Assembly (NCBI GenBank): GCA_043816185.1
Contig: JBDRIG010000002.1
Location: forward strand, 1 to 31,410
Direction of reading: 5' to 3'
DNA from: Elusimicrobiota bacterium
GTDB lineage: Bacteria > Elusimicrobiota > UBA8919
DNA length: 31,410 nt
Shown: positions 1 to 31,410 of the stretch, piece by piece
Layout: each line of letters begins with the position of its first letter
How positions within the stretch are numbered: the first letter of the stretch is position 1
Notes under the pieces: model-generated
What the model was told of the DNA's origin: nothing
Databases searched by the model: none
What the model saw: the letters and a program-made list of their open reading frames with translations, nothing else
Made by a program: the position numbers and the translations under genes

Positions 1-2
1 TC

Positions 3-158
3 TTCGAACCACTATATACGACAAAAACAAAAGGGATTGGATTGGGGCTCACTATTGTAAAAGATGTTGTCGATGCGCATAACGGAAAATTAGTAATTAA
101 TAGCGAAGAAAATAAAGGAACCGAATTTACAATAGTTTTGAATGCAAAAGGATTATAA
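3..158 (+). CDS. C-terminal fragment of a sensor histidine kinase (HATPase_c), truncated by the window start
   Basis: Frame from base 3 reads FEPLYTTKTKGIGLGLTIVKDVVDAHNGKLVINSEENKGTEFTIVLNAKGL*, containing the F box, the G2 box (GxGLGL) and the GTxF terminal strand. Confidence 0.9.
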   Translation, partial: FEPLYTTKTKGIGLGLTIVKDVVDAHNGKLVINSEENKGTEFTIVLNAKGL

Positions 159-255
159 ATAGTATCGTGCTGTCTGGCGTAGGTTGATATTTAGCGAACT
201 TATTTCATTTCACAGAATTACCACTGCATCCTATCTCATGACATGGAGACCAACA

Positions 256-1404
256 ATGAACAATGATGTTGTTAAGGGTAACATACTGATAGTTGATGAT
301 GAAAAGAATTTGAGAGATACTTTATCGGCAGCACTTATGATGGAAGGATATAGTGTTTGTGTACTGGAAAATGGTTATAAAGCAATACAAAAAGTTAAAG
401 AAGAATCGTTTGATGCAGCGTTGATAGATATAAAAATGCCTGGTATAAATGGTGTTGATACATTTAGAGAAATTAAAAAAATATCACCAGAGACGGTGGT
501 AATTATGATGACCGCTTATGCAGTGGAGAGCTTGATACAACAGGCATTAAACGAAGGTGCATATATCTGTGTCAATAAACCTTTTGATGTTGAAGAAATT
601 ATTGCTGAAATGAAAAAGATACAGCAAAAAACGATAGTTTTGGTGGTAGACGATGATGTAAATATTAACGAACTTCTTACCTTAAGATTATCGGAAAAAG
701 GATGCAAGGTTGTTTCTGTGCTTAGTGGTATTGAAGCAGAAAAAATGATAACAAGACGACCGTTTGATGTAGTCTTGTTGGATATAGTTATGCCGGAAAT
801 GGATGGTATAGAAACATTAAAAAAGATTAAAGGAGCTATGAAAGAAAAGTGTCCTAAGATTTTTTTGATGAGTTCTTATGATGCAAAAAGTAAAATAGAC
901 GAAGGGTTAGCACTTGGGGCAAAAAAGTTTTTTAAAAAACCATTGAATATTGAAAAGTTAGACAACGACATCAAACAGGTTTTACGAGAGTGTAAAGATG
1001 CACCGGTACGTATATTAGTAGCGGATGACGATACTTCTATTAGCAGTACTTTATCGGCAATATTAAAAGAAAAAGGATATGATGTAGAAGTGGCAAGCAC
1101 TGGAGAAGATACAATCAAAAAACTACAAATTGGTGATTGGAAGTTAGTAATTTTAGACGTAAAGTTGCCCGATATTAATGGTTTAGAATTAAGCGAAAAA
1201 ATAAAAAAAATAAAACCTGATACAAAAATAATAATGATTACAGGATTTTCTAATGAAAAAGATATTATAGAGGCAGTTAAAAAAGAAGGTTTTACGTGTA
1301 TGTATAAACCGTTCAATCCAGAAGATTTGGTGTGTGCAATAAAAAAAATTGTTGAAAAAAAAGGGGGGGGGGAGGAAAATGGTAAAAAAAATATTAATTG
1401 TTGA
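256..1404 (+). CDS. Response regulator made of three tandem receiver domains, no output domain
   Basis: Three REC repeats (ILIVDDE..LIDIKMP..KPF; VLVVDDD..LLDIVMP..KPL; ILVADDD..ILDVKLP..KPF). ATG 256 chosen because GGAG lies at 245-248. Confidence 0.9.
   Translation: MNNDVVKGNILIVDDEKNLRDTLSAALMMEGYSVCVLENGYKAIQKVKEESFDAALIDIKMPGINGVDTFREIKKISPETVVIMMTAYAVESLIQQALNEGAYICVNKPFDVEEIIAEMKKIQQKTIVLVVDDDVNINELLTLRLSEKGCKVVSVLSGIEAEKMITRRPFDVVLLDIVMPEMDGIETLKKIKGAMKEKCPKIFLMSSYDAKSKIDEGLALGAKKFFKKPLNIEKLDNDIKQVLRECKDAPVRILVADDDTSISSTLSAILKEKGYDVEVASTGEDTIKKLQIGDWKLVILDVKLPDINGLELSEKIKKIKPDTKIIMITGFSNEKDIIEAVKKEGFTCMYKPFNPEDLVCAIKKIVEKKGGGEENGKKNINC
1355..1372 (+). repeat. A8-G10 homopolymer tract at the junction of the two triple-receiver genes
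   Basis: gttg aaaaaaaa gggggggggg aggaaaatg read directly. Confidence 0.9.
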
Positions 1405-2479
1405 CGATGAAATAGAATTCATAGGATTTTTGATCGATAGGCTCAAAGGATATGGTTACACAGTAGTTGCGGTTGATAGTGGTAAAAAAGCGGTTGCATT
1501 AGCAAAAAGTGGTTTCTATGATTTATTTTTAATTGATATTAATATGCCAGAAATGGATGGGTTAGAGGTTTTTGAAAAAATAAAAGAGGTAAGTGCACTA
1601 TCTTCTGTCGTGATGATGACTGCCGCCGCACCAGAATCTATGGTGAAAAAGGCACTCGAAAATGGCGCATTTGCTGTTGTCCATAAACCATATGAATTAA
1701 AAAAACTAATTCCTGTAATTGATGGAGCAATGAAAGAACCTACCGTTCTTATTATTGACGACAGTATCAGCGATAGAGAAAAATTGAAAAATATGCTTGT
1801 TGAAAAAAAATACAAAGTAGTAGTTGCTGAGGATGCAGAAACAGCACTAAAAATTCTGTCACAAGTTGAAATTGACATTGTATTTATTGATATAGTGATG
1901 CCGAATGAAGACGGATTTTCAGTATTAAAAAAAATCAAGAGTATTTATCCAAGCATAGGTGCTATCATGATGACCTCATATACTGACATAGAGTATACTG
2001 AGATTGCATTAAAAAGAGGTGCGTATACCTGTCTTCATAAGCCTTTGAATATAGAGACAATTGTAGGCATAACAGAAAAACTGCATCAAGATAGAATACA
2101 ATTACACAAAAAACTTCGATCGATTTTATTGGTGGAAGATGACATTGCTATTGCACAATCGTTGAAAGATGTGTTGCAATCTGAAGAATATAAAGTTCAA
2201 TGCGTGGCAACTGGTGCAGATGCAATAGCTGAAAGCAAAAAGGCAATGTATTCGGCCGTAATTATAGATTTTAAGTTGCCAGATATGACAGGAATTGAGG
2301 TAACCAAGAAAATTAAAGAAATCAATCATGATATTACAATAATTGTCATAACAGGATACGAAGACATAGAAATACTACTGAGTGCCTTAAAAGAACACGT
2401 GTTCGATTTTTTTATAAAACCTATTGACCCACAAAAACTTATTGAAAGTTTAATGAGGGCAGAACTGCTTAAATCATAG
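1379..2479 (+). CDS. Second triple-receiver response regulator, paralogous to the upstream gene
   Basis: MVKKILIVDDE..LIDINMP..KPY; VLIIDDS..FIDIVMP..KPL; ILLVEDD..IIDFKLP..KPI. ATG 1379 follows G-run/GGAGG. Confidence 0.9.
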   Translation: MVKKILIVDDEIEFIGFLIDRLKGYGYTVVAVDSGKKAVALAKSGFYDLFLIDINMPEMDGLEVFEKIKEVSALSSVVMMTAAAPESMVKKALENGAFAVVHKPYELKKLIPVIDGAMKEPTVLIIDDSISDREKLKNMLVEKKYKVVVAEDAETALKILSQVEIDIVFIDIVMPNEDGFSVLKKIKSIYPSIGAIMMTSYTDIEYTEIALKRGAYTCLHKPLNIETIVGITEKLHQDRIQLHKKLRSILLVEDDIAIAQSLKDVLQSEEYKVQCVATGADAIAESKKAMYSAVIIDFKLPDMTGIEVTKKIKEINHDITIIVITGYEDIEILLSALKEHVFDFFIKPIDPQKLIESLMRAELLKS

Positions 2480-2514
2480 GTTACAGGTCTTCCGAATATT
2501 GTGAGGATAAAAAT

Positions 2515-2946
2515 ATGGGTTTATTGATTTATTCTTCTTATCAATTAAGAGTACTGATTGTGGAAGATGAAAAAAATATAGGCGAGTTGTATAAAGACAA
2601 ACTAATGGATTTGGGATACGAGGTTGATGTGGCAGAAACAGGACTTTCGGCAATTGATTATATGAAAAACACAAAACCAGATTTGGTTATATTAGATGTT
2701 AATTTGCCCGATATAAACGGTGTGAAAGTTTTACAGCAGTTAAAACATATATATCCAAATATGCCTGTGATAATGTACACAGCTTATGGTCAATTTGAAG
2801 AGTACTATGCAAAATTTACAGATAAAGAGATAGAATTTTACAGTTATCTTACAAAACCTGTCAAACTTGACAAACTTGTAATTGAGGTGAAAAAAGCAAT
2901 CGGCGAACCTTGTTTTCGCGAGCAGAATGAGAAAAAGGTTGAATAA
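2515..2946 (+). CDS. Single-domain (CheY-like) response regulator
   Basis: VLIVEDE, ILDVNLP, MYTAY, LTKPV motifs; exact start uncertain. Confidence 0.88.
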   Translation: MGLLIYSSYQLRVLIVEDEKNIGELYKDKLMDLGYEVDVAETGLSAIDYMKNTKPDLVILDVNLPDINGVKVLQQLKHIYPNMPVIMYTAYGQFEEYYAKFTDKEIEFYSYLTKPVKLDKLVIEVKKAIGEPCFREQNEKKVE

Positions 2947-2949
2947 AAA

Positions 2950-4317
2950 ATGAACAAAATATTAATTATAGACGATGATGAAAATATTCAGATATCACTA
3001 ACAAATCTCTTCAAAATTAAAAACTATAATCCTAAGGTTGTTGGAACCGCCCAATCTGCGTTAGAGGAATTAAGAAAGTGTAGTTATGATGTTGTATTTT
3101 TGGATATTCATCTTCCAGATAAAGATGGACTAACCTGTCTTGAAAAGATAAAGGAAATAGATGAGTATATTCCAGTTGTGATTCTAACTGCATACGGCGA
3201 TGTAAGGCAAGCAGTAAAAGCAATGAAATTAGGTGCATTTGATTATTTAACTAAACCAGTTCCTAACGAAGAACTTATTTTAAGTGTTGAAAGGGTGCTT
3301 AGAGAAAGATCTATTCAGAGGGAGTTGTATTATTTAAGACAAAAAAATACTGTTTTAGATAAGGAATTTATCTGCGAAAGTGATGTAATGAAAAAATTGG
3401 TTGCCGACGCAACGAAGATTGCTAAAACCAATTACAATGTTTTAATAACTGGCGAAACTGGTGTTGGCAAGGAAGTTCTGGCTAATATTATCTACAAAAA
3501 TTCTGATCGTAAAGATAATGTTTTTGTTGTAATTGATTGTGGCGCTTTTCCAGAAACATTGATTGCATCAGAATTATTTGGTTATGAAAAAGGAGCATTT
3601 ACAGATGCTACCAAAAAAACATTAGGAAAAGTAGAATTGGCTGATGGGGGAACACTTTTTCTTGATGAAATTTCCAATTTATCGTTAGATTTACAAGCAA
3701 AGTTTTTGCGTGTTATAGAACGAAGAAACTTTTATCGAGTAGGAGGTACATCTTTAATAGAAGTAGATGTGAGATTTATTACCGCCAGCAATGTTTCGTT
3801 TGAAGAATTGGTGAGCAAAAATAAATTTCGTAAAGATCTATACTATAGATTAAATGAATACAAAATTGTGGTTCCTCCTTTAAGAGAACGTTTTGACGAT
3901 ATAATTCCACTAGCCAAATATTTTTTACAAAAATCGAGCCATGAATTAGGTAGATCCGCAAAAGAATTATCAAAAGAAGCAGAAAAATTATTATTAAACT
4001 ATCAATGGCCCGGCAACGTTAGAGAGTTGTATAATGTAATAAAAATAGTTTCTTTTTTTGCTAAAGAAATTATTGAGGTAGAAGATTTACAGAAAGTGCT
4101 ATCTACGGGACTGAATAATTCTGCTGCTTTTGGAGACAACTTGGACAATCAACAAGAATTAGAAAGTCTTAATTTAAATCAGAATACTGAAAATATTGAA
4201 AAAAAAATAATTGAACGTGCGCTACAAAAGACAGGTTATAATAAATACAAGACGGCAGATTTGATAGGTATAAGTCGTAAGACGTTGTACGATAAGATAA
4301 AAAAATACGGTATTTAG
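2950..4317 (+). CDS. Sigma-54-dependent NtrC/AtoC-family response regulator (REC-AAA+-Fis HTH)
   Basis: N-terminal REC; Walker A GETGVGKE; ELFGYEKGAFTDA; GGTLFLDEI; FRKDLYYRL; WPGNVREL; C-terminal TADLIGISRKTLYDK. Confidence 0.95.
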   Translation: MNKILIIDDDENIQISLTNLFKIKNYNPKVVGTAQSALEELRKCSYDVVFLDIHLPDKDGLTCLEKIKEIDEYIPVVILTAYGDVRQAVKAMKLGAFDYLTKPVPNEELILSVERVLRERSIQRELYYLRQKNTVLDKEFICESDVMKKLVADATKIAKTNYNVLITGETGVGKEVLANIIYKNSDRKDNVFVVIDCGAFPETLIASELFGYEKGAFTDATKKTLGKVELADGGTLFLDEISNLSLDLQAKFLRVIERRNFYRVGGTSLIEVDVRFITASNVSFEELVSKNKFRKDLYYRLNEYKIVVPPLRERFDDIIPLAKYFLQKSSHELGRSAKELSKEAEKLLLNYQWPGNVRELYNVIKIVSFFAKEIIEVEDLQKVLSTGLNNSAAFGDNLDNQQELESLNLNQNTENIEKKIIERALQKTGYNKYKTADLIGISRKTLYDKIKKYGI

Positions 4318-4492
4318 CACTACTTCGTTAGGTTCAGTTCGTCATTCAGACTGTGTCGCAATGAGCTAAAAAGTTGCATTTTTATAGAAGATAGTAACTG
4401 ATGGTAAAATATGGTACTGCAATCCAACACTAGATGGTAAAAGATGGATTGCGACACAGTCTGATTGCGAGGGCGAAGCCCGAAGCAATCTC
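4318..4492 (+). repeat. REP-like palindromic repeat (GTCATTGCGAG...GAAGCAATCTC type) interrupted by a MITE-like element
   Basis: 4318-4346 matches 20893-20921 at 25/29 nt; the repeat resumes at 4464 as attgcgagggcgaagcccgaagcaatctc. Confidence 0.75.
4347..4463. mobile_element. MITE-like element copy 1 (117 bp)
   Basis: Perfect 16-bp terminal inverted repeats CAGACTGTGTCGCAAT (4347-4362) / ATTGCGACACAGTCTG (4448-4463), flanked by direct ATT. Confidence 0.8.
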
Positions 4493-4619
4493 GTCTTCAA
4501 CATATGGGATTACCACGGTGGTTGGCACAAGCCGACGAGTTTAGTGAATTTATTTTGCTTTGTGGGATTGCCAATGCTGTTCTTTAATCTCTTAGCCCTA
4601 TTTTAGTGGAGGTACAAAA

Positions 4620-6113
4620 ATGAGTATAAAATTAAAATTCACATTTTTTATTTTTGCTGTTCTGATTTTGGTTGTTATGACAATTTCTTTAGGTATATTT
4701 TTTGTACAAAGAGATTTGTTAGAAGAACAATTTAGTCGTAATCGCGAAAAAATATTTAAGGATTTCTGTTATAGTTGTAACGAAGCATTGATTGTTAAAG
4801 ATGAATTGTTGGTATTGAATATATTAAAATCACTCATGGAAACCCATAAACCTCAAATTGTTTATGCTGGGTATATTTCTCCAATTAATGTGAAACTTTT
4901 TAAGGCACGAGACGAAAGTGGAGAATTTAGTTTTGCACATAGAATATCCCCTGTCAAAAAACAAGCAGTAGAAATTTTTACTTCCTCAGACAAAGAGGAA
5001 ATTTATGAATTTAGCCAGTTGCTTGAAGAAAAAGATTCATGCTTAGGCACAATAAAAATGGGTTTTTCGCAGAGTTATCTCGATAGTCAGGTTAAGCAAT
5101 CAACATTATCGGTTACAAAAAAAATATTTAACATATCTATTCTATCATTAATTATAAGTTTAATTCTTGCCTATATCTTGGCGATTTATTTAGTTCACCC
5201 AATAAAAAAACTTTCTGCTGTAGCGTTAGAGTTAGGTTCGGGAAACTTAAATGCTAGAACTGAAATTGAAAGAAATGATGAAGTTGGGCAACTTGCTAAA
5301 ACATTTGATGAAATGGCAGAAAAGTTAAAACAATTAGATGAGCTAAAAGATAGTTTTGTTTCCAGTGTTTCGCACGAGTTGCGTTCTCCACTTTCTGCTA
5401 TCGATGGATATGTCGATTATTTAAATGATGGTGTCGAGAAATTGCCATTAGAAAAGCAAAAAAAAGCATTAACAATAATTAAAGATTCTATAGGTCGTCT
5501 GACGGTTTTTATAAATAACATACTTGATATTGCAAAAATAAAGGCCGGTAAATTCGATATGCATAAAATACCTATTAAAGCAAAAGATACAATCAGTGAA
5601 ATCGTTTCACTTTTTGAACAAATGGTGATTAAACAACAAAAAACGATTGAGATTGTAGTTCAAGAAAATCTACCTTTAATATGTGCAGACCATGAAAAAA
5701 TAAAGCAAGTTATCATTAATCTTTTGGGTAATGCGATGAAATTTACAGAAACTGGTGCCAAAATAACAGTTGCTGCAAATTTAGTAACTGCGAAAGCATT
5801 AACCACTTACAAGTTAAAAAAAGAAGACGAAAACTCGATTAAAGACATTACGGGCAATTTTGTTGAATTCAGGGTTTCTGATACTGGTTATGGTATGCCC
5901 GAAAATGAATTAGATAAAATATTTGACAAATTTTATCAAGTTGGTAGCACGACACCTAAAAAACCTAAAGGAACTGGGCTTGGACTTTCAATTGCCGCCG
6001 AAATAGTTAAACTTCACGGTGGCGTAATAGGGGTTGAGAGTGAATTAAGTAAGGGTTCAACATTTAAGTTTGTAATTCCTGTGTACAAAATGCCAGAACG
6101 GACTGCATCGTAA
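4620..6113 (+). CDS. Membrane sensor histidine kinase (2 TM, HAMP, HisKA, HATPase_c)
   Basis: Two hydrophobic segments; HAMP (PIKKL..DEVGQLAKTFDEM); H-box SVSHELRSPL; N-box NLLGNAMKF; DTGYG; GTGLGL. Confidence 0.95.
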   Translation: MSIKLKFTFFIFAVLILVVMTISLGIFFVQRDLLEEQFSRNREKIFKDFCYSCNEALIVKDELLVLNILKSLMETHKPQIVYAGYISPINVKLFKARDESGEFSFAHRISPVKKQAVEIFTSSDKEEIYEFSQLLEEKDSCLGTIKMGFSQSYLDSQVKQSTLSVTKKIFNISILSLIISLILAYILAIYLVHPIKKLSAVALELGSGNLNARTEIERNDEVGQLAKTFDEMAEKLKQLDELKDSFVSSVSHELRSPLSAIDGYVDYLNDGVEKLPLEKQKKALTIIKDSIGRLTVFINNILDIAKIKAGKFDMHKIPIKAKDTISEIVSLFEQMVIKQQKTIEIVVQENLPLICADHEKIKQVIINLLGNAMKFTETGAKITVAANLVTAKALTTYKLKKEDENSIKDITGNFVEFRVSDTGYGMPENELDKIFDKFYQVGSTTPKKPKGTGLGLSIAAEIVKLHGGVIGVESELSKGSTFKFVIPVYKMPERTAS

Positions 6114-6175
6114 GAAGGCAATATTGTGAGTTTATTAAATCCATCTTTGGCATATGGCAATCTCAAACAAAAAAA

Positions 6176-7108
6176 ATGATAAAAAATAAAAAAGTTTTAG
6201 TAATTGAAGATGACTACTCAATCCGGGAAATGTTGAAGGATATTCTTATTGAGACAGGTTTTGATGTTGTAAGTGCAACCAATGGTAGAGAGGGAATTAA
6301 AGAAATATATCAGGAATGTCCTGATGTTGTTCTACTTGATTGTATGATGCCTGAAATGAATGGTTATGAGGTTGTTGAGACTATAAGAAAAGATCAACTG
6401 TTTGTTAATTTGCCGATGATTATGTTAACAGCAAATTCATCAGAAGCGGATCAAGTAAAAGGTATCCAACTCGGTGTTGATGACTATATGACTAAACCAT
6501 TTAGTAGACAAATACTGATTGCAAAAATAAAAACAATGCTAAATAGGAAGGAAATCAGTATAAACGCAAACCCACTTACACAGTTGCCTGGAAATGTCCT
6601 TATCTACAAGGAAGTGCACGAAAGATTAAACGGAAAAATACCATTCGCTTTTTTTTATATTGATTTAGCAAATTTCAAAAGTTATAATGATTATTATGGA
6701 TTTCAAAAAGGTGATGAGATAATAAAACATACCGCCGATATCTTAGTTTCCACAGTAAAAAAATATGGCGAAAATAATGATTTTGTGGGTCATATAGGTG
6801 GCGACGATTTTGTTGTTATATCGACTTCGGAAAAGTATAGAGAAATTGCAGAAAAAATAATAGAACAATTCGATAATTCTATCAAGAATTTTTATAGTCA
6901 AAAGGATTATGAGAATAGTTATATTGTTACTACGGATAGACAAGATAATTTACAAAAATTTTTTATAATGACAATCGCTATTGCTTGCGTTTCCACATTA
7001 AAAACTAAGATTATACATTATGGCCAGCTAAGCGAAATTGCCGTACAATTAAAAAAATATGCAAAACAATTTAATAAAAGTGCTTTTATGGAGGAGCAAA
7101 GAAAATGA
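6176..7108 (+). CDS. Response regulator with GGDEF (diguanylate cyclase-like) domain
   Basis: REC (LLDCMMP, KPF) then NPLTQLPGN, IDLANFKSYNDYYGFQKGD and HIGGDDF. Confidence 0.9.
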   Translation: MIKNKKVLVIEDDYSIREMLKDILIETGFDVVSATNGREGIKEIYQECPDVVLLDCMMPEMNGYEVVETIRKDQLFVNLPMIMLTANSSEADQVKGIQLGVDDYMTKPFSRQILIAKIKTMLNRKEISINANPLTQLPGNVLIYKEVHERLNGKIPFAFFYIDLANFKSYNDYYGFQKGDEIIKHTADILVSTVKKYGENNDFVGHIGGDDFVVISTSEKYREIAEKIIEQFDNSIKNFYSQKDYENSYIVTTDRQDNLQKFFIMTIAIACVSTLKTKIIHYGQLSEIAVQLKKYAKQFNKSAFMEEQRK

Positions 7109-7791
7109 TGAGAGAATATAAAATATTAGCAATTGATGACGATGAAAACATTTTGTCTTTAGTATGTGACATATTAGAGAAGGAAGATTATATTGTTATT
7201 ACTGCTACCAATACGGATGATGGTTATAAAAAAGCAATAAGTTCACATCCAGATTTGATAATGTTAGATATAAAGATGCCTAAAATTGGTGGGATTGAAT
7301 TGTGCAGATTGCTTAGACAAGATCCAATAACAAAAATAATACCGATAATTATGCTTACCGTAGAATCAATGGAAGTAGATAAAATTATAGGGTTTGGAAT
7401 AGGTGCAGATGATTATATTACAAAACCTTTTAGTTCAAAAGAGTTTGTAGCAAGAGTTCGTTCTTTACTTAGGAGAAGTGTGTGTTCCAAAGAATCGCCA
7501 GAAGTAATAAAATCTGACAATCTTGAGATAAATACTATCTCAAAAACAGTTAAGATAAATAAAAAGGAGATCCATCTAAGGCCAAAAGAGTTTGACTTAT
7601 TGATTTTTTTTATAAGGAAACACAATATGGTATTGACAAGGCAACAATTGTTAGAGAGTGTATTTGGTTATAATGTTCCAGTACCTTCAAGGACGGTTGA
7701 TACCCACGTAAAGAATTTACGTCATAAATTAGGTTCTTTTGGTAAAAAAATAAAAACCATATTTGGGTTCGGATTTAAGTTTGTTCCATAA
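7105..7791 (+). CDS. OmpR/PhoB-family DNA-binding response regulator
   Basis: REC (MLDIKMP, GADDYITKPF) plus winged helix (LRPKEFDLL, RTVDTHVKNLRHKL, TIFGFGFKF); ATGA overlap with previous gene. Confidence 0.95.
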   Translation: MMREYKILAIDDDENILSLVCDILEKEDYIVITATNTDDGYKKAISSHPDLIMLDIKMPKIGGIELCRLLRQDPITKIIPIIMLTVESMEVDKIIGFGIGADDYITKPFSSKEFVARVRSLLRRSVCSKESPEVIKSDNLEINTISKTVKINKKEIHLRPKEFDLLIFFIRKHNMVLTRQQLLESVFGYNVPVPSRTVDTHVKNLRHKLGSFGKKIKTIFGFGFKFVP

Positions 7792-7796
7792 GTTAT

Positions 7797-7835
7797 CGAG
7801 ATTTAATCTCCGAGATTTAATTTCCGAGATTTAAT
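7797..7835 (+). repeat. Three direct repeats of CGAGATTTAAT with 14-bp period
   Basis: Copies start at 7797, 7811 and 7825. Confidence 0.85.
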
Positions 7836-7856
7836 CCTCGTAATTAAATAAAAAAA

Positions 7857-8324
7857 ATGAAAGTTGGGTTTGGTTATGATATTCATAAATTTACAGTTGA
7901 AAAACAACTTTTTTTAGGTGGAATAAAGATTCAATCTAAAAAAGGATTACTTGCTCACTCCGACGGCGATGTACTTCTGCACGCAATCTGCGATTCACTT
8001 CTGGGTGCCTCAAACCTCGGCGATATAGGACAGCACTTTCCGAACAGTGATAAAAAATATAAAAACATTTCCAGTTTAATTTTGCTTAAAAAAACGGTTG
8101 AATTGCTAAAAAAATTCAACTACAAAATAATAAATATTGACACGATGCTGGTTGCAGAAAAGCCAAAAATTTTTCCGTATATTGGAAAAATGAAAAAAGC
8201 AATTTCAAAAATTATTGGGACAAAAAATATAAGTATCAAAGCGACGACAAACGAAGGAGTAGGTGACATCGGCAAGGGCAAAGCAATCTGTGCCTATTCC
8301 GTGTGTTTGATTGAAAATGTATAA
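7857..8324 (+). CDS. ispF: 2-C-methyl-D-erythritol 2,4-cyclodiphosphate synthase
   Basis: GFGYDIH, HSDGDVLLHAICD, GDIGQHFP, IKATTNEG. Confidence 0.97.
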   Translation: MKVGFGYDIHKFTVEKQLFLGGIKIQSKKGLLAHSDGDVLLHAICDSLLGASNLGDIGQHFPNSDKKYKNISSLILLKKTVELLKKFNYKIINIDTMLVAEKPKIFPYIGKMKKAISKIIGTKNISIKATTNEGVGDIGKGKAICAYSVCLIENV

Positions 8325-8432
8325 AAAAAGAAAGAAAGAAAACTAAGTATAAAAGATAACGCTGTAAATTATCAGTCAGCAAAAACCATTAACGAATTTA
8401 TCAATAAAGTAATTGAAGGTGACTGCATTGAA

Positions 8433-9140
8433 GTGATGAAAACAATTCCCGACAATTCTGTTGATTTAATTTTTGCCGACCCGCCATTTAATATAGGTTT
8501 GAAATATGATAATTACAACGATAAAAGGAGTTATGAAGATTATTATAATTGGTCGGTATGTTGGATAAGGGAAACCTACAGAATATTAAAAAAAACTGGG
8601 ACAATATATATTGCGATAGGTGATGAATTTGCTGCTGAAATAAATTTAATTTTGAAAAAAATTGGTTTTAATTTCAGAAATTGGATAATTTGGTATTACA
8701 CTTTTGGACAGAATCAAAGAAAAAAATTTAATCGTTCTCACACACATATTTTATATTTTACAAAAGATAGAGAAAAATTTATATTTAACGATAAGGATGT
8801 AAGAATACCATCGGCAAGGCAACAGATATATCATGATAAAAGGGCACATCCTCTTGGCAAAGTACCTGATGATGTTTGGGAATTTGCGAGAGTTTGCGGT
8901 TCATTCAAGGAAAGAATCAGTAATCATCCTTGTCAAATGCCGGAAGCACTATTAGAAAGAATTATTAAAACAAGTTCAAATGCCGGCGATATTGTTTTAG
9001 ACCCGTTTGGTGGGACAGGAACCACAGTAGCCGTTGCAAAAAAATTAAAAAGAAATTATATTACGACAGAGATTTCTAAAAATTATTTTAATGTAATTAA
9101 AAAAAGATTGGAAGGCAGATTCGACAAAATTGCAGTTTAA
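8433..9140 (+). CDS. Orphan N4/N6 DNA methyltransferase, beta class; true N-terminus probably upstream of 8433
   Basis: Motif IV DPPF near the N-terminus, HPCQMP, motif I DPFGGTGT near the C-terminus; frame is open back to 8325 and includes NKVIEGDCIEV. Confidence 0.9.
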   Translation: MMKTIPDNSVDLIFADPPFNIGLKYDNYNDKRSYEDYYNWSVCWIRETYRILKKTGTIYIAIGDEFAAEINLILKKIGFNFRNWIIWYYTFGQNQRKKFNRSHTHILYFTKDREKFIFNDKDVRIPSARQQIYHDKRAHPLGKVPDDVWEFARVCGSFKERISNHPCQMPEALLERIIKTSSNAGDIVLDPFGGTGTTVAVAKKLKRNYITTEISKNYFNVIKKRLEGRFDKIAV

Positions 9141-9170
9141 GTTTAAACCTTGCGAATTATTTGAAATAAA

Positions 9171-10478
9171 ATGTTAAAAATTTATAATACACTTTCAAAG
9201 GAAAAAGAAGAATTTGTGCCACAAAAAGACAAACAAGTCAGTATGTATGTTTGTGGGATTACACCCTACGACGAGGTTCATCTTGGCCATGCGCGGTGTT
9301 ATATTGTTTTTGATGTCATTCGCAGATACCTAAAATATAAAGATTACATCGTAAAATATATTCAAAATTTTACAGATATAGACGATAAAATTATTAACAG
9401 AAGTAGGGAGTTGGGAGTTTATAGCTCGGAGTTGGCACAAAAATATATTGATGATTATTTTGTTCAGATGCGAAAACTGAATGTACAGGACGCAGATTCT
9501 TATCCGAGAGTAACTCAAAAAGTTCCAGAGATTATCGAATTTATAAAAAAAATTATTGATAATGGTTACGGTTATGTTGTCGAAAATGGAGATGTTTATT
9601 TTTCTGTCCGAAAATTTGATGGCTACGGAAAACTTTCAAAAAGAAATATTGATGATTTAAAAAGCGTGGCAAGGATTTTGCCGGGCGAAAGCAAAAAAGA
9701 TCCGCTGGATTTCGCTTTGTGGAAAAACGCAAAAGAAGGAGAATCATTTTGGGACAGCCCGTGGGGTAAAGGACGGCCTGGCTGGCATATCGAATGCTCG
9801 GCAATGTCGTTAAATGAGTTTGGTTTTGATACACTTGATATCCATGGTGGCGGTCAGGATTTGATTTTTCCGCATCATGAAAATGAAATTGCCCAGTCGG
9901 AAGCGGTGCTCGGAAAACAATTTGTAAGGTATTGGATTCACAACGGATTTGTAACCATAAATAAAGAAAAAATGTCAAAATCGCTCGGAAATTTTTTTAC
10001 TTTGAGAGAAATTTTTGAGAAATACGACCCGATGGTTGTCCGATATATGCTTTTAAGTCAGCATTACCGTCAGCCACTTGATTTTTCCGAGGATAAATTT
10101 GAACAGTCAAAAAGTGCATATCAAAGAATAGTAAATGCAGTTGAAAAAACTGGTGAAATAAAAGATAATATTTTAAGTGAACAAAAATTTGTAAGTTGTA
10201 TGGATGATGACTTCAATACCCCGCAGGCACTTGCGGTAATACATAATTTAGTTGATGAAAATAGTGCAAAAACGTTGCTAAGATTATGCGATATACTTGG
10301 TTTAATTGTAAATACAAAAATAGAAATTCCAGAGTTCATAATAAAATTGGTAGAGCAACGAGAACATGCACGGAAAGAAAAAAACTGGAAACTTTCTGAC
10401 GAAATAAGAGAAAAAATAAAAGAAGAAGGGTTTGAGGTTGAAGACACGAAGGCAGGTCCAAAAATAAAAAGTCAGTAG
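9171..10478 (+). CDS. cysS: Cysteine--tRNA ligase
   Basis: YVCGITPYD, HLGH, GRPGWHIECS, DIHGGGQDLIFPHHENE, KMSKS. Confidence 0.98.
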   Translation: MLKIYNTLSKEKEEFVPQKDKQVSMYVCGITPYDEVHLGHARCYIVFDVIRRYLKYKDYIVKYIQNFTDIDDKIINRSRELGVYSSELAQKYIDDYFVQMRKLNVQDADSYPRVTQKVPEIIEFIKKIIDNGYGYVVENGDVYFSVRKFDGYGKLSKRNIDDLKSVARILPGESKKDPLDFALWKNAKEGESFWDSPWGKGRPGWHIECSAMSLNEFGFDTLDIHGGGQDLIFPHHENEIAQSEAVLGKQFVRYWIHNGFVTINKEKMSKSLGNFFTLREIFEKYDPMVVRYMLLSQHYRQPLDFSEDKFEQSKSAYQRIVNAVEKTGEIKDNILSEQKFVSCMDDDFNTPQALAVIHNLVDENSAKTLLRLCDILGLIVNTKIEIPEFIIKLVEQREHARKEKNWKLSDEIREKIKEEGFEVEDTKAGPKIKSQ

Positions 10479-10515
10479 AGGTTCAACATGCAAAATCCTT
10501 GCGGTTGAAATATAC

Positions 10516-10556
10516 CCGACTTCAGTCGGTTGAAAGCCATTCCCACTAAAGTGGGG
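10516..10556. repeat. Two short GC-stem hairpins between cysS and rlmB
   Basis: CCGAC-TTCA-GTCGG (10516-10529) and CCCAC-TAAA-GTGGG (10542-10555); relatives at 25053-25125. Confidence 0.55.
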
Positions 10557-10575
10557 CGTAAAAAGGAAAAAAATT

Positions 10576-11301
10576 ATGAGTACTGAAATTATTTGTGGAA
10601 GGCATCCAATTCTTGAAGCACTAATAGCAGAACAGCGAAGCTTCAAAAAGATTTTAATTGCAAAAAAGTATGAAGGCGATATTGTCGACAAAATCATAGA
10701 TTTAGCGAGAAAAAAAAATATTCCCGTTCAGTTTGAAGACAGTAAAAAACTAATAGGGTATTCAAGTAACCATCAGGGCGTGGTTGCATTTGTTTCGCCA
10801 AAAGAGTACTGGCAATTTGATCGTCTCGTAAAATTGGTGGAAAAAAAAGAGAACCCTGTCGTTTGTATTCTCGACGAAATAGAAGACCCACAAAATCTCG
10901 GAAGTATTCTTCGTTCGGCTGTATGTTTTGGAATTGACGCAGTGATAATTCAAAGTAGGATGTCAGCCGGAATTTCAACAGGTACCGCTAAGGCATCGGC
11001 AGGTGCTATTGAGCATATTCCGATTGTGAAGGTCGTCAATATCGTTCAGTCGATGGAATCGCTCAAAAAAATTGGTTTCTGGATTTATGGTGCCGATATG
11101 CAGGGTGAAGTAATTTCTCAAAAAGAAATTAAAGATAAAATTGTTGTTATCATCGGTAATGAGGGAAGTGGTCTTCGTCATCTGACAAAAGAAAAATGCG
11201 ATTTTCTCATTAAAATTCCGATAGATAAAAAAATAGCTTCCTTGAACGCTGCAATGTCTGCTTCAATAATTTTTTACGAGATAAATAGACAGAAAGGATA
11301 A
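10576..11301 (+). CDS. rlmB: 23S rRNA (G2251-2'-O)-methyltransferase, TrmH/SPOUT family
   Basis: GRHPI, HQGVVA, LDEIEDPQNLGSILRS, GNEGSGL, SLNAAMS; usual position after cysS. Confidence 0.93.
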   Translation: MSTEIICGRHPILEALIAEQRSFKKILIAKKYEGDIVDKIIDLARKKNIPVQFEDSKKLIGYSSNHQGVVAFVSPKEYWQFDRLVKLVEKKENPVVCILDEIEDPQNLGSILRSAVCFGIDAVIIQSRMSAGISTGTAKASAGAIEHIPIVKVVNIVQSMESLKKIGFWIYGADMQGEVISQKEIKDKIVVIIGNEGSGLRHLTKEKCDFLIKIPIDKKIASLNAAMSASIIFYEINRQKG

Positions 11302-11402
11302 GTGGATATGGGATAGAAAATAGGGAATAGGGGCAGGATTAAGGATTAAGTTTTTTCTTAATTCTTACAACTTACCACTAACTTTTAAAGGAGGCAACAC
11401 AA

Positions 11403-14129
11403 ATGGCAAAAAAGTATGTGTATTTTTTTGGTAAAGGGAGTGCAGATGGAAATGAGAAGATGAAAAATCTTCTTGGTGGCAAAGGCGCAAATCTTGCTGA
11501 GATGGTAAAAATCGGACTTCCGGTTCCAGCAGGTTTCACGATTACTACTGATGTTTGTGTAGCATACTACAAAAACAAAAAAAAGTATCCGCCCGAGTTA
11601 AAAAAGCAAGTTGAAGCAGCACTTGTCAAAGTTGAAAAATTAATGGGTTACAAATTCGGCGATAAAGAAAATCCACTTTTGGTGTCCGTAAGAAGTGGCG
11701 CAAGAAAATCAATGCCAGGAATGATGGAAACAGTACTGAATGTTGGGCTTAATAACGAAACTCGTGAAGCGCTTATTAAAAAAACTGGTAATCCGCGTTT
11801 TGTCTATGATGCACATCGTCGACTTATTCAGATGTATTCGGATGTTGTGATGGAAAAAGCAGCTGGAATTGAGCCGAAAGAAGGTTGTGGAATTCGTCAG
11901 CAACTTGAAAAAGAACTTCATAAGATGAAACAAGAAAAAGGTGTGAAACAGGATACCGATTTGTCAGCAGATGACTTGAAAAAACTTGTTGAGATTTACA
12001 AATCAAAGATAAAAGAAGTACTCGGTAAGAATTTTCCTGAAGATCCGATGGAACAATTGTGGGGTGGAGTTGGTGCCGTGTTTCAGTCGTGGCAGGGCAA
12101 AAGAGCGATTTCTTATCGTCGGATAGAAAATATTCCGGATGAATGGGGAACTGCAGTAAATGTTCAAGCGATGGTTTTTGGAAATATGGGCGAGTCGTCG
12201 GCAACTGGTGTGGCTTTCACAAGAAATCCTGCAACTGGTGAAAAAGTTTTTTATGGTGAATGGCTTGTAAACGCACAGGGTGAGGATGTCGTCGCTGGTA
12301 TCAGAACTCCAAATCCGATAAACGAAGAAGGAAAGACGGAACAAAATAAAAAATTTCAGTCACTCGAAACATCAATGCCAGAACTTTACAAACAACTTTA
12401 TGTATTTCAGAAGAAACTTGAAAATCACTATCGGGACATGCAAGATATTGAATTTACGATTCAGGAAGGAAAACTTTGGATGTTGCAGTGTCGAGTAGGA
12501 AAAAGAACTGGCCCTGCTGCTATTAGAATAGCAGTTGATATGATAAAGGAAAAATTGATTACGAAGGATATGGCAGTGATGCGTGTAACGCCGTCTCAAC
12601 TTGACGAATTTTTACATCCAATCATTGACCCTGCTTCCGAAAAAAATTCAAAGCCGATAGCAAAGGGACTTCCAGCTGGTCCAGGTGGTGCGACCGGAAT
12701 GATTGTTTTTTCTGCGAACGATGCGGTTGCATGGAGAAAAAACGGGAAGGATGTTATTTTAGTTCGTGAAGAAACCAATCCTGAAGATGTTGAAGGTATG
12801 CGTGCTGCAAATGCAATTTTAACTGCGCGTGGTGGAATGACATCTCATGCTGCACTTGTTGCTCGTGGCTGGGGAAAATGTTGTGTCGTCGGTGCAGGAG
12901 AACTTCATGTTGATTATAAGGAGAAGACGTTGAAAGTTGCCGACACAGATATTGTGTTAAAGGAAGGCGATTGGATAACTCTCAATGGTTCGATGGGCTA
13001 TATCTATAAAGGGCAACTTCCGATGATAAAATCCGCTGGTGAAAATCCGTATTTTATTGAGTTTATAAAAATATGCGATTCAATAAGAAAGTTAGGTGTA
13101 AGAACAAATGCCGATACGCCCGAGGATGCAAAAAAAGCGAGAACTTTTGGTGCAGAGGGAATTGGGCTTTTTAGAACCGAGCATATGTTTTATGGAAAAG
13201 GTTCGGAGCAGCCGTTGTTTTTACTCAGAAAAATGATAATTTCTGGTACACTCGAAGAAAGGAAAAAAGCACTTTCTGAACTTTTCCCGTTCGTTAAAAA
13301 CGACATCAAAGGTACGCTTGCAGCGATGGAAGGTTTTCCAGTAGTTATCCGTTTATTAGATCCGCCGCTTCACGAATTTGTTCCCAAAGGAAGCGAAGAA
13401 AGGAAAAAACTTGCAGATGCGATTGGAATATCCGACGAAGAGTTTAACAAAAGAGCCGACGCTTTGCACGAATCAAATCCGATGATGGGACACCGCGGTG
13501 TTCGTCTGGGAATCACATATCCAGAAATTACAGAGATGCAGGTTCGTGCGATTCTTGAGGCGTCGGCGGAATTAATAAAAAATGGTAAAAAAATTATTCC
13601 GGAAATTATGATTCCTGTGGTTGGAACCGTCAACGAGTTACAAAATCAAAAAGAAATCGTTGAGAAAATTTACGGTGAAGTGCTGAAAAAATTTGGCATA
13701 AAAAAAATCCCGTATCTATTCGGTACGATGATTGAAATTCCGAGAGCGTCTTTAACGGCTGGAAAAATCGCCGAGGTTTCCGAATTTTTCTCTTTTGGAA
13801 CGAATGATTTAACCCAGATGGGATTCGGTTTTTCCAGAGATGATATTGGCGGATTTATGCCAGATTATTTAGAAAAAAAAATTCTTCCCTGTGATCCATT
13901 TGCGACGATTGATTTTGAAGGTATAGGTGAATTGATAAAAATCGGTATCGAGAGAGGCAGGAAAACCAAAAAAAATCTTGAAGTGGGAATCTGTGGCGAG
14001 CATGGTGGAGATCCTGAGTCGGTAAAATTTTGCCATCGTGTGAAAATAGACTACGTTTCCTGTTCGCCGTTCAGGGTTCCAATTGCAAAACTTGCTGCTG
14101 CTCAGGTGGTTATAGAGGAAAAAAAATAA
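11403..14129 (+). CDS. ppdK: Pyruvate, phosphate dikinase
   Basis: LLGGKGANLAEM, SVRSGA, GGMTSHAA phospho-His motif, GICGEHGG, VSCSPFRVP. Confidence 0.98.
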   Translation: MAKKYVYFFGKGSADGNEKMKNLLGGKGANLAEMVKIGLPVPAGFTITTDVCVAYYKNKKKYPPELKKQVEAALVKVEKLMGYKFGDKENPLLVSVRSGARKSMPGMMETVLNVGLNNETREALIKKTGNPRFVYDAHRRLIQMYSDVVMEKAAGIEPKEGCGIRQQLEKELHKMKQEKGVKQDTDLSADDLKKLVEIYKSKIKEVLGKNFPEDPMEQLWGGVGAVFQSWQGKRAISYRRIENIPDEWGTAVNVQAMVFGNMGESSATGVAFTRNPATGEKVFYGEWLVNAQGEDVVAGIRTPNPINEEGKTEQNKKFQSLETSMPELYKQLYVFQKKLENHYRDMQDIEFTIQEGKLWMLQCRVGKRTGPAAIRIAVDMIKEKLITKDMAVMRVTPSQLDEFLHPIIDPASEKNSKPIAKGLPAGPGGATGMIVFSANDAVAWRKNGKDVILVREETNPEDVEGMRAANAILTARGGMTSHAALVARGWGKCCVVGAGELHVDYKEKTLKVADTDIVLKEGDWITLNGSMGYIYKGQLPMIKSAGENPYFIEFIKICDSIRKLGVRTNADTPEDAKKARTFGAEGIGLFRTEHMFYGKGSEQPLFLLRKMIISGTLEERKKALSELFPFVKNDIKGTLAAMEGFPVVIRLLDPPLHEFVPKGSEERKKLADAIGISDEEFNKRADALHESNPMMGHRGVRLGITYPEITEMQVRAILEASAELIKNGKKIIPEIMIPVVGTVNELQNQKEIVEKIYGEVLKKFGIKKIPYLFGTMIEIPRASLTAGKIAEVSEFFSFGTNDLTQMGFGFSRDDIGGFMPDYLEKKILPCDPFATIDFEGIGELIKIGIERGRKTKKNLEVGICGEHGGDPESVKFCHRVKIDYVSCSPFRVPIAKLAAAQVVIEEKK

Positions 14130-14188
14130 TGAAGATCGTCGTATTCGCCAAAATATAGAATTAATATATTACTGTCGAATGCACAGAT

Positions 14189-14288
14189 GAGACTGTGTCA
14201 CAACTCCACTTTTGGTTGTTGCGAGAGTCGATGGCACATCGGGTCGTGGCAATCTCAAGTTGGGGAATTTCTATTGTGATACAGTCTC
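14189..14288. mobile_element. MITE-like element copy 2 (100 bp)
   Basis: Ends GAGACTGTGTCACAA / TTGTGATACAGTCTC (14/15 inverted match); flanked by direct AGAT (14185-14188 and 14289-14292). Confidence 0.8.
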
Positions 14289-14375
14289 AGATGTTGGTTA
14301 TGTAATATTTACTCGAGTAGTAAATTGTAAACATATGTTTTCTTAATCTCTAAATAACAATTCTTGAAAAAATAC

Positions 14376-14404
14376 TTGACAAAAAAAATAATTTTTGATA
14401 TAAA
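14376..14404 (+). promoter_or_regulatory. Sigma-70-type promoter for the FliFG-MotAB locus
   Basis: TTGACA (14376-14381), 17-bp spacer, TATAAA (14399-14404) with TG at the extended -10 position; AAGGAG before ATG 14458. Confidence 0.7.
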
Positions 14405-14457
14405 TAAATGTGTACTAAATGTAGGAGATAAAATTTGTAACAAGGAGATATAGTTCA

Positions 14458-16362
14458 ATGCTAAAGTTTTGCAATCGCTTATTATTCTTGTGTGTTGTAT
14501 TGTTTACATTTGTTGTATTTAATTTAGCGACGGATTTATGTGCGCAATTCTCATCACCAGAGCAGGATGTAGAACTTACTCGCAGGGAAAATGCTGTTTC
14601 TGAAAAAATTCAATCGCAACTCGAAGAACTCTTAGGTAATTATTATAAAAAGGAATCGTTTGTGATTGATGTAAAGTCAAAGCTCGAGAGAATACCTGTA
14701 AGAGAAAAGTCTCCAAAAGCGAAAAAAGTAGAAAAAGAAGAGAAAGAAGAAATTGAGTTGCCAGGTCTACCCGTAGTTTTACCACCAGAAATTGTTGACG
14801 AAGGAGATGAAAAAGAAAAATTTGACATTGATCAATGGATATTTTCTGACAAAATTAGAATTAAATATCTGGAAATATCGATTTTATTGGACGAGAAAAT
14901 TTTTTTAAATAAAGACGAAGATTTAGATTTTATAAAAATGGTTTCAAGAGCAAGAGCAAAGCTCGATGAAAGTAGGGGAGATAGCTTAATTATAAAAGCA
15001 ATACCTTTTCCACAGCCCATTGAAACATTAAATACAACAGCAGTAAAAGAATCGACAGAACCAACAAAACTCAAAGAATCCAAAAATCCGTTACTTACGC
15101 TGCGTCCATATCTATTGTATGGTTGTATAGTTCTAATGTTGTTACTCATCGCAATTGTTTTATTGCAAGTAATAAATATCTCTAAGATGAAAAAAGTATT
15201 GCAAGATGTGTTTTTGCAACTTGGGCTTCCACAAGCATCAAAGACCCAAACTGATAAAATTCAATTATCTGAAAAACAATCACAAAAAATACCTGTTGTT
15301 AATAAATTAGAAACACTAAACGGGCAAAAGAACGGGCAAAAAATTTTTTTTAATGAGTTGAAGCAATTTGTGGTTAATGCAATTATCGGTAATCCACAAT
15401 TGGCGAGTGAGATATTTAAGAAGTGGGTTGACACAAATAAAGACGATGGCGTGCATCAATTTGCTGAATTATTGAAGGCAACTGACCCACAACTTGTAAA
15501 AATGCTTTCCGAATATATTACCGATCAAAATATTATATCAAGCGTTGAGCATACTATAAATCAAGATGTTCCAATTGATGAAAAAGTCGTTGTAGAAATT
15601 TTTAAAAGGTTTAGGGAATCCTTCAGAGAAAAAGAGACATCAAAATCGGCAAAAACTAAATTTAACGAAGAGGAAAGTATGTTTCAATTTTTGAAACAGA
15701 TTACGCCTGAACAAATATTCCATATTATCAAAGATGAACCCGTTACCATTATTGCAATAGTATTAGCACAATTATCGCCAGAAGTTGCAAATTCTTTGCT
15801 TGTTGGTTTACCGATAGAAAAACAATCGAGAATCCCTGTTGAAATGGCTAAACTTAAAAAAGTACCCATATCTGCATATAGGGAGATAGCAGACAAACTT
15901 GCAAAAAAAGCACTGGAAGTTGAAAAAATTAAATATGTGGCAACCGATGGCGTTGAAGCATTAATAAATATGTTGGAACAATCGTCGCCAGAAAAAGAAC
16001 AGGAAATACTTACATCTATATTAGAATATGATATTATGATTGCAAAGGAACTTCGCAAAATTTATATTACATTTGAAGAAATTTGTAAACTACCTGATAG
16101 ATTTCTATCAGAACTGTTCCGAGAATTTAATCGTGACGTAGTGATAAAAGCATTAGTTGGATCGTCCATGAAAATAAGAGAGAAAGTTTTGAATAACCTA
16201 CCACCACGGATAAAAATAGTTGTAGCTGACGAATTAAAAATAATTGAAGAATCTGGTGAAGTGCAGACAGAAGAAATTCAAAAGGCTCAAAAAACGATAA
16301 CCCAAAAAATTCGTGAGTTGGCAAAAACTGGTAAGATAGACCTGAAAAAACTCATGAGTTAA
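14458..16362 (+). CDS. fliG: FliF(RBM3-TM-C tail)-FliG fusion protein, putative rotor ring
   Basis: N-terminal hydrophobic signal/TM; FliF-like IKYLEISILLD..LDESRGDSLIIKAIPF; TM at about aa 218-240; FliF-tail-like NPQLASEIFKKW; FliG-M-like FQFLK..EPVTIIAIVLAQL; FliG-C-like ITFEEICKLPDR..KALVGSS..REKVLNNLPPR..AQKTITQKIRELAKTGKI. Confidence 0.82.
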   Translation: MLKFCNRLLFLCVVLFTFVVFNLATDLCAQFSSPEQDVELTRRENAVSEKIQSQLEELLGNYYKKESFVIDVKSKLERIPVREKSPKAKKVEKEEKEEIELPGLPVVLPPEIVDEGDEKEKFDIDQWIFSDKIRIKYLEISILLDEKIFLNKDEDLDFIKMVSRARAKLDESRGDSLIIKAIPFPQPIETLNTTAVKESTEPTKLKESKNPLLTLRPYLLYGCIVLMLLLIAIVLLQVINISKMKKVLQDVFLQLGLPQASKTQTDKIQLSEKQSQKIPVVNKLETLNGQKNGQKIFFNELKQFVVNAIIGNPQLASEIFKKWVDTNKDDGVHQFAELLKATDPQLVKMLSEYITDQNIISSVEHTINQDVPIDEKVVVEIFKRFRESFREKETSKSAKTKFNEEESMFQFLKQITPEQIFHIIKDEPVTIIAIVLAQLSPEVANSLLVGLPIEKQSRIPVEMAKLKKVPISAYREIADKLAKKALEVEKIKYVATDGVEALINMLEQSSPEKEQEILTSILEYDIMIAKELRKIYITFEEICKLPDRFLSELFREFNRDVVIKALVGSSMKIREKVLNNLPPRIKIVVADELKIIEESGEVQTEEIQKAQKTITQKIRELAKTGKIDLKKLMS

Positions 16363-16412
16363 AAAGATTTCCAATAATGTTTTGATTAGATAGTATTTAA
16401 AGGAGAGAAATT

Positions 16413-17486
16413 ATGAATCATTTAAAAAAAATATTTGCAGTTTTTTTGTTAATGAGTGTTGTTTTGTGCGAAACAACATTTGCGAGGAATCTAGTTAATG
16501 ATGATGAAATTATTGAAGCGTTAGAAACGTCTTTAGCCACCTTACCTACCAAAATTACTAGACTTAAATCTGAAGTAAGACGAATTAATTTTTATTCTAT
16601 ACGAGTAGATAGAGAGGATATTTCACAACAACTCCTTGAACAAATTCAAGGTAAGATAGAGTCAGCATTTCTTAAAATAGGAAGACCAATTTTAGTATTT
16701 ACACCAGAAATAAAACCAATGAAAATTATCTCAACAGAGGAGGGTATCAATTTTGCATCTGGATTTCGGTCGACAAGTGAGATAAAAGAGATTTCAGAAA
16801 AACTTAAATTAGATGGATTTTTGAAGGGAGAACTGATTTTAACTGGGAATAATATGTTCTTGAACTTGCGAATATTTGAGTCCAACTCTATGGCGGTTGT
16901 CTGGAGCGAAGAATTTTCAACCGTAACAGTGCCAGATTCAAAATTTACGGGTATTGATTTTGGATTTGGTGTTGCAGGATTACTTCTCTCAGAAACGCCA
17001 ACAAGTATAGGTGCCGACATTCCACAATACGCAGATTATTATATCGCCGATATAAGAATTACCCAGAAAACACCTGTTGGTGAAAAAATGAGGTTTGTAC
17101 TAAACGGTGGAGTTCTTTGTCTCAACGACGGCATAAAATCATCGCTTTCAACTATTGTTTCTTCCGAAAAAAATTTTGGGTCGTTTAGTTTCATTCTTAG
17201 AACTGGAATAAGAGTTTCCATTATTCCTATACTTATGCAGGAAGCGGGTCCAAAAAGAGACTGGTTGGCAACAGAAATAACCTTTGGTAGAATTTTTGGT
17301 GCTGGAACTAATGGTTTAAGCACATTAGGAATAAAAGCGGAATCAAATATTGCAAAAGATATTTCCATTACCTTCGGCGTTTCGTTTATCCCAATAACAA
17401 AAGTTTCCTTTGCAACTGGTAAGGAAGTAAATGTAGGGGGTTTTTCATATGAAATATCGCTCTTGCGGTTTAATTTTATGCCTTAG
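16413..17486 (+). CDS. Exported hypothetical protein; putative CsgG/FlgO/LpoB-like alpha/beta domain plus C-terminal outer-membrane beta-barrel-like region
   Basis: Signal peptide ending TFA; LKLDGFLKGEL..LNLRIFESNSMAVVWS; Gly-rich alternating strands ending ..EISLLRFNFMP; AGGAG RBS. Confidence 0.65.
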   Translation: MNHLKKIFAVFLLMSVVLCETTFARNLVNDDEIIEALETSLATLPTKITRLKSEVRRINFYSIRVDREDISQQLLEQIQGKIESAFLKIGRPILVFTPEIKPMKIISTEEGINFASGFRSTSEIKEISEKLKLDGFLKGELILTGNNMFLNLRIFESNSMAVVWSEEFSTVTVPDSKFTGIDFGFGVAGLLLSETPTSIGADIPQYADYYIADIRITQKTPVGEKMRFVLNGGVLCLNDGIKSSLSTIVSSEKNFGSFSFILRTGIRVSIIPILMQEAGPKRDWLATEITFGRIFGAGTNGLSTLGIKAESNIAKDISITFGVSFIPITKVSFATGKEVNVGGFSYEISLLRFNFMP

Positions 17487-18426
17487 TAGTATTGCGTTTT
17501 TTACATTGGTTTATGCCGAAGAACAACCCAAAACAGGTACGGCTGCAATAAAAGAATTACCATCAAAAGAATTGTCGTCTGACCAAAAAAATTCTAACTA
17601 TCAAGACACATTAGAAATTTTAAAGAAATTAACGGAACAATATAAATTTCTCTCTACTAAAATTGATATACTCGCTACTAATTATAAAAGCCTGTGTGAA
17701 GATTTTTCTGTAATTGTAAGTTCTTTTACAGATTTGTCGTATCAGGAAAATACAACAAGATCGTTAGTAGCACTGTCTGAAAGTTACACCAATTTGAACA
17801 GTCGTATTGCTAAACTTTCTAAAAAAGTTGATGAGCTTTCATATGCTCAAAGTGACAGTAGAAATAAAGAATTAGAATCGAGCGGCGAGAAAAATGATGG
17901 GGAATCTGACGACAAAAAATCAAAATATGTAGCAAGAAAAAGTGGTCCGATATCACAATATGTTAAAATAAAATCTAAAGATGACGGGCGAGAAATAGAA
18001 TTATGTCTTGATCCTGCATACGTAGATATGAATATTGATTTCACTCGGAAAACACCAAATACAACGACAAGACAGGAAGAAACAAAAGACGTGGAAGATA
18101 TAGTAAGTGATGTTGTAAAATCTGTAGAACGTTCGTTACAGGAAAAATTACCGAAAAAACAACAAGAAACAACTAATCAGCAAGCTATCGGTAAACTACA
18201 TAAAGCACAAAAACTTTATTATGCGAAAAAATATAATGCTGCAATGGATGCAGTACAGCTGTCTTTAGAAAATCAGGAAACAGCAGTTGGTTATGCGCTG
18301 AAAGGTTCGCTATATTTTACGCTTGGCGATGTTGATTCGGCGATAATATGTTGGGAATCTGCATTACAATTAGATCCAACAATGGAAGAAGTAAAAACAG
18401 CAATTTATAAATTTAAGAGGCGATAA
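17449..18426 (+). CDS. Exported coiled-coil plus C-terminal TPR protein
   Basis: Signal-like N-terminus ending VYA-EE; heptad-rich segment; AQKLYYAKKYNAAM..GYALKGSLYFTLGDVDSAIICWESALQLDP TPR pattern. Confidence 0.8.
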   Translation: MKYRSCGLILCLSSIAFFTLVYAEEQPKTGTAAIKELPSKELSSDQKNSNYQDTLEILKKLTEQYKFLSTKIDILATNYKSLCEDFSVIVSSFTDLSYQENTTRSLVALSESYTNLNSRIAKLSKKVDELSYAQSDSRNKELESSGEKNDGESDDKKSKYVARKSGPISQYVKIKSKDDGREIELCLDPAYVDMNIDFTRKTPNTTTRQEETKDVEDIVSDVVKSVERSLQEKLPKKQQETTNQQAIGKLHKAQKLYYAKKYNAAMDAVQLSLENQETAVGYALKGSLYFTLGDVDSAIICWESALQLDPTMEEVKTAIYKFKRR

Positions 18427-18670
18427 ATTAGTTTTTGTTTGCTTCTTGTTTGTTGTGGCTTGTTTGCTGTGTACGGTTCGAAATTAGATAATTACAAGAT
18501 TAAAAAGAGGTTTATCTGTGCGGTTTTAGTCTTTAACCTGTCTCGCTACAAAGTAAGTTCACATAATTTTCATATAGTCATAATTTAATTATCTGTCGTC
18601 AGTATCTGTCGTCGAGCAGGCTTACCTGATTGGTTTAGTCTGGCGGGTTAGTTTTTAGAGGTTAAAAAAT

Positions 18671-19492
18671 ATGTCAACAACACTACTTGGTATAGTTATG
18701 GGATTAGGAATGACGATTTTTGCTATCATCGGTGTATCGCAACAGGATTCAAGTTCAATTGGAAGTCTTGTAAATATGTATTTAAATATGCCGTCTTTTT
18801 TAATGGTTTTTGGTGGAACAATTGCATCAACATTAGTAGCACATCCGTTTTCACATTTAGTTCGTGGATTTACGGCATTTTTTGTTGTATTTACTCGCAA
18901 AGAATTCGATTGGATAAAAGCAATTAATACAGTTTGTGAATTTAGTCAGGTATATATACAAAAAGGAATTCCGGGATTAGAAGAAAAAAATAAAACACAT
19001 AAAACAAAATCTCTTGTCAAAGACGGTATAAGTATGTATGTAAACGGATATAAACTCGAAGAAGTAAAAGAATTTTTGGAAACAACCATTGAGAGAAGAT
19101 ATGATCGTGAAATGATTGATTATTACGTTTTTAGAACAATGGGGTCGGCAGCACCAGCGTTTGGTATGGCTGGAACGCTTGTTGGCTTGATATTTATGCT
19201 TAGGGTAATGAGCGAATCGCCAGATAAGATGGGGCCATTTTTAGCAATTGCACTAATTACTACATTTTATGGTCTGATATTAGCACATCTTGTATTTAAT
19301 CCGATAGGAAATAAACTCAAACAACAGGCAGCGATAAATGTACGGGTTGGTACGATGGAAATAGAGGGAATTGTACATATTTTGAAAAAACAGCACCCTG
19401 TCTATATTAAAGATCAGTTGTCAAGTTATATCCCACCGAAAGAACGATTACAACTTTTCAAAGAGGAAAAAAATCCCTCAATAAAAAAATAA
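18671..19492 (+). CDS. motA: MotA/PomA-family stator A subunit
   Basis: NMPSFLMVFGGT; GIPGLE; APAFGMAGTLVGLI; MGPFLAIALITTFYG; FNPIGNKL. Confidence 0.93.
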   Translation: MSTTLLGIVMGLGMTIFAIIGVSQQDSSSIGSLVNMYLNMPSFLMVFGGTIASTLVAHPFSHLVRGFTAFFVVFTRKEFDWIKAINTVCEFSQVYIQKGIPGLEEKNKTHKTKSLVKDGISMYVNGYKLEEVKEFLETTIERRYDREMIDYYVFRTMGSAAPAFGMAGTLVGLIFMLRVMSESPDKMGPFLAIALITTFYGLILAHLVFNPIGNKLKQQAAINVRVGTMEIEGIVHILKKQHPVYIKDQLSSYIPPKERLQLFKEEKNPSIKK

Positions 19493-19497
19493 CCTAA

Positions 19498-20196
19498 ATG
19501 GCACTACCAAAATTTGTTGATCTATATGATGAAGAAGAAAGTAACAATCAGTGGCTTCTCTCCTATTCGGATGTGGTCACGTTGCTGCTTTGTTTTTTTG
19601 TAGTTTTAGTCTCGTTTTCATCTTTGGATTTAGTTAAAGTAGAACTTTTGACTCAGCATTTTACAAAAACTAAAAAAATGACCTTAAAAGACCTTCAGCA
19701 AAAAATTCAGGAATTTGTTGATTTTGAAAAACTACAGAGCGATATTAAGGTTAATTTAACATCGAGAGGGGTAGAGATAAATTTTAAAGATAAACTTTTA
19801 TTTGATTTAGGCGATGCTAAACTTAAAGAAATAGCATCTCCTATATTAACGAAAATATCAAAATTGCTAAATTATCAAGAAATTGCACAGAGAAGAATTT
19901 CTATAGAGGGTCATACCGATAAACTACCAATAAAAAGTAAAATATATCCATCTAACTGGGAATTATCGTCTGCACGAGCAGCAAGCGTAGTAAAATTTTT
20001 TATTGATCAGGGCTTAAATAGTAGAAGATTTGAGATATCGGGCTATGCAGATAATTTACCGTTAAAGATTCAAACGGATAGAATTTTGGGACAACCAGAA
20101 AATAGACGTGTTGTAGTAGTAATTACTCCAGAGTCATACTTAATAAAAATGGTGCGTAAAGAAATATCACTATCTGCAAACAAAACTCCTCAGTGA
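19498..20196 (+). CDS. motB: MotB-family stator B subunit with OmpA-like peptidoglycan-binding domain
   Basis: WLLSYSDVVTLLLCFFVVL with the essential Asp; IEGHTD; PSNWELSSARA; NRRV. Confidence 0.95.
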   Translation: MALPKFVDLYDEEESNNQWLLSYSDVVTLLLCFFVVLVSFSSLDLVKVELLTQHFTKTKKMTLKDLQQKIQEFVDFEKLQSDIKVNLTSRGVEINFKDKLLFDLGDAKLKEIASPILTKISKLLNYQEIAQRRISIEGHTDKLPIKSKIYPSNWELSSARAASVVKFFIDQGLNSRRFEISGYADNLPLKIQTDRILGQPENRRVVVVITPESYLIKMVRKEISLSANKTPQ

Positions 20197-20299
20197 AATT
20201 AATAACCATGCCGTCCACAAACCACCCACTGTTTTTGCTACTACAGATATAATAACTTGCCATAACATTACTTGTTAACTGCTAGCTAACAGTTACTCT

Positions 20300-20830
20300 C
20301 TAACTTCTCTCAAAAAATATGTTTTTACCAGTTGTGGAAAGAGGAATTCCAAATGCAATTTTAACTTCGTCGCCGAGTAATTTATTTTTTACAGCAGTGT
20401 AACCAGCAGTATACATAATTCTATTATCAATATAATTGTTTGCAGCAACACCAACAGCAGAACCAATCGCAATTCCCAAATCACCTGGATTATAAGCACA
20501 CATACCTTTTAATTCCTCGCATTTTTTACATAATTCAAATCCACAAAATCCGCAGTTAAGTCCTCGTGTCGAAATCTTCGTCCCAATTAAAACAACCGCA
20601 GTTGCTTTTTTTAAGCATTGAGCATCCCTTAAAAATGTATTTGTTCTGTATCCTGTATTTGCAACTTCAACCATTTTTTCTGAAAGATCCTCAATATCTT
20701 TGTCGGTAAAAATCATTGTTACAATATTGTCTATTCCTTTTGCCTTAGGTGCAGTTCTTGCCGCAGCACACATCAGGTTTGCAATTGTTATAATTCCATT
20801 TTTTTCTGCATCAAATGATTGAATTTTCAC
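20300..20830 (-). CDS. DUF2148-like ferredoxin domain-containing protein
   Basis: AARTAPKAKG, NCGFCGFELC..C cysteine cluster, DLGIAIGSA, DNRIMYTAG, KNIFFER; GTG start after GGAGG. Confidence 0.85.
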   Translation of the reverse strand: MKIQSFDAEKNGIITIANLMCAAARTAPKAKGIDNIVTMIFTDKDIEDLSEKMVEVANTGYRTNTFLRDAQCLKKATAVVLIGTKISTRGLNCGFCGFELCKKCEELKGMCAYNPGDLGIAIGSAVGVAANNYIDNRIMYTAGYTAVKNKLLGDEVKIAFGIPLSTTGKNIFFERS

Positions 20831-20892
20831 AAACCCTCCACTGCTTATCTCGTTTTATCTACGTAATTTTACCTGTATAATTGCTGTCGTAA

Positions 20893-20943
20893 CACTACTT
20901 CGTTAAGTTCGGTCCGTCACTGCGAGCGAAGCGAAGCAATCTC
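20893..20943 (+). repeat. Uninterrupted REP-like repeat copy
   Basis: cactacttcgttaagttcggtccgtcactgcgagcgaagcgaagcaatctc; homologous to 4318-4346 plus 4467-4492. Confidence 0.75.
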
Positions 20944-20974
20944 AGCCAGCTTGTCACCTGTGTTTTCAAAAACT

Positions 20975-23185
20975 TCAAAAACCACCCTCGGCATCAAGTC
21001 CGATTGATTGAGGTATAAGTACTGGTTGTGTTGTGGTTTCTTTGGATGGCGTCAAAATTGTCGGTAAAAGATTAATATCGGTTAACGATTGAAACGTTGT
21101 TTCATCTTCAACTTTTTTAACTTCTCTTTGCGAAACAGTACTTTCGCCAATTGAAAATTCTTCTGGCTCCGTCCCACTTAAAAATGCTTCTAAGTACGTT
21201 CCTTTTGGATTTCCAATCGCTAAAAGTCCTGTTTGTGGGTCAATTTTTGCATAAGTAATATTTGAAGGCATTGGAAAACTCACAACTGGTTTTTGAGACA
21301 AAGATGCTTTCATAAACTCTGTCCAGATAGGGCAAGCGATTCGCCCGCCTGTCATTTTTTTACCAAGTGTTCTATGGTCGTCATAGCCAACCCATACACC
21401 ACATACAAGTTGTGGAGTATAGCCGACAAACCACATATCTTGGCAATCATTTGTTGTCCCTGTTTTTCCAGCAGCCTGTCTTTTTAATTGTTTCGCATAA
21501 ATACCTGTTCCATGCTCAATAACACCACGCATCAAGTTTGTCATTAAAAATGCCGTCTGTGCAGATATCACATCTTTTTCTTCAGGAAAAAATTCTTCTA
21601 AAATTCTACCTTTATTATCAACAACTTTTATAATTGAATATGGGGTTGTTTTTATGCCAGAGTTTGCAAGACAACCAAAAGCAGAAACCATTTCTTTTAA
21701 TGTAACATCCGACGAGCCGAGTGCTAAAGAGATTGTTTCGGTAAGAGGCGATTCGATTCCAAGTTTTTTTGCATATGCTGCAACGGTGATTGGTTTAATT
21801 TTATCTGTTACTTTGATTGCGCATATATTTAATGAATGTTCCAATGCTTTTCTTAAAAAAACTGACCCGTGAAATTTTTTCGAATAATTTTGAGGTTGCC
21901 ACAGAACTCGCTCATTTGGTTTATTGTTTTCAATTGCCTGCTTATCCTTTTCTAATAATTCAGTAATAAAATTTTTGTCCGTGACATTGGAAAAATCAGT
22001 TGTATTTGATAAAAGTTCCCAATCACGGCCCGTGTTATAATATGTTACAGGTGAATCGTCGACAATTGAAGTTGCGGTAAAACCATTTTCAATTGCAGCG
22101 GTGTAAACAAAAACCTTAAACGCACTACCTGGCTGTCTTTTCGCTTGAAATACTCTATTAAATTGACTTGTTTGAAAACTTCTTCCGCCGACTAATGCCC
22201 GAATTTCACCTGTTTTTACATCAAGACACAAAAGGGCACCTTCAACAGTATATGTTGATTTTGAAAGTTGATCAAATTCTACGAGATGTTTTTCAAGAAT
22301 TTTTTCAGCAGATTCTTGAATTTTTTTATCAAGTGTCGTATAAATTTTTAATCCACCTTGAAACAATTGTGTTCCATATTTAGATTCAAGTGTTTGTCTG
22401 ATATTATCAATAAAATGAGGTGCTATTTTTGTAGCAATCTGTGGTGGTGAAAGAATAATATTTTTTTCTTTAGCCTCTTTTTTTTGCTCGTCAGTAATAA
22501 AGCCAACAGCGTGCATTCTTTCCAGAACAACTGCCCTTCTTTGAATTGCCTTTTCGGGATTTTTAAAAGGTGAATATACCGATGGTGCCTTCGGAAGTCC
22601 TGCTAAAAGCGCACATTCTTCAAGCGTTAACTCGGTTACATTTTTTCCAAAATAAACTTTTGCCGCAGTTGCAACACCATATGCACCATTTCCAAAATAA
22701 ATCTGATTTAGATATATTTCAAGAATTTCATATTTTGAGTAGTCGCGCTCTAACTGAATTGCAAGAATTACCTCTTTTATTTTTCTGGCAAGAGTTTTTT
22801 TTCGCGACAAAAAAATCACTTTTGAAAGTTGCTGGGTAATTGTAGAGCCACCTTCTATTACTTTGCCTGCTTTAAGATTTGAAACAAAGGCACCAAGTAT
22901 TCTATATGGATCAACTCCCCAGTGCTTAAAAAAACGGGTGTCTTCAATTGAAATCATTGCATTTATCATATCTTTTGGAATTTGAAAAAGTGGGACAGCA
23001 GTTCTTTTTTCCGTAAATAATTCAGCGATTAATTCTTCATTTACGTCATAAATTTTTGTAGTTAAAGACGGTGTATAGTTTATTAATTGAGTTGGATCTG
23101 GGATATCGCCAAGATATTTTATTAATCGTTTAGTAAAAGCAAAAAATATCGCAATTCCAACTACTAAAAAAATCCATTTTTTCAT
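20975..23185 (-). CDS. mrcA: Class A penicillin-binding protein (PBP1A family)
   Basis: Transglycosylase EDTRFFKHWG, GGSTITQQ, RKIKE, YLNQIYFG; transpeptidase SAFK, SLN, KTGT. Confidence 0.95.
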   Translation of the reverse strand: MKKWIFLVVGIAIFFAFTKRLIKYLGDIPDPTQLINYTPSLTTKIYDVNEELIAELFTEKRTAVPLFQIPKDMINAMISIEDTRFFKHWGVDPYRILGAFVSNLKAGKVIEGGSTITQQLSKVIFLSRKKTLARKIKEVILAIQLERDYSKYEILEIYLNQIYFGNGAYGVATAAKVYFGKNVTELTLEECALLAGLPKAPSVYSPFKNPEKAIQRRAVVLERMHAVGFITDEQKKEAKEKNIILSPPQIATKIAPHFIDNIRQTLESKYGTQLFQGGLKIYTTLDKKIQESAEKILEKHLVEFDQLSKSTYTVEGALLCLDVKTGEIRALVGGRSFQTSQFNRVFQAKRQPGSAFKVFVYTAAIENGFTATSIVDDSPVTYYNTGRDWELLSNTTDFSNVTDKNFITELLEKDKQAIENNKPNERVLWQPQNYSKKFHGSVFLRKALEHSLNICAIKVTDKIKPITVAAYAKKLGIESPLTETISLALGSSDVTLKEMVSAFGCLANSGIKTTPYSIIKVVDNKGRILEEFFPEEKDVISAQTAFLMTNLMRGVIEHGTGIYAKQLKRQAAGKTGTTNDCQDMWFVGYTPQLVCGVWVGYDDHRTLGKKMTGGRIACPIWTEFMKASLSQKPVVSFPMPSNITYAKIDPQTGLLAIGNPKGTYLEAFLSGTEPEEFSIGESTVSQREVKKVEDETTFQSLTDINLLPTILTPSKETTTQPVLIPQSIGLDAEGGF

Positions 23186-23261
23186 AATTTAATTTACAGA
23201 AATTTCAAAGTTATAAATTTCTAATAAAATCTCTTAAGAATGATATTTAGGAATAATTGCC

Positions 23262-23397
23262 ACTGTGTCGCAATTCTACTTTTGGTCATCTATGGAAAAG
23301 CAAGCTTCCTTCCGGGGAGGTCATAAAGTAACGCATAAAAGCGCAGACCTTTTGTGATCTTTTCAAACGACCAAAAGTGGAGTTGCGACACAGTCTG
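23262..23397. mobile_element. MITE-like element copy 3 (about 136 bp)
   Basis: ACTGTGTCGCAATTCTACTTTTGGTC (23262-23287) is a 24/26 inverted match to 23369-23394; right end ..GCGACACAGTCTG; ATTGCC on both flanks. Confidence 0.78.
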
Positions 23398-23504
23398 ATT
23401 GCCACTCATACGAAATCGAGAATCTATCTTGACGCACGGCAAACTTAAAGATTATCGATTACAATAAATGAACAAATAAACAAACAAATGCATTTCAGAT
23501 TTTT

Positions 23505-23533
23505 ATTATATCTCTACAAAACCTATTTGTCAA
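23505..23533 (-). promoter_or_regulatory. Consensus sigma-70 promoter facing the PBP1A gene
   Basis: Minus strand TTGACA (23533-23528), 17 bp, TATAAT (23510-23505). Confidence 0.75.
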
Positions 23534-23558
23534 GCGATAGATTTGCTCAATTTTTTGC

Positions 23559-23587
23559 TTGATTTTATGTTTTCTTTTATGTAAAAT
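23559..23587 (+). promoter_or_regulatory. Putative sigma-70 promoter for tyrS (divergent from the PBP promoter)
   Basis: TTGATT (23559-23564), 17 bp, TAAAAT (23582-23587). Confidence 0.5.
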
Positions 23588-23732
23588 AAAACTATTAAAT
23601 TTGGCTGAAATGAACTGGTTATGACGATAAAACGCTGATTGTAGAAATAAAATCATTGTTGTTAATCGCTATAATCGTTTGCTGTAAATTGTTGTAATTA
23701 CAGTTTCTATTAATTTTTTCAACAGAGGTTGA

Positions 23733-24911
23733 TTGAAAACTATGGATATAAATGAGCAACTGTCAAAAATAAAACGTGGTATCGTCGAAATAATTTCGGA
23801 AGCGGAACTTACTGCGAAATTGAAACTCAATAGACCTCTAAGGATTAAATTAGGTGTTGATCCGACCTCGCCAGATATCCATCTTGGGCATACTGTCGTC
23901 ATAGAAAAACTCAAAGTATTTCAGGACTTGGGGCACAAGATTGTTTTTATTATTGGCGATTTTACGGCTCGTATTGGTGATCCGTCAGGTAGAAGCGAAG
24001 CAAGGCCTGTTTTGGACGAGAGTGAAATTTTGGAAAATGCAAAAACATATCAAGAACAGGTCTTTAAAATTTTGGACAAGGAAAAAACAGAAATTAGATT
24101 TAACAGTCACTGGCTTTATTCGTTGGGACTCGATGGGCTTTTGGAATTAGCGAAGCATTCGACGGTTGCACAGATGCTTGCCCGTGCCGATTTTAACCAG
24201 AGATATAAAAATGGAAACGATATAACTATTCTCGAATTTTTGTACCCGTTATTGACGGGCTATGATTCTGTGGCAATGAATGCCGACATTGAACTCGGTG
24301 GCACCGACCAGAAGTTTAATCTTTTGATGGCGCGCCAAATTCAGAGGGACTATGGTCAACCACCGCAAGTTGTTATGACGATGCCACTTTTAGAAGGTAC
24401 CGATGGTGTGCAGAAAATGTCAAAATCGTATAAAAACTATATTGGGATTTCAGAAGTACCGTTAGAAATTTTTGGAAAAATAATGTCCATAACAGACGTT
24501 TTAATGTATAAATACTACGAACTTTTAACACAGGAAAATTTGGATGAAATAAAAAAACGCCATCCTAAACAAATGAAACAAAAACTTGCGAAAATTATTG
24601 TTAGTAAATTTTATTCAGAAGAGATTGCCGATAATACTGAAAATGAATTTAATAAAATATTTGCTGAAAAAAAATTGCCATCTGAAATAGAAGAATTTGT
24701 CACTTCAAAAAAAGAAATAAAAATTTCCGAACTTCTCGTTGATGCGGGGTTTTCAGTTAGCAAAAAAGAATCTGAGCGATTGATAAAGCAGGGTGGTGTC
24801 AGAATTAACGAAGAAAAAATAATGGTGGATAAAACCATAAAAATAGACGGTGAATTTTTAATTCAAGTTGGCAAAAGAAAATTCAAGAAAATATTGATGC
24901 ACCCGTTGTGA
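23733..24911 (+). CDS. tyrS: Tyrosine--tRNA ligase (start 23733 TTG or 23742 ATG)
   Basis: [39 protein letters not shown]-terminal S4 domain. Confidence 0.98.
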
Positions 24912-25052
24912 TAGTAGGTAGAGTTCGGATGATGTCTAACAATATCATTGTGTAGCTGCTCTTACAGAACATACTTTTGGCACTTCCAGAGAGCATACTT
25001 TTAGCCGAGATTGGCGCAATTAATTTATTGTATAGGAATTTGGAAGATTTGT

Positions 25053-25125
25053 CCCCACTGAAGTGGGGAATAAAAAGTTATTTTTACACCCGACCCCGAT
25101 TTTCATCGGGGCATGCTTTAGTCGG
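25053..25125. repeat. Short GC-stem hairpins upstream of the restriction endonuclease
   Basis: CCCCAC-TGAA-GTGGGG (25053-25068) and CCCCGAT-TTTC-ATCGGGG (25094-25111). Confidence 0.55.
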
Positions 25126-25132
25126 ATAACTT

Positions 25133-25822
25133 ATGACATTAAAAGAATTCAAAAGTAGATTGACAGAAATTGAGAAATTATGTTTTGTGCAATCAAAGCG
25201 AAAAGGTAGCACGGGAATTGGGTACACTCTTGAAATGCTTTTGAATATTAAAGAAAACAACATTAAACTCCCCGACCTTGGAGAGATTGAGTTGAAATCA
25301 AAACGAAAAAATGTTTTCACATTTGTCACAATGTTCACTTTCAACAGTGGAGTTTGGAAAATCCATCAATCAGATGTTATCAAAACTTACGGCTACAAAG
25401 ACAAGCAGGAACGAAAGGCATTGAAATGTTTTGTTCGTGTTACACCAAATGCACAAGGACTTTATTTGAAAGTAACAAAGCAGTCGCTTCAAATGTATCA
25501 CACCGACAAAACTTTGATTGCTGAATGGAACGCAACAAATTTATTGCAATACTTTTCAGCAAAAGTACCCTCACTCATTTTAGTTCTTGCGGACACAAGA
25601 AAAAATGAGGATAATAAAGAAGAATTTCATTACAACGAAGCATACTTGCTGAAAACTCCAAGCAAAACGGGACTGCTAAAATTGATAGAACAAGGTTTCA
25701 TGGTTGTAGATTTGCGAATGCATTTAAAGTCATCGGGTGCAGTTAGAAATAGAGGAACGGCATTTCGTGTTGAAGAAAAAAATCTTATTCAATGTTTTGC
25801 CGAAAAAATAAAGTTGCTATGA
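25133..25822 (+). CDS. MvaI/BcnI-family type II restriction endonuclease
   Basis: GSTGIGYTLEMLLNIKENN..PDLGEIELKSKR..TMFT (PD-(D/E)xK), ending VDLRMH..RNRGTAFR; adjacent methyltransferase. Confidence 0.82.
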   Translation: MTLKEFKSRLTEIEKLCFVQSKRKGSTGIGYTLEMLLNIKENNIKLPDLGEIELKSKRKNVFTFVTMFTFNSGVWKIHQSDVIKTYGYKDKQERKALKCFVRVTPNAQGLYLKVTKQSLQMYHTDKTLIAEWNATNLLQYFSAKVPSLILVLADTRKNEDNKEEFHYNEAYLLKTPSKTGLLKLIEQGFMVVDLRMHLKSSGAVRNRGTAFRVEEKNLIQCFAEKIKLL

Positions 25823-27069
25823 AAAAATATACAGACAATTCATGGGATTTCAGTACAGCGGACACAAAAACATTCACTCACTGTTTTCACAATTATCCAG
25901 CAATGATGATACCTCAAATTGCAGGAAGATTGATTGACTGTTTAGGAAAGAAGAATGATGTTTTATTTGACCCATATTGCGGAACAGGAACTTCAATTGT
26001 TGAAGCAAACTTGCGAGGTATAAGTGGAATTGCAACGGACATAAATCCTTTAGCCCGACTAATCACAAAAGCAAAGTCAACTATAATTCCATTACAAGTT
26101 TTAGATTTTTATTTAAAGGACTTCAACGATTTTATTTTTCAATACAAATTCGGAATTAAAAGTGAAACAATAGAGATTCCAGATTTTCCAAATATTGATT
26201 TTTGGTTTACTCCGCAGGTGAAACAACATTTAGCAAGGATTAAAATCTACATTGATAAAATTGAAGATAAAAATGTGATTGCCTTTTTCAAAGTTGCGTT
26301 TAGTGAAACTATTAGAGAAAGTTCACTGACAAAAAATAGTGAGTTCAAATTAGTGCGAATGAAAGATAGGCAACTAAGAAAATTTTCTCCAGATGTTTTC
26401 ACAATTTTTGAAAGAAAAATTTTCAGAAATAGAAATGGTTTGAAAAATTTTATTGAGCAAGTTAAAACACATAAGAAAAATCAGATTTGTGACTTTAATA
26501 CAATTAACGACATCCCAAAGAAAATTATCGAGGAAGGAAGCATTGATTTGATTGTTACTTCGCCACCATATGGAGATAGCAAAACTACTGTTGCATATGG
26601 ACAATTTTCGCGACTTTCGAATCAGTGGTTAGGACTTAAAGATGCAAGTCAGGTTGACAATAATTTAATGGGAGGCAGACGGGCAAAGAGTTATGAAAAG
26701 TTCGATGTGAAAGAATTGGACAAACAAATTGAGAAAATAGGGAACAAAGATGAGAAGCGAGTATTGGATGTAATTAGTTTTTATCACGACTACAAAACTT
26801 CAATTTCAAATGTTGCAAAGACAATTAAACCAGGAGGTAATATTGCATATGTTGTCGGAAACAGACGAGTGAAGGATGAGGAACTTCCAACAGATATTGT
26901 TACTGCAAAGTTTTTTGAGCAGCACAATTTTACACATATAGAAACAATCATTCGCAACATTCCGAGCAAGCGGATGCCAAAAGAAAACAGTCCGACAAAT
27001 ATTGCTGGTGCAAAAAACACCACTATGAATTGCGAGTATATTGTCGTGTTGAAAAAGCCGAACTGCTAA
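25819..27069 (+). CDS. N4-cytosine DNA methyltransferase, alpha class (M.MvaI-like), cognate to the endonuclease
   Basis: HNYPAMMIP; motif I DPYCGTGT before motif IV TSPPY; ATGA overlap with endonuclease stop. Confidence 0.88.
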   Translation: MKKYTDNSWDFSTADTKTFTHCFHNYPAMMIPQIAGRLIDCLGKKNDVLFDPYCGTGTSIVEANLRGISGIATDINPLARLITKAKSTIIPLQVLDFYLKDFNDFIFQYKFGIKSETIEIPDFPNIDFWFTPQVKQHLARIKIYIDKIEDKNVIAFFKVAFSETIRESSLTKNSEFKLVRMKDRQLRKFSPDVFTIFERKIFRNRNGLKNFIEQVKTHKKNQICDFNTINDIPKKIIEEGSIDLIVTSPPYGDSKTTVAYGQFSRLSNQWLGLKDASQVDNNLMGGRRAKSYEKFDVKELDKQIEKIGNKDEKRVLDVISFYHDYKTSISNVAKTIKPGGNIAYVVGNRRVKDEELPTDIVTAKFFEQHNFTHIETIIRNIPSKRMPKENSPTNIAGAKNTTMNCEYIVVLKKPNC

Positions 27070-27210
27070 CAACTGGATTGAACGCGTATGTACATAAATT
27101 ATAGTATCGGAATTTGAATTTGATATTTGATTACGGTGAGTAGAAGCAGTTTAATCGCTGTAATCTTGCGACGAAGTCGGCTAACTTATTAAAATGACTA
27201 ACAGGAACTC

Positions 27211-27268
27211 TAAAAGGGAGGATAGTAAAATGGTATTAAGTAAAAGGGAGGATAGTAAAATGGTATTA
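27211..27268 (+). repeat. Tandem duplication of the thi4 RBS and start
   Basis: TAAAAGGGAGGATAGTAAAATGGTATTA at 27211-27238 and 27241-27268 (30-bp period). Confidence 0.9.
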
Positions 27269-28042
27269 GATGATGTCAAAATATCCGAATTAATAATCAA
27301 GCAATTTTCGGAAAAATTGCTTGATAGTTTGAAGTCAGATGTTGCCATAGTTGGCGGTGGTCCAGCCGGATTAACGGCTGCTTATTATCTTGCCAAAAAA
27401 AATGTAAAAGTAATTCTTTTTGAGAGGAAACTTTCAATAGGTGGTGGGATGTGGGGCGGCGGAATAATGTTTAACGAAATCGTTATTCAACCTAATGCAA
27501 AAAAAATTCTCGATGAGTTTGATGTAAAAACAAAAGATATGGGCGATGGTTATTATTGTGCCGATTCAGTTGAGACGGTTTCAACAATTTGTTCCAAAAC
27601 ATCAAAAGCAGGAGTAAGAATATTTAATTTAATGAGTGCCGAGGATGTTATGATTACCAATGGGAGGGTTAGCGGATTGGTTATAAATTGGAGTGCTGTT
27701 GAAATTGCCAATCTCCATGTTGACCCTATTACAGTAGGAGCCAAATATATTATAGATGCAACAGGGCATCCAGCAGAAGTTGCCCATAAACTTCAGGATA
27801 AAAATGGTTGCAGATTAAAAACAAAAACTGGTAAAATTATGGGTGAAAAAGAAATGAATGCCGAAATAGGGGAGAAAAAGATTCTTGAAAATACGAAGGA
27901 AATATATCCGGGTGTCTATTCTTGTGGGATGTGTTGTAACGCTATATTTGGTGCACAGAGAATGGGACCTATTTTTGGCGGAATGCTTATGAGCGGTAAA
28001 AAAGTTGCTGAAATTATTTCAGCAAGAATGAAAATAAGTTGA
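27260..28042 (+). CDS. thi4: Sulfide-dependent adenosine diphosphate thiazole synthase (His-type Thi4); alternative in-frame start 27230
   Basis: [38 protein letters not shown]. Confidence 0.93.
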
Positions 28043-28329
28043 GTTCCGTAATCGCGACAAAATTCCGAGTCACATCGGAAAAAAAACTCGAAGTAAAGGA
28101 TGATGTTTTTGTATTTATGAAAATATTGGATACAGGCAAAAAAAATGGGCGGATATTTATTGCCGGCCGTGGAACATATGAAGAGGTAAAATCATTAAAT
28201 AAAGAAAAGGATTTCAATGCGGCATTAGATGTTCTTATACAGATAAAGAAGAACCATAATTATATGTTTAGCACAAAAGAAGGATACAGAGTAGAGAGGC
28301 AAATACATGGAAAAAGAAAAGCAATCTGA
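28039..28329 (+). CDS. Hypothetical protein, start uncertain
   Basis: 96-codon ORF overlapping both neighbours; no motif recognised. Confidence 0.5.
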
Positions 28330-28804
28330 AAAAGATTACGCAGAAATAATTGAGATATTGAATAAACATAAAGTAGATTATTTGATTGTAGGTGCATATG
28401 CAGTAATTCAGCACACTAAAATTTCGAGGTATACAAAAGACATAGATTTTTGGATAAGAGACACAAAAGATAACGCAGAAAAATGTTCAAAAGTTATCAA
28501 AGAATTTTCTGGCTTAAATGTTTCTCCAGAAGATCTCCTTGCTAAAGACAATATAAATTATATAGGTGTCGAACCAAATAGGATTGACTTTTTCAACGCT
28601 CAGGGGGATCTTGATTTTAATACTTCTTTTAAGAACAAGTGTATTGGACATTTCAGGGACAAAAAAGCTTTTTATATAAGCATAGATGACCTTATAAAAG
28701 CAAAAAGATATTATCTTTCAAAAGATGACAGAGATATATTGGGACAAGAGAAAGATCTGAAAGATATTAAAAGATTGGGGATAAAAAAAGAAAAGAGAAA
28801 ATAA
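28307..28804 (+). CDS. Minimal nucleotidyltransferase-fold protein
   Basis: VDYLIVGAYAV..RYTKDIDF, RIDF, ISIDDLIKAK..KDLKDI pattern; GAGG RBS. Confidence 0.78.
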   Translation: MEKEKQSEKDYAEIIEILNKHKVDYLIVGAYAVIQHTKISRYTKDIDFWIRDTKDNAEKCSKVIKEFSGLNVSPEDLLAKDNINYIGVEPNRIDFFNAQGDLDFNTSFKNKCIGHFRDKKAFYISIDDLIKAKRYYLSKDDRDILGQEKDLKDIKRLGIKKEKRK

Positions 28805-29014
28805 ATAATATTTATAAAAATATTGATTTATTGCAGTCGTTGTTGTTTTTAGAGGGTTCGCTTGATTTTTCAAGGTTTGAATGGAATTCTTGAAATAAAA
28901 ATGCAACACTTGTTTCTCTTAACTGGCAAATTTCTACATCTTTTAAAATTTTTTGGGCGGTGAAAGAGAATTTAATAAATTCAAGCAACATTTAACAAAA
29001 GTTCGTTTTCCCGT

Positions 29015-29066
29015 TTGACTTTATGCAAATCTTTATGTAAACTACAGTTGACATAAAGTTGACATA
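29015..29066 (+). promoter_or_regulatory. Putative fic promoter with downstream direct-repeat operator
   Basis: TTGACT (29015-29020), 17 bp, TAAACT (29038-29043); AGTTGACATA at 29046 and 29057. Confidence 0.45.
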
Positions 29067-29119
29067 TAATTGTCAGATTCTTTCGTAAGAACAACATTGT
29101 GTAAGAAGAAATAGCAAAC

Positions 29120-30112
29120 ATGATAGATAATATTAAAATTAGACCGAGAGTAATGAAAACGCTATCAGAGATTGATTATCTACAGGGCAAAATTACAGAT
29201 AGTTTAACAAAAGGAGTGTTCACTCCGATAGTTCAAAAAGAATCAGCGATAATAATGGCTTATGCCTCAACAACAATTGAAGGGAGTACTTTAACGCCAC
29301 AAGAAGTCAAACAAGTAGCAGATGGTGAAAGACCACGAAAGGCAGAGATTCATATACAGATGGTTAAAAATTATCTGGATGTTATTCGATGGATAAGGCA
29401 AAAAGAAAGCACAAAAATTATTACAGAAGACAATATTTTTAAATTGCATAGAATTATTGGTGAAAAAGCAGTTGCTGACGGTCCCGTTGGTGAATATAGG
29501 AAAGTTCAGGTATATGTCGGAGACCACACGCCGCCTTCATCTGAAAAAGTGCCATATCTGATGAAAGAGTTTTTAGAATGGTTGAATAACAAAAGCCATC
29601 AATACCATCCTGTTTTAAGTTCTGCAATTGCCCATTTTGAGATTGCAGCAATACATCCGTTTCGTGATGGCAATGGTAGAGTAGCCAGAGCATTAGCCAG
29701 TTGGGAATTATATCGTCGTGGGTTTGATACCCTGCATGTTTTTACGCTTGACGATATTTTGTTGGAAAACAGAAAATTCTATTATCTACAATTAAGCAAC
29801 GCCAGAAAACCCGGCGGATTGACTGATTGGTTGGAATATATTAGCGATATTACAGCCGAAGGTCTTGAACGAACATATAATCGTCTAACATCGGCGCAGG
29901 CAACGGCAAAGAAACTGCCTCCGCTTTCCGAAACGCAGAAGAGATTGCTAATAATATTATCGCAAGATAGTCCAAAAACAATAAAACAGATTATGTCGGA
30001 ACTTTGTATTACCCGACAGGGTGTCTACAAGGTATTAAGTCAGCTACTAAAAACAAAAAGAGTTATATCTGTTGGTACCAGACGTAACAGGCAGTATTCA
30101 ATTACAATTTGA
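29120..30112 (+). CDS. Fic-family AMP transferase with C-terminal winged HTH
   Basis: Canonical HPFRDGNGRVAR; N-terminal inhibitory-type STTIEG; C-terminal TIKQIMSELCITRQGVYKVL. Confidence 0.93.
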   Translation: MIDNIKIRPRVMKTLSEIDYLQGKITDSLTKGVFTPIVQKESAIIMAYASTTIEGSTLTPQEVKQVADGERPRKAEIHIQMVKNYLDVIRWIRQKESTKIITEDNIFKLHRIIGEKAVADGPVGEYRKVQVYVGDHTPPSSEKVPYLMKEFLEWLNNKSHQYHPVLSSAIAHFEIAAIHPFRDGNGRVARALASWELYRRGFDTLHVFTLDDILLENRKFYYLQLSNARKPGGLTDWLEYISDITAEGLERTYNRLTSAQATAKKLPPLSETQKRLLIILSQDSPKTIKQIMSELCITRQGVYKVLSQLLKTKRVISVGTRRNRQYSITI

Positions 30113-30201
30113 TTTGGGTACTGAACGGTGGTAGAAATCTGTATGGATTGTAGCCCACCGTTTCAACGGTTGGTGAACGAAGAGAATAGGAGGGTAGAGT
30201 A

Positions 30202-31257
30202 ATGGCAAAGATTGATTTCGGTGGGGTTGTAGAAGAAGTGATAACAAGGGACGAATTTCCTCTTTCAAAGGCACAGGAGATTCTGAAAGATGAGGTTGTA
30301 GCGGTAATTGGATACGGTGTTCAAGGGCCTGCACAGTCACTAAATATGAGAGATAATAAAATTAATGTTATTATCGGTCAGAGGCCAGAAGAAAAAATAT
30401 ACTGGGATAAAGCTGTCGCTGATGGTTGGGTACCTGGTAAAACACTTTTCAATATGGAAGAAGCGGTACAGAGAGGAACAATAATACAATATCTGATTTC
30501 AGATGCTGGGCAAATGATGGCGTGGCCTAAATTGAAACTACTTCTCACAAAAGGAAAAGCATTATATTTTTCACACGGGTTTTCAATCGTATATAAAGAC
30601 CAGACAAATATTATTCCACCTAAGGATATAGATGTTATACTTGTTGCACCGAAGGGTTCGGGTACGTCGGTGAGAAGGAATTTTTTAAGTGGTAGTGGGA
30701 TAAATTCAAGTTTTGCCGTTTTTCAGGATGCGACTGGCAGAGCCATGGATAGAACGCTTGCTCTCGGTATTGCCGTCGGTTCAGGATTTCTTTTCCCGAC
30801 AACTTTTGAGAATGAGGTCTATAGCGATCTTACTGGAGAGAGAGGAACTTTGATGGGTGCACTGGCTGGCATAATGGGAGCACAATATAATCTTTTGAGA
30901 AAACATGGTCACAGTCCGTCTGAGTCATTTAACGAAACTGTCGAAGAACTTACACAAAGTTTGATACGGCTTGTTGCCGAAAATGGTATGGATTGGATGT
31001 TTGCCAATTGCTCGACGACCGCTCAAAGAGGTGCTCTTGATTGGATGCCGAAATTCAGGAAGGCAGTAGAACCCGTATTTGAAAAATTATACGATAGAGT
31101 TAAGTCTGGTAAAGAGACAAAAAGAGTTCTTAAACTAAATGGTGTGCGCAATTACAGGGAAAAACTTGAAATGGAATTAAAACAAATTAGAGAGTCGGAA
31201 ATGTGGCGTGCAGGCAAGTCTGTGCGATCGTTAAGGCCTGAGAATTTGAAAAAATAG
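30202..31257 (+). CDS. ilvC: Ketol-acid reductoisomerase
   Basis: AVIGYGVQG, LYFSHGF, VAPKGSG, SDLTGERG, CSTTAQRG. Confidence 0.96.
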   Translation: MAKIDFGGVVEEVITRDEFPLSKAQEILKDEVVAVIGYGVQGPAQSLNMRDNKINVIIGQRPEEKIYWDKAVADGWVPGKTLFNMEEAVQRGTIIQYLISDAGQMMAWPKLKLLLTKGKALYFSHGFSIVYKDQTNIIPPKDIDVILVAPKGSGTSVRRNFLSGSGINSSFAVFQDATGRAMDRTLALGIAVGSGFLFPTTFENEVYSDLTGERGTLMGALAGIMGAQYNLLRKHGHSPSESFNETVEELTQSLIRLVAENGMDWMFANCSTTAQRGALDWMPKFRKAVEPVFEKLYDRVKSGKETKRVLKLNGVRNYREKLEMELKQIRESEMWRAGKSVRSLRPENLKK

Positions 31258-31265
31258 TTGCTCGG

Positions 31266-31400
31266 GAGGGGCGCTCGGGAATTGCTTCGCGGAAACGCCT
31301 CGCCTTTGAGGGCGGGCTCTCACTCGCACCGCTAAAAGTCATAAGGTGAAAAATAATAGTGTATGCGGTGCTCCGTGAGGTTCCTCTCAGCAACCCCCTC
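31266..31400. other. GC-rich multi-stem element after ilvC (structured RNA or palindromic repeat)
   Basis: Nested complementary segments: GAGGGG/CCCCTC, CTTCGCGGA/TCCGTGAGG, GCACCGC/GCGGTGC and an internal CTCGCCT/GGGCGGG hairpin. Confidence 0.5.
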
Positions 31401-31410
31401 ACTCTGCGAT

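Follow-up and report, generated by a model that had tools for sequence, protein, structure and literature searches.

A FliF-FliG fusion encoded with MotA, MotB and two exported proteins in Elusimicrobiota: a candidate rotor-stator module without a flagellum

The locus and its products

The window analysed here, a 31,410-nt stretch of DNA, belongs to the assembly of an uncultured Elusimicrobiota bacterium of 1.44 Mb (112 contigs, 94% complete) and carries between positions 14458 and 20196 five tightly spaced genes, all on the forward strand, which were delineated by ORF calling and profile search (Table 1). A first-pass annotation made from the sequence alone had described these co-oriented genes as bounded by ppdK and a convergent DUF2148-like gene and as preceded by a sigma-70-like promoter. 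The gene set and both of its neighbours were recovered as described. The candidate promoter, 54 nt upstream of gene 1, is present and plausible, but the stretch is AT-rich and yields promoter-like sites at the frequency of shuffled sequence (26 observed vs 26.5 expected), and the site is therefore not evidence in itself. The spacer preceding motA has no Rfam match and is not repeated elsewhere in the genome.

Table 1. Features of the locus, in window coordinates
Feature	Coordinates	Strand	Basis
ppdK	11403..14129	+	
Sigma-70-like candidate site	14376..14404	+	TTGACA, 17 nt, TATAAA with TGn; read directly in the sequence
Gene 1 (P0001, 634 aa), FliF(RBM3)-FliG fusion, putative rotor subunit	14458..16362	+	Pfam, PDB-sequence match, hhalign, AF2 and Foldseek, 20-sequence alignment
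Gene 1, TM1/signal-anchor, aa 8-26	14479..14535	+	Hydropathy 2.26; model helix 2-31
Gene 1, periplasmic RBM3-like ring-building domain, aa 38-182	14569..15003	+	hhalign, PF08345, Foldseek, invariant columns
Gene 1, TM2, aa 223-241	15124..15180	+	Hydropathy 3.01; model helix 211-255
Gene 1, FliF C-tail-like helix into FliG N domain, aa 293-400	15334..15657	+	BLASTP, FliG_N profile, near-invariant columns
Gene 1, FliG middle domain, aa 417-489	15706..15924	+	Pfam 8.8e-14; alignment to 1lkv
Gene 1, FliG C-terminal (torque) domain, aa 521-629	16018..16344	+	Pfam 1e-22; genome scan; T. maritima FliG alignment; invariant columns
Gene 2 (P0002, 357 aa), exported, predicted alpha/beta domain and outer-membrane barrel	16413..17486	+	AF2 pLDDT 82.6; Foldseek
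Gene 3 (P0003, 325 aa), exported coiled-coil/TPR protein	17449..18426	+	Pfam TPR; alignment of 8 orthologues
Spacer, gene 3 to motA, 244 nt	18427..18670		Missing at 7 other loci
Gene 4 (P0004, 273 aa), flagellar-type MotA	18671..19492	+	PF01618; PDB sequence matches
Gene 5 (P0005, 232 aa), MotB with plug, channel Asp25 and OmpA-type peptidoglycan-binding domain	19498..20196	+	Pfam; 8-orthologue alignment
DUF2148 gene	20300..20830	-	

Gene 1 encodes a single chain with two transmembrane (TM) helices in which a cut-down FliF, represented by the RBM3 ring domain only, is followed by the whole of FliG with its N, M and C domains. The FliF parts that have been kept are those required for a membrane ring, namely TM1, the ring-building RBM3 domain, TM2 and the FliG-binding C-tail, with a short insert at the place of the FliF beta-collar. 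In the AF2 model of the monomer (pTM 0.30), the RBM3-like domain lies between the two TM helices with the order alpha-beta-[insert 82-128]-beta-alpha-beta; the 47-residue insert is predicted to be disordered. In a 20-sequence alignment it carries an invariant LPGLP, and the domain closes with an invariant RGD...FP. Homology of this region to FliF was found by hhalign, which, run against five canonical Elusimicrobiota FliF proteins, matched P0001 residues 32-186 to FliF 225-382 (probability 94.9%, E 4.5e-8), and by PF08345, the FliF RBM3/collar family, which was matched in 19/20 gene 1 orthologues (best E 3e-7) and scored 14.2 bits, under its cut-off, on P0001 itself. FliF MS-ring/RBM3 chains likewise occupied ranks 14-37 of a Foldseek search with the gene 1 model (TMt about 0.5, probability 1.00). 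RBM1 and RBM2 house the export gate in flagella, and the corresponding family, YscJ_FliF (PF01514), is present in the five canonical FliF proteins and absent from the best 25 of the 34 families listed at E<=1 for the 20 gene 1 orthologues.

The FliG half bears out the fusion that had been read from the sequence, since FliG_M (51.9 bits) and FliG_C (80.9 bits) both exceed their Pfam cut-offs, and FliG_N, FliG_M and FliG_C were each matched in 20/20 orthologues. Residues 311-627 align to residues 18-321 of Salmonella FliG among PDB sequences, and Foldseek matched the model to full-length FliG (3hjl, E 1.2e-9). The C-tail-like helix contains a conserved FYELRQLMVTTLVGNP...W and near-invariant columns at 298-323 in the 20-sequence alignment, and residues 299-324 match by BLASTP the C-terminal end of a FliF-like protein that another locus (L009) encodes separately. 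In the middle domain, DEPV aligns with EHPQ of Thermotoga maritima FliG, which we take to be the FliM-binding motif. The torque helix has K576, R584 and D591 invariant in 20/20 sequences; in the alignment to T. maritima FliG, R584 falls on an R and D591-E592 on a D-E, E592 being variable among the 20.

Genes 2 and 3 had been described as encoding two exported proteins unlike canonical flagellar parts, which agrees with the hydrophobic N-terminal leaders found on both products and with the fact that a single TPR_1 repeat in P0003 (28.4 bits vs a cut-off of 27.8) is the only family over cut-off in either. In the predicted structure of P0002, a periplasmic alpha/beta domain resembling LpoB, TolB-N and FlgO (residues 30-171) precedes an 8-strand outer-membrane beta-barrel (residues 179-356), with Foldseek matches to LpoB (4q6l, TMt 0.67) and to the OmpA, Ail and OmpX barrels (TMt 0.5-0.66). 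The FlgO family (PF17680) scored 16.2 bits on P0002, below its cut-off of 22.6, and appeared at E<=1 in 12/19 orthologues (best 0.0013), all counted as below cut-off. Relatives of P0002 are rare (134 representative clusters at E<=1e-3 among 1.84 billion). In P0003 a coiled-coil/low-complexity region is variable, residues 168-197 hold a conserved motif and residues 250-325 form a C-terminal TPR. The two genes overlap by 38 nt here and by 38-53 nt in 6/7 other loci; at the seventh (L046), where gene 2 was left out of the locus listing, separate locus coordinates give an overlap of 89 nt.

The MotA/MotB pair, which the first-pass annotation had called intact-looking, deserves that description. 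P0004 matches MotA_ExbB (PF01618, 80.8 bits), and its PDB sequence matches are flagellar MotA/PomA in 10/10 cases (best 8gqy, 4e-34; also 6ysf, 6ysl and 8bri), whereas the TolQ profile, whose cut-off is 221 bits, scored 18.7. P0005 matches MotB_plug (53.6 bits, 1.7e-14) and OmpA (58 bits, 1.3e-15), and W19, Y23, the channel Asp D25, the plug and the NWELS..R and NRRV motifs are invariant in 8/8 orthologues, the peptidoglycan motif included; 5/8 of these have a C-terminal TPR-like extension resembling the TPR of P0003. None of the NCBIfam equivalogs (MotA, MotP and PomA; MotB, MotS and MotD) was reached (MotP 150.3 vs 394 bits, MotD 166.2 vs 283), so that by sequence these MotA and MotB form a distinct subfamily. 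MotA has two invariant prolines, P162 and P211, and keeps in 8/8 orthologues E104, whose counterpart in Aquifex MotA is the Glu of an A-L-E motif. Ile96 stands at the position of an Aquifex MotA Arg that we take to be the equivalent of E. coli R90, and a basic residue is found at +1 or +2 in 7/8 orthologues; one of the two classical MotA-FliG charge pairs thus appears not to be strictly kept. These pairs are described for E. coli as MotA R90 with FliG D288-D289 and MotA E98 with FliG R281 (PMC12505986).

Conservation of the locus and absence of flagellar markers

The first-pass annotation had proposed looking for the five-gene neighbourhood in other genomes and had allowed that the association might not be conserved. 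The order rotor-barrel-TPR-MotA-MotB was found at 7/7 orthologous loci, which represent six or more Elusimicrobiota families and have flanking genes that differ or are unrelated. All five ORFs are intact in each of the eight genomes, in which the rotor protein diverges by 46-67%, and functional residues are invariant. The five genes are inherited as one block, and it is on this synteny that the tie of P0002 and P0003 to rotor or stator rests; no other conserved neighbour able to be the load was seen at the seven loci. In the window's own family (f1), FliG-like genes occur in 11/11 genomes, but full-length orthologues in only two of them (G000 and G010), and the cassette is, given this patchy distribution, accessory. 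A split version, in which a FliF-like protein (PF08345 only) and a separate FliG are encoded with MotA, MotB and TPR genes, was found between housekeeping genes in four FCB-group MAGs, one of them Neomarinimicrobiota.

No other flagellar genes had been seen in the window. For six marker families the same now holds genome-wide, as profile searches of the 94%-complete assembly gave 0 matches to FHIPEP (FlhA), Bac_export_2 (FlhB), YscJ_FliF (FliF RBM1/RBM2), FliMN_C (C-ring FliM/FliN), Flg_bb_rod (rod) and Flagellin_N (filament). Each family was matched in the positive controls, namely Escherichia coli, Bacillus subtilis, Caulobacter and Thermotoga (4/14 control genomes). By these six markers the genome shows no complete flagellar set in which gene 1 would be the only fliF/fliG, an outcome that had been named as speaking against a flagellum-independent role. 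Co-occurrence with flagella, also raised at that stage, was not seen with FHIPEP as marker: it has 0 matches in the eight genomes with a full-length orthologue (90-99% complete) and in the four FCB-group MAGs, and across the phylum it was found in only 9/401 genomes, as against 159/401 with FliG-like genes. GldM (TIGR03517) had 0 matches in the genome but also in 0/14 control genomes, a search that is thus devoid of a positive control.

A proposed motor and its alternatives

The cassette suggests a motor-like envelope machine of a kind not described before, and the reading we favour, which seems to us reasonably probable, is that the five genes constitute a self-contained, flagellum-independent rotor-stator module. 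This is essentially what had been suggested from the sequence, and it fits both the conservation of the locus and the missing flagellar markers. By homology with the flagellar motor, P0001 would form an MS-ring-like ring whose cytoplasmic side bears a further ring, that of FliG, and wall-anchored MotA5B2 units would use ion flow to push the FliG torque helix, with K576, R584 and D591 facing MotA Glu104, so as to turn the ring. Switching is probably absent since there is no FliM/FliN. On its periplasmic side, where the invariant LPGLP insert lies, the ring would join with P0003 and P0002 in linking the motor to the outer membrane, these two proteins either carrying mechanical work to this membrane or holding the stators in place. 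A first guess at its use would be that it moves or remodels some component of the surface or outer envelope, be it for surface motility, for secretion or for maintaining the outer membrane, rather than turning a filament.

A less probable alternative keeps rotor and stator as proposed but makes P0002 and P0003 a static stator scaffold, the work of the rotor going to something encoded elsewhere. Outer-membrane-associated scaffolds of this sort are the H/T rings of Vibrio and the FlgP/PflA/PflB disks of Campylobacter. The FlgO/LpoB-like fold of the P0002 N-domain, for all that PF17680 stays below cut-off, would be consistent with such a role, as would the C-terminal extension of MotB, whose resemblance to the TPR of P0003 connects this module with the stator. 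Nevertheless, no other conserved neighbour that might serve as the load was seen at the seven loci, and the invariant LPGLP of the rotor suggests a conserved partner in the periplasm. It is rather improbable that MotAB instead acts on membrane-anchored FliG-like subunits in the manner of ExbBD/TonB or TolQR/TolA, the whole being a gated ion channel or a force transducer that does not rotate but pulls, by conformational change, on the outer-membrane partner with no continuously turning ring. Known 5:2 motors are reported to serve many outer-membrane processes (PMC12204202), P0002 has a TolB-N/LpoB-type domain and genes for an axle, a rod and a bushing are all absent; against this, a ring-building module has been retained with all three FliG domains and the stator resembles flagellar MotA/PomA, not TolQ/ExbB.

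That the cassette is a decaying, presently functionless remnant of a lost flagellum is already disfavoured, and we regard it as very improbable. Its patchy distribution in family f1 would suit such an origin, and non-motile species have been reported with remnant flagellar genes (PMC12199754). This is difficult to reconcile with five intact ORFs in eight genomes despite the divergence of the rotor, with functional residues that do not vary, with two non-flagellar partner genes that are always present while the flanks differ, and with the rarity of FlhA in the phylum. Finally, the 112 contigs and 94% completeness would leave room for a normal flagellum whose remaining genes are among the 6% of the genome that was not assembled. 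Such a flagellum is scarcely credible, since six independent markers that are normally spread over several loci all gave 0 matches, FHIPEP is equally absent from every orthologue-bearing genome and the fusion lacks the RBM1/RBM2 that hold the export gate.

Comparison with known systems

No description of the cassette was found in the literature. The presence of motAB and fliG homologues in unflagellated free-living Elusimicrobiota has been remarked upon and called enigmatic (bioRxiv 10.1101/2022.07.08.499144), in a remark that takes the form of a gene list and does not extend to a cassette, a FliF-RBM3 fusion, partner proteins or an analysis of conservation. With the flagellar motor core, the cassette shares FliF RBM3, the two TM helices, the FliF C-tail, FliG N/M/C, the Lys/Arg/Asp of the torque helix, a MotA whose nearest solved relatives are flagellar MotA/PomA, and a MotB with plug, channel Asp and OmpA-type wall anchor. 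It differs in that FliF and FliG are joined in one chain without RBM1/RBM2, DEPV replaces EHPQ, FlhA/FlhB, FliM/FliN, rod and flagellin are undetected in the genome, and P0002 and P0003 are not flagellar parts. The family of the Vibrio H-ring protein FlgO stays below cut-off on P0002, whose predicted fold is of the LpoB/TolB-N type.

A natural FliF-FliG fusion has been described in Chlamydiaceae, bacteria not thought to be flagellated (Bergeron 2016, PeerJ, PMC4768692). By its published description it is like P0001 in architecture: both start with a signal/TM1 and, after a periplasmic region of reduced length and TM2, end in a cytoplasmic part that resembles FliG. As published, the chlamydial protein has about 330 residues, an RBM2-like piece, an unassigned RBM and a region resembling FliG-M only, and its description places it with FlhA, FliL and an injectisome and does not include MotAB (PMC4768692); set against that description, P0001 has 634 residues, RBM3 and a whole FliG, with its own MotAB and outer-membrane partners. 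Engineered Salmonella/Vibrio FliF-FliG fusions (PDB 8z4d/8z4g) show that an end-to-end chain can still form MS/S-rings, and Salmonella fusion mutants (Thomas et al. 2001) are cited in PMC4768692 as flagellar motor structures. Unlike the natural P0001, the engineered fusions were made in the laboratory, contain the whole of FliF and work within complete flagella.

Other ion-driven 5:2 motors, which supply the outer envelope with energy, include GldLM/PorLM (gliding/T9SS), AglRQS-Glt, TolQR-TolA-Pal, ExbBD-TonB and ZorAB (PMC12204202, PMC9389320). The cassette resembles them in that an inner-membrane motor of the MotAB family is encoded with periplasm-spanning and outer-membrane partners and in its presumed non-filament use. 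To our knowledge, none of these systems uses a FliF/FliG ring. In the cassette, by contrast, a stator of the flagellar branch is paired with a FliG rotor.

The cassette and its genomic setting

The window comprises contig C2 in its entirety (31,410 bp), and the names of homologues place it in the Elusimicrobiota. The genome assembly that contains it (1.44 Mb in 112 contigs, 94.3% complete and 0.5% contaminated) carries, at 14458-20196, five co-oriented genes bounded by ppdK and a convergent DUF2148 gene, as they had been read in the first-pass annotation. The G+C content of this stretch (0.32-0.34) equals that of its flanks. The sigma-70-like promoter that had been proposed in front of gene 1 does exist as a site, but in DNA this rich in AT promoter-like matches are only as frequent as chance predicts (26 found for 26.5 expected), so that it can be considered a candidate only. 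The overlap between genes 2 and 3 measures 38 nt in the window, 38-53 nt in six of the seven other Elusimicrobiota loci with the same cassette and, by coordinates, 89 nt in the seventh (L046), which suggests coupled translation. The gap between gene 3 and motA measures 244 nt in the window whereas it is at most 57 nt in the seven other loci; this spacer has no repeat within the genome and no match in Rfam. ppdK adjoins the cassette in the window and in two of four more distant loci from the FCB group, but in none of the seven Elusimicrobiota loci, and its adjacency is therefore treated as a coincidence.

Elsewhere in the window, a dense signalling gene cluster encodes two proteins (406 and 376 aa), each of which carries three receiver domains in tandem, along with a single-domain receiver, a sigma-54 activator, a HAMP histidine kinase, a REC-GGDEF protein and an OmpR-type regulator. 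There is also a gene for a MvaI/BcnI-family restriction endonuclease overlapping a DNA methylase gene, a separate N6/N4 methylase gene upstream of this pair and a Fic-domain gene.

Features of the window and of other contigs of the same genome
Feature	Position	Strand	Description
Signalling cluster	184-7791		dense signalling genes
N6/N4 methylase gene	8433-9140		separate methylase
ppdK	11403-14129	+	bounds cassette on gene 1 side
Sigma-70-like site	14376-14404	+	TTGACA, 17 nt, TATAAA, with TGn; candidate
Gene 1 (P0001)	14458-16362	+	634 aa, FliF(RBM3)-FliG fusion, by homology
Gene 2 (P0002)	16413-17486	+	357 aa, predicted barrel protein
Gene 3 (P0003)	17449-18426	+	325 aa, TPR protein
Spacer	18427-18670		non-coding, 244 nt, between gene 3 and motA
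Gene 4 (P0004)	18671-19492	+	MotA
Gene 5 (P0005)	19498-20196	+	MotB
DUF2148 gene	20300-20830	-	convergent; bounds cassette on gene 5 side
Restriction-methylase pair	25133-27069		MvaI/BcnI-family endonuclease, DNA methylase
Fic-domain gene	29120-30112		
Locus of P0056 (L055, L007)	C93:33-14165		second rotor-stator-like locus
Locus of the MotA paralogue matching P0056 (L008)	C24:1-16509		between TamB-like gene and Ig-repeat ORF
1743-aa ORF (L060)	C112:37089-42320		sub-threshold SprA matches

Putative rotor, stator and envelope proteins

The rotor protein P0001 has two hydrophobic helices (aa 8-26 and 223-241), and its C-terminal 340 residues are, judged by sequence, a complete FliG. FliG_M and FliG_C score over the Pfam cut-offs, all three FliG domains (FliG_N, FliG_M and FliG_C) are present in 20 out of 20 orthologues, and residues 311-627 align with Salmonella FliG 18-321 and residues 408-629 with Thermotoga maritima FliG (E 9e-21). 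The periplasmic part (190 residues) has no Pfam match over cut-off in P0001 itself, and PF08345, which covers the FliF 'C-terminal' or RBM3/collar region (RBM, ring-building motif), matches 19 of the 20 orthologues with a best E of 3e-7, the match in P0001 being placed at aa 132-184. Compared profile to profile with five canonical FliF of flagellated Elusimicrobiota, P0001 32-186 pairs with FliF 225-382 (probability 94.9%, E 4.5e-8). PF01514 (SctJ-like RBM1/RBM2) is not among the best 25 of the 34 families listed for the 20 orthologues, and has no match in the genome. The earlier description of a fused FliF-FliG rotor thus holds, as a complete FliG plus RBM3 homology of the periplasmic part.

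The AF2 model of P0001 has a mean pLDDT of 72 and a pTM of 0.30, so its domains are usable while their mutual arrangement is not. Between the transmembrane helices, it consists of a helix (38-62), a strand (68-78), a disordered insert (82-128), a second strand (133-145), a second helix (152-167) and a third strand (176-182), a predicted order of elements that is the one of a ring-building motif. The insert occupies what we take to be the position of the β-collar in FliF. In a Foldseek search with this model, ranks 1-13 went to FliG and ranks 14-37 to FliF MS-ring/RBM3 chains (7bk0_B, 8ftf, 6sd1 and others), the latter with a probability of 1.00 and a TMt of about 0.5. The second transmembrane helix is followed by a disordered linker and then by a near-invariant helix (FYELRQLMVTTLVGNP...W), which has a counterpart at the C-terminal end of the FliF-like protein, there a separate chain, of a related cassette and therefore indicates that the fusion joins a FliF tail end-to-end with FliG. 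Residues invariant in all 20 rotor sequences include LPGLP (101-105, inside the insert), RGD (173-175), FP (184-185) and, in FliG-C, K576, R584 and D591. In the alignment with T. maritima FliG, R584 and D591-E592 fall on the R and D-E of its torque helix, and DEPV stands in place of EHPQ, the FliM-binding site, consistent with a lack of FliM.

Genes 4 and 5 encode a stator of the flagellar type. The ten PDB sequences matched by P0004 all belong to flagellar MotA or PomA (8gqy, from Aquifex, at 4e-34, as well as 6ysf, 6ysl and 8bri), and the TolQ model scores only 18.7 bits. P0005 has a MotB plug and an OmpA domain. Among the eight orthologues, MotA P162 and P211 are invariant and Glu104 is kept, as are MotB W19, Y23, D25 and the peptidoglycan-binding motifs NWELS..R and NRRV. 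In E. coli, MotA R90 pairs with FliG D288-D289 and MotA E98 with FliG R281 (PMC12505986). In the alignment with Aquifex MotA, Glu104 of P0004 stands opposite the Glu of A-L-E and Ile96 opposite the Arg; seven of the eight orthologues have a basic residue one or two positions further on. Since neither protein reaches an NCBIfam equivalog cut-off, the pair forms its own subfamily. A C-terminal extension ending in a TPR-like repeat, which resembles the C-terminus of P0003, was seen in five of the eight MotB orthologues (those at loci L043, L046, L047, L048 and L049); the window MotB is without it.

P0002 has a hydrophobic leader and, in its AF2 model (pLDDT 82.6), an alpha/beta domain (aa 30-171) followed by eight long strands (aa 179-356). 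Foldseek matches of the former are LpoB (TMt 0.67-0.68) and the N-domain of TolB, those of the latter the 8-stranded OmpA, Ail and OmpX barrels (TMt 0.5-0.66); FlgO (PF17680) gives a sub-cut-off match in 12 of 19 orthologues. The family, which is without a Pfam model, is small: 134 representative clusters at E<=1e-3 among 1.84 billion, 64 at 1e-10 and 17 at 1e-30. A profile search with its alignment found 12 proteins with one new relative, the named ones all from Elusimicrobiota. P0003 has a leader and a coiled-coil/low-complexity region that varies between orthologues, a conserved motif (aa 168-197; consensus QQYVKLK...LDPxYVDMNLD) and a TPR at its C-terminus; it is probably not a lipoprotein, since the Cys of the leader is not conserved. 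A complex prediction that combined the P0001 periplasmic domain and mature P0002 with P0003 as partner scored 0.01 (mark 0.32) without controls, and speaks neither for nor against such a complex.

Relatives, paralogues and the absence of a flagellum

P0001 matches at E<=1e-5 were found in 159 of 401 Elusimicrobiota genomes (89 of 123 genera). Full-length matches are confined to eight genomes from six families (G000, the window genome, and G010, G168, G118, G014, G007, G001 and G272), two further matches are fragments at contig ends, and all the others are limited to FliG M-C, among them ORFs of about 650 aa from many other genomes. The close orthologues came from this search of Elusimicrobiota genomes, the single-protein locus search having given only four distant loci. 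In all seven other loci, the order and orientation of the rotor, barrel, TPR, MotA and MotB genes are those of the window, the gaps are small or negative, and none of the window flanking genes recurs. Identity to the window proteins is 33-54% for the rotor, 29-50% for the barrel, 27-56% for P0003 (BLAST local segments), 40-70% for MotA and 41-64% for MotB. The distribution is patchy, a FliG-like gene being present in 11 out of 11 genomes of the window's family and the full-length type in two.

The genome has no match to FHIPEP, Bac_export_2, YscJ_FliF, FliMN_C, Flg_bb_rod or Flagellin_N, all six of which were found in the E. coli, Bacillus subtilis, Caulobacter and Thermotoga controls. FliG_C occurs in two places, gene 1 and contig C93, and MotA_ExbB in four. 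FHIPEP is present in nine of the 401 Elusimicrobiota genomes and in none of the eight with a full-length rotor. A flagellum might persist in the unassembled part of the genome, an alternative that we reject given that six markers are missing from a 94.3% complete assembly and that RBM1/RBM2 are absent from the fusion itself. A decaying flagellar relic is likewise rejected, as the ORFs are intact, functional residues are invariant and the partner genes are always present. The observation made in the first-pass annotation is confirmed, and its interpretation as a flagellum-independent rotary machine withstood both refutations that it had itself named: the assembly gave no match to the six flagellar marker families, and the five-gene neighbourhood is conserved, with invariant functional residues.

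An unfused version is found in four FCB-group MAG loci (L009-L012; one titled Neomarinimicrobiota, one 'FCB group'). Flanked by housekeeping genes, these encode a CarboxypepD_reg-domain protein, two TPR proteins, MotA, MotB, a FliF-like protein (512-546 aa, PF08345 only) and a separate 310-aa FliG; FHIPEP was found in none of the four MAGs, whose completeness is unstated. Fused proteins at 24-30% identity to P0001 include one named Fibrobacterota, and ESM Atlas rows from Balneolota, Bdellovibrionota, Myxococcota and Bacteroidota are leads only. A tree of FliG M-C was built from 34 rows: eight window-type rotors, eight distant fused proteins (P0025-P0032), four FCB split FliG, seven canonical FliG (P0033-P0039), the rotor paralogue P0056 and six of 21 paralogue loci, i.e. 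those with an RBM3 match, the other 15 being left out. Window-type, distant fused and FCB split forms make up one clade (support 100/98) apart from the seven canonical FliG; the tree, which is unrooted with few canonical rows, gives no direction of evolution.

P0056 (459 aa, on C93) is a second, more divergent rotor in the window genome, which matches residues 54-629 of the family profile (96% probability, E 4e-9) and has neither a FliG N domain nor residues equivalent to R584 and D591. Its neighbours encode a PorP/SprF-like barrel fused to TPR (568 aa), two MotB/OmpA-like proteins, a protein with CHU_C at its end, one PorV/UPF0164-like and one LysM protein. A further neighbour, an Ig-repeat ORF of 1506 aa, is open at the contig start and shows a weak T9SS tail (E 0.003). 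The corresponding MotA paralogue, on C24, is flanked by a TamB-like gene and by an Ig-repeat ORF of >3409 aa that runs off the contig end, and C24 and C93 may for this reason be neighbours. A third cassette type was seen in three Elusimicrobiota genomes (L029, L034 and L038, from G066, G186 and G056), in which a 505-520-aa rotor with an RBM3-like N-domain is directly followed by MotA (254 aa) and MotB. Such paralogues, rather than the window cassette, suggest a family of modules linked to surface proteins. The 1743-aa ORF on C112 has four collinear sub-threshold SprA matches (TIGR04189; 61, 54, 39 and 15 bits for a cut-off of 200) and no Pfam SprA match, and a GldM search, run without a positive control, found no match in the genome.

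A putative rotary machine and the flagellum

The set of parts and its conserved linkage are shown, as are the conservation of catalytic and contact residues and the lack of other flagellar genes; from sequence we infer ring formation, torque on FliG and an output route. P0001 would assemble as an MS-ring-like ring with a FliG ring beneath, and wall-anchored MotA5B2 units would push the FliG torque helix by ion flow via the D25 channel. The motor is probably non-switching, since FliM/FliN are absent, and as RBM1/RBM2, export gate and rod are all missing, its output would have to exit via the periplasmic face of the RBM3 ring, where the insert with its invariant LPGLP suggests itself as the site of contact. 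P0003 and P0002 might join the motor to the outer membrane, either as driven load or as stator scaffold, some TPR-stator contact being favoured by the TPR-like extension of MotB orthologues.

That the cassette is functional and independent of a flagellum seems to us highly probable, while the rotor-stator reading as a whole is put forward with somewhat more belief than doubt. More tentatively, and with doubt prevailing, the cassette could belong to a so far undescribed class of rotary machines that span the envelope and drive an outer-membrane or surface process. The members of this class would combine FliG with the RBM3 domain of the MS-ring and a MotAB stator of the flagellar type, and would occur in unflagellated diderms (Elusimicrobiota, Neomarinimicrobiota and other FCB-group MAGs, and Fibrobacterota), with Balneolota, Bdellovibrionota, Myxococcota and Bacteroidota as further leads. 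In view of the surface-protein neighbours of the P0056 rotor, this class may power a T9SS-like or gliding-like surface apparatus instead of GldLM. It would then be a living example of 'half a motor', with a bearing on the origin of the flagellar motor.

No description of the cassette was found in a full-text search of literature largely outside the subscription journals. A chlamydial FliF-FliG fusion has been described (Bergeron 2016; PMC4768692), and such a system is not mentioned in the passages searched of a MotAB evolution paper (PMC12505986) and of an LBCA-flagellum preprint. The nearest text is a remark within a gene list in a 2022 preprint (bioRxiv 10.1101/2022.07.08.499144), according to which Elusimicrobiota that are free-living and unflagellated possess many homologues of motAB and fliG whose role is unclear. 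The system is composed of known flagellar parts in an arrangement and a genomic setting that we have not found described. Its small size (five genes, 5.8 kb) makes it well suited to heterologous expression, cryo-EM and cryo-ET.

To our knowledge, a FliF/FliG rotor is known only within the flagellum, the chlamydial remnant being an unexplained exception. If our reading is true, the torque generator of the flagellum is able to function on its own, as an independent module, and there is a new route for ion-motive energy to the outer envelope. The cassette, which is intact and conserved, keeps only the ring-forming and torque-receiving parts, together with a dedicated stator and two outer-envelope partners, in genomes without export apparatus, rod or filament.

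Follow-up and report, generated by a model that had tools for sequence, protein, structure and literature searches.

Five genes in a 31,410-nucleotide stretch of DNA from an Elusimicrobiota bacterium (the window) putatively encode a stand-alone ion-driven motor, built from the flagellar torque core and working on an outer-membrane partner, a reading that we put at slightly better than even. As judged from sequence and predicted structure, one chain carries the RBM3 ring-building motif of FliF, a transmembrane (TM) helix and FliG, and the operon adds a flagellar-type MotA/MotB pair, a TPR protein and an 8-stranded barrel. At the level of gene content, genes for an export gate, rod, filament, FliM/N or CheW are not needed alongside these five genes. 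The presence of an RBM3-FliG fusion with its own stator, barrel and TPR protein in a host with no detectable flagellum genes points to an undescribed envelope motor. The informative unit is this conserved operon, with its own MotA/MotB, outer-membrane barrel and TPR protein, beyond the single fusion gene.

One chain from RBM3 to FliG-C

The fusion gene (14458..16362; this and the features below lie on the forward strand unless stated) is a single frame of 634 codons with zero internal stops, and its 634-aa product was characterized by ORF translation, Pfam and structure matching. An earlier note on this DNA had described it as a natural FliF-FliG fusion that keeps only RBM3; its coordinates for the one ORF were correct and all the peptides it quoted are present. 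The note had also named an assembly artefact as an outcome that would overturn it. Such an artefact, or a private frameshift joining two genes, is refuted by independent genomes and retains next to no probability: the fused protein recurs in independent assemblies, among them those of two isolates, Gracilimonas tropica DSM 19535 and Balneola sp. EhC07, 24/34 non-self matches cover at least 83% of the query in one chain, and 135 of the best 150 representatives are at least 550 aa long.

The N-terminal hydrophobic segment (aa 1-29, 14458..14544), with a hydropathy peak at 8-26, is probably a cleaved Sec signal peptide in place of FliF TM1, as judged by eye from its sequence and those of relatives. 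Many of the relatives' N-termini end at an Ala/Gln boundary, and 56% of 162 proteins have Gln as residue 30.

RBM3 with a shortened beta-collar occupies aa 37-185 (14566..15012), as determined by structure match, hhalign and Pfam. In the predicted model these residues follow the order alpha-beta-beta-alpha-beta, and in a comparison with 48,161 chains they matched FliF RBM3 of the Vibrio MS ring (8z5v) with Z 15.2 and an rmsd of 1.5 A over 98 residues, and 6scn with Z 14.5, the next ring-motif proteins, PrgK (Z 8.8) and SpoIIIAG (Z 8.1), lying far below FliF. A profile of the fusion family aligned to FliF of flagellated Elusimicrobiota with an hhalign probability of 96.4%, and Pfam YscJ_FliF_C was matched by 40/50 family RBM3 segments at E<=0.1 (best 1.6e-6). 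The predicted likeness to FliF RBM3 was therefore found, and SpoIIIAG, which had been offered as an analogue, turned out to be a poor one. SpoIIIAG and the injectisome SctJ/SctD rings also use a ring-building motif, and SpoIIIAG likewise has a single split RBM, but these rings score Z 8.1-8.8 vs 14.5-15.2 for FliF and have no FliG or stator.

This comparison bears on a possible conduit across the envelope, resembling SpoIIIAG or secretion rings, in which the RBM3 ring would be a channel scaffold and MotAB would gate or energise substrate passage to the barrel. Loss of RBM1/2 leaves the ring centre free, and one paralogue adjoins an usher-like gene, which suggests secretion. We nevertheless consider a conduit improbable, as the fold is much nearer FliF than SpoIIIAG, the neighbourhood has no conserved gene for an ATPase, a gate or a substrate, and an 8-stranded OmpA/OmpW-type barrel is too narrow for protein passage.

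Only about 36 residues precede RBM3, which leaves no room for RBM1/RBM2, and PF01514 (RBM1/RBM2) was found neither in this genome nor in any Elusimicrobiota carrier examined (0/9 vs 9/9 flagellated controls). The claim that only RBM3 is kept thus holds. So does the claim that a type III export gate would find no seat: RBM2 is missing, and the genome yielded neither FlhA nor FliP. In the portions available of PMC11739650, RBM3 alone is described as forming the S-ring and collar in Salmonella and RBM2 as holding FliP/FliR; that text and the available part of PMC11528121 have the collar loop of FliF holding the rod. As RBM3 alone appears sufficient for an S-ring, a 1:1 FliF-FliG ring made from the fusion is plausible by analogy; the ring of flagellar FliF is a 33-35-mer.

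The "short charged/Pro-rich insert" of the earlier note is present, and is better read as the shortened beta-collar region with an LPGLP motif in its loop (aa 101-105, 14758..14772). LPGLP is the best-conserved motif of the N-terminal half (P102 97% and G103 98% in 162 proteins), and a hydrophobic-Pro-Gly motif occurs in the N-terminal half of 49/52 fusions, in all subtypes. Aligned to FliF 9yh6, it falls between the strands of the collar; it has no sequence match to Elusimicrobiota FliF at the rod-binding-loop spot, though placed alike. We infer that this collar loop is a candidate grip for the driven partner. The one TM helix expected after RBM3 lies at about aa 218-241 (15109..15180; hydropathy 3.0 at 223-241, model helix 211-254).

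A FliF C-terminal-like helix with the pattern P-x9-W is assigned tentatively to aa 312-323 (15391..15426). Its position and P/W pattern agree with what had been proposed, with P313 kept in 79% and W323 in 75% of 162 proteins, and both residues align, in register, to the FliF tail of 8z4d, an engineered FliF-FliG fusion from Vibrio, but the profile scores are not significant, either there (3.9 bits) or against Elusimicrobiota FliF tails (probability under 1%).

The same chain then runs on into FliG-N, FliG-M and then FliG-C, as the note had read it. FliG-N (about aa 330-392, 15445..15633) is supported by a profile of residues 294-400, for which the best PDB match is Thermotoga maritima FliG-N (5tdy_B, E 0.0038), and by Pfam FliG_N, matched by 9/36 family segments at E<=0.5 (best 1.3e-4). 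For FliG-M (about aa 408-489, 15679..15924) the Pfam match covers 417-489 (9e-14), and Pfam FliG_C covers the whole of FliG-C (aa 521-629, 16018..16344; 1e-22). The three domains, present in order, give 100 bits with TIGR00207, below its cut-off of 227. In the torque helix, R584 and D591/E592 are by alignment the equivalents of R281 and D288/D289. The EHPQ motif of FliG-M binds FliM; its position reads EPVT here, and EHPQ occurs in 0/52 fusions vs 16/20 flagellar FliG. In a quick, unrooted FliG tree with long branches, a branch with SH-aLRT 90 separates all 20 flagellar FliG from all 52 fusions.

A five-gene operon with its own stator

The fusion gene stands first in the operon and is followed by ORF2, the TPR protein gene, motA and motB. 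This order is kept in 7/7 Elusimicrobiota relatives fetched and in 53/64 GTDB loci, with a contig end cutting 9 more and 2 that differ; since the 64 loci were found via one sequence pattern favouring Balneolaceae and Fibrobacterota, they do not represent the range of the fusion family. The dN/dS of the fusion is 0.019-0.129 in 9/9 pairs, and that of the other four genes is 0.01-0.22 in pairs with unsaturated dS.

ORF2 (16413..17486, 357 aa), as read from a predicted model (pLDDT 82) and its structure matches (OmpW Z 14.3, OprF Z 14.1, LpoB Z 11.3), comprises a signal peptide, a periplasmic TolB-N/LpoB/FlgO-like domain (35-172) and an 8-stranded outer-membrane barrel (177-357). The exported TPR protein (17449..18426, 325 aa), identified by profile and sequence features, has a coiled-coil-like N-terminus, a conserved beta motif and a C-terminal TPR module; its N-terminus is lipoprotein-like in Balneolaceae and Fibrobacterota. 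A link between the LpoB-like fold of ORF2 and a PBP1A gene at 20975-23185 was considered and dropped: that gene is on the opposite strand, and no PBP1A neighbour was seen in the ORF lists of 7 relatives, as judged by ORF starts and lengths. Rfam gave 0 matches on the whole window, and promoter-like sites (26 vs 27.0 expected) and terminator-like sites (4 vs 3.0 expected) were not above chance.

The stator genes are motA (18671..19492, 273 aa; NCBIfam and PDB matches) and the adjoining motB (19498..20196, 232 aa; profiles and alignment). The best NCBIfam models for MotA are MotP/MotA/PomA (1e-40 to 1e-44) vs TolQ at 1e-3, all of them under the curated cut-offs, and its best PDB matches are flagellar MotA. 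MotB has the ion-binding Asp25, a plug and an OmpA-like peptidoglycan-binding domain, so the flagellar-type (FIT) stator features are present; in the division of stators into GIT and FIT classes, plug and OmpA-like domain are FIT-specific (PMC12505986). The TolQ value of 1e-3 vs 1e-44 for MotP, together with the plug and OmpA domain of MotB, sets this stator apart from Ton/Tol-type A and B subunits. MotB D25 and MotA T169 and T198 are found in 61/61 operons. By what we take to be the rules of ion selectivity, MotA Thr169/Thr197/Thr198 are PomA-like, and MotB Val36, which is variable in relatives, is as in Bacillus subtilis MotB.

The charges at the rotor-stator interface are less uniform. The torque Arg (R584) is present in 61/61 operons, and at least one acidic FliG site in 49/61, with none in 12 Fibrobacterota. 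Equivalents of MotA R90 and E98, set by alignment to 8ucs and by the 8-residue spacing, occur together in 7/61 operons only. The MotA of this window keeps E104 and has Ile96 at the R90 position, where K/R is found in 0/8 Elusimicrobiota. Balneolaceae-type operons combine MotA K/R96 (41/41) with FliG acidic 592 (41/41) and have mostly lost MotA acidic 104 (kept in 7/41), while Fibrobacterota have neither K/R96 (0/12) nor either of the acidic FliG sites (0/12) and keep acidic 104 (12/12) with R584. From these alignments, which cross a variable region and cover three lineages only, rotor and stator charges appear to vary together by lineage. With Ile at the R90 equivalent and an incomplete charge set in most lineages, torque may be weak or absent.

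The operon contains no axle or bushing gene (rod, P-ring or L-ring), which leaves the passage of force through the peptidoglycan without explanation and counts against the motor reading. An unlikely alternative, though one to be taken seriously, is a stalled or non-rotating device, a sensor or tether and no engine, with its ring tied to the outer membrane and its stators to the wall, so that ion flow or stator loading would report envelope strain or surface contact, or the device would hold the membranes under tension. It suits the lack of axle, bushing or filament genes, the loss in each lineage of one of the two canonical charge pairs, the fold of ORF2, which is that of the envelope adaptors TolB-N and LpoB, and the entry for the cultured carrier, G. 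tropica, in PMC5167729 Table 1, which lists it as non-motile. However, the relatives' loci show no conserved signalling gene next to the operon, and the full three-domain FliG, R584 and the flagellar-type MotA are kept across phyla, which goes beyond what a static tether would seem to require.

The outer-membrane partner is exchangeable, with rotor, stator and TPR constant. A Balneolaceae paralogue is without ORF2 and is preceded by a protein of about 1000 aa that carries the same TPR module at its end (hhalign 98.4%, 34% identity). The Balneolaceae paralogues sit in a DUF4402/chaperone-like/usher-like fibre operon, where the labels "usher-like" and "chaperone-like" are given by size, layout and DUF4402 neighbours; searches of Pfam, NCBIfam and PDB with the proteins of about 1000 and 280 aa gave no usher or chaperone family match. 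The five-gene form and the fibre-linked form occur together in G. tropica. The second fusion of the genome studied here adjoins PorP/PorV-like barrels (one with TPRs) and Ig-repeat proteins.

These paralogues lend some weight to a surface-motility motor that would turn or ratchet an outer-membrane complex moving adhesins, or a non-flagellar fibre encoded elsewhere, in a gliding-like manner, a reading we judge quite unlikely. The genome studied here has a weak SprA-like match and no GldM match, and in the available text of Uzun et al. (10.1101/2022.07.08.499144) gliding or twitching links are proposed for orphan motAB/fliG in Elusimicrobiota. Against it, G. tropica is listed as non-motile with both forms, gliding is not reported for Balneolaeota, the five-gene form has no neighbouring adhesin or fibre gene, and this genome has no CheW match.

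Carriers with and without flagellar genes

FlhA, FliP, rod, flagellin, FliMN_C and FliM were not found in this genome (112 contigs, 94% complete), CheW had no match in it, and injectisome or non-flagellar T3SS parts (SctV, the SctR gate, SctJ RBM1-2) were likewise not found there. FliM/N and rod/hook families occur in 0/18 FlhA-negative carriers vs 2/2 flagellated controls, and 7 single-chromosome assemblies carry the fusion without FlhA, FliM/N or rod. The carrier G. tropica DSM 19535 likewise has no FlhA. FlhA is present in 29/50 non-Elusimicrobiota carriers tested; the fusion may have a side role at the flagellum in these, which counts against the motor reading. Among Balneolaceae, genomes with and without FlhA carry the fusion equally often (FlhA in 24/56 carriers vs 38/95 non-carriers).

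Those 29 carriers, and the fact that every core part is a flagellar homologue, could suggest the decaying remains of a flagellum since lost, or else an alternative rotor that works with flagellar genes. This explanation is largely refuted and very improbable, given purifying selection, synteny that is intact across phyla, the 7 single-chromosome assemblies, the separate ordinary FliG that flagellated carriers keep besides the fusion, and the split between flagellar FliG and fusions in the quick unrooted tree.

A proposed machine and its place among known motors

In the motor reading, the fusion would likely polymerise via RBM3, giving an open ring in the membrane beneath which each subunit places one FliG. 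MotA5B2 units, anchored on the peptidoglycan by MotB, would likely pass H+ or Na+ and push the FliG torque helix. With no FliM/N and no CheY there would be no chemotactic switch, so the drive would probably be one-way. The collar loop with LPGLP, which has the position of the rod-holding loop in flagellar FliF, might grip the TPR protein or the ORF2 periplasmic domain, and force might thereby be carried across the periplasm. Such a machine would resemble TonB, Tol-Pal and GldLM, in which an inner-membrane energiser serves an outer-membrane client, but would act via a geared ring.

More broadly, we see about an even chance that these operons form a separate, old and widespread rotary class, in which a single-chain ring rotor and MotAB gear would drive interchangeable outer-membrane clients (8-strand barrel, usher-like pore or PorP/PorV-like barrels) with no type III secretion. 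In its boldest form, which the tree allows, the fusion would preserve the flagellar motor as it was before the export apparatus joined, with FliF tail and FliG-N still one chain; descent from the flagellum by trimming and fusion fits the unrooted tree equally well.

The flagellar torque core (FliF MS-ring, FliG and MotA5B2/PomA5B2; 8z5v, 6scn, 8umd, 8ucs) shares with this system the RBM3 fold, TM, a putative FliF-tail/FliG-N junction, FliG-M/-C, torque-helix Arg, flagellar-type MotA, and the Asp, plug and OmpA-like domain of MotB. The fusion differs in being one chain and not two, in having no RBM1/RBM2, a shorter collar and a probable signal peptide instead of TM1, and in the loss of EHPQ. 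Compared with the whole flagellum, no export gate, rod, rings, hook or filament, and neither FliM/N nor CheW, was found, and the barrel and TPR protein are additional conserved partners.

The laboratory FliF-FliG fusions of Salmonella and Vibrio, as far as described in the available text of PMC6079021 and PMC10941966, are also single ring-capable chains; the junction Trp-to-Gly distance is 8 residues here vs 7 in the Salmonella full-frame fusion, as read from the primer. Those fusions, in the same text, keep RBM1-3 and work in or derive from a whole flagellum, whereas the fusion described here occurs naturally, has RBM3 alone and is under selection together with a stator of its own.

ExbBD-TonB, TolQRA-TolB/Pal, AglRQS, GldLM and ZorAB, all non-flagellar 5:2 ion motors, share the logic by which an ion motor in the inner membrane works for a partner in the outer one, and the TolB-N fold of the ORF2 periplasmic domain is a further likeness to the Tol system. 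Unlike them, the stator here is flagellar-type and comes with a FliG ring; we know of no non-flagellar 5:2 ion motor with such a ring.

We found no description of the fusion or of the five-gene system in the literature, and the available parts of PMC1636346 and PMC13277936 contain nothing on the latter. No literature support was found for a natural FliF-FliG fusion in Chlorobium. Uzun et al., in the text available, report orphan motAB, flbD and fliG homologues in non-flagellated Elusimicrobiota and call their role unclear; these are the same gene types in the same phylum, and that text mentions no fusion, RBM3, operon, barrel or TPR. One homologue (P0005) is assigned by its source to Candidatus Liberimonas magnetica, which that text gives among its genomes.

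FliG and the MS-ring are usually treated as flagellum-specific. A survey, in its available text, finds 11% of non-motile species to have a rotor protein without a filament and asks what use half a motor might be (PMC12199754); the five-gene operon is a concrete, conserved and testable answer to that question, and it bears on the origin of the flagellar motor. If the machine rotates, flagellar-type stators are not confined to flagella, and this would be the simplest pair of rotor and stator in nature, having a single rotor protein and neither switch nor export gate, and so a ready system for reconstituting torque generation. The family accounts for the many 600-700 aa "FliG" genes annotated as flagellar in Elusimicrobiota, Balneolaceae and Fibrobacterota, and in G. 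tropica DSM 19535 a cultured carrier exists.

A natural FliF-FliG fusion

The gene at 14458-16362 (+) encodes 634 residues in a single open frame in which, as the earlier note had read it, a FliF-like part runs without interruption into FliG. Pfam places FliG_M at residues 417-489 (9e-14) and FliG_C at 521-629 (1e-22), FliG-N occupies residues 330-392, and YscJ_FliF_C is merely hinted at over 132-184 (E 0.06). Upstream of the RBM3 ring motif there is only a hydrophobic leader, which by eye looks like a signal peptide. An AlphaFold2 model built on 26 sequences had a mean pLDDT of 76 and a pTM of 0.32, so its domain arrangement is not reliable; within it residues 38-182 follow the ring-motif order, with a low-confidence insert at 82-128.

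Foldseek ranked FliG first and FliF RBM3 rings second. With an exhaustive structural aligner, residues 37-185 matched FliF RBM3 of Vibrio (8z5v; Z 15.2, 1.5 A, 98 residues) and Salmonella (6scn; Z 14.5), with lower scores for PrgK (Z 8.8) and SpoIIIAG (Z 8.1). This clear likeness bears out the RBM3-like unit proposed to follow directly on the N-terminal hydrophobic segment, as does the hhalign match of the region to FliF of flagellated Elusimicrobiota (96.4%); PF08345 was matched by 40 of 50 RBM3 segments of the family. The helix likened to the FliF C-terminal tail is conserved and in register and is not significant alone; it is the sole weak assignment among the segments. That a natural fusion retaining only RBM3 is real we regard as practically certain.

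The earlier note had allowed for an assembly artefact joining two genes, which is ruled out by single-chain homologues in independent genomes, including those of the isolates Gracilimonas tropica DSM 19535 and Balneola sp. EhC07. Of 34 non-self matches, 24 span at least 83% of the query as one chain, with 40-54% identity for those of Elusimicrobiota and 24-26% for Fibrobacterota and other groups; 7 are ordinary FliG. When 1.84 billion representatives were searched with a profile, 306 matched at E<=1e-30; of the 150 best, 135 reach at least 550 aa. Judged by its closest homologues, the window would belong to Elusimicrobiota. Named carriers are Elusimicrobiota, Fibrobacterota, KSB1, Caldithrix, Balneolaceae and Rhodothermia; language-model look-alikes, a lead only, reach Bdellovibrionota and others. 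In one homologue (P0016, 736 aa) a helix-turn-helix segment extends the N-terminus; a mis-called start or a fusion could account for it. Two loci titled Bifidobacteriales (L074 and L121) carry the gene on short contigs of Fibrobacterota-type appearance and are probably binning contamination.

No description of a natural RBM3-only fusion, or of the operon below, was found in open-access full text, a scope outside which most subscription papers lie. Laboratory FliF-FliG fusions are described (PMC10941966, PMC6079021), a rotor protein is recorded in 11% of non-motile species (PMC12199754), and unexplained motAB, flbD and fliG are noted in non-flagellated Elusimicrobiota (Uzun preprint, 10.1101/2022.07.08.499144).

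A conserved five-gene operon

Downstream of the fusion lie ORF2 (16413-17486), a TPR protein gene (17449-18426), motA (18671-19492) and motB (19498-20196). This order is identical in 7/7 Elusimicrobiota relatives, an eighth that is cut by a contig end being left out, and all five genes stand in order in 53 of 64 GTDB loci. A contig edge cuts 9 others; L094 has ORF2 and the TPR gene broken up and L108 has no adjacent motAB. The flanking genes vary among loci. ORF2 folds as a TolB-N/LpoB/FlgO-like domain with an 8-strand OmpA/OmpW-type barrel, and MotA and MotB are flagellar-type. The dN/dS of the fusion is 0.019-0.129 in 9/9 pairs, several with dS >1, and that of the other four genes 0.01-0.22 where computable.

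R584, equivalent to R281 of FliG, is present in 61/61 operons, with Arg or Lys there in 95% of 162 proteins; MotB D25, MotA T169 and T198, the RGD end of RBM3 and LPGLP (residues 101-105, in the collar loop) are also kept. The canonical rotor-stator pairs are R90-D288/D289 and E98-R281 (numbering of PMC12505986). In Elusimicrobiota operons the acidic residue of MotA is retained (8/8) and the basic one is missing (0/8); Fibrobacterota likewise keep the acidic and lose the basic residue, with both FliG acidic sites absent (0/12); in the Balneolaceae group the MotA basic residue and FliG acidic 592 are present in 41/41 and the MotA acidic residue in 7/41. This lineage-wise split, across three lineages only, suggests a rotor-stator partnership; it also means that few operons have the complete canonical interface.

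Other features of the window may be recorded here. The TPR gene-motA gap (18427-18670) is 244 bases, most relatives having at most 60 or an overlap; within it 11 bases are directly repeated (18590, 18603), and there are short inverted repeats as well. The interval from ppdK to the fusion has an inverted repeat at 14183-14294 (21-base arms, 86% complementary, 70 bases apart) that looks like a REP-type element. A promoter scan, overall not above chance, gave TTGAAA-17-AATAAT at 14364-14392; by eye we noted TTGACA-17-TATAAA at 14376-14404 and AAGGAG at ~14443, all of them ahead of the fusion gene. A PBP1A-type transglycosylase/transpeptidase gene (20975-23185, -) faces the operon, whose ORF2 is LpoB-like in fold; conservation of this neighbourhood is not apparent. 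Response-regulator genes at 184-7791, named from translations (two with three receiver-like repeats, NtrC-like, histidine kinase, receiver-GGDEF-like, OmpR-like), were not seen by the operon in relatives. Adjacent endonuclease-like and methyltransferase-like genes (25133-27069), again judged from translations, are probably a restriction-modification pair.

Relation to the flagellum

The source genome (1.44 Mb, 112 contigs, 94% complete) gave no match to FlhA, rod/hook, flagellin, FliMN_C, FliP, RBM1/2, FliM or CheW, all searched with control genomes that matched. Among 401 Elusimicrobiota genomes, 9 carry the fusion subfamily and 9 others FlhA, with no overlap. Elsewhere FlhA is present in 29 of 50 carriers tested (50 of 64 loci), which speaks against a simple claim that the fusion occurs only without flagella, and absent in 21. 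Those FlhA-positive carriers that were checked encode an ordinary FliG separately; the FlhA-negative ones include 7 single-chromosome assemblies, and 18/18 examined lack FliMN_C and rod matches. Across 151 Balneolaceae genomes FlhA occurs in 24/56 carriers and 38/95 non-carriers, a count that leaves out one weak flagellar-FliF match and one sub-threshold FlhA match and is descriptive rather than a test, since kin are not independent and completeness is not given.

In a quick, unrooted FliG M-C tree a branch (SH-aLRT 90) splits 20 flagellar FliG from 52 fusions. EHPQ is the FliM-binding motif of FliG; it occurs in 0/52 fusions versus 16/20 flagellar FliG, a loss that fits the absence of FliM. 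The operon is real, conserved and flagellum-independent, a flagellar torque core with two new partners. By membership it falls outside the flagellum, the injectisome, SpoIIIAG channels (fold Z 8.1 versus 15.2 for FliF) and Ton/Tol systems. As a system it is new, and its function is a proposal.

FliG-like matches were also seen in 166/401 Elusimicrobiota genomes (loci L038-L050), FlhA in only 9. Most lie in frames of 450-750 codons, and one genome has as many as 4; the examined ones proved to be more distant fusions, adjacent to motAB, an FlbD-like gene, TPR barrels and proteins of great length.

Proposed working and paralogous rotors

RBM2 seats FliP/FliR, the S-ring and collar are built by RBM3 on its own, and a flexible FliF collar loop holds the rod (PMC11739650), the rod-binding loops being FliF 309-331 (PMC11528121). 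The fusion lacks RBM1/2 and has a collar loop with a near-invariant hydrophobic-Pro-Gly motif (49/52 fusions, all subtypes). Most plausibly the operon would work like a geared inner-to-outer-membrane energiser: the fusion very probably forms a ring, the operon's own MotAB stators would, with slightly less assurance, drive it, and the collar loop would grip a partner, the TPR protein and the barrel being the best candidates. That all steps together pass force to an outer-membrane client we put at roughly even. Motility is the obvious guess as output, but the FlhA-negative carrier G. tropica is listed as non-motile in a source that reports no gliding for its phylum (PMC5167729).

Where the barrel is exchanged, the TPR module remains with the rotor. 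One paralogue from Balneolaceae, nested in the five-gene clade (support 96, quick tree), lacks ORF2, and the ~1000-aa protein encoded ahead of it has this TPR module as its final 80 residues (hhalign 98.4%, 34% identity). At the Balneolaceae loci L135-L140, the genes ahead of such a paralogous rotor/stator set are DUF4402 pilin-like, chaperone-like and ~1000-aa usher-like, the last ending in the TPR module; the one MotB tested (L136) has an extra SPOR domain.

The source genome itself encodes another RBM3-FliG fusion, shorter at 459 aa (G000:C93:12786-14165, L133). Its neighbours are two MotB, barrels of PorP-like+TPR and PorV-like type, a LysM protein and Ig-repeat proteins whose tails are T9SS-like. 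A second flagellar-type MotA (G000:C24:10304-11068) lies just upstream of a 3409-aa ORF at a contig end. In the same genome a weak SprA_N match (30.1 bits, cut-off 27) falls in a 1746-codon frame (G000:C112:38919-39293) and GldM had no match, so that it possibly has a T9SS-like translocon without the usual motor, perhaps served by the second rotor.
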